64,000 nucleotides of DNA from contig JBIIRM010000001.1 in the NCBI GenBank assembly GCA_044341565.1, positions 74,527 to 138,526 of the forward strand. Direction: 5' to 3'. This document shows positions 1-64,000 of the stretch, one piece after another. Position numbers and translations under genes: made by a program. The notes beneath the pieces are model-generated. The model made no database searches. It was not told the origin of the DNA and worked only from the letters and a program-made list of their open reading frames with translations. This DNA is from Minisyncoccia bacterium. GTDB taxonomy: Bacteria; Patescibacteriota; Minisyncoccia; SW-4-49-11. How positions within the stretch are numbered: the stretch's first letter is position 1; each line of letters begins with the position of its first letter.

Positions 1-1917
1 GGTTTAGATGGGGGAGAATCAAGTGGAGTATTAATATTACCACCTAATTCAACAGAAGGAAAACCTGTTTCAGAAGTGTTGGGTCTTAATGAAGCAATTA
101 TTGATATTGATAATAAAGGCCTTGGAACAAGAGCCAGTGATTCATCATCATTTTATGGAGTAGCTAGGGAGGTAGCTCTTATTACAGAGAAAAAATTAAA
201 GCCCTTAGAATTAGCAGAATTTCCAAAACAACAAGTAAAAAAACAGATTCAAATTGAGACAGAAGCTTGTAGCTATTATTCTCTTTTAGCTTTATCTGGA
301 TTAAGTAATTATAAATTTGATTCTAATGTGCTCAGTAAGGGCGCCTATAGAGTAGATTTATATGTACAGACAGATACATTCAAATTAGATGATCGTATAC
401 ATAAATTATTACAAATATTAAATCAAAAAGCTCATCATCCCGCAGTTGATTTAGGAAATTTTATTTTATTTGAAATTGGCCAGCCCGTACATGTTTTTGA
501 TGCAGAGAAAATCAAAGGCAATACCTTAACTATCAGAGAAGCAAAAAAAGGGGAAACTCTTCTTACTATTAATGAAACAGAAATTGTATTAGAGGAAGGG
601 GATATTGTCATTTGTGATAAAGAGCAAATTATTGCCTTGGCAGGAATTATTGGAGGGTCCTCTACCGCTGTGGGGGATGGAACTACACAGGTTTTGATAG
701 AAAGTGCTCATTTTGATGCTGAGAGAATTCGCAAGACAGCTAGAAGACTAAGATTATTAACAGAATCAGCCAAGCGTTTTGAGCGAAATATACCCGTAGA
801 ATTAGCTGATATTGCAATGCAGCGTATTCTTCATCTTGTAACACAATCAGGGCTTGGAGTACTTGGATATAGCCATAAGGGGCATAATACCACTAGCCAT
901 AAAACAGTTAATCTCGATTATGATTATGTGCGTCGTTATATCGGAGCTGATATTACGGATGGGAATATTAATGCCTATTTTACAGCTTTACAAATACAAG
1001 TTCATAAGCCATTTGGGTCTCATCAATATCATCTTACAGCACCATATTGGAGATTGGATTTGAATACACCAGAAGAATATATAGAAGAAATAGCTCGACT
1101 TTATGGCTATGATACAATTCCTGCCACACTCAATATTGAGAAAATCGCTCCTACTATTAATTCATTATTTGCATTTAAACGAATATTATCAGAAACTTTA
1201 GCTAAAATAGGATATACGGAAATTATTACCTATCCGTATTCAGTTGAGGGAAATTTAAAATTAATAAATCCCGTAGATGAGTCTAAACCCTATTTACGAC
1301 AAAGTTTAACTAAATCTCTGGCCGATGCTATTGTATTAAATCAAAATCATCGAGATACATTACAATTATTCGAGATAAGTAATGTATTTACAGCGGAGCA
1401 ACATTTACATTTGAGTATTGGTGCTTGGGATAAACATAAAACCGCTACTGAGAATATAAATCAAACTTATCATGATATTGTATTACTAATTACTAAATTA
1501 GGCTTTGATACTAATAAAATTACAATACAGATTAATGATGAAGGACATATCATTACCTATGCAGAACAACCAATTGGTTGGATTCATGGTGAAGATTTGG
1601 TCATAGAATTAGATATTACCGTTTTGGTAGGTATTCTCACTCCTATTATAGAAAAATATATCCCTATTCCTAAATATCCTGCTGTAAAAAGAGATATTAC
1701 CATTGCTGTTTCCCCGTCATTATCTTCTCAGGAAATCTATAATACTATTCAATCTTTAGTCTCAAAACGATGTGAATATATTGGTCTTAGAGATATATTC
1801 GTAACAGATACTGCTATAAAATATACATTTCATTTGGAATTTCGAGACCCCGAGCAATCTTTATCAGATGAAGATGTGAATGCCGAAATAGCTATTATTG
1901 AAAAGCATTTTAATTAA
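1..1917 (+). CDS. pheT: Phenylalanine--tRNA ligase beta subunit; 5' end truncated by the window edge (frame is open from nt 1, first ATG at 76)
   Basis: Reading frame open from position 1; translation has PheT-like B3/4 and C-terminal anticodon-binding-like regions (…FDAEKIKGNTLTIREAKKGE…, …IFVTDTAIKYTFHLEFRDPEQSLSDEDVN…); 613+ aa fits the C-terminal two-thirds of an ~800 aa PheT. Confidence 0.7.
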   Translation, partial: GLDGGESSGVLILPPNSTEGKPVSEVLGLNEAIIDIDNKGLGTRASDSSSFYGVAREVALITEKKLKPLELAEFPKQQVKKQIQIETEACSYYSLLALSGLSNYKFDSNVLSKGAYRVDLYVQTDTFKLDDRIHKLLQILNQKAHHPAVDLGNFILFEIGQPVHVFDAEKIKGNTLTIREAKKGETLLTINETEIVLEEGDIVICDKEQIIALAGIIGGSSTAVGDGTTQVLIESAHFDAERIRKTARRLRLLTESAKRFERNIPVELADIAMQRILHLVTQSGLGVLGYSHKGHNTTSHKTVNLDYDYVRRYIGADITDGNINAYFTALQIQVHKPFGSHQYHLTAPYWRLDLNTPEEYIEEIARLYGYDTIPATLNIEKIAPTINSLFAFKRILSETLAKIGYTEIITYPYSVEGNLKLINPVDESKPYLRQSLTKSLADAIVLNQNHRDTLQLFEISNVFTAEQHLHLSIGAWDKHKTATENINQTYHDIVLLITKLGFDTNKITIQINDEGHIITYAEQPIGWIHGEDLVIELDITVLVGILTPIIEKYIPIPKYPAVKRDITIAVSPSLSSQEIYNTIQSLVSKRCEYIGLRDIFVTDTAIKYTFHLEFRDPEQSLSDEDVNAEIAIIEKHFN

Positions 1918-1940
1918 AGAGTCAAAAAAGGCCATTATTA

Positions 1941-1969
1941 TTGACAAATTGACAATAATGCGGTATAAT
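1941..1969 (+). promoter_or_regulatory. sigma70-like promoter upstream of rplU (TTGACA-17-TATAAT)
   Basis: TTGACA at 1941-1946, 17-nt spacer, TATAAT at 1964-1969; ~25 nt upstream of rplU start. Confidence 0.5.
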
Positions 1970-1991
1970 AAGTCCTAGTGTTAAATAAGTA

Positions 1992-2312
1992 GTGTATATG
2001 TTTGCAATTATTCGTACCGGAGGAAAGCAGTATCCAGTTGAAAAAGGAACTATTCTTAAAATTGAAAAGCTTCATTCTGAAGAAGGTTCAGAAATTGTAT
2101 TTGATGATGTGTTATTAGTTAATAATGATTCAGATATTACTCTAGGGAATCCTACAATAGCAAAGGCTAAGGTTAAGGGAAAAATTCTTACTCAAGGAAG
2201 AGGGAAAAAGCAAATTATTTTTAAATATAAGAATAAGACTCGATATAGTGTTAAAAATGGACATCGACAACCATTTACAGAAGTAGAAATTACTGATATT
2301 AGTGTAAAATAA
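1992..2312 (+). CDS. rplU: 50S ribosomal protein L21
   Basis: MYMFAIIRTGGKQYPVEKGTILKIEKL… is the canonical L21 N-terminus; 106 aa. Confidence 0.9.
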   Translation: MYMFAIIRTGGKQYPVEKGTILKIEKLHSEEGSEIVFDDVLLVNNDSDITLGNPTIAKAKVKGKILTQGRGKKQIIFKYKNKTRYSVKNGHRQPFTEVEITDISVK

Positions 2313-2330
2313 TCTTATTGTATTCCATAT

Positions 2331-2594
2331 ATGGATACATATACAAAAATAGAAACAGTATTAGAAGAAATCCGTCCAATGTTAGAATTAGATGGTGGTG
2401 GTGTTGAAATTGAAGCTTTTGAAAATGGTAATTTAACTCTCCACTTATTAGGGGCTTGCTCAGGATGCCCTATGTCTTCTATGACATTTGGCGTAGTAGT
2501 TGAGAGTAAATTAAAAGAAGTATGTGGTGACAAAATCAAAAATATATATTATACTCAAGATAGTACAGAAGGACATTATCATTTAAGTAAATAA
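2331..2594 (+). CDS. NifU/Nfu-like Fe-S cluster assembly domain protein
   Basis: 87 aa; LEEIRPMLELDGGGVEIEAF…LLGACSGCP matches the NifU C-terminal domain signature (GG…CxxC). Confidence 0.65.
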   Translation: MDTYTKIETVLEEIRPMLELDGGGVEIEAFENGNLTLHLLGACSGCPMSSMTFGVVVESKLKEVCGDKIKNIYYTQDSTEGHYHLSK

Positions 2595-2596
2595 AT

Positions 2597-2866
2597 ATGG
2601 CAATTAAAACATTGGCAATAGATAGAGATAAATGCATTGGAGCAGCTAGCTGTATTGCAGTATATCCTGATGTATTCGAAATTGATGCAGAAGGAAAGGC
2701 AGTATTAAAGTTAAAAGGAGATAAAACAAGTTCAGATAAAACTGATATTACCGCTCTTGATGTGACATCAGTAGATGATGATACCTTATTATTAGCTGCT
2801 CAATCTTGTCCAACTGCTGCCATTTCTCTTTATGATGAGTCAGGAAGTCAAGTATTCCCTGCATAA
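2597..2866 (+). CDS. Small ferredoxin (single [3Fe-4S]/[4Fe-4S]-type)
   Basis: 89 aa; DRDKCIGAASCIAVYPDVFEID … AAQSCPTAAISL is a Cx2-3(A)x2C…CP ferredoxin pattern. Confidence 0.6.
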   Translation: MAIKTLAIDRDKCIGAASCIAVYPDVFEIDAEGKAVLKLKGDKTSSDKTDITALDVTSVDDDTLLLAAQSCPTAAISLYDESGSQVFPA

Positions 2867-2892
2867 AGAGGTATTTAAAATACAAACATAAT

Positions 2893-3696
2893 ATGTCCTC
2901 TTATCAAGTTATTGATTTAATTACACAATATCAAAGTAATTTCCCTGTATGGGGAGCGGCTGCAGTATTTTCATTTTGTCTTATACTTATCTTGTCTTTA
3001 GAAAAGGCCAAGAGAAAGGGAGTTCCTGGAGATGATATTTTTGGATTGGTGAGCATGACAGCCCTTGGAGGATTATTTGGTGCTAGAATTGCGTATTTAC
3101 TTATGTATCAGGCTGATATTAATTTTGTCTCTACATTAAGTTGGGGGGAAGTTTTTTATAAAGGGCATCTCAGTATTGTGGGAGGATATTTTGGAGCAGT
3201 TATTGTAGGTTGGTTTTATTTACAAGGATTTGCAGCCTTACAGAGATCTAAAATGTCTTGGCTTCGATTCTCTGATACATTTTTATATATTATCCCACTC
3301 GGGTTGGCCTTTGGATATATTGGAGTATTTTTTGTTAGTATATCGAAGGGGGCTATCACAAATCAAGCATATCCATGGGTATTCCCTATGGCTGACTCGT
3401 ATATTCATCCATGGGGATTATATATTGCAGCTGGATATTTATTCTTATTCATGATACTATTCATATTAAATCAGCGATTATATGAATTTCGCCGACCAGG
3501 TTATTTGACATCAGTATTTGTATTAGGAGTAGCAACTATTCATTTCTTTGCTGATTTTTGGCAAACTACCGATATGTCCTATGGAGACCCAAGAATTATT
3601 GGACTTACCATGACTCAATGGGTAGCTCTCATAGTTATTTTTATTACAGGTCTGACCATTTTATTCAGAAGAGCAAGGAATAAGAGGAGAACATAA
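2893..3696 (+). CDS. lgt: Prolipoprotein diacylglyceryl transferase (probable)
   Basis: 267 aa polytopic membrane protein; LGGLFGARIAYLLMY and SIVGGYFGAVIVGWFY resemble the Lgt signature regions (E. coli LGVFLGGRIGYVLFY / SFHGGLIGVIVV). Confidence 0.55.
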   Translation: MSSYQVIDLITQYQSNFPVWGAAAVFSFCLILILSLEKAKRKGVPGDDIFGLVSMTALGGLFGARIAYLLMYQADINFVSTLSWGEVFYKGHLSIVGGYFGAVIVGWFYLQGFAALQRSKMSWLRFSDTFLYIIPLGLAFGYIGVFFVSISKGAITNQAYPWVFPMADSYIHPWGLYIAAGYLFLFMILFILNQRLYEFRRPGYLTSVFVLGVATIHFFADFWQTTDMSYGDPRIIGLTMTQWVALIVIFITGLTILFRRARNKRRT

Positions 3697-3734
3697 TTAT
3701 TCTATTCTCCCTTATCAATAACTGTGGGGAATAT

Positions 3735-5504
3735 ATGAATAATGAAGTAAAAGATTTAATAAAGCAAAAGCTAGATATCGTAGATATTATTGGGGAATAT
3801 GTAACTTTAATCCCCGCAGGATCTAATTATAAGGCTTTATCTCCATTTCGTAGTGAAAAAAGCCCCTCTTTTATTGTGAGTCCTGAACTACAAATATATA
3901 AGGATTTTGGGGGGGATAAAGCAGGAGATATATTCCAATTTATTATGGATATTGAAGGAGTTGAATTTCGGGAAGCTCTTCAAATATTATCAGAAAAGTC
4001 AGGAATATCATTACAATCAGCATCAGGAGAAAAATCTCCATATAAAGAAAATAATAAAAAAACTCTTCTTAATATATTACAGGATAGTGCTAAAATATAT
4101 CACTCTATTTTATTGCATCCCACTCATGGAGAAAAGGGGAGACAATATTTATATGAAAGAGGCTTAACAGATGAACTTATAGAGTTATTTAGCATTGGTA
4201 TTGCTCCTCAAAATTATCAAACATTAACCAAACGCCTTATTACTAAATATTCTCCTCAAGATATTGAGGCTACCGGTATGGGAATACAAGGCCAACAAAA
4301 TCATTTATATGATAGGTTTCGAGGCCGTATTATGATTCCCATACAAGATACTTTGGGACGTGTAGTGGGCTTCACGGGAAGAATATTACCAGAATATGAT
4401 GATGGTCAAATGGGAAAATATGTAAATTCTCCCCAAACAAGCACATATGATAAAAGTAAAGTATTATTTGGATTATCTCAAGCTAAAATTGCAATTAAAA
4501 CTCAAAAAAGGGTGATTTTAGTAGAGGGGCAAATGGATGTCATAATGTCTCATAAAGCGGGTATTAAAGATGTGGTAGCAGTGTCGGGGACAGCCTTAAG
4601 TGAATATCATATTACGGCTTTAATGCGATATACAGATCAATTTTTATTAGCTTTTGATAATGATGCAGCCGGAATAGCCGCTTGTTTGCGTTCGGCTTCT
4701 CTTATTACCCAAAAAGGTGGAGTAGTAAAAGTTATTTATATAGAGGGTGGTAAGGATACCGCTGATTTAGTAAGAGAAAATCCTCAATTATGGGAAAAAG
4801 CCATTGAAAAAGCTGAGGACTTTATAGAATATTATCTCAATCATATTGTCGCTAATATTAAATCAGAAGATATTCCTGCTAAAAACAAGGCATTACAACA
4901 ATTAATACAATGGATACAAGTAATTAATGATCCTATTGCAAAGAATTATTATACCAAAAAATTAGCTGATTTATTAAATATGTCAGAAAAAGATATATAT
5001 ATTCAGATGAAAACGGATATAAAATCGTATAATACCGATACAGTTGAGAGACCTATAGACTCTGCTTCTGTTCGATTGCAAAAACATATTATTGCATATC
5101 TCCTTTACAAACCAGAAAATCGTGATATTCTTATATTAGAAGAGTCTCTATTCACTCAATCAATATTGAGAGAATTATTTATTAAAATAAGAGACCACTG
5201 TACGACTAAATCTCCTAAAACATTAAGTTTAGCTGAATGTAAATCATTTGTTTCAGACTCGGAATATACCATTCTTGAAGAATTGTTATTACCTATTTTT
5301 TATCAAATTGAACAAATGCAATCAAGTGAAGAGCAAATACAGCAAAGTATACAGGAAACAATTCATTTGCTTAAAACTCAATATCAAAGCTCGGTCAGAA
5401 AGGCTTTATTGAAAAAATTAAAGGAAGCAAAAAAAGCAGGGGATAATGATAAAGTGCAAGATATTCTGGAAAAATATAAAATTTTCACGAAAAATACTAG
5501 ATAA
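3735..5504 (+). CDS. dnaG: DNA primase
   Basis: 589 aa; N-terminal CHC2 zinc-finger region ([13 protein letters not shown]), RNA-polymerase domain, TOPRIM ([11 protein letters not shown]…AFDNDAAG). Confidence 0.9.
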
Positions 5505-5515
5505 TAGATTTATAT

Positions 5516-6619
5516 ATGGCAAAGTCAAATGATACTACTTCAAAACAAGCCCTTGATAAAATAGTAAAAGCCTTGATTATACAAGGTAAAGAGCGGGGAT
5601 TTGTGACAGAAACAGAAATTATGTATGCGCTTCCCAATATTGAGGATAATCTTGAGCAATTAGAAGAATTATATGATATCCTCAAAGAAAAAGGAATTAA
5701 AGTACAAGATGAGGTAGAATTCCTCCCCGGAGTAAATAGTGATGGAATTGAGGAAAGTGAAGTATATACTTCATTAGAAAAATGGGAAGAAGAATTACCA
5801 GATCCCGTACAAATGTATTTAAAAGAAATTGGAAATATTCCTCTTTTAACTAAAGAGCAAGAAATTTATATTTCAAAAAGAGTACTTGAAGGAGATGAGG
5901 AAGCAAAGCGAGAACTGGCTGAGGCTAATTTAAGACTTGTAGTATCTATTGCTAAAAAATATGTAGGAAGAAGTCCTAATCTTACTTTACTTGATTTAAT
6001 TCAAGAGGGGAATTTAGGATTATTCAAAGCCATTGATAAATTTGATTATTCTAAAGGATTTAAATTCTCTACATATGCTACTTGGTGGATAAGACAGGCT
6101 ATTACCCGTGCTCTTGCTGATCAATCTCGAACTATTCGTATTCCTGTTCATATGGTAGAGACTATTAATAAATATTCTCAAGTTGTACGTAATTTGGTAC
6201 AAGAATTAGGAAGAGAGCCATTACCAGAAGAAATTGCAGCAGAAATGGATTTAGATGTAGAAAAAGTGCATCAAATTATTAAAATCAATCAAGATACTAT
6301 ATCCCTGCAAGCTCCTGTAGGAGATGAGGATGGAAGTTCTCTTGGAGACTTTATTGAAGATACCGAATCATTAAGTCCTACACAAACAGCAAGTCGTAAT
6401 TTACTTCGTGAGCATTTACAAGAGATTTTAGATGATCTCAATGATAGAGAGCAAAAAATTCTCCAAATGCGATTTGGTCTAGAGGATGGTATCACTCATA
6501 CCTTAGAAGAAGTAGGAGCTGAATTCAATGTAACTCGTGAGCGTATTCGCCAAATTGAAGTAAAAGCCTTAGAAAAAATACGAGAACATGTTAATATCCG
6601 CAAATTACGAGATTATTAG
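5516..6619 (+). CDS. rpoD: RNA polymerase primary sigma factor (sigma-70 family)
   Basis: 367 aa; [21 protein letters not shown] (region 1.2), [16 protein letters not shown] (2.3/2.4), region 4 [19 protein letters not shown]; directly follows dnaG. Confidence 0.9.
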
Positions 6620-6693
6620 AGTCTGACCCCTTCACAAAATAGAACTTATATGATATAATCACTTTCAGTATGTTATATAAGGAATAGAGTACT

Positions 6694-7119
6694 ATGAGTA
6701 AGCCAATCAAAGCAGTTGTAAAGCTACAAGTTCGAGGAGGTCAAGCTACCCCAGCTCCACCAACAGGAACCGCATTAGGACCCCATGGAATTAAATTACA
6801 AGAATTTTGTATCAAATTTAATGATGCAACTCGAGAACAACAAGGAGAAGTTGTACCGGTAGAGGTAACAATTTATGAGGATAGAAGTTTTGACTTTGTT
6901 CTTAAAATTTCTCCTGTTTCAGCTCTTATCAAAAAAGAATTGAAACTTTCTAAAGGTTCTTCAATTCCAAATAAGACAAAGGTAGGAAAATTAAGCAAAG
7001 CTCAGGTATCAGCAATAGCTGAGAAAAAATTACCTGATCTTAATGCCTTTGAACTTGAAGCTGCTATGAAAATAGTAGAAGGTACTGCCCGATCAATGGG
7101 AGTAGAAATAACAGAGTAG
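6694..7119 (+). CDS. rplK: 50S ribosomal protein L11
   Basis: MSKPIKAVVKLQVRGGQATPAPPTGTALGPHGI… is canonical L11. Confidence 0.9.
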   Translation: MSKPIKAVVKLQVRGGQATPAPPTGTALGPHGIKLQEFCIKFNDATREQQGEVVPVEVTIYEDRSFDFVLKISPVSALIKKELKLSKGSSIPNKTKVGKLSKAQVSAIAEKKLPDLNAFELEAAMKIVEGTARSMGVEITE

Positions 7120-7166
7120 GAGAGTATTATTAATAATATTCGCTAATACTACATAACTATATCATT

Positions 7167-7847
7167 ATGAGATCCAAAGCCTATCGCAATATTATTGAAC
7201 AATTAGACCGAACTAAAATATACCCATTAACAGAAGGTATTCCTGTCGTATTGAGTTTTGCAAGAGCAAAATTTACCGAAAGCGTAGATATTCATATCAA
7301 GACTAATCTTAAAGGTACTAAAGGACCTCAATCAGTAAGAGGAACAGTGATTTTTAGCAAGCCAATTGCTAAGGGGAAAACAGTTTTAGTATTAACCGAA
7401 GATGAGGCTAAATTACAACAAGCTATCGCTGCAGGAGCTGATAAAGTTGGAGGAAAAGAAATTATTGATGAGATAAAGCAAGCTGGAGGTATTAATTATG
7501 ATGTAGTAATTGCAACTACTGATTTTATGCGATTTGTAGCACCAGTAGCTAAGATTTTAGGACCAAAAGGGCTTATGCCTTCTCCTAAAAATGGGACAGT
7601 AACTGATGATGTAGAGCGAGTAGTCAAAGAATTCAAGGCTGGTAAAGCTGAATTTAGAATGGATAAAACAGGAGTTATTCATCAGGCAATTGGGAATATA
7701 ACATTTAGTGCAGAGGAATTAGAAAAGAATATTCGAGAATTTGTAGCTGAAGTCCAAAAACATCAGCCAGAAAAGGTAAAAGGTGAATTTGTAAAGCATA
7801 TATATCTTTCCCTTACACAAAGTCCATCTATTAAAGTAAAGCTTTAA
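7167..7847 (+). CDS. rplA: 50S ribosomal protein L1
   Basis: 226 aa; L1 family; follows rplK as in the conserved rplKA pair. Confidence 0.85.
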   Translation: MRSKAYRNIIEQLDRTKIYPLTEGIPVVLSFARAKFTESVDIHIKTNLKGTKGPQSVRGTVIFSKPIAKGKTVLVLTEDEAKLQQAIAAGADKVGGKEIIDEIKQAGGINYDVVIATTDFMRFVAPVAKILGPKGLMPSPKNGTVTDDVERVVKEFKAGKAEFRMDKTGVIHQAIGNITFSAEELEKNIREFVAEVQKHQPEKVKGEFVKHIYLSLTQSPSIKVKL

Positions 7848-7863
7848 TACAGCATATATAAAA

Positions 7864-7886
7864 GAGAGCTGAAAGGCTCTTTTTTG
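7864..7886 (+). terminator. Rho-independent terminator after rplA
   Basis: GAGAGC / GCTCTT stem (one G:U) with 6-nt loop followed by TTTTT. Confidence 0.55.
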
Positions 7887-7966
7887 TATTATGGGGATAA
7901 CCATTTTAGACTTTAGAGATATAATGGCTGTATATAAGTCTATTTAAGATTATAGTCTTTGCTGAT

Positions 7967-7975
7967 TGTGGATAA
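7967..7975 (-). promoter_or_regulatory. Consensus DnaA box (TGTGGATAA is the reverse complement of TTATCCACA) upstream of nrdA
   Basis: Perfect 9-mer about 75 nt upstream of the nrdA -35. Confidence 0.4.
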
Positions 7976-8029
7976 CTTTCTTTATTTTAGAGGTGAAATA
8001 GTTCACTAGTAGTAAAATATGGCTTTTCT

Positions 8030-8045
8030 ATACTATATATAGTGG
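8030..8045. promoter_or_regulatory. NrdR-box-like palindrome abutting the nrdA promoter
   Basis: ATACTATATATAGTGG; the central 12 bp ACTATATATAGT (8032-8043) are perfectly palindromic and match the NrdR box consensus (acaCwAtATaTwGtgt, from memory) at ~13/16. Confidence 0.45.
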
Positions 8046-8050
8046 TTAAA

Positions 8051-8079
8051 TTGTATATTGAAAATAAGTCTGATATAAT
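8051..8079 (+). promoter_or_regulatory. sigma70-like promoter of nrdAB (TTGTAT-17-TATAAT)
   Basis: TTGTAT 8051-8056, 17-nt spacer, TATAAT 8074-8079, ~40 nt before the nrdA ATG. Confidence 0.45.
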
Positions 8080-8121
8080 AATTCTACCCCTTAATAATAG
8101 ATAAACATAATATATACAGAT

Positions 8122-11052
8122 ATGGCAGTTACACAAATCACCAAAAGAGATGGAGAAATTGTATCATTTAATCAAGCAAAAATCTGGAAGGCAATTAGTA
8201 AAGCATTTCTTGATGTTAAACAAAATTTCACCGCCGAGGAGGCAAAACAAGTTGATGGAGTTACTGAGTCTGTAGTAGCGGCTCTGGATGCTCAATTCGT
8301 AGATAATTATCCTACGGTTGAAATTGTACAGGATATTGTAGAGAAAAAATTAATGGAGAGAGGATTTTATGATGTTGCAAAGGGATATATTCTCTATCGA
8401 AAAGCTCATGATGATGCCCGGCAAGAGGAATTAGAAAAATTAGAAGGTGCTCATCCAAGTTTGAAAGTCCGTAAAGCTTCTGGTGAGGTGGTGTCTTTTA
8501 ATCGATATAATATTAATAAGACAATATCATATTCTCTTACAGGATTAGAAAATGATATTGATGTAAATTTAATTGTCTCTGGAATTGAGAATAGTATTTA
8601 TGATGGGATGACAACCAAAGAAATTGCACAAATTATTGTGATGACAGTACGTTCTTATATTGATCGCGATCCAGCCTATTCAGTATTAGCAGCACGATTA
8701 TTGTTAAATACTATTTATGAAGGAGTTATTGGAGAGGATTTAGATTATGCAAATTTAGATACTCTTTATCGGGAATCTTTTGTTAATAATATTCACGCAG
8801 CAGTAAATGCCGGTATTTTGAGTAAGGATATGCTTGACTATAATCTAGAGTGGTTGGCAACAAAAATCAAGCCAGAGCGAGATAATCTATTCAAATTCTT
8901 AGGTATTCAAACCCTATATGATAGATATTTTATCAAAGATCCCGTAAGTAAGAGAATGTTTGATACTCCTCAAGGATTTTGGATGCGTGTAGCCATGGGA
9001 CTTGCTTTAGTTGAAAAACCAGAAATTAGAGAGCAAAAAGTGGTTGATTTCTATGAAATTATGTCACAAATGTATTTTGTACCATCAACCCCAACTTTAT
9101 TCCATGCAGGGACAAATCATCCACAATTATCTTCTTGTTATCTTAATACTATAGAAGATGATTTGAGTCATATCTTTAAAGTAATTGGAGATAATGCTCA
9201 AATGTCAAAATGGTCTGGAGGAATTGGAACTGACTTTACTAATTTACGAGGAATTGGAGCTTTAATTAAAGGTACTGGAGTTGAAAGTCAGGGAATTGTG
9301 CCTTTTCTAAAAATTGCCAATGATACTACAGCCGCTATTAATCGTAGTGGAAAAAGACGAGGAGCTGCAGTTGTATATCTTGAGACTTGGCATGTGGATA
9401 TAGAAGATTTCTTGGAATTACGTAAAAATACAGGAGATGAGAGACGACGTACTCATGATATGAATACTGCTAATTGGATTCCTGATTTATTTATGGAGCG
9501 AGTTCGCCAAGATGGAGATTGGACATTATTTTCTCCTGATGAAACTCCAGATTTACATCATATTTATGGGACTGAATTTAATATTGCCTATAAGAAATAT
9601 GAGCAATTAGCTGATGAGGGGAAAATCAAATTATTTCGTAGACTGAAAGCCAAAGATTTATGGCGCAAAATGATCACAATGTTATATGAGACAGGGCATC
9701 CTTGGATTACTTTCAAAGACCCATCTAATATTCGATCTCCACAAGATCATGTAGGAGTTATTCATAATTCTAATCTTTGTACTGAGATTACTCTTAATAA
9801 TTCAGCTGAGGAAACTGCAGTATGTAATCTTGGGTCTCTCAACTTAAAATATTTTGTAAAAAATGGGGAATTTGATAAAGAATTAATAGCTAGAGTAGTA
9901 CCAATTGCAATTAGAATGCTTGATAATGTTGTTGATATTAATTTTTACCCAACTAAAGAGGGAGAAGTATCTAATAAAAGACATCGTCCTATTGGACTTG
10001 GTATTATGGGTTATCATGATGCTCTATATCAATTAGATATTAATTTTGATACTGAGGATGCAGTAGAATTTGCAGATTATTCTATGGAAGCAATTTCTTA
10101 TTATGCAGTTTTAGCTTCTAGCCAACTAGCTCAAGAAAAAGGTGCTTATGAGAGTTTCAAAGGATCAAAATGGGATAGAGGAATTCTTCCGGTTGACACT
10201 ATAAATCTCTTAGAGCAATCTCGTGAAATGCAAATCCCCGTAAATAGAATTGAGCGATTAGATTGGACTCCAGTTCGAGAATCTATCAAAAAATATGGAA
10301 TGCGTAATTCTAATACTATGGCTATTGCACCCACATCTAATTTAGCTAATATTACGGATGCGGTACCTGCTAATGAACCAATATATAAGAATTTGTATGT
10401 GAAATCAAATCAAGCAGGAGATTTTACTGTTATCAATTCCTATCTTATTGAGGATTTAAAGAAAATTGGATTATGGACACCAATTATTGCTGATAAAATT
10501 AAGTATTTTGATGGGTCTATTTCTCAGATTCCCGAAATCCCAGAACAGTTAAGAGCAAAATATAAGGAAGTATTTGAAATTGATCCAAAATGGTTGGTAA
10601 AAGCAGCAGCTTATCGTGGAAAATGGATGGATCAAAGTCAATCACTTAATATATTTTATCGAGGAGTTTCAGGAAAGGAAATTGCTGATGTATATATGTA
10701 TGCTTGGGAATTAGGGGTGAAGACTACCTATTATCTAAGAACCCTTGCTATATCACAGGTAGAAAAATCAACAGTAAGTATTAATGAATTTGGTACTACT
10801 CATCGCCGCGATTTTAGTCAATCAACGGTAAATACAAGTAAAGAACAACAGGTAATACCTGAGGCTCAATCAGTAGTAAATGCAATAGAATCAGGATTTA
10901 TTCAAGCTCCAACTCCTGATATTACTCCTATATCAAATGTGAATCTTACTCCTGCAACTTCATCAATATCTCTTGAGAATTTACCCCCTCAACCACCCAA
11001 ATCTAATATATTTGCGGTAATAGAAGGTCAAATTTGTGATTCCTGTCAATAA
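8122..11052 (+). CDS. nrdA: Class Ia ribonucleoside-diphosphate reductase alpha subunit with two N-terminal ATP-cone domains
   Basis: 976 aa; two ATP-cones (VTQITKRDGEIVSFNQAKIWKAI… and VRKASGEVVSFNRYNINKTISYS…), catalytic core (…NLCTEI…, …SNLANI…), C-terminal CDSC cysteine pair. Confidence 0.9.
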   Translation: MAVTQITKRDGEIVSFNQAKIWKAISKAFLDVKQNFTAEEAKQVDGVTESVVAALDAQFVDNYPTVEIVQDIVEKKLMERGFYDVAKGYILYRKAHDDARQEELEKLEGAHPSLKVRKASGEVVSFNRYNINKTISYSLTGLENDIDVNLIVSGIENSIYDGMTTKEIAQIIVMTVRSYIDRDPAYSVLAARLLLNTIYEGVIGEDLDYANLDTLYRESFVNNIHAAVNAGILSKDMLDYNLEWLATKIKPERDNLFKFLGIQTLYDRYFIKDPVSKRMFDTPQGFWMRVAMGLALVEKPEIREQKVVDFYEIMSQMYFVPSTPTLFHAGTNHPQLSSCYLNTIEDDLSHIFKVIGDNAQMSKWSGGIGTDFTNLRGIGALIKGTGVESQGIVPFLKIANDTTAAINRSGKRRGAAVVYLETWHVDIEDFLELRKNTGDERRRTHDMNTANWIPDLFMERVRQDGDWTLFSPDETPDLHHIYGTEFNIAYKKYEQLADEGKIKLFRRLKAKDLWRKMITMLYETGHPWITFKDPSNIRSPQDHVGVIHNSNLCTEITLNNSAEETAVCNLGSLNLKYFVKNGEFDKELIARVVPIAIRMLDNVVDINFYPTKEGEVSNKRHRPIGLGIMGYHDALYQLDINFDTEDAVEFADYSMEAISYYAVLASSQLAQEKGAYESFKGSKWDRGILPVDTINLLEQSREMQIPVNRIERLDWTPVRESIKKYGMRNSNTMAIAPTSNLANITDAVPANEPIYKNLYVKSNQAGDFTVINSYLIEDLKKIGLWTPIIADKIKYFDGSISQIPEIPEQLRAKYKEVFEIDPKWLVKAAAYRGKWMDQSQSLNIFYRGVSGKEIADVYMYAWELGVKTTYYLRTLAISQVEKSTVSINEFGTTHRRDFSQSTVNTSKEQQVIPEAQSVVNAIESGFIQAPTPDITPISNVNLTPATSSISLENLPPQPPKSNIFAVIEGQICDSCQ

Positions 11053-11075
11053 TACATTTAATAAATACTATCAAT

Positions 11076-12110
11076 ATGTCTATTACCCAAACAAATCAAA
11101 GAATTAATATTAATGACAGACGAGTTATTAATGGAAAAGATGGGGATGTGGTGCAATTACATCCCATGAAACATATTTTTGCTTGGGATGCTTATCTTAC
11201 CGGGAATGCTAATCATTGGTTACCAACCGAAATTGGTATGCAAATTGATGTAGAGCAATGGAAATCAAATACTATTTTGACTGAAGATGAGAGACTTGCC
11301 TTCAAAACTGTATTAGGATTTTTTACCACAGCTGATTCACTTGCTGCGAACAATCTCGTACTTGCTACCTATAAGCATATTACATCTCCAGAAATTCGTA
11401 TGTATCTTTTACGTCAATCGTATGAAGAGGCTATACATACACATGCCTATCAATATATGGTGGAAAGTTTGGGTCTTGATGGAAGTGAAATATTCAATAT
11501 GTATCGTGAAGTTGAAAGCATTTATAATAAAGCTTCATTCTTCTTATCATTCAATGATGGAATTTTTGATCCTCATTTTAAAACTGGTACTTTTGAATCC
11601 GATCAGAAATTCTTAGAGAATCTTTGTGTATTTTCGCTTATTGTAGAAGGAATTTTCTTTTATAGCTCTTTTGCAGTAATATTTGGTTTTCAACGACAAA
11701 ATAAAATGCCAGGTAGTGCTGAGCAAATTCAATATATTATGAGAGATGAATCAAATCATCTCAATTTTGGAGCCGATATGATTAATACTATAAAGCAAGA
11801 ACAGCCCGAATTATGGACTCAAGAATTCCAAGCTCATATTACTGATTTGATTAAAGAAGCTGTGGGATTAGAATATGAATTTGCAACAACATGTTTCCCA
11901 AGAGGTATAATGGGAATTAGTGCCGATGGATTTAGACGCTATATTGAATATATTGCAGATAGAAGATTACAAAGAGTGGGTCTACCTATTGTATATGGAA
12001 CAGAAAATCCATTCCCATGGATGTCTGAGTCAGTAGATTTAGCTAAGGAGAAGAATTTCTTTGAAACTCGAGTTATTGAATATCAGACAGGAGGAACTCT
12101 AGATTGGTAA
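11076..12110 (+). CDS. nrdB: Class Ia ribonucleotide reductase beta subunit (di-iron/tyrosyl radical)
   Basis: 344 aa; ferritin-like R2 fold motifs (…YEEAIHTHAY…, …EGIFFYSSF…, …RDESNHLNF…). Confidence 0.85.
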   Translation: MSITQTNQRININDRRVINGKDGDVVQLHPMKHIFAWDAYLTGNANHWLPTEIGMQIDVEQWKSNTILTEDERLAFKTVLGFFTTADSLAANNLVLATYKHITSPEIRMYLLRQSYEEAIHTHAYQYMVESLGLDGSEIFNMYREVESIYNKASFFLSFNDGIFDPHFKTGTFESDQKFLENLCVFSLIVEGIFFYSSFAVIFGFQRQNKMPGSAEQIQYIMRDESNHLNFGADMINTIKQEQPELWTQEFQAHITDLIKEAVGLEYEFATTCFPRGIMGISADGFRRYIEYIADRRLQRVGLPIVYGTENPFPWMSESVDLAKEKNFFETRVIEYQTGGTLDW

Positions 12111-12234
12111 AAAAAGAGAATCGTTATATATCTATAGTGTTGAATTAATATTTGGATTATAGTATACTATAGCGGTTCTTTTTGTTTAATATGCTTGGCA
12201 CAATGCTTCTTACTTTATTGGAGTAGGGGTTATT

Positions 12235-12263
12235 CTGCCAGGCATATTGTCTACACCTGGCAG
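12235..12263 (+). promoter_or_regulatory. Perfect 8-bp stem hairpin (CTGCCAGG-13 nt-CCTGGCAG) ending 2 nt before the ATG of ORF 12266
   Basis: Direct inspection; no downstream T-tract, so not a classical terminator. Confidence 0.4.
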
Positions 12264-12265
12264 TA

Positions 12266-12724
12266 ATGATCATGATCGATGTTCCAACTCAAGTGATGGA
12301 GCAAATTACTGAGGAGTTCCCTTCTCATGCAGATAAACTTACTCAAGATAACCCCAGACCCATTCACCATTCGGATAATTGGATTGGAAATGTATGGTTT
12401 GACAAGCTTCAGGCGGCAGCAAATGCTAATACAGTTTTGAAACAATTATCTAATGGGCAAGAAAGCTTTAGCAATATTGGACCTATTGAAGTAGAGAAAA
12501 TTCATATTGCTTACTCTGATCAAGGATCAATTCGAGTTCGAGTCAGGAAAGGACATCAAAGTGATGAAATTCTCTTGATTCATATCAATACATACAATAT
12601 CACTATTAATGCATCACGTTTGTGGAAGCAAGATACGGATATAATTCCGTTTAGCAGAAATAATGCTAATACGATAATTCAAGTTTTGGAAAGGCAATTA
12701 CAGCAATATCGACATCTTATCTGA
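12266..12724 (+). CDS. Hypothetical protein (152 aa), no recognisable family
   Basis: ORF with three in-frame ATGs at its start; ends with the rare TGA stop; followed by a terminator-like hairpin. Confidence 0.4.
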   Translation: MIMIDVPTQVMEQITEEFPSHADKLTQDNPRPIHHSDNWIGNVWFDKLQAAANANTVLKQLSNGQESFSNIGPIEVEKIHIAYSDQGSIRVRVRKGHQSDEILLIHINTYNITINASRLWKQDTDIIPFSRNNANTIIQVLERQLQQYRHLI

Positions 12725-12744
12725 GATCTATTACTTTTTTACTT

Positions 12745-12776
12745 CACCCCTGCATAGCGATGTGGGGGTTTTCATT
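12745..12776 (+). terminator. Probable rho-independent terminator
   Basis: CACCCC…GGGGGT stem followed by TTTTCATTT. Confidence 0.4.
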
Positions 12777-12808
12777 TAACTATACACTTTTATGATATAA
12801 TAAAATAT

Positions 12809-15800
12809 ATGTCAATATATGAAGAAGCATTACAACAATTAAATTCAGAGCAAAGAGAGGCAGTAAATAGTTTGTTTGGGCCTATTATGGTAGTTGCTGG
12901 TCCCGGTTCAGGGAAAACTCAATTATTATCTTTACGTGTAGCTCATATTTTACAATCACAGGATATAGATGTTGAAAATATTCTTTGTCTTACTTTTACT
13001 GATGCAGCTGCTCATAATATGCGACAAAGATTAGCCTCCTTTATTGGGAATAAAGCTTATAATATTCCTATTCATACTTTTCATAGTTTTGGACAATCAT
13101 TACTCAAAGATTATCCAGAATATACTGCTGGTATTGAAAAAACAGCAATAGAATCAGTATATCAATCAGAAATTATCAATTCTATTATACAAGTATTACC
13201 CTATAATCATATTCTTATTCCTCGTGGGGAAGATAGAAGTAAAGTGATTAATAACATTGCAACAGCTATTAAACATATTAAAGAGGCGGGACTTACTCCA
13301 TCAGAATATCAGGCCATATTACAGGAAAATAAAGCTCAATATGAAGTATTAATACCAATTATACAGGAAATTGATGCTATTTCCCTGGGTGGAAAAAAAG
13401 ATAGACAAGATAAATTGCAAAAATTTAGAATATTGGCCCAGTCTATGCCTGAAATTACGAGTAATAGATATTTTGAATCATATGTACAAAGTGTAAAAAA
13501 ATCATTTTTCTTGGCCCTAGAAGAGACTGAAGCTTTAGAAAAGGAAGTTTTCACCCCTATAGCAAAATGGAAATCTAAGAATCTTATTAAGGGAAAAGAT
13601 GGTAAAAAAACTCTTATAGATTATGAGAGATATGAAAAACAATTAGCTCTTGGAGATATATATCGACAATATCAAGAATATTTACATCAAAATCAATTAA
13701 TAGATTTTGCAGATATGCTCTTGAATGCATTAACTTTACTCAAAGAAAATGAGGCATTAAGATCAAAATTACAAGAACAATATCAATTTATATTAGTGGA
13801 TGAATTTCAAGATACTAATGAGGTACAAATGCAATTAATTTTAGCTTTGATAGGGGATAATCCTGAACCTAATATATTAGTAGTGGGGGATGATGATCAG
13901 GGTATTTATGGATTTCAGGGAGCGGATATATCTCATATGTTATCGTTTCAAAGTAGATTCCCAACTACTCAATTAATTGTCCTTACACAAAATTATCGAT
14001 CCCGAAAAGAAATTTTGGATATTGCAAGACAAGTTATTATTCAAGGTGAGGATAGATTAGAAAATCGTATAGAAGTATTAGAGAAAAGATTAGAATCAGC
14101 TAAATTAAGACAAGATGGAGATTTAGCCTATTATGAATTTGATTCACAGGCCGAGGAATATACCTATATAGCAAATAGTATAGAGGAATTGCGTCGATCT
14201 CAAACAGATTTATCAGAAATTGCTATTATTTCGCGTAAGCATGAATATTTAGAGGCGACAGTACCTTTTTTAGCTGAGTTAGATATTCCTCTTGAATATG
14301 CAAAGCAATATAATCTTTTGAATGAGACAATTATTCATCAACTAATTATATTATTACGTTTTATCTATTCTCTTACTCCAAGTCAATCCCCCCGCAATGA
14401 TTTATTACCAGAAATTTTAGCCTATTCATTTTGGGGAATGGATACTTTAACAGTATGGAAATTTTTTCAAGAAAGAGATTATACGAAGTCTCATATAGAA
14501 AGATTATATGCTTCTTCCAGTAAAGATTTACAGGCAATAGGGGAATTATGCTTGCATTTAGCAGTAATATCAGAATATGAAACCATAGAATATATTATTT
14601 TATATTTGATTGGCTCAATTGAGGATACAAGTCATGATAATTCCAAATTTTATCAATATTATTTGGGTAAAGCAGTATTCGAGACAAAAGAAAATGAATA
14701 TATTGAAAATCTAGCTAAAATTAAATCATTTATTGAACATATAAAAAAATATAAACAAGGGCAGAGATTAACGCTAAAAGATGGACTTGAGACAATTCAA
14801 GCCTATCAAAATCAAGGGGGAATGAAGGCGAAAAACACTATTAATACGGGGAAACAATCTGTTAAATTAATGACAGTACATCAGGTTAAAGGATTAGAAT
14901 TCGAGACAGTCTTTGTAATTAATACTCATAATAAAGGATGGGCATCCAAGGGAAAGTCCTCACCTTATCCTTTCCCACTCAATTTACCTATTATCCCAAA
15001 ACAAGATTCAGAAGATGATTTCCTAAGAATTTTATTTGTTGCTTTAACTCGATCAAAGAATAATTTATTTATTACTAGCCATCGATATAATGATGAGGGA
15101 AAAGAGCATATATCTCTTCCTTATTTATCATTTTTAGAAAAAGGAATTACCCCGCAAGTACAAGCTCTTGATATTGCAAATTCGACGTGGAGAGCTATAC
15201 AGCCCAATATATTCCATTCTCAAGAAGTATCTTTCTTGGAGGGTATTATACAGCAATATCGTTTTAGTGCTTCACATTTGAATAATTTTGTAGATACGGT
15301 ATATAAAGGCCCCTTAGCAGTATTAGAATCAGCTCTATTGCATTTTCCATCAATAGGAACTATATCAACAGCATATGGTAATATTCTTCATCGTATTTTT
15401 CATTATATTTCTCTACAAATTCAATCACATAAAGATTTTCCTGATATCACCGAATTAACTCAAATTGCCAATAACTATTTATCTCAGGAAAGATTAAGTA
15501 TAGATAATACAGCAAAAGTATCACAAAAAATACAAGATCAATTACCAGTATTAATACAGGCTAAAAAAGAAAGCTTTTTTATACCTCATGAATCAGAATA
15601 TAATGTAAGAGAATTATATTTAGAGTGGGAAGGAATCCCTTTAACCGGTTCAATAGATAGAATTGAAGAATATGAAGATTTTTATGTGATTGTTGATTTT
15701 AAAACAGGAACTCCCATATTGTCTTGGGATAATAAGGTTAAAAAAGATATATTAGATAAATATAAAAGGCAATTATGGTTTTATGCTTTTCTTTTGAAAG

Positions 15801-16039
15801 TTGCAGGTAAATATCAAGATAAGCCTTTGCAAGGACGAATTGATTTTCTAGAGCCAAGTATAGAAGGGGAATATATATCATTATCTATCACAATTGAAGA
15901 ATCTGATATAAACTATATAAGTAAACTTACACAAATTATTTATCATAAAATAATAAGTTTAGATTTCCCAGATATTAAGGTGTATAAACAAGGGGGAACA
16001 GATAAATTTATTCAAGATTTAATGGATAATAATATATAA
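12809..16039 (+). CDS. UvrD/PcrA-family SF1 helicase fused to a C-terminal PD-(D/E)xK (RecB/Cas4-like) nuclease domain
   Basis: 1076 aa; Walker A AGPGSGKTQ, motif II ILVDEFQDTN, motif VI VALTRSKNNLFIT; C-terminal GSIDRIEEYEDFYVIVDFKTGTP…KYKRQLWFYAFLL resembles the RecB-family nuclease motifs. Confidence 0.7.
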   Translation: MSIYEEALQQLNSEQREAVNSLFGPIMVVAGPGSGKTQLLSLRVAHILQSQDIDVENILCLTFTDAAAHNMRQRLASFIGNKAYNIPIHTFHSFGQSLLKDYPEYTAGIEKTAIESVYQSEIINSIIQVLPYNHILIPRGEDRSKVINNIATAIKHIKEAGLTPSEYQAILQENKAQYEVLIPIIQEIDAISLGGKKDRQDKLQKFRILAQSMPEITSNRYFESYVQSVKKSFFLALEETEALEKEVFTPIAKWKSKNLIKGKDGKKTLIDYERYEKQLALGDIYRQYQEYLHQNQLIDFADMLLNALTLLKENEALRSKLQEQYQFILVDEFQDTNEVQMQLILALIGDNPEPNILVVGDDDQGIYGFQGADISHMLSFQSRFPTTQLIVLTQNYRSRKEILDIARQVIIQGEDRLENRIEVLEKRLESAKLRQDGDLAYYEFDSQAEEYTYIANSIEELRRSQTDLSEIAIISRKHEYLEATVPFLAELDIPLEYAKQYNLLNETIIHQLIILLRFIYSLTPSQSPRNDLLPEILAYSFWGMDTLTVWKFFQERDYTKSHIERLYASSSKDLQAIGELCLHLAVISEYETIEYIILYLIGSIEDTSHDNSKFYQYYLGKAVFETKENEYIENLAKIKSFIEHIKKYKQGQRLTLKDGLETIQAYQNQGGMKAKNTINTGKQSVKLMTVHQVKGLEFETVFVINTHNKGWASKGKSSPYPFPLNLPIIPKQDSEDDFLRILFVALTRSKNNLFITSHRYNDEGKEHISLPYLSFLEKGITPQVQALDIANSTWRAIQPNIFHSQEVSFLEGIIQQYRFSASHLNNFVDTVYKGPLAVLESALLHFPSIGTISTAYGNILHRIFHYISLQIQSHKDFPDITELTQIANNYLSQERLSIDNTAKVSQKIQDQLPVLIQAKKESFFIPHESEYNVRELYLEWEGIPLTGSIDRIEEYEDFYVIVDFKTGTPILSWDNKVKKDILDKYKRQLWFYAFLLKVAGKYQDKPLQGRIDFLEPSIEGEYISLSITIEESDINYISKLTQIIYHKIISLDFPDIKVYKQGGTDKFIQDLMDNNI

Positions 16040-16043
16040 TGAG

Positions 16044-17183
16044 ATGAAAATAGGGATAGATGCACGATTTTTTGGGAATAGTGGTAAGGGTTTGGGTCGA
16101 TATACTCAAAAATTAATTGAGGAATTAGAAAAAATTGATCATCATAATCAATATTATATTTTTTTAGGTTCTCATAATATTGAAGAATATCAACCTCAAA
16201 ACCCTAATTTTCATAAAGTATTGGCTGATATACCATGGTATTCTTGGCAAGAACAAGTATTATTTCCCCAATTATTACGCAAATATCAATTAGATTTAAT
16301 GCATTTCTTGCATTTTAATATACCAGTTTTTTATAGACGACCTTATATGGTTACTATACATGATTTAATTTTATTAGAATATCCCACTCGTAAGGCCTCA
16401 AGATTAAATGGAATTATGTATACGATTAAAAATCTAGCATATAGATTGGTTATTATGAATGCAATATATACTGCCAAAAAAGTTATTACTATTTCAGAAT
16501 ATACCAGGCAATCTATTGTGAAGCATTTTCATATTCCATCTAATGAAATGGCAATGATATATGAAGGTGTAGATTTAGAGCGTTTTAATCCTCTCAATGC
16601 ACAGCCATTCGCATTTAATAGTAATGGAATTATTGAAGGCAATTATATATTATATGTGGGTAATGTATATCCTCATAAAAATATTGAACGCTTAATAGAT
16701 GTGTTTTATAGTCTCAAGCAAAAATTAGATATAGATTCTCAATTACAATTGGTATTAGTAGGTAAAAAGGATCATTTTTTTGAGCAAATTATTGTAAAAG
16801 TTAATTCATTGGGACTCACTAATTCAATTATATTCCCAGGATATGTAGTGGATGAGCAATTGATTTCATTATATGAGAAATGTCTATTCTATGTATTTCC
16901 GTCTCTATATGAAGGGTTTGGACTCCCTCCTCTTGAAGCTATTGCTCTTAGGGCTCCTATTGTAATCTCAAATGCTACCTGCTTACCGGAAATTTTTGGT
17001 AAGCATATAGAATATTTTGACCCTAAATCTCAGGAGAATATGGAACAAGTTTTATATAATTTTATTATGAATCCAGACAAAAGAGAAGAACAAAAACAAT
17101 ATCATCAAGAAATTTTAGCTCAATATTCCTGGGCTGATATGGCAGAAAGTACAAAAAACCTGTATAATACAATTAAGATATAA
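16044..17183 (+). CDS. Family 4 (GT-B) glycosyltransferase
   Basis: 379 aa; C-terminal EGFGLPPLEAIALRAPIVIS matches the GT4 E-x7-E region. Confidence 0.7.
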   Translation: MKIGIDARFFGNSGKGLGRYTQKLIEELEKIDHHNQYYIFLGSHNIEEYQPQNPNFHKVLADIPWYSWQEQVLFPQLLRKYQLDLMHFLHFNIPVFYRRPYMVTIHDLILLEYPTRKASRLNGIMYTIKNLAYRLVIMNAIYTAKKVITISEYTRQSIVKHFHIPSNEMAMIYEGVDLERFNPLNAQPFAFNSNGIIEGNYILYVGNVYPHKNIERLIDVFYSLKQKLDIDSQLQLVLVGKKDHFFEQIIVKVNSLGLTNSIIFPGYVVDEQLISLYEKCLFYVFPSLYEGFGLPPLEAIALRAPIVISNATCLPEIFGKHIEYFDPKSQENMEQVLYNFIMNPDKREEQKQYHQEILAQYSWADMAESTKNLYNTIKI

Positions 17184-17193
17184 ATACAGAATT

Positions 17194-19434
17194 ATGGGTA
17201 AAAAATCCTCATCGATTATCGATTTGAGACATCCTCAAACGAAATCGATAGGCGAGAATATAATACAATATACAGAAACAAATACACATGTAGAATTCAG
17301 CCCTCTGGATAACTTTGAATTACCTCTAGAAGGAGAGGAAATCATCATACAAGAACAGATACTCTATACTATTCCCGATGAATCAGAGCTTCATATTACT
17401 TTTATTCCTCAATCTGCCAAACAATATACAGGTAAGAAAAAAATATCAAAATCAAAACCTATATTACAATATAGAATAAGTAATAAAACAATATATGCAT
17501 CTCGCGCCTCACTTGGTGTATTTTTATCCTTATGTTTAATTATGGTAACAAGTATACCATCTCTCCGAATGATAAATAATGGTATACGAGTAAAAGATAA
17601 TCTTACTTTACAAGCAGCTGCAAGTGAGAAATTATTAGCAAAAACAGATACTAATAGTATTCAGGGGCTTGCTAATTCATTGACAGAAATTTCAAATGGG
17701 CTGAATAAAAGTGCTGAAGATATATCAGCAATACAAGGGAATCTATCAGGACTATTATCTATATTACCAGGATTATCAGTTATTCAAAATAGTAGTGAAT
17801 TAACTGAAAGTACATCCGAGGCTATTGCCCTTTCTGGAGAATTATCTGAGGCTATACAGCCATTTATTAATCAAGATATTAATCCATTTGATACGAGTAA
17901 ATCAGTGACATTAGTCGATGGGGTACAGAATATACAAGAAATTAATAAAAAACTTGTACCGGCTCTTGATAAATTAGATACAAATTTGAATAATCTGCCT
18001 CTTAATCTCATACCTGGTCATAGAGGAGATATGTTACGCCAATTACATACAGATATTCCCAAATTAAAGCAGGTATTACAAGATTCAGATCAATATGTAA
18101 ATATATTTTTAAACTTTGTGGGTAGTGATAGATTAAAGCGCTATGTATTTATTTTTCAAAATAATCAGGAGCTTCGAGCTACCGGAGGATTTATTGGAAG
18201 TTTTGGCCTAATGAATTTAGATAGAGGGGTAGTAAAAAGTCTTGATATTCAAGAAATATATAATCCAGACGGTCAATTATTAAAGCAAATTTTAGCCCCA
18301 GGGCCATTACAAGAGCTTACTCCTCGCTGGTATCTAAGAGACTCAAATTGGTTTGCTGATTTTCCAACTAGTACTCAGAAAATCATTTCTTTTTATGAAA
18401 AAACAGGTGGTATAACTCCTGATGGGGTGATATCTCTTACTCCAACCGTAATAGAGAGATTATTAACTATTACAGGACCCATTAAACTCGATAATTATGG
18501 CGTCACAGTATCCGCTGATAATTTTGTTAAAATCACCCAATATCAAACGGGAGTAGTCTATGATAAGGAAATCAATAAACCAAAGCAATTTATCGCAGAT
18601 TTAGCACCAATGCTTATTAATAAATTATTATCAGCTGATAGTAAGCAATATCAAAAAATTATAGAAGCTTTAAATAATTCTTTTCAAGAAAAACATATCT
18701 TATTATATTTTCTGGATCCTGAATTACAGAATATTGTAATAGATAATAATTTGGGGGGTAAATTATATGAAACCAATAAAGATTATTTATCAGTAGTGCA
18801 TACCAATATTGGGGGATATAAGACAGATGGGGTGATAGAAGACTCTATGGAAATTAATACAAAAATACAAGATAATGGGGCTATTATTAATACAGTAACG
18901 GTAAATCGTAATCATAAGGGGGGAGACAGTGAATATGAATGGTGGAATAAAGATAATATTGATTATATGCGTATATATATCCCAAAAGGAGCTCGTATAC
19001 TTCAAAGTAAAGGATTTACTGATAGAGGAGAAAAAAAATCACCAGATGGTATCGCCTCTTTTGATCAAGATGCTGATTTGGTAGCTGTGAATAGTACTTT
19101 AATACATAATAAAGATTGGCGTATTGATACATTTGAAGAAAGTGGTAAATCCGTTATTGGGGGTTGGCTTGTCACTAAACCAAAAGAAATAAGTCAAATT
19201 ACGGTTGAATATGAATTACCATTTAAAGTTCAAAAGGGGGATATATATTCTCTTATATTACAAAAACAGTCAGGAAGTATCGGGGTAAGATATCAATATA
19301 ATTTGGAATTACCCTCTAAATGGAAATCTGATTGGAATAATTCTTCTTTTGATTTACAAAAAACAGATAGCGGATATAGTGTCACAAATGGTATACTAAG
19401 AACAGATGAATTTATTGGACTTCAGACAAAATAA
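17194..19434 (+). CDS. Large single-pass membrane protein with a long extracytoplasmic domain (possibly DUF4012-like)
   Basis: 746 aa; ~100 aa N-terminal cytoplasmic region, one TM (LGVFLSLCLIMVTSI), then coiled-coil-like and globular region (…QNNQELRATGGFIGSFG…); the family assignment is from memory and uncertain. Confidence 0.35.
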   Translation: MGKKSSSIIDLRHPQTKSIGENIIQYTETNTHVEFSPLDNFELPLEGEEIIIQEQILYTIPDESELHITFIPQSAKQYTGKKKISKSKPILQYRISNKTIYASRASLGVFLSLCLIMVTSIPSLRMINNGIRVKDNLTLQAAASEKLLAKTDTNSIQGLANSLTEISNGLNKSAEDISAIQGNLSGLLSILPGLSVIQNSSELTESTSEAIALSGELSEAIQPFINQDINPFDTSKSVTLVDGVQNIQEINKKLVPALDKLDTNLNNLPLNLIPGHRGDMLRQLHTDIPKLKQVLQDSDQYVNIFLNFVGSDRLKRYVFIFQNNQELRATGGFIGSFGLMNLDRGVVKSLDIQEIYNPDGQLLKQILAPGPLQELTPRWYLRDSNWFADFPTSTQKIISFYEKTGGITPDGVISLTPTVIERLLTITGPIKLDNYGVTVSADNFVKITQYQTGVVYDKEINKPKQFIADLAPMLINKLLSADSKQYQKIIEALNNSFQEKHILLYFLDPELQNIVIDNNLGGKLYETNKDYLSVVHTNIGGYKTDGVIEDSMEINTKIQDNGAIINTVTVNRNHKGGDSEYEWWNKDNIDYMRIYIPKGARILQSKGFTDRGEKKSPDGIASFDQDADLVAVNSTLIHNKDWRIDTFEESGKSVIGGWLVTKPKEISQITVEYELPFKVQKGDIYSLILQKQSGSIGVRYQYNLELPSKWKSDWNNSSFDLQKTDSGYSVTNGILRTDEFIGLQTK

Positions 19435-19435
19435 T

Positions 19436-20374
19436 ATGAATATACAAGAAAATATTGCATTAAAGGATATATCTACCTTCAAAATTGGGGGCAAAGCTCA
19501 ATATCTTGTATATGCTGAGAATCAACAAGATATTATAGACTCTTTGCGATTTGCTCAGGAAAAAGACTTACCCATTGGATTAATTGGAAGTGGCTGTAAT
19601 TTATTAATCCAAGATGATGATATAGAGGGGTTGATTCTTAAAATGAATACAAAATCAATAGAAATTAAGGATAATCAATTATTTGCTGAAGCAGGAGTCA
19701 GCTTAGCTATGCTAGCAAATTTCGGACATAAAGCTAATTTGGTGGGATTAGAATGGGCCCCATCTGTCCCATCCAGTGTAGGAGGGGCTATTAGAGGGAA
19801 TGCAGGAGCCTTTGGTGGGGAAACTAAGGATAAATTAAAACAAATTCGAGTATATAGGGATGGGGCTATTGAAGATATTGATAGTAGTGGCTTAGATTTT
19901 CATTATCGCTATAGTAGCTTTAAGGAGGAGGATAATACGGATATTATTTTAGGAGGATTATTTGAATTGGAAAAAGGTGATATAGAGGCAAGTAGAATGC
20001 AAATTAGAGATAATATTATTAAAAAAAGCCAAAATCAACCCGTTGGTGTTGCCTGTTCAGGATGCATATTCAAAAATTATGAGGGGTTTATTAATGAGAA
20101 TCTTTATAGTCAATATCCGGATTTAAAGGTATTTGTGGCGAAAGGTATTATACCGAGTGGATATTTAATTCAAGAAGCTGGTCTCAAAGGATTTACTAAA
20201 GGGGGAATTCAAATTAGTGAGAAACATGGGAATTATATGATTAATACGGGAACAGGTACATATGAAGATGTTATTAAACTTATTGATATTGTAAAAAAAC
20301 GAATATTTGAGTTATTCAGCGTGCATATTGAGGAAGAGGTGGTATATTTACATAAACAAATGAAAAAAAGATAA
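19436..20374 (+). CDS. murB: UDP-N-acetylenolpyruvoylglucosamine reductase
   Basis: LKDISTFKIGGKAQYLVYAEN is the MurB FAD-binding N-terminus; start taken at the in-frame ATG at 19436, because the tracked ORF start at 19406 overlaps the upstream gene. Confidence 0.8.
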   Translation: MNIQENIALKDISTFKIGGKAQYLVYAENQQDIIDSLRFAQEKDLPIGLIGSGCNLLIQDDDIEGLILKMNTKSIEIKDNQLFAEAGVSLAMLANFGHKANLVGLEWAPSVPSSVGGAIRGNAGAFGGETKDKLKQIRVYRDGAIEDIDSSGLDFHYRYSSFKEEDNTDIILGGLFELEKGDIEASRMQIRDNIIKKSQNQPVGVACSGCIFKNYEGFINENLYSQYPDLKVFVAKGIIPSGYLIQEAGLKGFTKGGIQISEKHGNYMINTGTGTYEDVIKLIDIVKKRIFELFSVHIEEEVVYLHKQMKKR

Positions 20375-20375
20375 T

Positions 20376-21071
20376 ATGTCTAATATACCCATTATCATAA
20401 TCATCATTGCCTCTTATATACCGAGTTTTGCATGGCTTTATTTTGTTTTATCACAAGATATACATCCAGAAAAAGAAATTGATATTGCCAAGGCTTTTAT
20501 ATTAGGTAGCGCAGTAGCGATACCCGTAATATTATTTGGTATTTGGGGTAGAGAAGTATTGAATATAGCATCTATTTCATTGTCTCCCACCATCAATAGT
20601 TTTGTATTTGGAGCTTTGATAGAAGAGATTATGAAGGGATTATTTATTTACTGGTTTGCAATCAGTACTAGTCGCTTGAATGAGCCTATTGATACCTTTA
20701 TTTATGCTGCAACATTGGCTCTTGGTTTTGCTGGTATTGAGAATTTAGCCTTTGTATGGAGTTATGCAACGAATATAGATGAAATGCAGAATTTACTGGT
20801 ATTACGTACCTTTACAGCGGTATTGGTGCATATTATATCGAGCTTTCTTGTAACCTATGGAATAGTATTCTTGGTAAAAAAGAACAATATCATAAAAGGA
20901 TTATCTCTTATTGGTTCGGGAATTATGTTTCATGGATTATGGAATTTGGCTATAGAGATGTCACGCATATCGGGAAATGGAATTATAGCAGCTATATACT
21001 TTCTTATTTGTTTACCAGTCTTTTTTGGTATGATTTTGACGATAAAACATCTAAAAATTATATCAAAATGA
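20376..21071 (+). CDS. PrsW/CPBP-like intramembrane metalloprotease (probable)
   Basis: 231 aa polytopic membrane protein with EEIMKG (EExxK), HIISSF and FHGLWN motifs typical of the PrsW family; TGA stop. Confidence 0.4.
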   Translation: MSNIPIIIIIIASYIPSFAWLYFVLSQDIHPEKEIDIAKAFILGSAVAIPVILFGIWGREVLNIASISLSPTINSFVFGALIEEIMKGLFIYWFAISTSRLNEPIDTFIYAATLALGFAGIENLAFVWSYATNIDEMQNLLVLRTFTAVLVHIISSFLVTYGIVFLVKKNNIIKGLSLIGSGIMFHGLWNLAIEMSRISGNGIIAAIYFLICLPVFFGMILTIKHLKIISK

Positions 21072-21162
21072 AATTATTTGGGGATAACACTTGCTTTTTT
21101 TAAAAATATTTGATAGTATAATAATAATGCAATACATCTAGTAGTAATTCATTTAAAAAAGT

Positions 21163-21681
21163 ATGTCTAGCATTTTACGGAAATTAACAGGAGCAGTAGA
21201 TTTTGAAGAGTCAGATCCAGCGATTGAAGATGATATCCAAGAAGATTTAAGAAGTAGATTTGTTGGCGTAGCAGATTCACCTGAATCTTTGTATACAGAT
21301 AGTTCAGAGACAACTATTGTAAGTCAAACTAGTTTTCAAACAGATGACGAATTAGTAGAGGGAGCTCTTACTATTGATGTGTATCAAACAGATAATGATA
21401 TTGTAATTGTATCTACCATTGCTGGGGTTACAGCAAAAGATTTAGATGTATCTATTACCAATGATATGGTAACAGTTTCAGGAGAAAGAAAAAATCCAGT
21501 AAAAGTTCGACAAGAGAATTATTTTTATCAAGAATGTTATTGGGGACCATTTTCTCGTTCAGTAATACTTCCTATTGACGTAGATGCTGAGAAATCATTA
21601 GCTGAGCTTAAAGATGGAGTTTTGACCGTAACTCTTCCAAAATCTGAAAAGGTTAAGATTAAGAAAATTCCTGTAAAGTAA
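21163..21681 (+). CDS. Hsp20/alpha-crystallin family small heat-shock protein
   Basis: 172 aa; alpha-crystallin domain (LTIDVYQTDNDIVIV…VTVSGER…GVLTVTLPK). Confidence 0.8.
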   Translation: MSSILRKLTGAVDFEESDPAIEDDIQEDLRSRFVGVADSPESLYTDSSETTIVSQTSFQTDDELVEGALTIDVYQTDNDIVIVSTIAGVTAKDLDVSITNDMVTVSGERKNPVKVRQENYFYQECYWGPFSRSVILPIDVDAEKSLAELKDGVLTVTLPKSEKVKIKKIPVK

Positions 21682-21732
21682 ATTGTAATAATGTGAGTGT
21701 ATAAAAATTTCCTTTTGGGGAATTTTTTATAC

Positions 21733-21761
21733 TTGACGATTCATCTATTTAGGTGTATACT
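21733..21761 (+). promoter_or_regulatory. Strong sigma70-like promoter for rplJL (TTGACG-17-TATACT)
   Basis: TTGACG 21733-21738, 17-nt spacer, TATACT 21756-21761. Confidence 0.55.
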
Positions 21762-21767
21762 ATCAGA

Positions 21768-21903
21768 CAAAGCTATAAAGCCAGAGACCATAAGCAGTGT
21801 TTACACAGAAGACTTATGTAGGTAAAGCAGTATATCACTGTATTTATCTTGTCTCGGCGGAAAGGTCGAGCTTTTTTGTTAGATTAATAGAGAAAATACC
21901 GTT
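21768..21903 (+). ncRNA. Probable rplJ 5' leader (position of the L10-leader autoregulatory element)
   Basis: ~135-nt untranslated region between the promoter and the rplJ ATG; assigned by position only, fold not verified. Confidence 0.3.
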
Positions 21904-22428
21904 ATGGCATTAACCAAGTCACGCAAAAAAGAAATGTTGCAAGAATTGCAATCTACAATTTCTGACTCACAGGGAATGGTATTTACTGATTTTCAAGGTT
22001 CAGGGGTATCTGCTTTACAGACACTTCGAACTCAATTGAGAGTAGAAAATGCTCGATATAAAGTTGTAAAGAAAACCTTATTCAATAAGGCTTTACAGAA
22101 TCTTGGATTCGAAGTTTCATTAGCTGAACAACTTCCAGGAAATCTAGGAGTTGTATTCGCTGAGGATCCAGTATTTGGAGCAAAAGTAGTAAATGATTTT
22201 GCGAAATTAGCTCCCAAAGATACCTTTACCCTTTTAGGAGGATTATTAGATGGTCAATATCTTGTAGCTGAACAAGTTACTACTCTTGCCAAACTTCCTA
22301 CCAAGGAGGTCTTGCAAGCTCAAGTTGTTGGAACTCTTGCAGCTCCAATGACTCAATTCTTGCAAGTAACATCAGGAGTAGCAAGAGGTCTCGTTACCGT
22401 AATTTCGGCTTATCGAGATACGAAATAA
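21904..22428 (+). CDS. rplJ: 50S ribosomal protein L10
   Basis: 174 aa; L10 family; precedes rplL. Confidence 0.85.
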   Translation: MALTKSRKKEMLQELQSTISDSQGMVFTDFQGSGVSALQTLRTQLRVENARYKVVKKTLFNKALQNLGFEVSLAEQLPGNLGVVFAEDPVFGAKVVNDFAKLAPKDTFTLLGGLLDGQYLVAEQVTTLAKLPTKEVLQAQVVGTLAAPMTQFLQVTSGVARGLVTVISAYRDTK

Positions 22429-22447
22429 TTAAGTTAAGAATAACTAT

Positions 22448-22846
22448 ATGTCAGAAGAATTCACAGTACCCGCAAAATTTGAAAAGATTGTTGATGAGAT
22501 CAAGAATCTTAGTGTTATTGAATTATCAGAACTTGTAAAAGTTCTTGAAGAAGTTCTTGGTGTATCAGCTGCAGCTCCAGTTGCAGTAGGTATTGCCGCT
22601 CCAGCCGCAGGAGATGCTCCAGTAGCTGAAGAAAAGTCAGCTTTTGATGTTATCATTGAAGATGCTGGAAGCTCAAAAATTCAAGTAATCAAAGTAGTAA
22701 AAGAAGCTACTGGACTTGGACTTAAAGAAGCTAAAGATATCGTAGACGCAGCTCCTAAAGCTGTAAAAGAAGGAGTTTCAAAGGCAGATGCTGATGAACT
22801 TAAAGCTAAATTACAAGAAGCTGGAGCAACTGTTGTTGTTAAATAA
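22448..22846 (+). CDS. rplL: 50S ribosomal protein L7/L12
   Basis: 132 aa; Ala-rich hinge and C-terminal domain …[39 protein letters not shown]…. Confidence 0.9.
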
Positions 22847-22867
22847 CAATTCCTTTCTGTAATAAAC

Positions 22868-22897
22868 AAAAATCCCCCCAAAAGGGGATTTTTGTTT
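22868..22897 (+). terminator. Rho-independent terminator after rplL
   Basis: AATCCCC-CCAAAA-GGGGATT hairpin followed by TTTGTTT. Confidence 0.65.
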
Positions 22898-22944
22898 ATG
22901 GGAGAATAATGATATACTAAGTATAATTAAGTGATGATAGTTTA

Positions 22945-23655
22945 ATGATTTTAGTATTGCAATTCAGAACCGATCAATCTGGTTGGCATGAAGTAAAATG
23001 TATCTATGATAGTGTAGAAAAAGGATATAATGATTTTCTTTTTATGAATATTATGTCACCTTTTGTAACTACAGAGATGATATTAGATAAATTATCTCAA
23101 GCTAAAGCTGTCATTTTAGGTGGTTTGGGTGAAGGTGGTTATGAAGATGAAGAGCCTCATAAAGTTGAGGCAAGACAAACCATGTTGCAAAAGATAACTC
23201 CTATTATTGAGACAATTAGAGATAGGAATATACCAACTCTTGGTATGTGTTTTGGACATCAAGTTATTGCGGATATATTGGGGGGTGAAGTTGTATCAGA
23301 ACCAAGCATGGCAGAATCAGGTATTGCAGAAATTATATTGACTGAAGAAGGGAAAAACGATCCTCTGTTGGCTTCAATGCCTGAAATATTTCATGGTATT
23401 GTGAGTCATAAATCATCAGTAGTTGAGCTCCCAAAGGGAGCCGTATTATTGGCATATTCTAAAAAATGTCCAATACAAGGATTTCGTTATCAATCACATA
23501 TATATGGATTACAATTACATCCAGAATTGGATTTAAATGATTATCATTTTCGTATGCAATTATATCCAGAATATACAAAACATAAAGTGAACTATGATGA
23601 GAATCAAGAAATTATTGCTAAGCAAATTCTTACTAATTTTTTAAATCAAATATGA
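22945..23655 (+). CDS. Class I glutamine amidotransferase-like protein
   Basis: 236 aa; MILVLQFRTDQ start strand and nucleophile elbow LGMCFGHQ; TGA stop overlaps the next ATG (ATGA). Confidence 0.55.
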   Translation: MILVLQFRTDQSGWHEVKCIYDSVEKGYNDFLFMNIMSPFVTTEMILDKLSQAKAVILGGLGEGGYEDEEPHKVEARQTMLQKITPIIETIRDRNIPTLGMCFGHQVIADILGGEVVSEPSMAESGIAEIILTEEGKNDPLLASMPEIFHGIVSHKSSVVELPKGAVLLAYSKKCPIQGFRYQSHIYGLQLHPELDLNDYHFRMQLYPEYTKHKVNYDENQEIIAKQILTNFLNQI

Positions 23656-24251
23656 AAGCAGGAATATATTTAGGTATTGATACAGAGTTTACAGGACAAC
23701 ATCCTCATAAACATGGGCTTATAGAAATAGCTTTATTAGTATTAGATAAAAACTTACAAGAAATCGCTCATTTTGAAACCCTTGTTATACCCCCTGAAGG
23801 CTTTGAAATTACTAAAGAAGCAATGAATATTAATCATATTGATTTAGATAAGGTAGATGCAGATGGTATTGATTATCAGGAGTTAGTCAAGAAAATGACT
23901 CGATTTGTACGCAAGTATTTTGAAAATAAGCCGATATTATTTGCTCATTTTATTCCCATGGATTTTGCGTATCTTAATTATATTTTTGATAGTGTTGGTA
24001 AAAATAATCTTTTTTGGAGAGAATTAATAGGTCATAGTATTATTGATACTAAGGCTTTAGCCAATACCATTAATCTATTGCATATACGAAAAGGTAAGGA
24101 TATTATGTTTAAATCCACCTCTCTATCCAGTCCAGGAGGTCTTACGGATATTTTGGGTATTACTGATTATGAAGCTCATACCGCTCTTGGGGATGCTCGG
24201 GCTACAAGACAAGTACTGATTAAATTATTAGATATTTTAGATACAGTATAG
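23652..24251 (+). CDS. DEDD-family 3'-5' exonuclease (DnaQ-like) domain protein
   Basis: 199 aa; Exo I motif GIDTEFTG, later H/D motifs (…HTALGDARAT…). Confidence 0.55.
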   Translation: MKAGIYLGIDTEFTGQHPHKHGLIEIALLVLDKNLQEIAHFETLVIPPEGFEITKEAMNINHIDLDKVDADGIDYQELVKKMTRFVRKYFENKPILFAHFIPMDFAYLNYIFDSVGKNNLFWRELIGHSIIDTKALANTINLLHIRKGKDIMFKSTSLSSPGGLTDILGITDYEAHTALGDARATRQVLIKLLDILDTV

Positions 24252-24289
24252 TATACTAAAAGAATAAAATTATACTTAATTATACATAT

Positions 24290-24859
24290 ATGGCATATAT
24301 AGAAAAATCATTTAATATTCCTAATAATACAGGATTATCTAAAGAGCAAATTTCAGTACATCTTGGGCTTTATGCAGGATATGTAAAGAATACCAATGCA
24401 TTATTAGAAAAAATTCAAACTTGGCCGGCTGAAGGAGATATGATTGCATTATCAGAATTACAGAGACGCTTAGGATTTGAGTTTGATGGAATGCGTCTAC
24501 ATGAATATTATTTTGGTCAACTTGAAGATGGGGCTCAATCTATGAAGGACTCTAAACTACTTGATATTATCGTTAAACAGTACGGTTCATTTGAATCATA
24601 TTGTGCTGATATCAAGCGATTAGCTTCAATGCGAGGAATTGGGTGGGTTATAACATATTATGATGCGGTGAGTGATATGTTGATCAATTCATGGGTATCT
24701 GATCATGAGCTGGGTCATTTAGCTGCATTACCTATTGTCTTTACCTTAGATATGTGGGAGCATGCTTTTATGGTAGATTATCGACCTGCTACAAAACTTG
24801 AATATGTTGATCAGTATGTATCTTTAGTAAATTGGGACATTGTAGCAAATAGATTATAG
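24290..24859 (+). CDS. Fe/Mn-family superoxide dismutase
   Basis: 189 aa; C-terminal DMWEHAFMVDYRP…NWDIVANRL parallels the SOD DVWEHAYY…NWDVV signature. Confidence 0.75.
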   Translation: MAYIEKSFNIPNNTGLSKEQISVHLGLYAGYVKNTNALLEKIQTWPAEGDMIALSELQRRLGFEFDGMRLHEYYFGQLEDGAQSMKDSKLLDIIVKQYGSFESYCADIKRLASMRGIGWVITYYDAVSDMLINSWVSDHELGHLAALPIVFTLDMWEHAFMVDYRPATKLEYVDQYVSLVNWDIVANRL

Positions 24860-24863
24860 GAAA

Positions 24864-26894
24864 ATGGCTGAGAATTTACTATTAAAACTTGAATTTAATA
24901 CTCCAAATGGCTATATTCCTTTTCCAGATATACAGCCGCAACATTATATAGAGGCTATACAATATCATATTGATATTGCTCATGAGAGAATTAAAGCTAT
25001 TGAAGAAATATCTGAGTCAAACTTTGAGAATATAATTGAGGATTTAGAATTTGCTGTATATGAAGTATACTATATCTATGGTATTGCTGATAATCTTAAT
25101 TATGCTGAAACAAATCCTGGATTACAAGAACTATTTGCAGAGTTAAGTGAGATAATTACTCATTTTGGGAATGATATTTCTCTCAATGAAAAGCTTTTTC
25201 TTCAGGTAAAAAAAATATATAATGATAAAGAACATATTGATTTAACAACGGAGCAAAAGACTTTACTAGAAGAGACATATTCTTCTTTTGTACGCAATGG
25301 AGCTTTATTACATAAAGAGGAAAAGGAAAAATTACGGGAAATTGAAGTAGAGTTATCCAAAATTACTTTACAATTCCAGCAAAATGTTTTAGCTGAGAAT
25401 AATGATTATAAACTTATTATTACGGATAAAGCTGATTTAGCAGGACTTCCAGAATCTATTATTGCAAGTGCCCAGAGCAAAGATAATCCTAATGAATGGA
25501 TATTTGATTTGTCTTATCCTTCCTATATTCCTTTTATGCAATATGCAGATAATAGGGAATTGAGAAAAGAATTATTCTATGCGTATAATACAAGAGGGGC
25601 TAAGGATAATCAATGGGATAATAGAGAGGTATTAAAGCGTATTGGATTATTAAGACAACAAAGAGCGAAATTACTTGGATTTGAAACTCATGGAGATTAT
25701 GTATTAGAAAAACGTGTATTACAAAAGCCAGATGAAGTAAAGGAATTATTAGATGCCCTGCTCACAAAAGCTATTGATATGGCTCGAGATGAAATTGCAG
25801 ATATCAGTGAATTTGCAAAATCCGATATTGATGAGCTTCGAGCCTATGATTATGGTTATTATTCAGAAAAAATAAAACAAGCTCGTTATCAATTTGACGA
25901 GAATAGTATTCGGGAATATTTCCCTTTACATCAAGTATTACAGGGAGTATTTGATATAGCCAACAGCTTATATGGAATAGTCTTTATTAAAAGAGAGGAT
26001 ATACCAGTATATCACTCCGAAGTAGAAGTATATGAGGTGCAAGAAGCTGATGGATCTCATATTGGTATTCTGTATCTTGATTTTTATCCTCGCCCAGGTA
26101 AACAATCAGGAGCTTGGATGACTGAATTTAGAGCTGCATCATATCAGGAGGAAGAAGTCTATACTCCTCATATATCTCTTGTTCTTAACTTTTCTCGACC
26201 TCAAGGAAATACTCCATCCCTACTCACCTTACAAGAGGTCTTAACGTTATTTCATGAATTTGGCCATGGCCTGCATGGATTATTTGGAAAGGGATTATAT
26301 CCTTCTCTTACTGGAACTCGTGTCTATAGAGATTTTGTAGAATTACCATCACAATTGATGGAGAATTGGGTATATGAACCCACAATTTTAGCAAAAATTG
26401 GTAGGCATTGGAAAACAGGAGAGTCAATTTCAGAATCTGATATTAAAAAAATTCAAGATATTGCCTCATTTCATGAAGCAGCAGCTACAATACGACAAAT
26501 ACGATTTGCTAAATTAGATTTAGCTTGGCATTATGATATACAGGATTTGGAGAATACTGATATTACAAGTCTCGAAAATCAAATTAATCAAGAAACAAAA
26601 TTATTCCCAGAGGAGATAGGCGTTCTTATTAGCCCAGCCTTTAGTCATATTTTTTCAGGAGGATATTCAGCAGGATATTATAGCTATAAATACTCAGAAT
26701 TATTAGATGCTGATGCTTTTGAATATTTCTTATCGCAAGGAAATACTCTTGATGCTGAAATTGGAGCTAAATTCCGAGAGCATATATTATCTCGCGGAGG
26801 ATCAGAACATCCATTAATACTGTATAAACAATTTAGAGGACAAGAACCAAGTATAGATGCTCTATTAAGGAGACTCGCTAAATCAACAAAATAA
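24864..26894 (+). CDS. M3-family zinc metallopeptidase (oligopeptidase A / Dcp-like)
   Basis: 676 aa; HEFGHGLHG zinc-binding motif; size typical of M3A. Confidence 0.7.
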   Translation: MAENLLLKLEFNTPNGYIPFPDIQPQHYIEAIQYHIDIAHERIKAIEEISESNFENIIEDLEFAVYEVYYIYGIADNLNYAETNPGLQELFAELSEIITHFGNDISLNEKLFLQVKKIYNDKEHIDLTTEQKTLLEETYSSFVRNGALLHKEEKEKLREIEVELSKITLQFQQNVLAENNDYKLIITDKADLAGLPESIIASAQSKDNPNEWIFDLSYPSYIPFMQYADNRELRKELFYAYNTRGAKDNQWDNREVLKRIGLLRQQRAKLLGFETHGDYVLEKRVLQKPDEVKELLDALLTKAIDMARDEIADISEFAKSDIDELRAYDYGYYSEKIKQARYQFDENSIREYFPLHQVLQGVFDIANSLYGIVFIKREDIPVYHSEVEVYEVQEADGSHIGILYLDFYPRPGKQSGAWMTEFRAASYQEEEVYTPHISLVLNFSRPQGNTPSLLTLQEVLTLFHEFGHGLHGLFGKGLYPSLTGTRVYRDFVELPSQLMENWVYEPTILAKIGRHWKTGESISESDIKKIQDIASFHEAAATIRQIRFAKLDLAWHYDIQDLENTDITSLENQINQETKLFPEEIGVLISPAFSHIFSGGYSAGYYSYKYSELLDADAFEYFLSQGNTLDAEIGAKFREHILSRGGSEHPLILYKQFRGQEPSIDALLRRLAKSTK

Positions 26895-27449
26895 TTATTT
26901 TACTGCAATATATAAAAGTATTGCCCATAATCCAAACCAAGATACTAAGGTAATTGTCCAGGCATTAAATGATTTGATAGGAAATTTAATAAATCCTTGC
27001 CTTCGATTGAGATCAACTAATGTAAGAGAGGCTAGTGTTGCAGAAATACAAGATAATATACACCATGGACAAATAGCTCCAATTTGGAAAAAGGCAAGAT
27101 AAGTCCAAATATAGGATATAATGACAGCAGGGAATGTTATTGACATTGCAATAAGCATAAAAGGCTTAGATAATTGTTTATGAGTCAAGAGATATAATAC
27201 GGTAAGCCAAGCCATTGGCCAACCAATCATACCAAGCCAGGAATTAGGAAATCCAAACATAGTAGCATAAGTGCTATCCATAACTTTGCCACAATCAATC
27301 CAAGCATTAATACTACATCCTGGTATATAAAGTGGGTTTTTTAAAATTAAATATTTCTCAAAACTAATAATAAAGGCAGCTGAAAATCCTGTGATAGAGA
27401 AGAACAATAATAAAAGACTATGAGGGAAATATAAGATTTTTTTAAACAT
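26895..27449 (-). CDS. Vitamin K epoxide reductase (VKOR)-family membrane oxidoreductase
   Basis: 184 aa; loop cysteine pair (GCSINAWIDCGKV) and a TM CxxC (AICPWCILSC), the VKOR hallmarks. Confidence 0.5.
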   Translation of the reverse strand: MFKKILYFPHSLLLLFFSITGFSAAFIISFEKYLILKNPLYIPGCSINAWIDCGKVMDSTYATMFGFPNSWLGMIGWPMAWLTVLYLLTHKQLSKPFMLIAMSITFPAVIISYIWTYLAFFQIGAICPWCILSCISATLASLTLVDLNRRQGFIKFPIKSFNAWTITLVSWFGLWAILLYIAVK

Positions 27450-27570
27450 AATAATAGTATGTATATAATCAAATATAGTATATCATATCGTATATTAGGT
27501 TACAAAAGAGAATAAATAAACTCTAAATCGAAGGGGTTTTTATTAAATACATTTTTAACGCACTAATATC

Positions 27571-27599
27571 TTGACAAGAGTCTTGAAATCTAGTATTAT
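27571..27599 (+). promoter_or_regulatory. Putative 16S rRNA promoter (TTGACA-17-TATTAT)
   Basis: TTGACA 27571-27576, 17-nt spacer, TATTAT 27594-27599, ~130 nt upstream of the 16S 5' end. Confidence 0.45.
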
Positions 27600-27731
27600 A
27601 GACATACGTCTGATTAAAAAGACAGAACATTCACAATTCAATCAACTTACAACCAAAATTGTAAGGTTCAATAACTATTCCTTTATAGTAAACAAGAAAA
27701 AGTAGATGTTTTTTAGGAACAATCTGACGTT

Positions 27732-29234
<1,503 letters not shown>

Positions 29235-29441
29235 TAAGGATATGCCTGTTGAAGTAATTCAACAAGGAATGGTCGGTCAAGATGTAAATCTTGATACTTT
29301 TACACCAACAAATCCTTATCTTTTGAGATAAGGTGCGTCAGATTGTTACTAAAAGACATGTACTTGAATAATTATTGAATGGATTGAATTGTGTATAATA
29401 AAACAGATTTCTCTTGTATAGGGGAGTCTGTTTTATTTTAT

Positions 29442-31022
29442 ATGAGAATGGTGTATAATACTTCTATTATGGTAAGAAAATTAAAGACATTATTTCCAGC
29501 CTCAACCCTTGTATATGCTACTGGGTCATTGGTTATATTGAGTATTTTATCTCGTATTTTAGGTTTAGTCAGGGATAGATTATTAACCAGTACTATTCCA
29601 CTATCAGAGCTAGATTCGTATTTTTCGGCTTTCCGTATTCCAGATTTTTTATATAATATTTTAATTTTAGGTACATTATCTAGTGCTTTTATCCCTCTAT
29701 TTAGTAAATTAATTAATCGAAAAGATAAATCAGAAGAGGCTCAGGCATTAATCAAGGATGTCTTATTAGTAATTGGACTTTTGATGGGTATAGTATCGCT
29801 ATTAATGATAGTCTTCGCTCCCTATTTAGTAAAAATGGTAACCATCTCATATGATAATGAGAAATTTATAAATACAGTAAATTTAACCCGTATTATGGCA
29901 ATCTCTCCCTTGATATTTAGTATATCAAGTATTTTATCTAGTGTACTGAATGCGTATAAAAAATTTGTTATCGTAGCCCTGGGACCACTATTATATAATT
30001 TTGGAATTATTATTGGTATTGTATATTTTTATCCTGAGTGGGGAATAGCTGGGCTTGGATATGGAGTGATTTTGGGGGCTTTCTTACATCTTTTCATACA
30101 AATCCCAAGTATATTACAGCTTAATATACGCTTACAAATCAGTACAAATCTTCATATCAAAAATCTACAGAAATTATGGAAATTATATTGGCCAAGACTT
30201 TTGGTGATTGATACTGCGATGATTAGCTTATTTATTGGTACTATTATCGCCTCCACAAGAGCAAATGCTGTCACCTATTTTACTCTTGCTTTTAATCTTA
30301 ATACATTACCTCTTGGAATTATCGCCTTATCTTTTGCAACAGCGGTATTCCCATTTTTAACAGAAGCCTATACTAAGGGAGATGAAAAAGCATTTAGAAA
30401 TTATGTTATAGGAGGTATTGCTAAGAATTTATTAATATTAATTCCTGTAATGATGCTTATGCTCAACTTTAGAGCTCAATTAGTACGTATTGTATATGGG
30501 GGTGGAGTCTTTGATTGGGAAGCAACACGCATTACTTTTGATACATTTACTATATTGGCTTTATCCATACCATTTCAAGGTCTTATCCCCTTATTTAGTA
30601 GAACATTATTCGCTCGCCATGATACCAAAACTCCAACCATAGTGGGTATTATTAGTATGATATTCAATATATTCTTAGCCCTTATATTAAGTCATTATTG
30701 GGGGGTACAAGGGGTGGCCGCAGCCTTCTCTATTACTATTATTGCAACTTGTCTGATGTATGGGGCTATTATATTTAAAACCATTAATCATGGAAGTATT
30801 ATACGCACTATTCGATACGGTATACAGATTGGTATTTGGTCATTTGGTATGGTAATTATTGCATATGGATTAAAGCATTTACTTGGAAATATATGGGGAA
30901 CTAATACCACATTGGCTTTGATTTTACAGGTGCTCGGAGCCTCTATACCGGCTCTTGCAATTTATGCTTTTATCACATGGAAACTGGGACTCACAAAAGT
31001 ATTATTACAGGAAAAAGAGTAG
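29442..31022 (+). CDS. murJ: Lipid II flippase MurJ (MviN)
   Basis: Polytopic membrane protein; …VILSILSRILGLVRDRLLTSTIPLSELDSYFSAFRIPDFLYNIL… parallels the MurJ N-terminus; true start uncertain (tracked ORF starts at a GTG at 29391; in-frame ATGs at 29442, 29448 and 29469). Confidence 0.8.
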   Translation: MRMVYNTSIMVRKLKTLFPASTLVYATGSLVILSILSRILGLVRDRLLTSTIPLSELDSYFSAFRIPDFLYNILILGTLSSAFIPLFSKLINRKDKSEEAQALIKDVLLVIGLLMGIVSLLMIVFAPYLVKMVTISYDNEKFINTVNLTRIMAISPLIFSISSILSSVLNAYKKFVIVALGPLLYNFGIIIGIVYFYPEWGIAGLGYGVILGAFLHLFIQIPSILQLNIRLQISTNLHIKNLQKLWKLYWPRLLVIDTAMISLFIGTIIASTRANAVTYFTLAFNLNTLPLGIIALSFATAVFPFLTEAYTKGDEKAFRNYVIGGIAKNLLILIPVMMLMLNFRAQLVRIVYGGGVFDWEATRITFDTFTILALSIPFQGLIPLFSRTLFARHDTKTPTIVGIISMIFNIFLALILSHYWGVQGVAAAFSITIIATCLMYGAIIFKTINHGSIIRTIRYGIQIGIWSFGMVIIAYGLKHLLGNIWGTNTTLALILQVLGASIPALAIYAFITWKLGLTKVLLQEKE

Positions 31023-31093
31023 AGTCTTTTTGCTAATTTCTTGACAAAAAGACAAAAGTATACTATAACAAGTATACTTTTTGTTCTTTCATT

Positions 31094-31291
31094 ATGACTT
31101 CTTCTATTCAGAAAAAGCAAAGAATTAGATTGACCTATAGTCTTTTTGCCCTACTTTCCATCGGATCTGCGGTAGGACTATTCTTTAACCCACTTTTCTT
31201 TGCTCCATTGGCTATTGTCTTAAATGGTTTGTTCGGCTTACTTCTAACCCTACATGTCTTATTTGATAAAAGGTGGAGTAATCATCAATAA
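31094..31291 (+). CDS. Small hypothetical membrane protein (65 aa, two predicted TM helices)
   Basis: Has its own promoter-like TTGACA-17-TATAAC upstream and a terminator hairpin directly downstream. Confidence 0.3.
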   Translation: MTSSIQKKQRIRLTYSLFALLSIGSAVGLFFNPLFFAPLAIVLNGLFGLLLTLHVLFDKRWSNHQ

Positions 31292-31325
31292 CCGAGCGTC
31301 GTAATATGGTGACTCGGTTTTTAAT
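31291..31325 (+). terminator. Probable rho-independent terminator
   Basis: ACCGAG…CTCGGT stem followed by TTTTT. Confidence 0.4.
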
Positions 31326-31366
31326 TACTTGTAAAACATAGTAAAATTAGCTATAATAAAGGCTAT

Positions 31367-33160
31367 ATGCAATATATTCGTAATTTTAGTATTATCGCTC
31401 ATATTGATCATGGGAAATCAACTTTGTCTGATCGTATTTTAGAATTAACCCATACAGTTGAAAAACGTAATATGAAGGCTCAGCTATTAGATTCTATGGA
31501 ATTGGAGCGAGAGCGTGGTATTACTATCAAAATGCAACCAGTTCGAGTAAAATATACCCATCAGGGGCAAGAATATACATTAAATTTGATTGATACTCCA
31601 GGCCATGTAGATTTCTCTTATGAAGTTTCTCGTAGTCTTGCAGCAGTGGAAGGAGCGATTTTATTGGTGGACGCCACACAAGGTATACAAGCTCAAACTA
31701 TTGCTAATGTGTATTTAGCTATTGATCAGGATTTGGTAATTATCCCTGCTGTGAATAAAGTAGATTTACCACATGCTCGGGTGTCTGAAGTGAAGCAAGA
31801 AATATGTGAATTATTAGGAGTAGAGGAATCTGATATTCTAGAAATATCAGGTAAAACAGGGCAGGGGGTACCTGAATTATTAGATCAAGTTATTGCTGAA
31901 ATTCCCTCTCCCCAGACTAATTCTAATAATCCTCATGATTTTAGAGCTTTAATATTTGACTCCGCCTTTGATTCTTATAAAGGAGTAATTGCACATATTC
32001 GAGTAGTAGATGGGGCTATACATACTGCTGATGCAATCAAAATGTTAGCAAAAAAACAAGAAGCTCAGGCTCTTGAAATTGGGGTATTTACTCCACAAAT
32101 GACTAAATTAGATATATTATCTGCAGGAAGTATTGGTTATATTGCAACTGGGCTCAAAAATGTAGAAAATGTAAGAGTAGGGGATACTATTGTTAAATTT
32201 CCTGAAGGACAGGAATTAGCCCCTTTAGCTGAATATCTAGAACCGGTACCGGTGGTATATGCTAGTATTTTTGTAGAGAGCACAGAAGAATACCCCATAT
32301 TACGGGATGCTTTGAATAAATTGCAATTATCGGATTCATCTCTTGTATTCGAACCTGAAGCAAAAGAGGCTTTAGGTAAGGGGTTTCGTTGTGGGTTTTT
32401 GGGTATGCTTCATCTTGACATTATAACTGAGCGTCTCAAGAGGGAATATGAATTAGAGCTTATTATTAGTACCCCCTCAGTTGCTTATAGTGTAGAGCAA
32501 ACCAATGGAGATACGTATACTATTTATTCCGCCTCAGATTTCCCTGATAATACCAAATTATCTCGTATATTGGAGCCCTTTGTACGGCTTGAAATTATGA
32601 CCCCAAAAGAATATATTGGGGCAGTAATGGATTTATTACAAAAAAGGCGTGGGCAATTTATTAATACTCGCTATATTGGAGAAGATAGAGCTATTATAGA
32701 ATATCAAATTCCATTGGCCAAGGTTATTGTCGATTTTTATGATGTGCTTAAAAGTATTACTTCAGGATATGCTTCAGTTAATTATTATCCTCTTGAGGCT
32801 CAAGAGGCTGAAGTAGTTAAATTAGATATTATGGTAGCAGGAGAAGCTCAAGAAGCCTTATCCCATATCGTATATAAGGATGAAGCTCATGATGAGGGTA
32901 AACGCATTGTGCATAGATTAAAGGAGTCACTTCCCCGCCAACAATACTCAGTTGCTCTACAGGCTTCTATTGGAGGCACTATAGTAGCACGCGAGACATT
33001 ATCGGCTTTTCGTAAAGATGTTATTGCTAAATTATATGGAGGAGACAGGACACGTAAGGATAAATTATTGAAAAAACAAAAAGAAGGGAAAAAGCGTATG
33101 CGTGATACTGCTAGAATACATATTCCAAAAGAGGTGTATTTAGAAGTGTTAAAGCGTTAA
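31367..33160 (+). CDS. lepA: Elongation factor 4 (LepA)
   Basis: 597 aa; IRNFSIIAHIDHGKSTLSDRIL G-domain and LepA-specific C-terminal domain. Confidence 0.9.
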   Translation: MQYIRNFSIIAHIDHGKSTLSDRILELTHTVEKRNMKAQLLDSMELERERGITIKMQPVRVKYTHQGQEYTLNLIDTPGHVDFSYEVSRSLAAVEGAILLVDATQGIQAQTIANVYLAIDQDLVIIPAVNKVDLPHARVSEVKQEICELLGVEESDILEISGKTGQGVPELLDQVIAEIPSPQTNSNNPHDFRALIFDSAFDSYKGVIAHIRVVDGAIHTADAIKMLAKKQEAQALEIGVFTPQMTKLDILSAGSIGYIATGLKNVENVRVGDTIVKFPEGQELAPLAEYLEPVPVVYASIFVESTEEYPILRDALNKLQLSDSSLVFEPEAKEALGKGFRCGFLGMLHLDIITERLKREYELELIISTPSVAYSVEQTNGDTYTIYSASDFPDNTKLSRILEPFVRLEIMTPKEYIGAVMDLLQKRRGQFINTRYIGEDRAIIEYQIPLAKVIVDFYDVLKSITSGYASVNYYPLEAQEAEVVKLDIMVAGEAQEALSHIVYKDEAHDEGKRIVHRLKESLPRQQYSVALQASIGGTIVARETLSAFRKDVIAKLYGGDRTRKDKLLKKQKEGKKRMRDTARIHIPKEVYLEVLKR

Positions 33161-33232
33161 ATAGGGGATATTGTATTATTTATAGGGAAGGTGTATAATA
33201 ATGGGGAAAAGAATTATTAATAATATACATAT

Positions 33233-33787
33233 ATGACAACCCCAATTTTGATACTTATCGCAATTGTAGTTATTGTACTTATTTATGGTGTTTCTCTCTA
33301 TAATACCTTTGTGTCTCTACGTCAAAAAGTTGCTGAAGCTTGGGCAGATATTGATGTTCAATTAAAGCGTCGATATGATCTTATTCCTAATTTGGTAGAA
33401 ACTGTAAAAGGATATGCTTCGCATGAATCAGGGGTATTCGAGGAAGTAACTAAGGCTAGAGCACAAGCTATACAAGCTACAGGATTAGAGCAAAAGGCAG
33501 AAGCTGAAAATGCTTTATCAGGAACATTAAAAAGTCTATTTGCAGTATCTGAGGCGTATCCAGATTTGAAGGCAAATCAGAATTTCTTAGAATTACAAAG
33601 AGAACTTAGTGATACAGAGAATAAAATCCAAGCATCTCGAAGATTTTATAATAGTGTTGTTCTATCTCTTAATACTAAGGTGGAAAGTTTTCCAGATAGC
33701 TTTATTGCATCTTCTTTTGGATTTGAAAAGAAAGAATATTTTGAAATTGCTGAAGCTGAAAAAGAAGTAGTAAAAGTTTCCTTCTAA
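33233..33787 (+). CDS. lemA: LemA family protein
   Basis: 184 aa; N-terminal TM followed by the LemA domain (…LYNTFVSLRQKVAEAWADIDVQLKRRYDLIPNLVETVKGYASHE…). Confidence 0.75.
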   Translation: MTTPILILIAIVVIVLIYGVSLYNTFVSLRQKVAEAWADIDVQLKRRYDLIPNLVETVKGYASHESGVFEEVTKARAQAIQATGLEQKAEAENALSGTLKSLFAVSEAYPDLKANQNFLELQRELSDTENKIQASRRFYNSVVLSLNTKVESFPDSFIASSFGFEKKEYFEIAEAEKEVVKVSF

Positions 33788-33806
33788 GCAATAACCAAGA
33801 GTTTAT

Positions 33807-34718
33807 ATGACCTTATACGATCACAAAGATCAGAATATCCGAAAAACCTGGGTATTAATGACAGTATTTATTGCCGTTGTTGTTGGAATAGCCTGGGTAT
33901 TTAGTTATACATTAGATAGTCCAAGTATTTTTGTCTGGGCTTTGATTGGGAGTTTATTTATGAATGTGATTTCCTATTGGTATTCTGATAGTATAGTGCT
34001 TTCAATATCCAATGCTCAGCCAATAGATACTAAAAACCCAGAAGAAAAGCGCATATATAGACTTTTAGAAAATCTAGCTATTACCGCTGGATTACCGACA
34101 CCTAAACTATATATTATCAAAGACACTGCTATGAATGCTTTTGCAACCGGCAGAAATCCGGAGCATTCTGCTATTGCTCTTACTACCGGTATTATATCAA
34201 GATTAGAGCAATCTGAATTAGAAGGAGTAATTGCTCATGAATTATCTCATATTGGGAATCGTGATACCCTGATTCAGACTATATCAGTAGTATTGGTGGG
34301 ACTGGTAGCTCTACTTGCTGATTGGTTTTTACGCATTAGCTTTTGGCGGGGCGTAGGTGGGAGAAGCAATAATAATGATAATGGACAATTAGGAGTAATA
34401 TTGGGTATTATAGCTATAGTTCTTGCAATTCTAGCTCCTATTTTTGTACAATTATTACATTTAGCTATATCTCGTAAAAGAGAATATTTAGCAGATGCTA
34501 GTGGAGCTTTACTTACTCGTTACCCTGAAGGATTAGCAACCGCCTTAGAAAAAATCAGTAAGGATACTGAACCCCTAGAGGTCGCCAATAGAGCCACAGC
34601 TCATTTATATATTTCAAATCCACTTAAAGGTGGTGGGGCAAAGGATTTGTTCTCCACACATCCGCCCATTAATAAGCGTATAGCAGCTCTTCGTGGAATG
34701 GACATAGATACAGTATAA
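33807..34718 (+). CDS. htpX: M48-family zinc metalloprotease HtpX-like
   Basis: 303 aa; HELSHIGNRD (HExxH) within a 4-TM scaffold. Confidence 0.7.
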   Translation: MTLYDHKDQNIRKTWVLMTVFIAVVVGIAWVFSYTLDSPSIFVWALIGSLFMNVISYWYSDSIVLSISNAQPIDTKNPEEKRIYRLLENLAITAGLPTPKLYIIKDTAMNAFATGRNPEHSAIALTTGIISRLEQSELEGVIAHELSHIGNRDTLIQTISVVLVGLVALLADWFLRISFWRGVGGRSNNNDNGQLGVILGIIAIVLAILAPIFVQLLHLAISRKREYLADASGALLTRYPEGLATALEKISKDTEPLEVANRATAHLYISNPLKGGGAKDLFSTHPPINKRIAALRGMDIDTV

Positions 34719-34730
34719 TAAAACAACTTT

Positions 34731-36158
34731 ATGGATAAGCTAGTTAAAAGAACAAAAATTGTCAGTACTCTTAGCCCTCGTGTAGCTACGGAAGAATCTT
34801 TAATAGAATTTATTAAAGCAGGAGCTAATGTATTTCGGCTGAATTTTTCTCATGGAAGTCATGAGGAATATACTCAAATGATTCAAACCATTAAAAAAGT
34901 GCGTACAGATTTATCTATTCCTGTCGCTATACTCCAAGATTTACAGGGTCCAAGAGTAAGAGTAGGAGCTCTAGAGAATCCATTAGATATTGTGGTAGGG
35001 GAAACTATTTATATTACCAATGATACAGGGGTATACCATTTTGAAGAAGGAGTCAAAACATTACCTATTGATCATGATTTAAGTCCTATTTTAAAACCAG
35101 GAGAAACCGTATTAATAGAAGATGGACTTATTGAATTATTGGTATTGGAATCAATGCCTGATAAACAATATACTATTGCTGAGGCCAGAACAAATTCTCA
35201 GATTAAAGGAAGAAAAGGAGTTAATTTCCCGGGTAGTTCTGTTAATTTCCCTGTTATTACCGAAAAAGATAAAGCTGATTTAAGTTTTGGTCTACAGCAA
35301 GGCGTTGATTTTATTGCTATGTCTTTTGTACGATCAGCTGAGGATATTAAAGAGTTAAGAAGACTGATTGAATCAGATAATAATAAGATGAATAGTCCTC
35401 TTATTATTGCTAAAATTGAAAAACCTGATGCAGTAGCTCAAATTGACTCTATTATGGATGAAGTTGATGGTATTATGGTAGCAAGAGGAGATTTGGGTAT
35501 TGAAGTTCAGGCTGAAAGAGTGCCCATTATTCAAAAACATATTATTGAACTTGCTTTACTTAAAGGAAAGCATGTAATTGTTGCGACCCAAATGTTGGAT
35601 TCTATGATTCGTAATCCCCGTCCAACTCGAGCTGAGGTTTCGGATGTGGCTAATGCAGTTATTGATCATACTGATGCTGTAATGTTATCTGGTGAGACTT
35701 CGGGAGGAGCTTATCCTTTAGAGGCAGTATTAATGATGCAGAAAATTATTACTGCAACTGAGGAATCATCATATGATAATTTTTTGGATGAATATATTGC
35801 GGGTGATGAGGATAAGAATATTTATCGAGAACTTGCGTATGGAGCTCAGCATTTAGCAAGAGCTAGCGAAGTGGATGGAATTGTGATTATTGATAAAGAA
35901 GGTAAAGGGGTGGCTGAATATATGTCTCAATTTAGAGCAGAAATTCCTGTATTTGTAATTACAGAAAATCAGGAATACTTTTATCATACTGCTTTGACTT
36001 GGGGAGTCATAGGATTGTTACAAACAGATAATAACCCATATGAGCTGATTCAGAATATTCGCCAAGAACATTTTGATACGAATATTGATGGACATTATTT
36101 TGTGGTAGTTGATATTAGTGAGGTTGGAAGAGAGTCTATACAGATGTTTTTTGTATAA
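34731..36158 (+). CDS. pyk: Pyruvate kinase
   Basis: 475 aa; KIVSTLSP…NFSHG, …[10 protein letters not shown]…, …ATQMLDSM… PK signatures. Confidence 0.9.
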
Positions 36159-36161
36159 ATT

Positions 36162-36190
36162 TTGACAAGATAACAAATATAAGGTAATAT
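36162..36190 (+). promoter_or_regulatory. sigma70-like promoter for secE-nusG (TTGACA-17-TAATAT)
   Basis: TTGACA 36162-36167, 17-nt spacer, TAATAT 36185-36190. Confidence 0.45.
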
Positions 36191-36195
36191 TAGAC

Positions 36196-36396
36196 ATGCT
36201 ATTGAAGAATATTATGATAGGACCCATACAATATATTAAAGAGTCACAAGCTGAGATCAAAAAAGTCACTTGGCCAACTCGAGAAAAAGCATTTCAATAT
36301 ACTGGTATTGTTGCTATTATTTCTATTGTATCTATGATTATATTGGGTGGATTAGATATATTCTTCAACTTTATTCTCAAAACATTTATTCTCTAA
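36196..36396 (+). CDS. secE: Preprotein translocase subunit SecE
   Basis: 66 aa; …EIKKVTWPTREKAFQYTGIVAIISIV… single C-terminal TM; precedes nusG. Confidence 0.7.
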   Translation: MLLKNIMIGPIQYIKESQAEIKKVTWPTREKAFQYTGIVAIISIVSMIILGGLDIFFNFILKTFIL

Positions 36397-36410
36397 TTTA
36401 GACTTTCGAT

Positions 36411-36959
36411 ATGGCAAAGCAACATCCTATTAGTATAGAAAAAAATTGGTATGTTATTCATAGTGTATCAGGACTAGAAGATAATGTGGCCCAGAATTTG
36501 AAAAAAAGAATAGAATCTCTTTCTATGGAAGATTATATTTTTGATGTTGTAGTTCCAAAGGAAAAGAAAATTAAAATTAAGAATGGGAAAAGAGTTACCG
36601 TAGAAGAGAGGATTTTTCCTGGATATGTATTTGTAGAAATGATTGTAACAGATAATTCTTGGTATGTTGTGCGGAATACTCCCAATGTAACAGGATTTAT
36701 TGGAGCTGGTACAACTCCAATTCCAGTTTCACCTGATGAAATGCATTTTATTGAAAAGAAAGTAACCAAAGAAGAGCCTAAATATACTCTTAATATTGAT
36801 ATTGATGATTTGGTTAAAATTACCGATGGACCATTTAAAGATTTTGAAGGAAAAGTATCTGAAGTTGATGAATCAAAAGGAAAATTGAAGGTTTTGGTAA
36901 ATATGTTTGGACGAAATACTCCTGTAGAGCTCGATTCACTACAAATCAAAAAAGTATAA
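36411..36959 (+). CDS. nusG: Transcription termination/antitermination factor NusG
   Basis: 182 aa; NGN domain (WYVIHSVSGLEDNV) and C-terminal KOW (…KITDGPFKDFEGKVSEVD…). Confidence 0.85.
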   Translation: MAKQHPISIEKNWYVIHSVSGLEDNVAQNLKKRIESLSMEDYIFDVVVPKEKKIKIKNGKRVTVEERIFPGYVFVEMIVTDNSWYVVRNTPNVTGFIGAGTTPIPVSPDEMHFIEKKVTKEEPKYTLNIDIDDLVKITDGPFKDFEGKVSEVDESKGKLKVLVNMFGRNTPVELDSLQIKKV

Positions 36960-36974
36960 ACTCAATTTGAGTTT

Positions 36975-37295
36975 ATGAAACATTTTACAAAAATGGTAGA
37001 AGATTTTATTTGTAAAAATTGCGGATTATCTGTACATGGTAATGGGTATACGAATCATTGTCCAGAATGTTTATATTCTCTTCATGTAGATAATTATCCA
37101 GGAGACAGACAAGAGAATTGTCAGGGTTTAATGAAGCCAATTGATATCATATCTAAAGGAGGGTATCCCATAGATATTATTCATGAATGTCAGATATGTC
37201 ATAGTATTAAATATAATAAAGTCAATGATAATGACTCTACTAATACGATTATTGAAATAATGAAAGAAAAAGTGAAAAAAGAAATGATGCGATAA
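36975..37295 (+). CDS. Small Cys-rich zinc-ribbon protein, probably of the RNHCP domain family
   Basis: 106 aa; CKNCG…TNHCPEC…CQICH; the NHCP motif matches the family name as I recall it. Confidence 0.4.
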   Translation: MKHFTKMVEDFICKNCGLSVHGNGYTNHCPECLYSLHVDNYPGDRQENCQGLMKPIDIISKGGYPIDIIHECQICHSIKYNKVNDNDSTNTIIEIMKEKVKKEMMR

Positions 37296-37350
37296 TATCT
37301 TATATATAATCGATTTATGGTATACTAAAATAAAGATTCAAAATTAATAT

Positions 37351-39042
37351 ATGGAATATACAAATCAATTTTTATCAATAGGATTATTGGTATTGAGCGG
37401 GATGATTAATTTCATTATCGGAATATTCATTTATTTTTTTGCATATCAATTATCCCATGGTAAATATGTATCATCTAAATATTTTGCATATCTTTGTTTT
37501 GGTATATTTACTTGGGCTTTATGGTTGGGGCTCCGAACCTTATATTTTTATCCTGAAGGAAATATATGGGGTATATATATTGCTAATATTGCTATTTATA
37601 TTACTATTATTAGTGTTGTACAGGTATTAGTGTTTTTTGGATTAGCTTTTCATAATACTCAACGTACATTTCATCAATATCGATTTTTATATTATCCTTA
37701 TATTTTGGTTGCAATAGCAATTCTTATCCCACAAGTTGGAATATTACAATTAGATGCTAATAATCCCATTGCATATCAATCATTAGCATATTATATATTT
37801 ATTCTTTATATTGTGAGTTATAGTATTTTATATATAAGTTTATTAGTATATCGCTATAATAGGGTAACTAATCATACAGCAAAAAGACATATACAAATTA
37901 TATTATTGGGGACAATATTTAGTTTATTAGCAGCATCTATCACAAATATTATACTTCCATCTATATTTGGTAATACTCAGTTTATTTATTATGGTCCAAT
38001 TGCAACGGTAGTATTATCAGCAACAGTATTATTTGCTATTATTCGGTATCGATTATTTCGTATACAGCTTCCTATTGCAGGACTCATGACAACATTGGTT
38101 ATTACTATTATATTATTAATTATACGATTTATTATTATTGATAATAATTTTTCGGAGGGAGTACAGTCAACTATGTTAGTCGTATTTATGTTTACCTGTT
38201 TATATACATTTTTAACCAGAGAAGCTTATGTAGGTGCCCAGAAACAAGTTATTCTCGATAATAAAAAACAAGAATTAGAAATTGCACTTGACTCCAAAAA
38301 TGATTTTTTGAAAAATGCCTCTCATCAACTCAGAACTCCATTAACAGTTATACAGGGATATTTAGCAATGATTACGGGAAAAGAAGATCCCAAATATACA
38401 TTAAATCAAGCAGCATTAGATGATTTGCAAAAAGCCTATATCAGTGCAAAAAATTTGAATGAAATTATTAATGATGTATTATCCGCTAATGATGTTAATG
38501 CAGGTCGTTTTGGTATAAATATCAAAGATACCATCGATTTAAAGGAATTAATTGATACGATTATTGAGGAAAAACATGAATTATTGAATAGTAAATCAAC
38601 TAAAGTAGTATTTAAGAGTAAAGGGACCGGTATGCAAGCCTTTATTGATAAAGGGAAATTAAAGGAAGCTCTTAATAATATTATTGATAATGCTGTCTTT
38701 TATGGGAAAGGAAAAATTAGTATTACTCTTGATGCTAAGGGAAAAGAATTTTTCATTATATCAGTTCAGGATAATGGGGTAGGTATTACCAAAGAAGATG
38801 CTAAGAAAATCTGGAGAAAATTTGAGAGAGGTAAAAAATCATCACTTATTAACCCCAATGGGTCTGGACTTGGGTTATATTTAGCAAAGCAAATTATGCT
38901 GAAACATGGTGGCGACATAGAGGCCCACTCAGATGGGAGAGATCAAGGTAGCATATTCATATTTACTCTTCCAAAGGAAACCTTAACGCATGCCCCAGCA
39001 GAATCATTTGGTATTAATATACCACAGGCTACTCAAGGGTAG
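37351..39042 (+). CDS. Membrane sensor histidine kinase (multi-TM N-terminal domain, no receiver)
   Basis: 563 aa; ~7-8 TM helices, H-box NASHQLRTPLTVIQGYL, G-box GSGLGLYLAK. Confidence 0.8.
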   Translation: MEYTNQFLSIGLLVLSGMINFIIGIFIYFFAYQLSHGKYVSSKYFAYLCFGIFTWALWLGLRTLYFYPEGNIWGIYIANIAIYITIISVVQVLVFFGLAFHNTQRTFHQYRFLYYPYILVAIAILIPQVGILQLDANNPIAYQSLAYYIFILYIVSYSILYISLLVYRYNRVTNHTAKRHIQIILLGTIFSLLAASITNIILPSIFGNTQFIYYGPIATVVLSATVLFAIIRYRLFRIQLPIAGLMTTLVITIILLIIRFIIIDNNFSEGVQSTMLVVFMFTCLYTFLTREAYVGAQKQVILDNKKQELEIALDSKNDFLKNASHQLRTPLTVIQGYLAMITGKEDPKYTLNQAALDDLQKAYISAKNLNEIINDVLSANDVNAGRFGINIKDTIDLKELIDTIIEEKHELLNSKSTKVVFKSKGTGMQAFIDKGKLKEALNNIIDNAVFYGKGKISITLDAKGKEFFIISVQDNGVGITKEDAKKIWRKFERGKKSSLINPNGSGLGLYLAKQIMLKHGGDIEAHSDGRDQGSIFIFTLPKETLTHAPAESFGINIPQATQG

Positions 39043-39090
39043 TATTCTTATGAGTAATATGGTATGATTAAGCCGCTTTAAAGCTATATT

Positions 39091-40701
39091 ATGTCGAAAA
39101 AATTATATATTACTACCAATTCAATTGGCTTTAAGCATCGCTTAAAACAAGTTCTTCAAGATATTTCAGTAACTATTCATCAAGGGGATAAAATTGCTTT
39201 GGTAGGGGATAATGGAACGGGTAAAACTACTTTATTAAAGATTATTGCAAATCTTATTAAGCCAACTAAGGGTATAGTTGAAGAATTAGATTCTGTATGG
39301 TATTTACCCCAATTAGATTTGGAAATATTTCACTCTAATATTCCTATTTCAGAGTATATATCACAGTTTATAGAAGATTGGTGGGAAGTTATTGATCTCA
39401 TTGAGCATACATTTGATTTTAGCATTGATACTAGCCGAGAACTTAATACCTTAAGTGGAGGAGAAATTGTAAAATTACATTTAGGTATTATTTTTTATAT
39501 TAAACCAAAAGTACTATTATTAGATGAGCCTACAAATCATTTAGATATACAAGCTCAAGAATGGTTGATCAAAGCTATACAGGAATATCCCTATAGTGTA
39601 TTAATTGCCTCTCATGACACCTCTTTTGCAGATAGAGTAGTAAATAGAGTATGGGAATTGGAGGATGGGAATATAAGAGAATTTGGCGGTAATGTGTCAT
39701 TTTATCGAGAACAAAAACGTTTAGAAAGTGAAGCGAGATTGCGTCGTTATGAAGTTGCTTTGAAGGATAAAAAACGTTTAGATAAATCGGTGGCATCAGA
39801 GGCGAAAAGACAAGAACAAAATATACAGGTTGGAATTAGAAGTAGACAGGATAGAAGTGTATCTCGTATGGATAGAGGATATCTTAAAAGCAAGGCTCAG
39901 ATGAGAGCGGGACAAAAAAAATTAATGTATGATTCCCGATTAGAAGATAATAAGGAAATTATTCATGAGCTAGAACCACAAATAAAGCGAGATGTAAGAT
40001 ATTATATTCCTCATCAAACAATACAAAATCAAGAAATTATCCTCAATATTCGAGATGGTCTTGTACAAGTTGCTGAAACGGTACTTATTCGAGATATTCG
40101 ATTTCAAGTTTCTAGCGGGGACAGAATTGCTTTGATTGGAGGAAATGGGACGGGTAAAAGTCAATTTTTTCATATGCTTATGAAAAGACAATTATCTTCT
40201 GGTATTTTAGAAATTAAAGATAAGACTAATATTGTATATATGGACCAAACATATGCAATTGTTTGTCCCCATAAGACGATATTGGAAAATATGCGAGATT
40301 ATAATCCCAAAGCTTCTATGATGACAATTCGTCAAAAATTAAGAGAATTTTTATTTTGGGATGATTATCAAGTAAATCAATATGCAGAAAACTTATCCGG
40401 GGGGCAAGTAGCAAGATTAGCCTTTGCAATGATTAGTTTACAACAAGTAGATATATTATTATTAGATGAGCCTACAAATAATCTTGATATTTCAACACAA
40501 GAGGCAATTATACAAGGATTATTAGCGTATAAAGGAGCTTTAATTATTATTTCTCATTCACTTGATTTCTTGAATCGAGTAGGAATTCAGGATATATACT
40601 GTGTTGCAAATCAGCAATATATTCAGCATCCTTATAGTATTGAAGATGAAAGATTTCATAGTAAATTATTAGAAATAATCGGTAATGGAATTGTCCCTTA
40701 A
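39091..40701 (+). CDS. ABC-F family ATPase (tandem ABC domains, no TMD)
   Basis: 536 aa; Walker A GDNGTGKTT and GGNGTGKS, signatures LSGGE and LSGGQ, ~110 aa charged inter-domain linker. Confidence 0.8.
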   Translation: MSKKLYITTNSIGFKHRLKQVLQDISVTIHQGDKIALVGDNGTGKTTLLKIIANLIKPTKGIVEELDSVWYLPQLDLEIFHSNIPISEYISQFIEDWWEVIDLIEHTFDFSIDTSRELNTLSGGEIVKLHLGIIFYIKPKVLLLDEPTNHLDIQAQEWLIKAIQEYPYSVLIASHDTSFADRVVNRVWELEDGNIREFGGNVSFYREQKRLESEARLRRYEVALKDKKRLDKSVASEAKRQEQNIQVGIRSRQDRSVSRMDRGYLKSKAQMRAGQKKLMYDSRLEDNKEIIHELEPQIKRDVRYYIPHQTIQNQEIILNIRDGLVQVAETVLIRDIRFQVSSGDRIALIGGNGTGKSQFFHMLMKRQLSSGILEIKDKTNIVYMDQTYAIVCPHKTILENMRDYNPKASMMTIRQKLREFLFWDDYQVNQYAENLSGGQVARLAFAMISLQQVDILLLDEPTNNLDISTQEAIIQGLLAYKGALIIISHSLDFLNRVGIQDIYCVANQQYIQHPYSIEDERFHSKLLEIIGNGIVP

Positions 40702-40742
40702 ATTGTGATACTATAAATATACATAATCCAATATAAATAAAA

Positions 40743-42335
40743 ATGATTTATAGTATCTTATCATTAGGTGTAATTGCAATTCTTAGTATTGCTTGGACTT
40801 TAGTATATAAAAAAAATCATACAAGTATATCACAATGGTTCTTATTTCCCTTGACGGGAGCGATTATATGGACATTTGGTTGGTTGGGAATACACATTAT
40901 TTTTTCTAAGCCAGATTTTTTTTCAAAGTCTCTATATATAATCTTCCAACAAATTATGTTCTCAGGACTTATTGCTGTGCCATTAGGTCTTATTATAACA
41001 GCATTGTATTATCCATTTAGTAAGACAAATACTGTATATAAGAATAGAATTTCTTGGGCTATTAGTATTGTGTATATACTATTTTTGATTCCTATTTACA
41101 CCTCATTTCATTTATTTCAAAATATCAGCATATATAACAATGGTGTTGTCTTAGAATATGGACCTTTATTCCAATATTATCAAATAGGATTAGGGATAGC
41201 TTTATTTATGAGTATTATAGTCATTATAAGTCGATTAAAGCATATTCAAAAAAAGAAAGACAAAATAGTATCATTATATTTTATTATGGGTTATTTTATC
41301 ACTATCATAGGGTACATTACTAGCACATTATTTATTTTTATTCAAGGGGATAGTACTTTTATGAAATATAACCCACTTTTATTACTGGTCTGGATTGGAT
41401 TTATTGTAATAGGAGCTATTCAATATAAATTAGTTGACTCAAAAATCTTTATATCCCAAATTATTATTATATGGGCAGTAATTATTATTGCTGTTATCAC
41501 ATTTAGTAATACATCACCAGTTACTCTTATTATTGACATATTATTTCTGATTATATTTAGTGTATTAGGAATTATTCTTATACAAAACTTACAAGAATCA
41601 TCTTATATCAAAAAAGATTTAAATAGAGATAATCGCAAATTACAAAAATTTATTAATGTAAAAGATAATTTTTTGAGAATGACAACACATCAATTGAGAA
41701 CCCCAGTAATTATTTTAGAAGAATATACCAGTACTTTGATAAATAAAGTATCAAAGAATCAGTCTCCTGAATTAGACTATTTACATAAAATTCTTATTAA
41801 TAATTATCGATTAAAAGAAGTGATAGAGGATTTAACTCTTACTTATGCTATAGAAGCTGATAAATTTGAATTAAATCATATTGTTCCAGTAGATATTGCT
41901 CTCATCATAGAGCATGTCATGGAGGATATTAAAACATCTCAAAAATATCTTGATATTACAATGCGATTAGAAAAAGCCAATAGAAATTATATTATTAAGG
42001 GGGAAGCCCATTATTTAGAATTAGCTTTTAAAAAAGTAATACAGAATGCCTATATATTTGCAAATGAAGAAGTGATAATACGGTTACATACCAATAAGGA
42101 TAGTATTCTTATTTCTATTGTAGATGATGGAATTGGTATTAATAAAGATGATTTGCGACAATTATTCCTTCCTTTTATACGAGGATATAGGGCTCCTGTA
42201 TTAAATCCAGATGGATCTGGATTAGGTATTTACTTAACAAAACATATTGTTAATAGCCATGAAGGTAAATTTATGTTAAAAAGTGATGGTGAGGGCTTGG
42301 GTGCTGAAGCTATAATTATTCTCCCTAAAAATTAA
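40743..42335 (+). CDS. Membrane sensor histidine kinase (paralogue)
   Basis: 530 aa; multi-TM N-terminus, H-box MTTHQLRTPVII, G-box GSGLGIYLTK. Confidence 0.8.
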   Translation: MIYSILSLGVIAILSIAWTLVYKKNHTSISQWFLFPLTGAIIWTFGWLGIHIIFSKPDFFSKSLYIIFQQIMFSGLIAVPLGLIITALYYPFSKTNTVYKNRISWAISIVYILFLIPIYTSFHLFQNISIYNNGVVLEYGPLFQYYQIGLGIALFMSIIVIISRLKHIQKKKDKIVSLYFIMGYFITIIGYITSTLFIFIQGDSTFMKYNPLLLLVWIGFIVIGAIQYKLVDSKIFISQIIIIWAVIIIAVITFSNTSPVTLIIDILFLIIFSVLGIILIQNLQESSYIKKDLNRDNRKLQKFINVKDNFLRMTTHQLRTPVIILEEYTSTLINKVSKNQSPELDYLHKILINNYRLKEVIEDLTLTYAIEADKFELNHIVPVDIALIIEHVMEDIKTSQKYLDITMRLEKANRNYIIKGEAHYLELAFKKVIQNAYIFANEEVIIRLHTNKDSILISIVDDGIGINKDDLRQLFLPFIRGYRAPVLNPDGSGLGIYLTKHIVNSHEGKFMLKSDGEGLGAEAIIILPKN

Positions 42336-42337
42336 AT

Positions 42338-43975
42338 ATGAATACAGATTCACAATATATTATTGAAGTATTATTAGGCTCTATTGGGGGGCTATTAAGT
42401 TTAGCCTTGGGGGTATTTTGTGTCGTAATATATAGAAGTACAGTTAAAAAATATACTATAAAGCATCGATATGTAGGGTGGTTTGGAGTATTATTAATTG
42501 CTACAGGAATTTGGGCATTATGTGAGGTCTGGAATGAACAGCAATTTTTTGGAGGATATGAATTGGCACTTACCTATGGAATTGGTATAATGTTACCCCT
42601 TATATTTTATATTTTTGTTAAATCATTGGATAATACATTCAAATGGGATTGGAAATTCTTTCTCTTTCTCTTTATACAGATAAGTATTATTTTGTATTTA
42701 ATTCACCCACAATATGGCATTGTAGATTATCAATATCCATCGCCTGAATTACGACTAGGATCTTTTCAGCATCTTGTATTTGTACTCTATATGTTCTTAG
42801 CCAGTTTTCTCGGATTATCATATTTATTAAAGATTGTACGTACAAAAACCATTCCTTATGCTGAGGGTATATTTGTTGCTCTAGCAGTACCATTTAGTGT
42901 TGTAGCAATTGCTAATATTGTAATTCCCTTTATATTCCTTGATAATTCATATCATCGTATTGGGCCATTGGGATTATTATTAATGGCTATATATATAACC
43001 TATATTATTATTAAACAAGAGGCTTTAAAAATACCGGTTATTCTATTCCAGTTATATGCACTTGGAACTATTCTGGTTACAGCTATTGCAGTACAAATAG
43101 GGTTAATCTTATTTGGAGTTACAAGTATTTTTCAACCGGAAAGAATTATTTTGATTATTATATTAAGTATTATCGTGGGAGTTTTAATGAATCAAACATT
43201 ACAAGGGTTGGAAGATGCCAATTTAGTGCAAAAAGTCCACAAAGAATTAAAATCTTCTATTAAGGCTAAGAATCAATTTATTCAAATATCCTCGCATCAG
43301 TTAAGAACTCCTATTACTGCAATTAAGGGATATTTATCTTTATTAAAAGAAGCGCATGCCCCCAAAGATGATGCAATGGGCCATTATATTGTACAAATGA
43401 GTGTCATTGTACAAAATATGTCTACTGTTATTGAGGATGTTTTGAATGTAAACTCTCTTAATTCTGGTGATTTTAGTGTAAGACTAGATGATATATTTGA
43501 CTTAGAAAAACAATTAACAGACACAGTTGAAAATAAATCATTCCTAATGGATAAGTCAAATATCAGTTATACTTATACCGTAAAAGGAGATGATTTTATG
43601 ATAAAGGGAGATGAGGTAAAAATACGAGAAGTTTTGAATAATGGACTTGATAATGCTTTGCAATATGGTAAAGACCACATTAAGATCCAACTTATTGGAA
43701 ATAAAAAAGAAATACAAATTAAAATACAAGATAATGGTATTGGTATTACGCCAGCAGAGCAAAAAATTATTTTTAAACCATATAAAAGAGGCGAATCTGC
43801 TCAGCAAATACGTCATGATGGAACTGGGCTTGGGCTTCATTTGATGAAATTGATCATAGAAGCCCATAAAGGAACTGTTAGTATAAAAAGTGAGGGAAGA
43901 GATAAAGGAAGTATGCTTACCATAACGATTCCAAGAATTCATCAAGATAATAAAAAGGTGGTGGAAGAGAAATAA
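42338..43975 (+). CDS. Membrane sensor histidine kinase (paralogue)
   Basis: 545 aa; multi-TM N-terminus, H-box SSHQLRTPITAIKGYL, G-box GTGLGLHLMK. Confidence 0.8.
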   Translation: MNTDSQYIIEVLLGSIGGLLSLALGVFCVVIYRSTVKKYTIKHRYVGWFGVLLIATGIWALCEVWNEQQFFGGYELALTYGIGIMLPLIFYIFVKSLDNTFKWDWKFFLFLFIQISIILYLIHPQYGIVDYQYPSPELRLGSFQHLVFVLYMFLASFLGLSYLLKIVRTKTIPYAEGIFVALAVPFSVVAIANIVIPFIFLDNSYHRIGPLGLLLMAIYITYIIIKQEALKIPVILFQLYALGTILVTAIAVQIGLILFGVTSIFQPERIILIIILSIIVGVLMNQTLQGLEDANLVQKVHKELKSSIKAKNQFIQISSHQLRTPITAIKGYLSLLKEAHAPKDDAMGHYIVQMSVIVQNMSTVIEDVLNVNSLNSGDFSVRLDDIFDLEKQLTDTVENKSFLMDKSNISYTYTVKGDDFMIKGDEVKIREVLNNGLDNALQYGKDHIKIQLIGNKKEIQIKIQDNGIGITPAEQKIIFKPYKRGESAQQIRHDGTGLGLHLMKLIIEAHKGTVSIKSEGRDKGSMLTITIPRIHQDNKKVVEEK

Positions 43976-43988
43976 TTCAGTTTTCCTC

Positions 43989-44017
43989 TTGACTAAATTC
44001 CAAATATGGTTTAGAAT
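43989..44017 (+). promoter_or_regulatory. Putative promoter of the tuf-S10-spc operon (TTGACT-17-TAGAAT)
   Basis: TTGACT 43989-43994; TAGAAT 44012-44017. Confidence 0.4.
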
Positions 44018-44085
44018 AGTTCAGAGTGTGTTTGACTCGACCGTGTTTTTATTCAGTTAAACAATAATAATTAAAGTATACTTCT

Positions 44086-45282
44086 ATGGCAACCGAAAAG
44101 TATGAGCGAAACAAGCCCCATGTAAATGTAGGAACTATTGGTCATGTTGATCATGGTAAAACAACATTAACTGCAGCTATTCTTAATGTACTTAGTTTAA
44201 GAGGAAATGTAGTTACAAAAAAAGCTGTTAATGAAATCGATGCAGCTCCTGAGGAAAAAGCTCGAGGAATTACCATTGCTACAGCTCATGTTGAGTATGA
44301 ATCAGATACTCGTCATTATGCACATATTGATTGTCCAGGACATGCTGATTATATCAAGAACATGATTACCGGTGCTGCTCAAATGGATGGAGCTATCTTA
44401 GTAGTATCTGCTGCAGATGGTCCTATGCCTCAAACTCGAGAGCATATTCTTCTTGCAAATCAAATTGGAGTACCTCAAATTGTAGTATTCCTTAATAAAG
44501 TTGATCAAGTTGATGATGAGGAATTGATTGAACTTGTAGAAGTAGAAGTTCGAGAACTATTAAGTAAATATAGTTTTGATGGAGATAATGCTCGAATTGT
44601 TCGAGGATCAGCTCTTAAGGCTCTTGAAACAACTGATGTTAATTCAGATGCAGCTAAGCCAATCTTAGAGCTTGTTGATGCTCTTGATGAAGCTATTCCA
44701 GAACCAAAGCGAGAAATTGATTTAGATTTCTTGATGCCAGTTGAAGATATTTTCTCAATTGAAGGACGAGGAACTGTAGTAACCGGAAGAATCGAAAAAG
44801 GAATTATCAAAGTAAACTCAGAAGTAGAAATTGTTGGACTTCGACCTACTCAAAAAACAGTTGTTACTGGAGTTGAGATGTTCAAAAAGCTTCTTGATGA
44901 AGGGCAAGCCGGAGACAATGTAGGGCTTCTTCTTCGAGGAGTTAAAAAAGAAGATGTTGAAAGAGGACAAGTACTTGCAAAAGTTGGATCTATTACTCCT
45001 CATACTGAATTTGAAGCTGAGGTATATGTTCTAACAAAAGAAGAAGGAGGACGACATACCCCATTTGTATCTGGGTATAAGCCACAATTCTATATTCGAA
45101 CTACTGATGTAACAGGAGAAATCACTCTTCCTGAAGGATCAGAATTAGTTATGCCAGGAGATACTGTTACTGTAAAAGTTGCTCTTGTAGCTCCTATTGC
45201 ACTTACTGACAATCAAAGATTTGCAATTCGAGAAGGTGGGCATACTGTTGGAGCTGGAGTTGTTACGAAAGTTATCAAATAA
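44086..45282 (+). CDS. tuf: Elongation factor Tu
   Basis: 398 aa; [23 protein letters not shown]…DCPGHADY…NKVD. Confidence 0.95.
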
Positions 45283-45303
45283 GGCTTTAGATAAGAAAAA
45301 AGT

Positions 45304-45636
45304 ATGTCAACTAAAAAAGAAGAGTATAAATCACGAATACGGATTAAGATCAAAGCTTATGATTATAAGTTAGCTGATCAATCATCTGTACAGATTATTA
45401 ATACCGCTATGAAATTTGGAGCAAATGCTGTGGGACCTATTCCACTTCCTACTTCCATTAAGAAATATACGGTATTAAAATCAACATTCGTGCATAAAGA
45501 CTCTCGAGACCAATTTGAGATGAGAGTTCATAAGAGACTTATTGATATTGCAGAACCAAATTCTAAGGTAATTGATGCTCTTATGAATCTCAATCTCCCG
45601 GTTGGAGTAGATATTTCTATCAAGTATCTCAATTAG
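45304..45636 (+). CDS. rpsJ: 30S ribosomal protein S10
   Basis: 110 aa; S10 family; first gene of the S10 operon. Confidence 0.9.
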   Translation: MSTKKEEYKSRIRIKIKAYDYKLADQSSVQIINTAMKFGANAVGPIPLPTSIKKYTVLKSTFVHKDSRDQFEMRVHKRLIDIAEPNSKVIDALMNLNLPVGVDISIKYLN

Positions 45637-45657
45637 TAATCAAGGTAAAGTGTAAGT

Positions 45658-46236
45658 ATGAAATTTTCGTTTGCTCAAAAGATTGGAATGACTCAAGTGT
45701 TTGAAGAAGGTAAAGTAATACCCGTCACGAAAGTTCAATTGTATCCCGATGTAAAGGTACAAGCTCTTATTGCTGAAGATAAAACAGGATATAATGCTGT
45801 GCAATTTGGTGCAAAATATTCTAAAAAGGTAAAAGATACTGAATTACCAAGATTATTAAAAGAAGTTCGTGTAAATAAATTCCCAGAATTAGAAGTAGGT
45901 GCTGTATTAGATATAGCTCAATATGAAGTGGGGAATGTCTTAGAAGTAAAAGGAGTTTCAAAAGGAAAAGGATTTGCTGGAGTAGTAAAACGACATGGAT
46001 TTGCTGGAGCAAATGCTACTCATGGAACCAAGCATACTGAGCGATCAGGAGGTTCTATTGGATCAGGGTATCCAGAGCATGTTTTGAAAGGACGTAAAAT
46101 GCCGGGACGAGATGGATTTAAAACTCAAACATTAAAGAATGTAAAAGTTGTAGGAATAGATATTGAAAATAATCAATTATTATTAAAGGGAGCAATTCCT
46201 GGACCTAATAAGGGATTATTACAAATTGTCGGTTAG
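45658..46236 (+). CDS. rplC: 50S ribosomal protein L3
   Basis: 192 aa; L3 family by position and sequence. Confidence 0.85.
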   Translation: MKFSFAQKIGMTQVFEEGKVIPVTKVQLYPDVKVQALIAEDKTGYNAVQFGAKYSKKVKDTELPRLLKEVRVNKFPELEVGAVLDIAQYEVGNVLEVKGVSKGKGFAGVVKRHGFAGANATHGTKHTERSGGSIGSGYPEHVLKGRKMPGRDGFKTQTLKNVKVVGIDIENNQLLLKGAIPGPNKGLLQIVG

Positions 46237-46246
46237 ATAAGTTTAT

Positions 46247-46882
46247 ATGAAGATTCAGGTAATTACCACAAAAGGAGTAAAGAAGGAGCAATATGAATTG
46301 CCAAGTGAGATATTTGAAGTAGCTCCAAATGAGAGTTTAATTCATCAGGTATATCGATATTTGGTTTTGAATAAGCTTTATCCTGTAGCTCATACCAAGG
46401 ACCGCTCAGAAGTACGTGGAGGAGGTAAAAAACCTTGGAAGCAAAAAGGAACTGGTAGAGCTCGACATGGATCAACTCGTTCTCCAATTTGGCGAACAGG
46501 AGGTATTACTTTTGGACCTACAAGTGCCAAGAATTTTGCAGTATCTATCAATAAAAAAATGAAGCGGAAAGCTTTATTTATGACCCTTTCATCTAGAGTA
46601 GCTGCTGATAAATTTGTATTATTAGATGATTTTGCATTATCCGCAATTAAAACTAAGGAAGCAGTATCAATTTTGAATAATCTTAAGCTTGAAGATAAGA
46701 AAACTCTCGTAATTGTACCTCGAGAAGATAAATATGCAGAAAAATCATTTGCAAATATCCCAACTGTCTCATTAATATATGCTGATTCATTGAATATTGA
46801 GGATATATTAAAAAGTGATACTATTTTAACTTCAGTACCATCAGTTGAGACTATTAAGGATATCTATAAGAATTACGTTTAA
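46247..46882 (+). CDS. rplD: 50S ribosomal protein L4
   Basis: 211 aa; L4 family. Confidence 0.85.
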   Translation: MKIQVITTKGVKKEQYELPSEIFEVAPNESLIHQVYRYLVLNKLYPVAHTKDRSEVRGGGKKPWKQKGTGRARHGSTRSPIWRTGGITFGPTSAKNFAVSINKKMKRKALFMTLSSRVAADKFVLLDDFALSAIKTKEAVSILNNLKLEDKKTLVIVPREDKYAEKSFANIPTVSLIYADSLNIEDILKSDTILTSVPSVETIKDIYKNYV

Positions 46883-46886
46883 GGAT

Positions 46887-47210
46887 ATGGCAAAGAAAGA
46901 ATCTACAACTGAAGCAGTACAAGAATTACAGCATAATACACAATCATATCAGGTATTAATAAAGCCTGTGATTAGTGAAAAAACGTATTCTTTATTCCAG
47001 AATAGACAGTATTCATTTGAAGTAACTGGGAATACGAATAAGCAAGAGATTGCAAAAGCAGTAGAATTATTGTATAATGTCAAGGTTTCACAAGTTCGAG
47101 TAATGAAAGTAAAACCACGAAACGTATTTGTGCGTGGAAAGAAGGGAAAGACAACAGGGTATAAAAAAGCCATTGTGTCATTGAAAGAAGGATTTAGCAT
47201 CAGTATTTAG
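46887..47210 (+). CDS. rplW: 50S ribosomal protein L23
   Basis: Start taken at the in-frame ATG at 46887 (MAKKESTT…) rather than the tracked 46845, which overlaps rplD. Confidence 0.8.
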
Positions 47211-47212
47211 AT

Positions 47213-48040
47213 ATGATTAAGCATCGAAAACCCACCACACCAGGAAGAAGAAAGAGCTCAGTTGTTGATTACCGAGAGGCTTTAACAAAGACAACTCCAG
47301 AAAAGTCTTTATTAGCTCCTATTCGCTCAATGTCAGGTCGTAATTCACGAGGAGTGATTACTGTGCGACATAAAGGAGGACGAAATAAAAGAATGTATCG
47401 ATTGGTTGATTTCAAGCAAAAGCGTTTTGATATTGAAGCAATTGTACAATCAATTGAATATGATCCAAATCGATCTGCTTTTATTGCTCTTGTTACCTAT
47501 ACAGATGGAATCAAATCATATATTTTAGCTCCAGGTAAATTAACCGTAGGGCAGAGACTATTATTTAGTAAACAAGCTCCTTTAATTATTGGAAATAGAT
47601 TAACATTAGAATTTATTCCAGTGGGAACTGAAGTATATAATTTGGAATTATTCCCAGGAAAAGGTGGTCAAATTATTCGATCAGCTGGAAGCGCAGGACA
47701 AGTATTAGCTGTGGAAGACACCTATGCTTTAGTAAAACTTCCTTCGGGAGAAGTAAGAAAAGTACATAAAACCGTATATGCAAGTATTGGGAGAGTAAGT
47801 AATGAATCTCATATGCTTGAGAATATTGGAAAAGCTGGACGAAATCGATGGCGTGGAGTAAGACCAGCAGTTCGAGGAAGTGCTATGAATCCAGTAGACC
47901 ATCCACATGGAGGAGGAGAAGGACGACAACCAATTGGACTTAAGTCACCAAAAACTCCTTGGGGTAAAATTGCTCTTGGTAAAAAGACCCGTAAGAAGAA
48001 TAAGCCAAGTAATAAGTTTATTATAAGTAGAAGGAAATAA
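47213..48040 (+). CDS. rplB: 50S ribosomal protein L2
   Basis: 275 aa; …HPHGGGEGR… L2 signature. Confidence 0.95.
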
Positions 48041-48049
48041 GTATAGTAT

Positions 48050-48316
48050 ATGTCTAGAAGTCTTAAGAAAGGTCCCTACATCGATGAGAAATTAATAACC
48101 AAGGTTTTAGCATTAAAACCTGGAGATACTACCATCATCAAAACATGGGCACGCCATAGTACAGTTACTCCAGAAATGGTAGGATTTACTTTTGGTGTAC
48201 ATAATGGGAAAACTCATATCCCCGTGTATATCAAAGAAGATATGGTAGGACATAAGTTGGGAGAATTCTCAGCAACTCGTAAATTTATTGGACATAGTGG
48301 TAAGAAAGCTAAATAA
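48050..48316 (+). CDS. rpsS: 30S ribosomal protein S19
   Basis: 88 aa; [15 protein letters not shown]… canonical S19. Confidence 0.9.
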
Positions 48317-48324
48317 GTACTCGT

Positions 48325-48819
48325 ATGGAATGGAATGCAACACTTAAAAATCTAAGAATTAGTCCGAGAAAAACTCGGTTGGTTGTTGATGCTGTGCGAG
48401 GGAAATCTGTAAAAGATGCACTTGCTATACTTGATACCTTGAGTCAAAAATCAAGTATTCCGGTCAAAAAGCTTATACAATCTGCAGTAGCTAATGCTAA
48501 AAAGCAAGATTCAGTATTAGAAGCTCAATTACAGGTATCATCAATTTTTGTAGATGCAGGACTTACATTAAAGCGTTTTCGGCCTCGAGCTTTTGGAAGA
48601 GCATATACTATTCGTAAAAGAAGTTCACATATTACCTTGACTTTGAAGGAACTTGATATTGTAAAGAAGAGAAAAGCTGCTACCGAAGCTAAAGAAATAG
48701 CTGAAAAACCAGCTGTAAAAGAGGCTGTAACAACAGCTACTAAGGCTAAGACAACTGCTGTCAAAAAGCCAGCTAAGAAAGTAGTTACCAAGAAAGCTCT
48801 CAAGGATAGCGATAAATAA
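48325..48819 (+). CDS. rplV: 50S ribosomal protein L22 with a Lys/Ala-rich C-terminal extension
   Basis: 164 aa; L22 core (~110 aa) plus an ~50 aa tail KKRKAATEAKEIAEKPAVKEAVTTATKAKTTAVKKPAKKVVTKKALK. Confidence 0.85.
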   Translation: MEWNATLKNLRISPRKTRLVVDAVRGKSVKDALAILDTLSQKSSIPVKKLIQSAVANAKKQDSVLEAQLQVSSIFVDAGLTLKRFRPRAFGRAYTIRKRSSHITLTLKELDIVKKRKAATEAKEIAEKPAVKEAVTTATKAKTTAVKKPAKKVVTKKALKDSDK

Positions 48820-48827
48820 TTAGATAT

Positions 48828-49475
48828 ATGGGAAATAAGGTTTCAGCAAATGTATATAGACTAGGAGTCACAAAGGGATGGACATCTCGATGGTTTGGTA
48901 CTGCTAAAAATTTACCAAAAGATTTACAAGAAGATGCAAAAATTCGTGTATTTATTACAAAAACTCTTCCAAAATCAGGAATTAGTACTATTGATATTGA
49001 AAGAACTCCTCGATTAATAAATATTATTATTCATACTTCTCGAGCTGGAATGATTATTGGAAGAGGAGGAGCTGGAATTGAATCATTAAAGAAAACTATC
49101 AAAAAACTTATTGGAACTCAAATTGATTTACGCCTTACTGTTGAGGAAATCAAGAATCCAAATGAAAATGCTGCTATTATTGGAGAAAATATTGCTGAGC
49201 AATTAGAAAAAAGAATTCCATTCCGACGAGTATTAAAGCAAACTATAGAAAATGTATTCCAAAGTCAAAATGTAAAGGGGATTAAAATATTATTGAGCGG
49301 AAGATTAGATGGAGCTGAAATGTCTCGAACAGAATATTTGACTAAGGGAAAAATTCCTTTGGCTACTCTTCGAGCAAATATTGATTTTGCTAAAAAAACC
49401 GCTTATACCAAATATGGAACTACCGGAATTAAGGTTTGGGTATATAAGGGGAATGTATTAGAGGAGCAAAAATAA
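48828..49475 (+). CDS. rpsC: 30S ribosomal protein S3
   Basis: 215 aa; KH domain region and S3 C-domain. Confidence 0.9.
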   Translation: MGNKVSANVYRLGVTKGWTSRWFGTAKNLPKDLQEDAKIRVFITKTLPKSGISTIDIERTPRLINIIIHTSRAGMIIGRGGAGIESLKKTIKKLIGTQIDLRLTVEEIKNPNENAAIIGENIAEQLEKRIPFRRVLKQTIENVFQSQNVKGIKILLSGRLDGAEMSRTEYLTKGKIPLATLRANIDFAKKTAYTKYGTTGIKVWVYKGNVLEEQK

Positions 49476-49493
49476 TAAGTTAAGAATTCTATT

Positions 49494-49916
49494 ATGTTAT
49501 TAGCACCAAGAAAGACGAAGCATCGAAAAATTCATAAGGGAAAACCTTCTGATAAGTTAAATGCAGCCTCCAGAGGAATAGAATTATCATTTGGTTCTTA
49601 TGGTCTTCGAGCCACAGAAGCTAAATGGATTACTGCTCGTCAAATTGAATCTGCCCGACGAGCCATTAGTCGATATACCGCTAGAGGAGGTAAGGTTTGG
49701 ATTCGCGTATTCCCTCATAAGCCTATTACTACCAAAAGTGCTGAAGTAGGTATGGGAAAAGGAAAAGGAGCGGTGGATCATTATGTAGTAAACCTAAAAG
49801 CAGGTAAGATTTTATTTGAAATTGATGGTGTTACCAGAGAAATTGCTGAAGAAGCTCTTAAAAGAGCTGGAGCTAAGCTCCCGGTAAAAACAAAGTTTAT
49901 TAGTAAAGAGCAATAA
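49494..49916 (+). CDS. rplP: 50S ribosomal protein L16
   Basis: 140 aa; MLLAPRKTKHRK… canonical L16. Confidence 0.9.
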   Translation: MLLAPRKTKHRKIHKGKPSDKLNAASRGIELSFGSYGLRATEAKWITARQIESARRAISRYTARGGKVWIRVFPHKPITTKSAEVGMGKGKGAVDHYVVNLKAGKILFEIDGVTREIAEEALKRAGAKLPVKTKFISKEQ

Positions 49917-49985
49917 AAGCTTGACTAATTGCAAAAAATTCGATATACTATAGCCTATGACTGGCGCTTTAAGAACAGAGTTATT

Positions 49986-50174
49986 ATGAGTAAAGAGGGA
50001 TACAATACCAAGGCACAAGGAGAATTACAAAAGATTCTTGCTGAGAAGCAATTAGAACTTGGTAAGCTCATCTTTGTAAAAGGAGATCCTTCTCAAAAAT
50101 CAGATGGCTCAGCTATCAAAGCATTGAGACGAGATATTGCTCGAATTCAAACAGTATTGACCAAATTATCCTAA
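49986..50174 (+). CDS. rpmC: 50S ribosomal protein L29
   Basis: Start taken at the in-frame ATG at 49986 (MSKEGYNTKAQGELQKILAEKQLEL…RRDIARIQTVL), an L29-like helix pattern. Confidence 0.7.
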   Translation: MSKEGYNTKAQGELQKILAEKQLELGKLIFVKGDPSQKSDGSAIKALRRDIARIQTVLTKLS

Positions 50175-50182
50175 TTTTAACT

Positions 50183-50437
50183 ATGGCAGAATTTACTATT
50201 ACATCTAAGACGAAAACTCGTACCCTAAAAGGTAAAGTAGTATCTACTGCTATGGAAAAAACTGTAATTGTAGCTGTGAATCGTACAAAATCAGATCCTT
50301 TGTATAAAAAGCGATATACCGTTACCAAGCGATATATGGCACATAATGAAAATGCAGATATTAAGCTTGGAGATGAAGTTGTGATTGAAGAGTCTCGACC
50401 ATTATCCCGACATAAGAGATGGGTAGTAATACAATAA
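50183..50437 (+). CDS. rpsQ: 30S ribosomal protein S17
   Basis: 84 aa; …[19 protein letters not shown]… S17 family. Confidence 0.9.
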
Positions 50438-50438
50438 T

Positions 50439-50807
50439 ATGATTCAGAAAGAGAGTAAATTAAAGGTAGCTGATAATTCAGGAGCAAAAATCATTGAATG
50501 TTTCAATGTTCTTGGAGGAACTCGCAAAAGATATGCTCAATTAGGAGATATTATTGTTGCTTCAGTAAAAAGTGCAGAACCCCGAGCAACAGTGAAAAAG
50601 GGAGATGTAGTGAAAGCTGTAGTTGTACGTCAGCGAAAAGAATATCGCCGAGCTGATGGATCATATATTCGATTTGATGAAAATGCAGCTGTTATTATTG
50701 GAGGGAATAAAGAACCAGTTGGAACTCGTGTATTCGGACCAATTGCTCGTGAAATTCGAGAAGCAGGATATATGAAAATTGTATCATTAGCACCAGAAGT
50801 ACTGTAA
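50439..50807 (+). CDS. rplN: 50S ribosomal protein L14
   Basis: 122 aa; [17 protein letters not shown]… canonical L14. Confidence 0.95.
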
Positions 50808-50819
50808 TAAGACAAGCAT

Positions 50820-51125
50820 ATGAAGATTCGAAAAAATGACACAGTTGAAGTTCTCTCTGGAAAAGATAAGGGAAAGAGAGGAAAAATCATCGAGGTAATA
50901 CCATCTCGAAACCGTGTTCGTGTTGAAGGAGTAATGCTCGTTAAAAAGCATCAAAAACCTCGCAAAGAAGGGGAGACAGGTTTAATTATTGAGAAGCCAT
51001 CAACTATTCATATGTCTAATGTTGCTTTTGTAGATACTGAAACTGGTACTCGAACAAAAGTATCATATAAATTTGTTGGGGACAAAAAAGTACGATATAG
51101 TCATAAATTGAATAAGGAATTATAG
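50820..51125 (+). CDS. rplX: 50S ribosomal protein L24
   Basis: 101 aa; KOW motif …VEVLSGKDKGKRGKI…. Confidence 0.85.
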   Translation: MKIRKNDTVEVLSGKDKGKRGKIIEVIPSRNRVRVEGVMLVKKHQKPRKEGETGLIIEKPSTIHMSNVAFVDTETGTRTKVSYKFVGDKKVRYSHKLNKEL

Positions 51126-51126
51126 T

Positions 51127-51666
51127 ATGTCAAGTTTGAAAAATCGTTATCAAGAATCACTTCGTCCAGAACTTATGAAAGAGTTTGGGATTAAGAATAC
51201 TTTTGCTGCACCTCAAATTGAGAAGATTACTCTCAATGTAGGAACAGGAAAGAATTTTCGTGATGTACAAAAATTTGAGAAGGTAAAGTCAATTTTGACA
51301 ACTATTTCTGCTCAACAACCAATTTCGGTAGCTGCTAAAAGTTCTATTGCTCAATTCAAGACTCGACAAGGAATGACAATTGCACTTAAGGTTACTCTTC
51401 GAGGAGAGAGAATGTATGATTTTCTTGATAGATTAATTTCTATTGCACTTCCTCGAACTCGAGATTTTCAAGGAATTGAATCAACTAAAATTGATGAGAA
51501 CGGAAATGTAAATTTTGGAATTAAAGAGCAAATTATTTTCCCAGAATTATCCAATGAGGAACTCGGAATTAATTTTGGATTACAGGTTAATATCACCATT
51601 TCCAATTCCAATAAGGAAAAAAGCCTTCATTTATTAAAATCAATGGGATTCCCATTTAAGCAATAA
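51127..51666 (+). CDS. rplE: 50S ribosomal protein L5
   Basis: 179 aa; L5 family. Confidence 0.9.
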
Positions 51667-51676
51667 GAGTAGAAAT

Positions 51677-51862
51677 ATGGCAACAGAAGCACATATCGCA
51701 AAGTCCAAAAAGAAGCAGAAGTTTAGTACTCGTGGTGTTAATCGATGTTTTAAATGTGGAAGACATAGAGGATATATCCGAGATTTTGGATTATGCCGTA
51801 TTTGTTTCAGAGAACTTGCTTCAGAGGGATTAATCCCTGGTATTAAAAAATCTAGTTGGTAA
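51677..51862 (+). CDS. rpsZ: 30S ribosomal protein S14 type Z (zinc-binding)
   Basis: 61 aa; [20 protein letters not shown] four-Cys zinc ribbon. Confidence 0.9.
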
Positions 51863-51875
51863 TTATAAGAATTAT

Positions 51876-52265
51876 ATGAATATGACTGACCCAATTGCAG
51901 ACATGCTAACCAGAATCCGTAATGCACAAGCGGTGAATAAGAGAGAGGTATCCATCCCTTACTCTAATCTTAAATTTGAAATTGCAAAATTATTAAAGAC
52001 TAAGAAATTTGTAACAGGAGTTACAAAAGTTGATCAAGAAAAAGGATTTCCTCTTCTTGTTATTGATCTTAAAAAAGATGGGATTAAGGGAATTGATAGA
52101 GTGAGTAAGCCAGGACGTAGAATTTATCTTGGAGCTCAGGAACTTCCAACACAATTTAAGTATGGAAAAGGAACTGTAGTGCTATCTACCTCAAAAGGAA
52201 TTATAGATGCTAATACTGCAAAAAGAGAGAATTTGGGAGGAGAAGTTATTTGTCAAATTTGGTAA
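51876..52265 (+). CDS. rpsH: 30S ribosomal protein S8
   Basis: 129 aa; MTDPIADMLTRIRNA… canonical S8. Confidence 0.9.
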   Translation: MNMTDPIADMLTRIRNAQAVNKREVSIPYSNLKFEIAKLLKTKKFVTGVTKVDQEKGFPLLVIDLKKDGIKGIDRVSKPGRRIYLGAQELPTQFKYGKGTVVLSTSKGIIDANTAKRENLGGEVICQIW

Positions 52266-52283
52266 TTAAGTAAGTATACGATT

Positions 52284-52820
52284 ATGTCAAGAGTAGGAAA
52301 AAAGCCAATTCAAATCCCAGAAGGAGTATCCATAGCATTACAAGATGGAGTATTGACTGTTACAGGTCCAAAAGGAGTATTATCTCAAGATGTAAAGCAT
52401 CCAGTAAGTTTTGAAATAGGAGAAACTGAAATTTTTGTAACTCCACAAGAGCAAATCAAGAATATTAGTGCTTTTTGGGGATTATATCGAGCTTTACTCC
52501 AAAATATGATTACGGGAGTAACAGATGGGTTTACCAAAAAACTTCGTATTGAAGGAGTGGGATATCGTGTAGCATTACAAGGACAAACTCTTGTATTGAA
52601 TCTTGGGTATTCACATCCAATTGAAGTAACAGCTCCAGAAGGTATTACTTTTGAAGTAGATAAAAATATTATTTTAGTAAAGGGTATTGATAAAACTATT
52701 GTAGGACAAGTATCTGCTAATATTCGGGCTACTCGACCACCAGAACCCTATAAAGGAAAAGGTGTGAGATATGATGATGAATTTGTCAGAATGAAAGTAG
52801 GTAAGAAAACATCTTCTTAA
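52284..52820 (+). CDS. rplF: 50S ribosomal protein L6
   Basis: 178 aa; MSRVGKKPIQIPEGV… canonical L6. Confidence 0.9.
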   Translation: MSRVGKKPIQIPEGVSIALQDGVLTVTGPKGVLSQDVKHPVSFEIGETEIFVTPQEQIKNISAFWGLYRALLQNMITGVTDGFTKKLRIEGVGYRVALQGQTLVLNLGYSHPIEVTAPEGITFEVDKNIILVKGIDKTIVGQVSANIRATRPPEPYKGKGVRYDDEFVRMKVGKKTSS

Positions 52821-52874
52821 ACACTTGAAATAAGAAGATAAATGTGATAAAATAAGGATTATAATGCATATAGT

Positions 52875-53231
52875 ATGAAGGCAATTTTGGACAAACAGCG
52901 ACGATTAGCAAGAAGAAAAGTAAGAGTGAGAGGAAAAATCTCAGGGACCTCTACTATTCCTCGATTAGCAGTATCCAAAAGTAATACCAGTATATATGCT
53001 CAACTTATTGATGATATTAAGGGAGTTACTTTACTTGGACTACATAGTAAATCATTGAGCAAAGGAAAAAGTGTTACTATTACTGATGCTGAAAAATTAG
53101 GAGAAGCATTAGCGGTAGCTGCATTAGAAAAGAATATTTATCGTGCTATATTTGATAGAAGAGGACGAAAATATACTGGAAAAATCTCAGCTTTTGCAGA
53201 AGGAGCTCGTAAATCAGGATTAAGAATTTAA
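52875..53231 (+). CDS. rplR: 50S ribosomal protein L18
   Basis: 118 aa; L18 family by sequence and position. Confidence 0.85.
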   Translation: MKAILDKQRRLARRKVRVRGKISGTSTIPRLAVSKSNTSIYAQLIDDIKGVTLLGLHSKSLSKGKSVTITDAEKLGEALAVAALEKNIYRAIFDRRGRKYTGKISAFAEGARKSGLRI

Positions 53232-53232
53232 T

Positions 53233-53694
53233 ATGGCAAAGCAGCAACAACAATCAAGACAGCCAGAAAAGCGAGAATATGATCATAAAGTACTAGATAT
53301 AGCTAGAGTAGCCCGTGTTATGGCTGGAGGACGACGATTTTCTTTTCGAGCAACTGTTGTAATTGGAGATCGTAAAGGAAAAGTTGGAGTTGGAATCGGA
53401 AAAGGAGCTGATACCGCTATTGCAATTGATAAAGCTATTAATGCTGCCAAGAAAAAAATGGTACAAATTGATGTAAGTACCGGTACTATTCCGGTTGACG
53501 CCACTGCAAAATTTGGTAGTGCTCAAATTATTTTAAAGCCAGCCAAAGAAGGAAAAGGAATTGTAGCTGGTGGAGCAGTTCGAACTGTTGTAGATTTTGC
53601 TGGGATTAAGAATATTACCGCTAAGATGCTCGGAGGAAAGAATAAGCTCAATAATGCTCAAGCAACAGTAAAAGCTTTGTTAATGACTCAATAA
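53233..53694 (+). CDS. rpsE: 30S ribosomal protein S5
   Basis: 153 aa; S5 dsRBD and C-terminal domain. Confidence 0.9.
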   Translation: MAKQQQQSRQPEKREYDHKVLDIARVARVMAGGRRFSFRATVVIGDRKGKVGVGIGKGADTAIAIDKAINAAKKKMVQIDVSTGTIPVDATAKFGSAQIILKPAKEGKGIVAGGAVRTVVDFAGIKNITAKMLGGKNKLNNAQATVKALLMTQ

Positions 53695-53695
53695 T

Positions 53696-54160
53696 ATGCA
53701 TATTCATACATTATCACCACATCCATCACAAAAAACTCGTAAAAGAATAGGACGCGGAGGAAAGCGAGGTACTTATAGTGGAAAAGGACAAAAAGGACAA
53801 AAAGCTCGATCAGGAGCTAAAATTTCTCCTCTATTCACCGGAGGTAGTGCTGCTTTAGCTGGACAAGGAAGCCGAGTTATTCATAAAAGAAGAGGACAAT
53901 CCCCAGTACAAGGAGCTCATCGAATTGGGAATATAAAGGGTAAAACCGCCTATACTATTGTAAATATTCAGTCAATTGCAGCCCTATTTGATAATGGAGC
54001 TATTATTAATCGTGAAAGTCTATTACAGGTGAAATTAATTCGAAATAGTACTACAGATATTAAAGTATTAGCCAAGAATACTGGAGAAGCTATTGATAAA
54101 AAATTTGTATTTGAAAATATTGCGGTATCGAAGACAATACAGGATATATATAGTGCATAA
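53696..54160 (+). CDS. rplO: 50S ribosomal protein L15 (immediately follows S5; no L30 gene between)
   Basis: 154 aa; Gly/Arg-rich N-terminus typical of L15. Confidence 0.85.
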   Translation: MHIHTLSPHPSQKTRKRIGRGGKRGTYSGKGQKGQKARSGAKISPLFTGGSAALAGQGSRVIHKRRGQSPVQGAHRIGNIKGKTAYTIVNIQSIAALFDNGAIINRESLLQVKLIRNSTTDIKVLAKNTGEAIDKKFVFENIAVSKTIQDIYSA

Positions 54161-54217
54161 GCTATATATAGTTGAGGGAGCCTTTGTGATATAATAGATA
54201 AATGTTAAGATATAGAT

Positions 54218-55486
54218 ATGAAAAGATGGCTCTATATACCTCGAATACCAGAGCTTAGAAATAAACTTCTACTTGTATTTGGTATATTAATAATATATCG
54301 GCTTATTGCATCTATTCCTATTCCAGGAGTAGATACTGCTCGTATACAAGCTTTTGCTGATTCTAATCAGCTTGTAGGACTTCTTGATGTATTTTCAGGA
54401 GGAGGATTTTCTAATTTTTCTTTAGTAGCATTGGGTGTTGGGCCATATATTACCGCTTCTATTATTATGCAATTATTCACAATGGTAGTCCCATCATTGA
54501 ATCGATTATATAAAGAAGAAGGAGAACAAGGAAGACAAGTATTCAATCAATATACAAGAATGCTCACCGTACCACTTGCTATTGTGCAGGCAATGTCAAC
54601 ATTGACATTATTAAGAAGTCAAAATATTATTCAGGATATTACCAGCCTACAAGTCATTACTATTGTCGCTTTAATGACAGCAGGAAGTATTGGACTTATG
54701 TGGCTCGGAGAGATAATCACCAATCAAAATGTAGGGAATGGAATATCATTGATTATATTCGCAGGTATTATTGCGGGGCTCCCAACAACATTAAGTCAAT
54801 TTTTCTTAAACTTTAATAGAGGAGAGATTCCATTATATCTTGTATATACCGCTCTTACCTTAATTGTTATATATGCAATTATCTTTATTACTGAGGGACA
54901 GCGTAATATACCCATATCATATAGTAAAAAATCGCGAGGATCACTCGTTAATGCACAAGTTGACACCTATTTACCAATGAAAGTAAATCAGGCTGGGGTA
55001 ATGCCGATTATTTTTGCAGTATCTCTCGTATTATTCCCACAAGTTGTAGCTAATTTATTAGTACAAAGTAATATTTCTTGGCTAGCCTCAGGAGCTCAAG
55101 CAGTTAATACTTTCCTTTCTAATCAAGTAGCTTATGCTAGTCTCTATTTCATCTTTGTATTAGTATTTACCTATGTGTATACTACCATTGTTTTCGAACC
55201 AAAAGCAGTGGCTGAGAATTTACAAAAACAAGGAGGTTTTGTAACAGGAATTCGTCCAGGAGAAAAAACAGCTCAATATCTTCAATATGTATCCAATAGA
55301 ATTATTATTTTTGGAGCTGTATTCTTAGGTATTATTGCGGTATTACCATATATTGTTACTGGATTTACTGGCAATCAAGCATTAGCCATTGGAGGAACTA
55401 GTCTCTTAATCGTGGTATCTGTAATTCTTGAGACTATGAAACAAATCGACTCACAAATTATTGTGAGAGATTATGATAGTCTTTAA
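54218..55486 (+). CDS. secY: Preprotein translocase subunit SecY
   Basis: 422 aa; 10-TM SecY family. Confidence 0.9.
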   Translation: MKRWLYIPRIPELRNKLLLVFGILIIYRLIASIPIPGVDTARIQAFADSNQLVGLLDVFSGGGFSNFSLVALGVGPYITASIIMQLFTMVVPSLNRLYKEEGEQGRQVFNQYTRMLTVPLAIVQAMSTLTLLRSQNIIQDITSLQVITIVALMTAGSIGLMWLGEIITNQNVGNGISLIIFAGIIAGLPTTLSQFFLNFNRGEIPLYLVYTALTLIVIYAIIFITEGQRNIPISYSKKSRGSLVNAQVDTYLPMKVNQAGVMPIIFAVSLVLFPQVVANLLVQSNISWLASGAQAVNTFLSNQVAYASLYFIFVLVFTYVYTTIVFEPKAVAENLQKQGGFVTGIRPGEKTAQYLQYVSNRIIIFGAVFLGIIAVLPYIVTGFTGNQALAIGGTSLLIVVSVILETMKQIDSQIIVRDYDSL

Positions 55487-55506
55487 TATGGAGAATTACT
55501 AAAACA

Positions 55507-55522
55507 GTAAAACTTATCCACA
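55507..55522 (+). promoter_or_regulatory. 16-bp motif GTAAAACTTATCCACA containing a perfect DnaA box, upstream of cassette copy 1
   Basis: Identical 16-mer recurs at 61331-61346 upstream of the paralogous gene; the -10 TATAAT at 55537-55542 has an adjacent upstream TG. Confidence 0.45.
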
Positions 55523-55590
55523 TAGATACAATAGTGTATAATCAATGAATATGGTATACTATTAAAAGAGAATAATAAATACACATTTTT

Positions 55591-57162
55591 ATGAAAAAAA
55601 TAAATTCAATATTAGGTATGGTCGTATTAATGACATCTTTGTTTTCCCCTCAGATAGCAGTATTAGCTCAGGGTATATCGAGTATGGATATAGATAACTT
55701 AACTCAAGAAGAATATGATAATCTAGTGAAAGAAAGAGAGCAACTTGAAAGTAGTCGGGGGGAGCTTCCAGAACCCCTATCACCAACTCCACCCACAGCA
55801 GAAGAGGTAGAGAGATGGATTAAGGAAAGCGAAGATAATCCCCCAGAAGAAATTCCATATATAAGTACATTAAAGGAAGAAGGTTTAAAGAATGCATCAC
55901 TAGGTAATTGCTTTGATGTATATAAATTTAATAATATACGACTAGGTATTATTGTGGATCAAAATGAATATCAGACAGGAGCAGAAGCTAAGCCAGGATC
56001 AGGTCTTATAAGATTTACAGGAAATATTGAAAATAATAATAATTATCCACTAGTAGATTTAAAGATAAAAGCTAAAATAGTTAAAATTGAACAAGAAGGT
56101 AATAAGAGAATAGTTAAGACAGTAGATGAAATAGTGATAAAAGATAATATAAGCTTAGCAAGTCAGGGAACACAGGAGATAGATGAATCATACCAACTAC
56201 CAATTAAGGCGGCTAAAGGAGACTATGAAATATTATTGTCTGTAGTTTCCAATGATCAGATTAGTGTAGCGGGATTAAGCTTTACAGATGATGTATATGC
56301 ATCTAAATTAAATTTTAAAATAGAAGGTGATAATACAGAAGAGATAATTATTAAACAAAAAGATATAACGATCAATGATGTTCCGTATAATAATTTATCA
56401 TTCAATCCTAAATATAGAGATAAAAGACCAGTTACAATCAAAGTACCGATACAGAACAATACAGATACAGATAAAGAAGTAGAAGTAGAATATGAAGTAT
56501 ATAGCTGGAGTGATGACATAGGGAAAATAAAGAAAGAATTAAAACAATTAAAAACAATAGCCAAGCAAGGTACAAGTATAGCAAGCTATACAATAGAAGA
56601 ACAAGCAGAAGCAGTATATTATATTAAAATAAAAGTTAGAGGTAATAATGTGCTCACAAATATGAGCTGGAAAAATATAGCAAATATAAGGTTTGTGAAT
56701 GAAGATATAAGTGAGCCAAGAATAGCTGCGGTAACATTAAATACTAGCCCATATAGTCCAGAAAAAGGTGATATACAGCTTTTAACTTGTATACATAATA
56801 CGAATGAGACTGAAGTGGAAACAATAGTAGAAAACACCATAAAAGATGAGAGTGGTAAAATAATAGCAAGTAGTGAATATAAAGGAACGGTTACAGGTCA
56901 AGTTGATGGTATATATACTCAATTGCCAAAAAATAAGAGATATAATACCTTAATGGTAACAAGTACAATTAAGGATAAAGACGGAAATATACTGAATACC
57001 GTTGACTTAAATTATGACTGTAAAGAATTAAACCCAAATCAATGTGGTCAGGGAAATACAAATGGTAGTATATGGGTATTATTAGGAGGATTATTAGTGT
57101 TAGGAGGGCTAGTGTTTGGATTTCGAGAATATAGAAGGAGAGCATTAAAGTCGATAAAATAA
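55591..57162 (+). CDS. Secreted, C-terminally membrane-anchored surface protein (signal peptide plus C-terminal TM helix and basic tail), unknown family; paralogue of 61404-62810
   Basis: 523 aa; N-terminal signal MKKINSILGMVVLMTSLFSPQIAVLAQG; C-terminus …GSIWVLLGGLLVLGGLVFGFREYRRRALKSIK; blocks conserved with the paralogue: NCFDVYKF, LLTCIHNT, NYDCKELNPNQC. Confidence 0.6.
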   Translation: MKKINSILGMVVLMTSLFSPQIAVLAQGISSMDIDNLTQEEYDNLVKEREQLESSRGELPEPLSPTPPTAEEVERWIKESEDNPPEEIPYISTLKEEGLKNASLGNCFDVYKFNNIRLGIIVDQNEYQTGAEAKPGSGLIRFTGNIENNNNYPLVDLKIKAKIVKIEQEGNKRIVKTVDEIVIKDNISLASQGTQEIDESYQLPIKAAKGDYEILLSVVSNDQISVAGLSFTDDVYASKLNFKIEGDNTEEIIIKQKDITINDVPYNNLSFNPKYRDKRPVTIKVPIQNNTDTDKEVEVEYEVYSWSDDIGKIKKELKQLKTIAKQGTSIASYTIEEQAEAVYYIKIKVRGNNVLTNMSWKNIANIRFVNEDISEPRIAAVTLNTSPYSPEKGDIQLLTCIHNTNETEVETIVENTIKDESGKIIASSEYKGTVTGQVDGIYTQLPKNKRYNTLMVTSTIKDKDGNILNTVDLNYDCKELNPNQCGQGNTNGSIWVLLGGLLVLGGLVFGFREYRRRALKSIK

Positions 57163-57166
57163 GCAT

Positions 57167-59326
57167 ATGAAAAACCTTAAATATAACCATATGAAATATA
57201 TAGTAATACTACTATTATCCTTAATAGTATATATGTTACCTCAACAAAGTTCTGCAATATCCGTACCAGTTAATTATACAGATAGCTGGAATTATTATAG
57301 ATTACATAAAAGAGGTGGCTGTGGAGGTCCACCTGACTTTAAGGCGCAAACATTGTTTGGTATGAGTCTAGACAAACAATTTACTCTTCAAGCTCAAGGT
57401 ATTAGAAACTTAAATCAAAATGAGTCAGGAGCTGGAGATATCCCTGTTGGAACAAATTTGCTTGCATATAATGATAATGTAACCGGATCTTATTGGTACG
57501 CTCAAGTAGATAATGCTACTCCCCCCATGGACAATAATATATATAACTGGAATTATATGAGCAGTGGAGGAGATTGTTCAGGCGGTTATGAGGTGCAAAA
57601 TCAGATGCGAGGAGGGATAATAGGTCAAGTGGGGCATAGTATCTCAAGTAGTGATCCGAGTATTATAGATTGTGCTTCAGCACCTAATCTTAGTAGAGGA
57701 TGTACTACTAAAAGAGAAGGAGTTGCCACATTGACTGTTAGTTGGCCAGGGTCTGGTTCTTATTATGTCGAAAGGAATTACCAGTGGGGGAGTACTTTCC
57801 CTAAGATTACATATGAAGCGCAGGTATGTACAGTCACTGGATATACATTTGTAAGATATTCGGGGCGTGTACCTATAACAAAATGTTCTTGTCCTGCTGG
57901 TACAAATCAAAGAATCGTGTCAACTGGTCGTGTTGGTGGTCAAAGCGTGGTCTGTATAAGAAATTTGGGGAACGTCTTTACTGCAGCGGGAGGAGGGTAT
58001 GCAAGGGAGGGATGGGGATATTCCTTAAATCCAATAACCTATACTGTAAGAGTAAAGAATCCAAACCAAGCACCAACAGTAGCCTATACAGGAACAACAG
58101 GTATAGGATATAATACCGCAACAGCAAATTGGAGCTATAGTGATGTGGATGGAGATGCTCAAACAAATGCTGCAGTACAAATAGCTACTGATCCCGGCTT
58201 TACTAATATTGTATGGGGTGGATATGCTGGTACTGCAAGTAATATAGCAATATCAGGACTTATACCAGGGACAACATATTATCCACGAGTAGCAGCATAT
58301 AATCCAGTAAACGGATGGACAGGATGGTTAAATGGAGTAGCCTTTAGTACAAAAGTAAATAATCCACCTAATCTAGATCAATTAAGCTGTGGAGGAACAG
58401 GAACAGGATATACAACAGGTAATATAAATTGGAATTATACAGGTACAGATGAGCCAGGAGATGAGTTAGTATTAAAAGCAAAATGGAGAAGAGAAGGAGA
58501 AGTAGATTGGGTATGGGACAACTTACCATATAATACTAGAACAGGAAACATAGATATAAGTGGATTAATATCTGGATATGAGTATGACATACAAGTAAGT
58601 CTAAACGATAACCGCAATAGCAACTTAGGAGATAGATGGAAAGGATGTGGAAGATTTACAACCACAGAATATCCAGAACCTAGCGTAGATTTCAATTTAA
58701 AGAGTGGAAGTACAACAGTAGCAAAAGGAGAAACTTTAACAATAAAGACAGGAGATCCAATTAGTACAAATTGGAAAATAACTAATACAGACGGGTTGAA
58801 TCCTAGTAGTTGTGCATTAAGTACCGAAGGAGTAAGGACTATATTTAATGAAAGTGGTTTAGGGTTTGGACCAGACTCGAGACAAAACAATAATGTAGAA
58901 CCAGATAAAGCTGATCAAACATATACAATAAATCTTAGTTGTACAGGGAAGGAGGCAAAAGTTCCAAGATCAGTCAATGCAAATATTACATTAGTGATAC
59001 AAAGCTATCCGTTAATAAGTTGTAGAGTAGTAAATACTAAGGTAGTAAGTGCAGAGAGGCCAACAGCAGAAGTAGAAGGGACAATAGGGAATGCAAATCC
59101 ACAATATACATGGCGAATAAAAAGGACAATAGGAGAGAATTATGGAAGTCCAATAACAAGTGATAGTACAACACAAAAATTCACTCTAGATTATACAGGA
59201 TTAGGACTAGGGAAATACAATCCAGTCATAGAAGCAAAAGGATCATTAGGAAGAACAGCAGAGAAAACCTGTACTGGAGATATAACTAATTTTGGGGATA
59301 GATCTATTAGAGAAGTAGCTAAATAG
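57167..59326 (+). CDS. Secreted Cys-rich protein with fibronectin type III-like repeats; paralogue of 62814-64000+
   Basis: 719 aa; signal peptide; >20 Cys; FN3-like blocks (…ANWSYSDVDGDAQ…GLIPGTTYYPRVAAYN… and …NINWNYTGTDEPGDEL…). Confidence 0.6.
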   Translation: MKNLKYNHMKYIVILLLSLIVYMLPQQSSAISVPVNYTDSWNYYRLHKRGGCGGPPDFKAQTLFGMSLDKQFTLQAQGIRNLNQNESGAGDIPVGTNLLAYNDNVTGSYWYAQVDNATPPMDNNIYNWNYMSSGGDCSGGYEVQNQMRGGIIGQVGHSISSSDPSIIDCASAPNLSRGCTTKREGVATLTVSWPGSGSYYVERNYQWGSTFPKITYEAQVCTVTGYTFVRYSGRVPITKCSCPAGTNQRIVSTGRVGGQSVVCIRNLGNVFTAAGGGYAREGWGYSLNPITYTVRVKNPNQAPTVAYTGTTGIGYNTATANWSYSDVDGDAQTNAAVQIATDPGFTNIVWGGYAGTASNIAISGLIPGTTYYPRVAAYNPVNGWTGWLNGVAFSTKVNNPPNLDQLSCGGTGTGYTTGNINWNYTGTDEPGDELVLKAKWRREGEVDWVWDNLPYNTRTGNIDISGLISGYEYDIQVSLNDNRNSNLGDRWKGCGRFTTTEYPEPSVDFNLKSGSTTVAKGETLTIKTGDPISTNWKITNTDGLNPSSCALSTEGVRTIFNESGLGFGPDSRQNNNVEPDKADQTYTINLSCTGKEAKVPRSVNANITLVIQSYPLISCRVVNTKVVSAERPTAEVEGTIGNANPQYTWRIKRTIGENYGSPITSDSTTQKFTLDYTGLGLGKYNPVIEAKGSLGRTAEKTCTGDITNFGDRSIREVAK

Positions 59327-59394
59327 AAGAATATGGTGAGAAAAGGAGGAATATCTCTATAGGATATTCCTCCTTTATGATATACTAAATACTA

Positions 59395-60294
59395 TTAAAT
59401 AACATCTTGTCTTCGGAAATAAATATAAAGACTAAGAGAAATGGTAATAGCAATTCCAACGGCTATAAAAAAAGCTGTATCATTATTGAGAAAATCCATT
59501 TTAGCATTAATACCAAGTAATCCAATAAACAGTGTTGAGGGAGCAAGTGTAGTAGAGAATGTGGTTAATGTCTTAATATTTTTATTTAATTTATGAGATA
59601 AGAGAGTTTGATTGGTCTGATCAAAGGCCTCAATAGCTTCTTTAAGATTTTCAGTAATATTCCAAATATGAATATTAGAAGACATTATATCGGTAATACT
59701 TTTTTGTTTAATAGAATTATCCGGAAAATATTGAGGGGTAAGCTTAAATGATGAATCAATGACAGATTTATGAAGCCGTATGGTTTTGCGAAAATCAAGT
59801 ACATCTCTTTTTACAATAGATATTTCAGATATCATATTTCTTTCATTTCCCTTAAAAATTTCCTCTTCAATAAAATCTATTTTCTCAGCAATACGATTAA
59901 GAGGTGTCATACAGGCATTTAGCATTATGGCAACTAAATATACATACAATTCAACAGGACTATCAAAACGAGAGGTTTTACCCTCTACATGGGCTATTAA
60001 ATCAGTAAGAAAATGTAATTCTGTTTTATGAGATGTAACAAAATATCCTTGACTTAATATACAGTCAACTTCAACTGCATTATTTTTACGCAATTTTTTA
60101 TCATAAAGAGGATAATGTAATACCACTGCCATATAATCAGGGAATTCTTCTAATCGCTGAAGATGAATGGGGGATTGTAATATTTTTTCAGTAGAGTGTT
60201 TAAGATTGATAATAGCATCTAAATTCTCAATATCACTTGGAATATCCGGATTAATATCTATCCAGACAAAATTTGAAAATTGAATTTTTTTCAT
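59395..60294 (-). CDS. CorA/ZntB-family divalent cation transporter (GIN variant of the GMN motif)
   Basis: 299 aa; cytoplasmic N-domain plus two C-terminal TM helices; …LFIGLLGINAKMDFLNND… aligns to CorA …GIYGMNFEYMPEL…. Confidence 0.55.
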   Translation of the reverse strand: MKKIQFSNFVWIDINPDIPSDIENLDAIINLKHSTEKILQSPIHLQRLEEFPDYMAVVLHYPLYDKKLRKNNAVEVDCILSQGYFVTSHKTELHFLTDLIAHVEGKTSRFDSPVELYVYLVAIMLNACMTPLNRIAEKIDFIEEEIFKGNERNMISEISIVKRDVLDFRKTIRLHKSVIDSSFKLTPQYFPDNSIKQKSITDIMSSNIHIWNITENLKEAIEAFDQTNQTLLSHKLNKNIKTLTTFSTTLAPSTLFIGLLGINAKMDFLNNDTAFFIAVGIAITISLSLYIYFRRQDVI

Positions 60295-60355
60295 ATATAT
60301 ATTAAACTATACCTAGTATTAGTCTATCAAGTATATTGAAAAAGTCAATATTTAT

Positions 60356-61330
60356 ATGTTCAAAACTCAATATCATCAGGAATTACCTATCAGAATAGAC
60401 AAGTTTTTGGCGACTTTCCTCACCGATGTCTCAAGAGAATATGTACAGGATTTAATTCATAATCAATTAGTATTAAAAAATGGTAGTATTGTCAAAAAAC
60501 CAAAAGAATTAGTATCAAGGGGAGATATTATAGAGGTAAATACTATTGAGCTCAAAAAACAACATTTTGCGTCAATATCACAAGAGGAAAAAGAGAGTTT
60601 ATATAATAAAGTAAGAATTATATTCGAACATGAGGATTTCTTGATAATAGATAAGCCAGCAGGATTACTCGTACATAAAACCAATAACCCAGAATCATAT
60701 TCTCTGGTGGATATTATACTAAAGCAATACCCTGAAATACGAGGGGTACGAGACAAACACCAATCAAAAGAAGCTGAATTACAAGAGCGAGATGGTATCG
60801 TGCATCGTATAGATAAAGATACCAGTGGAATTATAATAATGGCAAGAAATCAAGAAGCATTTGAAATATTTAAACAATTATTTCAAGATAGAAAAGTATA
60901 TAAAGAATATATATGTCTTGTGAGAGGTCATTTGCGAGAGTCTCAGGGTAATATTACATACCCAATTATGAGGTCCAAATTAGATCATACCAAGCGGGTA
61001 GCAGTAGTTAATGCTAAACAATCTGGTATAAAGGAAAGAACAGCCCATACTGAATATTGGGTAGAACAGGAATATCACCAAGCAAGCTTACTCAGAGTAG
61101 TAATACATACGGGCAGAACCCATCAAATTCGCGTGCATATGAAAGCAATAGGGCATCCCATTATAGGAGATACCTTATATGGAGGTAAACTTGAAGCTCA
61201 GGATACACATTCTCTCTCACGACAATTCCTCCATGCTCACAAGATAGCGGTTATCTATAAGGGGGAGGAGTATAGCTTGGTATCAGACTTACCCTCAGAT
61301 TTACAACATTATATTGCAAAACTCAGATAA
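60356..61330 (+). CDS. RluA-family (RluD-like) 23S rRNA pseudouridine synthase with N-terminal S4 domain
   Basis: 324 aa; S4 region (…RIDKFLATFL…), catalytic HRIDKDTSGIIIMARN. Confidence 0.8.
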   Translation: MFKTQYHQELPIRIDKFLATFLTDVSREYVQDLIHNQLVLKNGSIVKKPKELVSRGDIIEVNTIELKKQHFASISQEEKESLYNKVRIIFEHEDFLIIDKPAGLLVHKTNNPESYSLVDIILKQYPEIRGVRDKHQSKEAELQERDGIVHRIDKDTSGIIIMARNQEAFEIFKQLFQDRKVYKEYICLVRGHLRESQGNITYPIMRSKLDHTKRVAVVNAKQSGIKERTAHTEYWVEQEYHQASLLRVVIHTGRTHQIRVHMKAIGHPIIGDTLYGGKLEAQDTHSLSRQFLHAHKIAVIYKGEEYSLVSDLPSDLQHYIAKLR

Positions 61331-61346
61331 GTAAAACTTATCCACA
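61331..61346 (+). promoter_or_regulatory. Second copy of the 16-bp motif GTAAAACTTATCCACA (DnaA box) upstream of cassette copy 2
   Basis: Identical to 55507-55522; followed by an extended -10 (TGC TATAAT, 61368-61376) with no good -35. Confidence 0.45.
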
Positions 61347-61403
61347 ATAATTAATATTGATAAGATATGCTATAATAATTAAGAATACATAATATAAATA
61401 CAT

Positions 61404-62810
61404 ATGCAAAGAAAATATAAAGCATTAGCAATATTCGGGATAATAGTAACACTATTGTCACCACATATAATAGTGAGAGCCCAAGAAGATAATATTGAGG
61501 GTGATGTTTTGACAGATATATCAGGTCTAGACCCCACATCTGTAAAAGAAGGTGAAATTACAAACTGTTTCGATACCTATAAATTTGGTTCAGAAGGCAT
61601 AGCTCTTACAGCGGGGTCAGAGCTTAATGAATATAAGCCATATGATTTGGTAGAAGTCTCAGGAAAAATATCAAATAACAATCCTTATCCGGTATTAGGA
61701 CTAACAGTAAGAGCTAGGGTATTGAGAAATCACCCTAACCCAGTAATACAAAGAGCATTATATACCACCGTAGATGACCTTGTGGTAGCAGATAATATAT
61801 TAATTAAAGCAAATAGTGAATATGATTTAAATTTTGCTTATAATATCTCAGGAAATGCACCAGCAGGTGAATATAAGATACAGTATTATGTATATAACCA
61901 AAATAGATTTAATTTAAATGGACTATCCTTTACTGAAGATATAGTGTCAAATATGACAGAATTTGAGGTATTGGGTGGGAATGAGCATTTATACCTAGAT
62001 AAAACTAATATCACTGTAGATGGACAGATTAATGACACTAGGGCGTTTATCACACAACATGAGCAGGGTAAAGATATACCAGTCAGATTACCATTAATTA
62101 ATCCAACAGGAAAAACTCAAGAAGTAGAGGTTAGTTATAAATTATATAAATGGGATGAGATATTGGAAAGCAATTTTATAGAAGAGCGGATTCAACAAAT
62201 AACTATAGAAGCTAATGGTAAAATAGATTTAGAATATATAGTAAAGCAGACAGAATATCCAGTGTATTATATGGTTATAGAAGCAAATCCAATAGGAGAA
62301 AATTTAAAGTCTCCTAATAACCAAGAAAAAACAATGGCACATATAAGGTTCTCAGTAGAAGGTAGTAATAGACCAAGAGTAAATTGGGTAGGATTAAATA
62401 AGAATCCATTTGAAGGTGGAGATGTTGAATTATTAACATGTGTACATAATACTGTGTTTGAGACAGATGAAGGTCCAGTAAAAGTTCAAAGTATAGCTAA
62501 GGATGAGAAAGGAAGAGAGCTAAGTAAAATAGAGTATGAAGGTGTAATGCCATCAGCAATAAGTGGAATAAAGAATAAACTCAATACAGAAAAAAAATTT
62601 AATACAGTCACAATAGAGACAAGTATATACAATGCAAGCAATGAGCTAGTAGATAATATAATCACAAATTATGATTGTAATGAAATAAGTCCAGATTTGT
62701 GTTTAGTAGAATCAAAATCTAATAATATAATAATTATAGCAGGGCTAATATTATTAGGTATATTGGGAGGATTTATAGTATATAAGAGGTATAAGAAGTT
62801 AAAGAATTAA
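61404..62810 (+). CDS. Secreted, C-terminally membrane-anchored surface protein; paralogue of 55591-57162
   Basis: 468 aa; signal peptide MQRKYKALAIFGIIVTLLSPHIIVRAQ; C-terminus …IIIIAGLILLGILGGFIVYKRYKKLKN; shares the NCFDTYKF, LLTCVHNT, NYDCNEISPDLC blocks. Confidence 0.6.
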   Translation: MQRKYKALAIFGIIVTLLSPHIIVRAQEDNIEGDVLTDISGLDPTSVKEGEITNCFDTYKFGSEGIALTAGSELNEYKPYDLVEVSGKISNNNPYPVLGLTVRARVLRNHPNPVIQRALYTTVDDLVVADNILIKANSEYDLNFAYNISGNAPAGEYKIQYYVYNQNRFNLNGLSFTEDIVSNMTEFEVLGGNEHLYLDKTNITVDGQINDTRAFITQHEQGKDIPVRLPLINPTGKTQEVEVSYKLYKWDEILESNFIEERIQQITIEANGKIDLEYIVKQTEYPVYYMVIEANPIGENLKSPNNQEKTMAHIRFSVEGSNRPRVNWVGLNKNPFEGGDVELLTCVHNTVFETDEGPVKVQSIAKDEKGRELSKIEYEGVMPSAISGIKNKLNTEKKFNTVTIETSIYNASNELVDNIITNYDCNEISPDLCLVESKSNNIIIIAGLILLGILGGFIVYKRYKKLKN

Positions 62811-62813
62811 ATA

Positions 62814-64000
62814 TATGAATATGGAAATGACTACCAAAAATATAGCAATCTCTATTATTAGTTTAATATACCTATTCTTCTTACTACCACAAAATACTTT
62901 TGCAAATAGAGTAGAACATCCGAGCGAGACAATATCAATAGTCTGTGTTATTGCATGTGACGATACTAATAATACCTTGAGAATTCCAAGTATTTCAGGA
63001 CAGATTTATGCTTCAGCTAAAACTCAAAAATTTGATATGGTTAGATCAGATAATAGTAAGAATCTAACAGATGGAGCTGAGATACCAATAGGAACAAAAT
63101 TAAAATATACCAATTATGATAAAGAACCTGCAAATGGAACATGGAACTTTACTGGGGGTACATATGATTCTCCAGATATGAATGAGCAGTGGTATCAACT
63201 TGACTTTAAAGCCAATGAAACTTATGAAGAGTGTATATGTGAACAATATAAATGTATCGAGGAGAATAAGCAGGGTGAGTGTAAAAAAAGATCTACTACT
63301 GACTGTAAAAAAGAGAAATGTACTACAAAAACTAATGACAAAACTAAACAAGCCCAAATTAAGGTATCCCCTCCATCTAATAATAAACCCGATAAAATAG
63401 AAGGTAGGGGAGCTGTAGTATGTGATAATGATAAGAGAGAGTGTACTACTACAAGCACAGGAGATGCTAGTATAACCATTACTTTTCCTAAGGCAACCGC
63501 AACTATAAAAGGCCGTTTAAAAGATGACGATGACGATAGAGAAGATACATCAGAGTTTAAATTTGATAAAGTTAGTTTTACCTATGATTTTACAGTATAT
63601 GATCCAAACACACCTCCTATTGTAAGTAATTGTGGGGCAAGCAATGTAAACTATGAAGACGGTAGAATTACATGGAATTATAGTGATGCTGATGGAGATA
63701 GACAAGCTAAAGCATATGTACAAGTATCTACCGCATCAGATTTTTCACAATTTAATTATGGAGTAAATAAAGTAATAAATAGTAATGCTACTACTCTAGA
63801 TGTGAACGGATTGATTCCTGGAACTAGATATTATTTTAGAGTCAAAGCTAATGACGGCAAAGTAGATGGAGGATGGTGTAATACTGCCTCATTTAATACT
63901 CCTTCTAACAATCCTCCTAATTTAGATAGATTAAGCTGTAGTGCAACATCAGGAGCAACAGATTATACAAGAGCTAACATAAATTGGAATTATACGGGAA
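62814..64000 (+). CDS. Secreted Cys-rich protein with FN3-like repeat(s), 3' end cut by the window edge; paralogue of 57167-59326
   Basis: Frame open from the ATG at 62814 to the end of the window; signal peptide MNMEMTTKNIAISIISLIYLFFLLPQNTFA; …ITWNYSDADGDRQAKAYVQVSTASDFS…GLIPGTRYYFRVKAND… and …NPPNLDRLSCSATSGATDYTRANINWNYTG parallel the first copy. Confidence 0.55.

Follow-up and report, generated by a model that had tools for sequence, protein, structure and literature searches.

The three membrane histidine kinases encoded just upstream of tuf in the 64-kb window (the whole stretch of DNA that was analyzed) are probably anciently diverged paralogues of a Patescibacteria system in which a 7TM sensor kinase works with a single-domain receiver, and they have been retained here as orphans. 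Judging from sequence comparison, their likeliest mechanism would be ordinary phosphotransfer, with the receiver gene lying elsewhere in the genome. The host is a freshwater member of the Paceibacteria (CPR) with a tiny genome. The cluster is mostly ordinary, save for a fixed link between one kinase lineage and an ABC-F gene.

Gene layout, kinase domains and sensors

The kinases, named HK1, HK2 and HK3, and the ABC-F gene that interrupts their run are four open reading frames on the + strand, as the earlier note had described them. They belong to a co-directional run with the following features:

36196..36396, + strand: secE (66 aa), which opens the run; open reading frame, with PF00584 SecE annotated there on identical contigs
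36411..36959, + strand: nusG; Pfam NusG (97 bits) and KOW
36975..37295, + strand: RNHCP-domain zinc-ribbon protein (106 aa); Pfam PF12647, 93.7 bits
37351..39042, + strand: HK1 (563 aa), sensor at about residues 1-290, then DHp and CA; Pfam and AF2
39091..40701, + strand: ABC-F ATPase (536 aa), apparently of the ribosomal-protection-like family; NF000355 and two ABC_tran domains
40743..42335, + strand: HK2 (530 aa), the most divergent paralogue; HATPase_c and intact motifs
42338..43975, + strand: HK3 (545 aa), starting 2 nt past the HK2 stop; HisKA and HATPase_c
43989..44017, + strand: promoter-like TTGACT-17-TAGAAT in the 110-nt HK3-tuf spacer; consensus match only
44086..45282, + strand: tuf (EF-Tu), the downstream boundary; translation, with a GTP_EFTU annotation in the syntenic locus L021

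The spacers measure 48 nt (HK1/ABC-F), 41 nt (ABC-F/HK2) and 2 nt (HK2/HK3); tuf lies directly 3' of HK3 and is followed by the S10 ribosomal operon. Another promoter-like site, TTGACA-17-TAATAT, is found ahead of secE (36162-36190). Such sites occur at chance level here, as a promoter scan found no enrichment over shuffles in the kinase region. A terminator scan detected no intergenic terminator in the cluster, the sole terminator-like match falling within HK3. Because of these two results, operon structure was read from spacing only. The kinases are presumably co-transcribed with secE-nusG-RNHCP and with the ABC-F gene, and the site at 43989..44017 may possibly mark the end of the kinase transcription unit. 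A literature search returned nothing on the function of RNHCP.

Pfam detected HisKA and HATPase_c in HK1 (50.8 and 79.2 bits) and in HK3 (45.2 and 78.3 bits); in HK2, HATPase_c scored 49 bits, while HisKA, at 22.6 bits, stayed under the 26.9 cut-off. The H-boxes are SHQLRTPLT in HK1 (His325, codon 38323-38325), THQLRTPVI in HK2 (His316, codon 41688-41690) and SHQLRTPIT in HK3 (His320, codon 43295-43297). All three proteins also keep boxes N, G1, F and G2 of the Bergerat-fold ATP-binding domain and are, by sequence, intact class-I histidine kinases (HisKA + HATPase_c). No HAMP, PAS, GAF or REC domain was found in them by Pfam, and none is a hybrid kinase, with no fused Response_reg and an end 20-30 residues past the G2 box. 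Motif check and Pfam thus agree with the earlier note that the H-boxes are nearly identical and that HAMP and PAS domains are absent. The kinase core of HK1 has structural matches to HK853, ZraS and CpxA, with DivL and RetS also among the top ones. Across the family, 146 of 149 representatives have the phospho-acceptor His at its column, and the HQLRTP form of the H-box is found in 106 of the 128 with a recognizable motif; HQ is also present at this place in many kinases of other phyla. The idea that Gln after the phospho-His marks a kinase-dead or phosphatase-only protein was rejected, as HQ is the majority state.

The AF2 model of HK1 (pLDDT 79) has nine membrane helices, and the loops between them fit the positive-inside rule. 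Residues 2-233 form a seven-helix bundle, followed by extra helices at 240-263 and from 267 onward into the DHp domain. The ninth membrane helix is continuous with DHp helix 1 in this model, giving a single helix (267-342) that runs through His325. Hydropathy plots of HK2 and HK3 show 8-9 peaks. The sensors are therefore polytopic, as had been claimed, but the earlier count of about 7-8 membrane segments does not match the nine of the HK1 model.

The HisKA_7TM domain (PF16927) was found in HK1 at residues 13-238 with 28.6 bits, which is exactly the cut-off. No direct match was obtained for HK2, HK3 or the orthologues, even at E <= 10. In comparisons with a profile of paired HisKA_7TM kinases, the sensors aligned over >200 columns with E-values of 1.6e-10 (HK1), 4.3e-7 (HK2) and 3.8e-7 (HK3). 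Profile comparison of the HK2 sensor with the kinase HKa of locus L024 gave E = 1.7e-10, and that of the HK3 sensor with the HK1 sensor gave 2e-6. The three sensors would then count as divergent HisKA_7TM members through transitive homology and not on the curated threshold, so that the domain type suggested earlier holds for HK1 at the cut-off and for HK2 and HK3 at the profile level only. The other suggestion, a 5TMR-LYT-type sensor (PF07694, LytS), found no Pfam match in the three kinases, nor did 7TMR-DISM (PF07695). No sequence relative of the sensor domain was found in the PDB.

Age of the paralogues and selection

The three kinases are ancient paralogues and not a recent expansion, because they share only 23-27% protein identity pairwise (27-38% in the core), no DNA-level repeats link their genes, and separate orthologue groups already exist in relatives. 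Locus L021 has its own orthologue for each paralogue (59% identity for HK1), and the L024 lineage, in which sigma-70 is only 77% identical, has HK1-like and HK2-like counterparts. The paralogy claimed in the earlier note stands at the profile level, but the relationship of the HK2 sensor is invisible to BLAST. The order nusG-RNHCP-HK1-ABCF-HK2-HK3-tuf is kept in L002, L003, L004 and L021, which settles the question of synteny in favor of a conserved locus, and in each of the clade loci RNHCP precedes the kinases. All three kinases are under purifying selection: dN/dS is 0.11-0.15 for HK1, 0.18 for HK2 and 0.13-0.14 for HK3, as compared with 0.05-0.06 for ABC-F and 0.02-0.10 for the housekeeping neighbors.

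Two other histories of these genes were considered. We give almost no credence to a recent, lineage-specific tandem duplication of one kinase gene in response to new adaptive sensing needs. Three genes of the same architecture in tandem, with such similar H-boxes, might suggest it, but the HQLRTP box is family-wide, each paralogue has its own orthologue in L021, with HK1-like and HK2-like counterparts in the L024 lineage, and the protein divergence, the lack of DNA similarity and the kinase tree (with bootstraps of only 46-62%) refute it. Still harder to believe is that the genes are decaying, functionless remnants. The subthreshold HisKA of HK2, together with the highest dN/dS of any kinase part (0.14-0.20), could be read in this way; however, all frames are open, every catalytic motif is kept, dN/dS is far below 1 in each domain and the genes are conserved among relatives, by which decay is essentially refuted.

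The number of kinases is not unusual either. CPR genomes carry a mean of 0.29 histidine kinases per 100 genes, with a range of 0-1.11 (PMC10805038), and three in a CPR-sized genome come close to this average. The three-fold expansion that had been called unexpected is therefore neither recent nor out of range. What the locus does illustrate is that even very small CPR genomes retain several membrane sensors that are old and maintained by selection.

Receiver search and paired relatives

The best hit of tblastn with five classical RECs against the 64-kb window had E = 0.41. A six-frame scan of the window with a REC HMM, which does find RECs beside control kinases, detected none, and a six-frame scan with an HMM built from 120 Patescibacteria stand-alone RECs reached at best E = 3.8. 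Pfam found no REC among 29 further open reading frames. These four tests bear out the earlier statement that the window holds neither a receiver gene nor a hybrid kinase. The same is true of ~17 kb of flanks (~7 kb upstream and ~10.5 kb downstream; ~81 kb in all), so that no cognate regulator lies just outside the window, and of five to six independent clade loci of ~20 kb each. Orphan status is kept in every clade relative examined. By comparison, 23 of 34 control loci with generic kinases have a REC <=3 kb away; this control was drawn from a metagenome scan with a family alignment, the patterns of which came from generic kinase motifs, so that nearly all 80 loci hold unrelated kinases. The earlier description is thus upheld: the sensor kinases are embedded in the membrane and have no regulator nearby.

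Relatives elsewhere in the phylum are paired. In L109, L110 and L112, a stand-alone REC begins 5-61 nt after a HisKA_7TM kinase, and in L026 the orthologous REC lies ~1 kb downstream of its kinase. This receiver is conserved, has 121-124 aa with the signature AFSNFDDP...KDYLIKTNYTPQE, and is abundant, with 4468 matches in Patescibacteria; among the 120 best-scoring clusters of stand-alone RECs, no contig could be attributed to the window clade. The kinase family of the same architecture is also large, as full-length alignments were obtained for ~100 of the best 150 50%-identity representatives. The window kinases can be assigned to this paired family because relatives of the same architecture precede a conserved stand-alone receiver. 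The earlier note would be contradicted by kinases that hit a well-known paired family, and this is largely the case. We know of no experimental study of this phylum-wide kinase/receiver family.

The paired kinases have the same size (522-560 aa) and the same arrangement of polytopic sensor, HisKA and HATPase_c without HAMP or PAS; they share the SHQLRTP H-box, and their sensors are profile-homologous to those of the window (E 1e-10 to 4e-7). At the specificity positions of DHp helix 1, HK1 (V-G-Y-M) and HK3 (A-G-Y-L) are nearly identical to the paired kinases (A-G-Y-M/L), whereas HK2 (I-E-Y-T) is unlike all of them; HK3 and the REC-paired kinase of L026 have almost the same DHp helix 1. It should be noted that only helix 1 was compared, and that such a comparison is not a validated prediction of specificity. 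Differences also exist: the window kinases are only 24-31% identical to the paired ones and have no adjacent receiver gene, HK2 and HK3, unlike the paired relatives, no longer reach HisKA_7TM directly in Pfam, and the window has three copies plus ABC-F near nusG/tuf, whereas the paired relatives lie in a cell-wall gene block (Mur ligase ... HK-REC-Asn/AspRS-Peptidase_S11-MraY-MurL).

Each of the three proteins would thus act as a homodimeric class-I (HisKA/HK853-like) kinase. The seven-helix, GPCR-like bundle and the two additional helices, which leave almost no extracellular domain, may sense a membrane-borne or small lipophilic signal. As the last membrane helix would pass directly into DHp helix 1, helix movement could reach the core without HAMP or PAS, and the core would autophosphorylate at His325, His316 or His320. 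The phosphoryl group would then be passed to a receiver encoded elsewhere in the host genome, the likeliest partner being the stand-alone receiver of the phylum. HK1 and HK3 could converge on this receiver, while HK2 might be insulated or have another partner. Of the two outputs proposed in the earlier note, feeding a distant regulator is still the best reading, and a non-canonical output is weakened by the paired HisKA_7TM relatives.

ABC-F gene, other outputs and comparison with known systems

The ABC-F protein appears to be a member of the ribosomal-protection-like ABC-F family. It scores 385 bits against NF000355 (ribosomal protection-like ABC-F; cut-off 380), has a basic helical linker and no membrane domain, and shows a weak ABC_tran_Xtn match at 188-246 (Pfam); the closest relatives from outside the clade carry the name ribosomal protection-like ABC-F, and its gene contains DNA repeats at Walker A (D3) and Walker B (D1). 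In all clade loci, the ABC-F gene adjoins a kinase of the HK1 lineage, despite rearrangements on both sides. L024 and L108 have the order (variable genes)-HKa-HKb-ABCF, with GT4-LytR next in L024.

HKb, the HK1-like protein of the sister lineage, has a Leu (Leu322) in place of the phospho-acceptor His and keeps the N, G1, F and G2 boxes. Its gene starts 1-4 nt after that of the His-bearing HKa.

Two readings without a conventional receiver were weighed against phosphotransfer. The genome might have no receiver at all, the kinases acting on a non-REC target such as the RNHCP or ABC-F protein; these two are the sole non-housekeeping genes that stay with the kinases, and no REC was found in any clade locus or in ~81 kb of the source genome. 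Yet ~81 kb is a fraction of a genome of probably <1 Mb, the stand-alone REC family occurs almost everywhere in the phylum, the conserved DHp docking surface resembles that of REC-paired relatives, and bacteria commonly have orphan kinases whose partners are encoded far away, all of which makes this reading very unlikely. Also unlikely, though to a lesser degree, is that the kinases and ABC-F form one module, a multikinase network with an output touching translation. The paralogues would act on one another, either by forming heteromers or by modulation, as DivL and RetS-GacS do. ABC-F would be co-regulated with or controlled by the HK1-lineage protein, and the module would connect a membrane signal to the function of the ribosome with no local regulator dedicated to it. 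The adjacency of HK1/HKb and ABC-F is constant while flanking genes vary, gaps are 1-48 nt with no intergenic terminator, 11 HK1 and ABC-F protein clusters are identical in the length of their longest contig (including contigs of 2.7-5.6 kb), and the L024 ABC-F is marginally closest to that of the window clade. The His-less HKb, conserved directly behind HKa, also points this way, and histidine pseudokinases that signal via binding are documented, among them DivL with Tyr550 at the His site (PMC4211667). However, the adjacency may be inherited synteny, as L023 and L024 share the whole upstream block L21-NifU-Fer4-LGT-DnaG-sigma70; ABC-F relatives from other Patescibacteria (46% and 39% identical) have no kinase neighbor, no precedent for an HK-ABC-F link was found in a literature search, and HK1 of the window keeps His325 and all catalytic boxes. 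A more specific form, in which the module is conserved in a Paceibacteria clade and the HK1 lineage works mainly through protein contacts, relaying a membrane signal to ABC-F and translation and not to a transcriptional regulator, seems quite doubtful to us.

Phosphotransfer to a distant receiver, which we prefer, has to accommodate two facts of this locus. The loss of the His in the sister HK1-like protein suggests that this branch can work without classical phosphotransfer, and the HK1 lineage has been kept beside ABC-F through rearrangements. These are the less ordinary features of the cluster. If the linkage and the His-to-Leu pseudokinase hold, they would indicate that organisms poor in transcription factors have an unrecognized way of controlling translation by membrane sensing, and the few histidine pseudokinases on record would gain a member from the CPR.

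Other known systems resemble the cluster in part. The predicted HK1 sensor is similar in fold to eukaryotic and archaeal 7TM receptors (GPCR/rhodopsin-like), but it is 5-11% identical to them and homology is not supported; the likeness is that of a predicted model, up-down helical bundles match one another easily, and the output in HK1 is a histidine kinase. The likeness to BceS-BceAB is in layout only, as the ABC protein of the window, an ABC-F, fuses two ATPase domains and lacks a permease and an FtsX domain, the kinase has 9 TM instead of 2, and there is no BceR-like regulator. Like the DivL and RetS-GacS multikinase networks, the window kinases are encoded away from any regulator, and the sister HK1-like protein, with its non-phosphorylatable residue, recalls DivL; on the other hand, DivL and RetS are proteobacterial and have PAS or periplasmic sensors, and the three window kinases all retain the His. 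Among class-I kinases of the PhoR/HK853/WalK type, PhoR, PnpS and WalK give the best NCBIfam similarities, but the scores are far under the family cut-offs (e.g. 127 vs 334 bits), so the window kinases are not orthologues of any named kinase. They differ from this type by a Gln instead of Glu/Asp after the His, by a 9-TM sensor in place of 2 TM plus PAS/HAMP, and by the lack of an adjacent OmpR-family regulator. The helix-1 positions of E. coli PhoR, which we take to be V-G-Y-M, are equal to those of HK1.

Gene order, setting and sensor of the kinase cluster

Three codirectional kinases interrupted by an ABC-F ATPase had been read from the sequence alone, and all four plus-strand genes were verified.

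Genes of the kinase cluster
37351-39042, +, membrane histidine kinase HK1, 563 aa
39091-40701, +, ABC-F ATPase, 536 aa
40743-42335, +, membrane histidine kinase HK2, 530 aa
42338-43975, +, membrane histidine kinase HK3, 545 aa

On the same strand, secE (36196-36396), nusG, and the gene of a 106-aa RNHCP zinc-ribbon protein precede HK1, and tuf and the S10 ribosomal operon follow HK3. Within the cluster, successive genes are spaced by 55, 48, 41, and 2 nt; 110 nt separate HK3 from tuf. A scan found no terminator-like structure between the cluster genes (the sole match, 42377-42393, lies within HK3), and promoter-like matches in the cluster region were at chance level only. The RNHCP protein is encoded 5' of the kinases in all lineages (36975-37295; L024:5542-5853 and L108:1982-2290 in a distant sister lineage), adjoining nusG in the window clade and, in the sister lineage, a sigma-70 gene; a literature search for this domain gave no result.

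The G+C content of the window is ~33%. HK1 occurs in MAGs at 99%, 88%, and 83% identity, labeled Saccharibacteria (uncultured), Paceibacteria, and Parcubacteria, and its more distant homologs carry the names Paceibacterota or Patescibacteria; this places the host among the freshwater CPR bacteria, within the Paceibacteria. Between a VKOR gene (minus strand) and murJ lies a complete bacterial 16S rRNA gene (27732-29233), matched over the full model length with 1410 bits. No 23S or 5S gene adjoins it, 23S is absent from the whole window, and ARAGORN found no tRNA genes in the 64 kb. ORF 27845-28204 (-) was rejected as spurious, as it falls within the 16S rRNA gene. The common secE-nusG-rplKAJL arrangement is split: rplK-rplA (6694-7847) and rplJ-rplL (21904-22846) lie ~14 kb apart, separated by genes for ribonucleotide reductase, a 1076-aa UvrD/PD-(D/E)XK helicase-nuclease, a GT4 glycosyltransferase, a DUF4012 protein, murB, a PrsW protease, and Hsp20, with secE-nusG another 13 kb 3' of rplJ-rplL. 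ORFs 12266-12724 (152 aa), 55591-57162 (523 aa), and 61404-62810 (468 aa) had no Pfam match, and ORF 57167-59326 only a weak fn3 match; these four may encode CPR-specific surface proteins. A 687-aa fn3/Ig-like protein is encoded after ORF 61404-62810, just beyond the window.

Pfam matched HisKA and HATPase_c, as the sole cytoplasmic domains, in all three kinases (the HisKA score of HK2 being below threshold). No HAMP, PAS, GAF, or receiver domain (REC) was matched, in agreement with the earlier description of non-hybrid kinases without HAMP or PAS. The H-box histidines are His325 (HK1), His316 (HK2), and His320 (HK3), the N, G1, F, and G2 boxes are complete in all three, and the HK1 cytoplasmic core matches HK853, ZraS, CpxA, WalK, RetS, and DivL.

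The earlier note had also proposed a search for a HisKA_7TM-type sensor, a domain described before (PMC5847659). Directly in Pfam, only HK1 matched, exactly at threshold, and neither HK2, HK3, nor their orthologs did; the sensors were therefore assigned by profile-profile comparison with relatives clearly matching HisKA_7TM, which supported divergent membership for all three (E = 1.6e-10 for HK1, 4.3e-7 for HK2, and 3.8e-7 for HK3, over 202-247 collinear columns). The N-terminal domain is indeed polytopic, but HK1 as modeled by AlphaFold (mean pLDDT 79) has nine membrane helices rather than the ~7-8 first counted. Its positively charged loops alternate between sides, fitting an outside N-terminus and an inside C-terminus; residues 126-144 form the sole sizeable outside loop, and the ninth helix runs unbroken from residue 267 to 342, passing His325. 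The architecture is common: when 1.84 billion representatives were searched without bias, ~100 of the 150 top matches were 500-600 aa long and aligned over their full length at 26-33% identity.

Receivers: none in the window, present in paired relatives

The claimed absence of a receiver gene from the window was upheld by four independent tests: tblastn queries of five classical receivers (best E = 0.41), a six-frame scan with a REC HMM, another with an HMM trained on 120 stand-alone receivers of Patescibacteria (best E = 3.8), and Pfam on 29 other ORFs. A cognate regulator just outside, which the earlier note had named as counter-evidence, was absent from ~7 kb 5' and 10.5 kb 3' of the window, and no REC was found in the clade's own loci (L001-L004, L020-L025, L108). 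The HMM is sensitive, since among unrelated kinase loci with enough flank it detected a REC within 3 kb in 23/34 and anywhere in the locus in 28/34. The orphan status of the kinases is thus real and conserved, and not a window-edge artefact.

The kinases belong to a paired family, as relatives of the same architecture occur together with a receiver. The Patescibacteria locus L109 encodes a 524-aa HisKA_7TM kinase with 30% identity to HK1 and, after a 61-nt gap, a 121-aa stand-alone receiver. L110 and L112, found from this receiver, hold the same pair in the same neighborhood (Mur ligase ... kinase-receiver-Asn/Asp-tRNA synthetase-S11 peptidase-MraY-MurL). In L026, an orthologous receiver is encoded ~1 kb 3' of the kinase; the receiver in L027 is more divergent.

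Conserved stand-alone receivers (121-124 aa family)
L109:11512-11877, stand-alone receiver
L110:6001-6375, stand-alone receiver
L112:6001-6372, stand-alone receiver
L026:4995-5387, stand-alone receiver

The family signature is AFSNFDDP...KDYLIKTNYTPQE; there were 4468 matches in the protein collection, the best 120 being 117-137 aa long and 56-100% identical. HisKA_7TM kinase and stand-alone receiver form a phylum-wide two-component pair amid cell-wall genes.

Rewiring work on HK853 reportedly showed that positions His+8, +11, +12, and +15 of DHp helix 1 set partner choice. These read A-G-Y-M/L in the paired kinases, V-G-Y-M in HK1, A-G-Y-L in HK3, and I-E-Y-T in HK2 (I-E-Y-N in its L021 ortholog). 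Judged from this one helix, the receiver type of the paired relatives would remain a possible partner for HK1 and HK3, while HK2 would have diverged. HK2 is the odd one out: its deviant positions, low HisKA score, and kinase-part dN/dS, the highest of the three (0.14-0.20), suggest a different partner or role.

Age of the paralogs and competing readings

The three-fold expansion, first thought unexpected, proved to be one of old paralogs. They share 23-27% identity overall (27-38% in the catalytic core), no DNA-level repeats link their genes (direct repeats of note occur only between the two halves of the ABC-F gene), and each has its own ortholog, in retained order, in the related loci L002-L004 and L021 (HK1 59% identical in L021), as the proposed synteny check revealed; a recent expansion was rejected on these grounds. 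The far more distant L024/L108 lineage (sigma-70 77%, DnaG 41% identical) has an HK1-like and an HK2-like gene. CPR genomes carry 0.29 kinases per 100 genes (range 0-1.11, with the widest spread in Paceibacteria; PMC10805038), so three kinases are unremarkable. Gene decay is likewise unlikely, as the kinases show a dN/dS of 0.11-0.18 against two relatives (0.02-0.10 for adjacent housekeeping genes); they appear functional, with faster evolution than these neighbors.

We consider it probable, though well short of certain, that HK1-HK3 are functional orphan HisKA_7TM-type sensor kinases, old paralogs of the phylum's kinase/stand-alone-receiver pair, and that they would signal to a receiver encoded elsewhere in the genome. 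That the genome has no receiver at all seems very improbable. The main rival, a kinase/ABC-F module or a multikinase network, is rather unlikely. HK1 and the ABC-F gene, whose product combines two ABC domains, lacks a membrane part, and narrowly exceeds the cut-off of the NCBIfam family 'ribosomal protection-like ABC-F', are neighbors in every locus within the clade, and eleven HK1 and ABC-F protein clusters have their longest contig in common, several such contigs being just 2.7-5.6 kb. The distant lineage has the order HKa (a His-bearing kinase)-HKb (an HK1-like protein)-ABC-F with gaps of 1-24 nt; the genes lying between RNHCP and the kinases are unlike in L024 and L108, and the 3' genes of L024 are unlike those of the window. 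A functional link is disfavored by ABC-F relatives with 46% and 39% identity, which lack kinase neighbors, and since L023 and L024 have a long 5' syntenic block in common, the adjacency may be due in part to inheritance alone.

A leucine at the phospho-acceptor site of HKb

The HKb gene of the distant lineage lies directly 5' of its ABC-F gene. Its product has AS-L-QLRTPLTVI in place of the AS-H-QLRTPLTVI of HK1 (codon CTT or CTC instead of CAT), with N, G1, F, and G2 boxes unchanged.

HKb genes with leucine
L024:10001-11635, protein P0046
L025:10001-11635, protein P0044
L108:10001-11629, protein P0045

The histidine is retained in 146/149 representatives; the three with leucine belong to separate 50%-identity clusters, ranking 4, 6, and 10 among the nearest relatives of HK1. 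Leucine is also present at this site in proteins P0364 and P0367. With the remainder of its H-box and its other boxes intact, HKb is predicted to be a conserved histidine pseudokinase, a reading that does not apply to the window's HK1, in which His325 is kept. HKb would mean that the HK1 branch of the family is able to work without classical phosphotransfer. DivL offers a parallel in principle: Tyr550 occupies its phospho-acceptor site and every other box is retained (PMC4211667), whereas HKb carries leucine there.

Follow-up and report, generated by a model that had tools for sequence, protein, structure and literature searches.

A conserved DnaA-box element upstream of surface-protein cassettes and nrdAB in Patescibacteria as a candidate DnaA operator

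The replication initiator DnaA is well known to double as a transcription factor, and several described systems provide a reference for the locus reported here. At the Escherichia coli nrdAB promoter, DnaA binding has been confirmed by ChIP-seq (PMC11317965) and DnaA both activates and represses the operon, while regulation of ribonucleotide reductase (RNR) has also been proposed in Bacillus subtilis and Caulobacter (PMC8203912). In E. coli cells, DnaA seldom binds without a pair of boxes spaced 2-3 bp apart, and of 32 consensus boxes it occupies only 13 (PMC11317965). The cassette promoters that we describe resemble E. coli nrdAB in that the consensus box TTATCCACA, read on the coding strand, stands a short way before the -35 element, and the same genomes also place boxes at their own nrdAB; they differ in having one box rather than a pair at 3-bp spacing, in driving secreted surface proteins rather than functions in replication or nucleotide metabolism, and in belonging to a reduced-genome Patescibacterium. 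Caulobacter crescentus offers a second parallel, with a DnaA regulon (gcrA, ftsZ, podJ and nrd) that couples the start of replication to the cell cycle, to polar and surface development and to RNR (PMC8203912), although its boxes are degenerate and embedded in a multi-regulator circuit, whereas ours are perfect boxes in a fixed geometry ahead of multi-copy Ig-like/fn3 cassettes. Direct DnaA regulation of a few operons through the same 9-mer in a low-GC genome is described for B. subtilis (dnaA-dnaN, sda, ywlC, yydA, vpr, trmE and others; PMC8203912), but those targets carry clusters of many boxes and include no surface-protein family, in contrast to the single box found here. Finally, the E. 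coli asnC roadblock, as PMC11317965 describes it from its reference 28, is a comparable case of a single box that ends an upstream transcription unit and whose orientation matters; unlike it, our boxes lie at a constrained distance to a downstream promoter, even where there is no co-directional upstream gene (locus L028). Against this background, the new points are the genes concerned, which are multi-copy cassettes for surface proteins plus a pilin-like gene, the fixed geometry with one box, and the phylum; our literature search found no paper linking DnaA boxes to promoters of candidate-phyla-radiation (CPR) bacteria.

The window, by which we mean the whole 64-kb stretch of DNA analysed, has a GC content of about 33%, is coding almost wholly on the plus strand and has a ribosomal-protein operon with secY (54218-55486) at its end; promoters in this genome are of the ordinary TTGACA/TATAAT kind, and many have a TGn-extended -10. 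A 16S rRNA gene (27732-29233) stands alone, being the only RNA gene found by Rfam and tRNA scans of the window, with adjoining 23S, 5S and tRNA genes not detected there; after it comes a 543-aa GTG-start open reading frame (29391-31022) in locally GC-richer DNA (43%).

A 16-mer, GTAAAACTTATCCACA, occurs exactly twice in the window, both times on the plus strand, at the two positions reported in an earlier sequence-only reading and confirmed by our exact search. Allowing up to two mismatches recovers the same two sites across the whole window, against a shuffle expectation of 0.05, and none of 100 shuffles gave at least two matches. The embedded 9-mer is, as that reading had also held, identical to the DnaA-box consensus in both copies, and TTATCCACA is found exactly three times in the window, always in intergenic DNA (55514-55522, 61338-61346 and, on the minus strand, 7967-7975). 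Copy 1 lies between secY and the first of two cassettes, and the start of copy 2 adjoins the stop codon of an rluD-like gene:

55507-55522, plus strand: 16-mer copy 1, GTAAAACTTATCCACA, with the box at 55514-55522 and the family-wide core ACTTATCCACA at 55512-55522
55591-57162, plus strand: cassette 1 gene 1, 523 aa, no Pfam family match
57167-59326, plus strand: cassette 1 gene 2, 719 aa, secreted, fn3/Ig-like repeats, weak fn3 match
61331-61346, plus strand: 16-mer copy 2, with the box at 61338-61346 and the conserved core ACTTATCCACAA at 61336-61347
61404-62810, plus strand: cassette 2 gene 1, 468 aa, paralogue of the gene at 55591-57162
62815-64000, plus strand: cassette 2 gene 2, fn3/Ig-like, truncated by the window end

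The cassettes are indeed paralogous: the gene 1 copies share 30% amino acid identity over 406 aa (E = 1e-58) and the gene 2 copies 45% over 143 aa, in one fn3-like stretch. This paralogy is old, and with the gene 1 copies at 30% identity the perfect 16-mer is far better conserved than the genes downstream of it. The structural model of gene 1 (pLDDT 78) predicts a signal peptide followed by a helical N-terminal region, then about four beta-sandwich (Ig-like) domains, and a transmembrane helix at the C terminus. Foldseek returned generic Ig-like matches only (RbmA, integrins, macroglobulins), and we assign no specific function to gene 1 from matches of this generic Ig-like/macroglobulin-like kind; the predicted architecture of genes 1 and 2 nevertheless makes "surface protein cassette" a fair name. 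The gene 1 family is small (35 clusters) and limited to Patescibacteria MAGs labelled Paceibacteria, Parcubacteria or "Saccharibacteria". Two more cassettes stand in tandem between a tyrS-like gene and pheS/pheT in two relatives (L023, 5041-11707; L024, 9902-16774), immediately upstream of the point that corresponds to the window start, where pheT occupies 76-1917, and the source genome probably has four cassettes with a box before each.

Orthologous and paralogous loci were collected from metagenomes, from species-representative genomes and by exact-protein look-up. Among 18 distinct cassette promoters from related Patescibacteria (Paceibacteria-like MAGs), 17 carry the box, 15 of them exactly and two with one mismatch: TTATTCACA, in the secY-linked copy of the closest relative, fits the relaxed consensus TTWTNCACA, and TTATCCACT, in L009, does not fit it and is the 9-mer found in the nrdA double box of L033. 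In all 17 the box lies 60-85 nt before the ATG and always on the coding strand, whichever gene stands upstream (secY, rluD-like, glycosyltransferase-like or tyrS-like), and the tandem-cassette genomes (L023, L024) have one box per cassette. The remaining promoter, in L025, has lost about 45 nt including the box and kept its -10; an extended -10, ATATGCTATACT, is still present at 9969-10000, so that this locus is a natural box-deletion variant.

We next consider how much of the 16-mer is conserved. Anchoring the 17 promoters on the box gives an information profile with a sharp 12-nt block, AC-TTATCCACA-A, that falls to background on both sides, with C at position -1 in 15 of the 17 as against G at the nrd sites described below. 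The preceding GTAAAAC is common only to the window's own clade (window copies 1 and 2, L019 and L024a, with L024b reading GTAACAC). The 12-nt block being family-wide and GTAAAAC clade-only, the 16-mer resolves into a 12-nt functional core plus clade-specific shared ancestry. The proposal that the 16-mer is a shared operator thus holds as far as a selectively kept site is concerned, and gives way on its extent, the likely recognition unit being the 12-nt block.

Within the clade, alignment shows the intergenic regions to be homologous throughout, with the box, an ATG-n-TATAnT extended -10 and the leader standing out as islands and indels between them; the surrounding DNA of the two window copies, taken at first to be otherwise unrelated, in fact shares this homologous extended -10 block and leader. 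Homology along the length of the two regions, together with a GTAAAAC shared within the clade only, is what might lead one to see the 16-mer identity as a functionless remnant of cassette duplication or gene conversion. We regard this as extremely improbable, and in our view the comparative data already refute it: the box is exact while the coding sequences stand at 30% amino acid identity, it is kept where orthologues are 53-68% identical and the flanks are randomised, and it also occurs in non-homologous promoters. The earlier view that more is involved than the decaying identity of a duplication is therefore upheld, over 30-68% protein identity and behind differing upstream genes. On this comparative evidence the site is a cis-element kept by selection in orthologous regulatory regions, and it is very probably an operator.

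Cassette promoters also appear to move. In L004 (5900-6000) and L008 (5800-5900), which come from the same sample, a promoter stretch of about 85 nt from box to ATG is identical, while the upstream genes differ and gene 1 has 64% and 53% identity to the query, respectively, which suggests that the promoter module was moved between cassettes by recombination or conversion.

The cassette promoters fall into two layouts. In class A, a layout seen in ten cassette promoters and fitted exactly by window copy 1, the box is followed by 9-11 nt, a TAGACA-like -35, 17-18 nt and TATAAT or TATACT, with the box end 31-34 nt from the -10; the TAGACA-type layout was read in L003, L004, L005, L009 and L021. 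In class B (window copy 2, L017b, L020, L024a and L024b), the box end lies 22-26 nt before the extended -10, a spacing that varies by 4 bp, and the box therefore abuts the -35 slot, in which there is no good -35 hexamer. The corresponding elements in the window are:

55523-55531, plus strand: gap of 9 nt between the copy 1 box and the -35-like hexamer
55532-55537, plus strand: inferred -35-like hexamer TAGTGT of copy 1, the counterpart of TAGACA in relatives
55538-55554, plus strand: copy 1 spacer, 17 nt
55552-55560, plus strand: copy 1 extended -10, TGgTATACT, lying in the invariant ATG-n-TAT block of the alignment, with the box end 32 nt upstream of the -10 hexamer
61368-61376, plus strand: copy 2 extended -10, TGcTATAAT, with the box end 24 nt upstream of the hexamer

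These assignments revise the promoter first proposed for copy 1, in which the box took the -35 position ahead of a TATAAT at 55537-55542. That TATAAT is present, 14 nt past copy 1, but it overlaps the -35-like hexamer, and the conserved -10 is TGgTATACT at 55552-55560; the TATAAT could be a second local promoter. Nor does the box occupy a -35 position, since its end lies 22-34 nt upstream of the conserved extended -10, outside the -35 slot in both classes, and a consensus promoter scan found no TTGACA-type pair that uses the box as its -35. Taking the E. coli nrdAB promoter as TTGCAA, 17 nt and TATCTT, our own reading of locus L031 and one consistent with a leader of roughly 110 nt, the ends of boxes 1 and 2 fall 34 and 22 nt, respectively, before the -10. 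On that reading, class A (31-34 nt) and class B (22-26 nt) match the positions of box 1 and box 2. Inspection of the aligned cassette promoters revealed no second box (more than 4 of 9 matches) 2-3 bp to either side of the first.

Some relatives' surface-gene promoters also contain runs of 5-8 G between the box or -35 and the extended -10 (L017, about 9950-9956; L024, about 9924-9931; L020, about 9925; L028, about 2431-2445), for example TTGACAGGTGGGGGGGGAGCATGTGATAAT ahead of a pilin-like gene. Such poly-G in the promoter spacer looks like slipped-strand phase variation; the window's two cassette promoters have no poly-G tract.

Of the window's three exact boxes, the remaining one stands ahead of nrdAB, which is among the classical targets of DnaA (PMC8203912, PMC11317965), and the window also has one-mismatch boxes, one before nrdA and one before hsp20:

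7892-7900, minus strand: one-mismatch box TTATCCCCA, just past the rplA terminator and 75 nt above the exact box
7967-7975, minus strand: exact box AAGTTATCCACAAT, retained by L027, L028 and L029, with the nrdA start about 150 nt downstream
8038-8056: NrdR-like palindrome ATACTATATATAGTGG, with the DnaA-like boxes on one side and the TGATATAAT promoter of nrdA on the other
8122-11052, plus strand: nrdA, which with nrdB (8122-12110 together) encodes a class I ribonucleotide reductase
11076-12110, plus strand: nrdB
21079-21087, minus strand: one-mismatch box TTATCCCCA, just upstream of the hsp20 promoter
21163-21681: hsp20

A box stands upstream of nrdAB in the window and in five of six relatives. 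Both boxes are in place in L027, L028 and L029, whose NrdA is 93%, 87% and 81% identical to that of the window, while the DNA between them diverges, and relatives keep the box at 7892-7900 in position either as TTATCCCCA or as TTATTCACA. L030 (NrdA 67%), with a different neighbour, carries an exact box on the plus strand beside an NrdR-like palindrome and TTGCTATAAT, and the distant L033 (NrdA 62%, GC 53%) has TTATCCCCAtttTTATCCACTTGCCAGAG upstream of nrdA; the exception is L032 (NrdA 63%), whose nrdA upstream region is without a box. At 9805-9830 of L033 (GCA_964596525.1) we read TTATCCCCAtttTTATCCACTTGCCAG, two boxes spaced 3 bp apart, the second of which continues into a TTGCCA -35, a layout almost that of E. 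coli nrdA (TTATCCACAaagTTATGCACTTGCAAG, TTATCCACAaagTTATGCACTTGCAAGAG; read from NC_000913.3) and the only 3-bp-spaced pair among the promoters compared. We count nrdA and nrdB as probable further members of the same regulon, and the L033 layout suggests that DnaA control of RNR is ancient. The proposed coupling of the cassettes to replication gains support from the box conserved upstream of nrdAB, and with a DnaA box at both cassette and nrd promoters these genes are probably tied to replication state.

The NrdR-like palindrome is kept in L027-L030, and in L030 the DnaA-like box directly abuts it. We considered and rejected the cassette motif itself as an NrdR box of the 16-bp palindromic type ACACTATATATAGTGT, the motif being asymmetric and the NrdR-like ATACTATATATAGTGG a separate element. 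Beyond nrdAB, a pilin-like gene in L028 has a non-homologous promoter reading ACTTATCCACAA, 9 nt, TTGACA, 17-18 nt and TGTGATAAT, which is class A geometry. The hsp20 box is the same variant as the distal nrd box and is kept in the 93% relative L027 (about 22300); L027 is too close a relative for this to show selection, and hsp20 is a tentative regulon member.

The positions of the sites bear on whether the motif might be a -35-type element of an alternative sigma factor, or a recombination site that switches surface cassettes. Copy 1 does precede the -10-like TATAAT at a -35-like distance, and the presence of several paralogous cassettes per genome, with poly-G in some promoters, hints at variation. 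Against a sigma element, there is no conserved partner at a fixed 15-19 nt past the box, and the nrd sites of the window are inverted and lie about 120 nt from the nrdA promoter. Against recombination, every cassette copy is a direct repeat with a -10 of its own, the sites have no inverted repeats and no recombinase gene is found among the cassette-neighbouring genes. Both ideas are very improbable, and we rejected them, along with pure duplication, on the comparative data.

Exact boxes were counted by location over about 243 kb of non-redundant lineage DNA: 12 are intergenic compared with 0.17 expected from composition, three further ones lie in the last codons of an upstream gene, and five are truly coding compared with 3.0 expected. 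With the relaxed TTWTNCACA, all 19 intergenic sites in about 330 kb lie upstream of cassettes, nrdA or one pilin-like gene, and none of the other approximately 250 intergenic regions of the collected loci has a match. These loci were picked through their cassette and nrdA genes, so that the specificity counts and the regulon list describe the chosen loci rather than an unbiased genome scan. Exact boxes inside gene 2 paralogues (L024 at 12639 and 16459; L025 at 12738) were discarded as operators; they encode S-Y-P-Q, equivalent to the fn3 strand YYPRV (window 58279, TTATCCACG), and are thus coding coincidences. Three one-mismatch boxes in L023 (15163-15265) were likewise dismissed as a box cluster, lying within the pheT coding sequence.

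The location of the boxes behind upstream genes raises a different role for DnaA, as a roadblock to read-through from the secY or rluD operon that would leave cassette initiation unregulated. The boxes lie at or within a few nucleotides of the upstream stop codon, that of L011 overlapping the last codons, their orientation is uniform, and a precedent exists in E. coli, where a DnaA/box complex sits at the end of asnC (Schaefer and Messer 1988, as cited in PMC11317965). No plus-strand intrinsic terminator was found between secY or rluD and the cassettes, which leaves room for such a role. A roadblock would have no need, however, for the constrained distance to the -35/-10, which in ten promoters is 31-34 nt; in L023 an obvious terminator hairpin precedes the box at 8553, and the divergent pilin-like gene of L028 keeps the box, the 9 nt and TTGACA with no co-directional gene upstream. 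We consider it improbable that DnaA acts at the cassettes mainly in this way.

A more serious competitor is a lineage-specific transcription factor, such as one of the few response regulators in these reduced genomes, that reads the 12-mer ACTTATCCACAA to control the surface-protein cassettes and to which the likeness to a DnaA box would be coincidental or partial. The conserved block is longer than the 9-mer by 2 nt on its 5' side and 1 nt on its 3' side, the box is single where DnaA in E. coli needs pairs in vivo (PMC11317965), and the window has genes for three histidine kinases and L029 one for an OmpR-type regulator. On the other side, the 9-mer is the DnaA consensus in 15 of 17 promoters, with one variant (TTATTCACA) fitting TTWTNCACA and the other (TTATCCACT) matching the L033 nrdA 9-mer, and the same box stands at nrdAB, including the E. 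coli-like double box of L033. Most dimeric factors and OmpR-type regulators require a palindrome or a direct repeat, and the motif is neither; any DnaA of canonical specificity would bind these consensus sites anyway. We hold a dedicated factor of this kind to be unlikely, though still a serious candidate. The kinase genes are a curiosity in their own right: lying at 37351-39042, 40743-42335 and 42338-43975, one with a 7TM sensor domain, they surround an ABC-ATPase gene with no adjacent response regulator, a cluster unusual for so small a genome.

The interpretation that we favour, and think rather probable on the comparative pattern, is that the motif is a DnaA box serving as an operator close to the promoter, with DnaA acting as the transcription factor. 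DnaA, as the presumed binder, would contact the box through its domain IV and, once bound, would modulate recruitment of RNA polymerase, by analogy with the E. coli nrdAB boxes; the cassettes, the pilin-like gene and nrdAB would then follow the level or nucleotide state of DnaA, and hence replication status. The motif is asymmetric and single, with TTATCCACA always on the coding strand in cassette promoters, which, as expected, fits a monomeric domain IV contact and not a dimeric helix-turn-helix factor. Consensus boxes that DnaA occupies in E. coli have flanks (gag/aagTTATCCACA; PMC11317965, Table 1) similar to those seen here, where an A followed by C or G precedes the box. As to the sign of regulation, our guess leans slightly to activation, because the box adjoins weak or absent -35 elements. 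We assume that the DnaA of this lineage has canonical box specificity; tblastn with an approximate E. coli DnaA query returned no match in the window and 26 loci (L001-L026).

Several observations count against DnaA. The cassette promoters present a single box where E. coli follows a pair rule, although that rule is E. coli's and is not known to be universal; the cassette promoters prefer C at position -1 where the nrd sites have G; the spacing in class B is loose, its 4-bp variation being, judged from the alignments, loose for a face-specific activator; and L025 is boxless. A stronger version of the DnaA interpretation would make this protein the main direct regulator of surface composition in a lineage with very few transcription factors: one monomer-sized consensus box, held at a fixed place beside the -35, would switch all cassettes, the pilin-like gene and nrdAB through single-box regulation, and the relatives' poly-G tracts would add phase variation. 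We offer this version tentatively, as a possibility.

Gene regulation in CPR bacteria is almost unknown, and the element described here may offer a way in. If the binder is not DnaA, the 12-mer would mark where some other, uncharacterised regulator controls the surface proteome of this lineage. If DnaA controls the cassettes, they would form with the pilin-like gene and nrdAB a concrete regulon in organisms that cannot yet be manipulated, and would constitute a natural test of whether a single consensus box suffices for DnaA control, contrary to the double-box rule of E. coli. The production of surface or host-attachment proteins would then keep pace with the initiation of replication.
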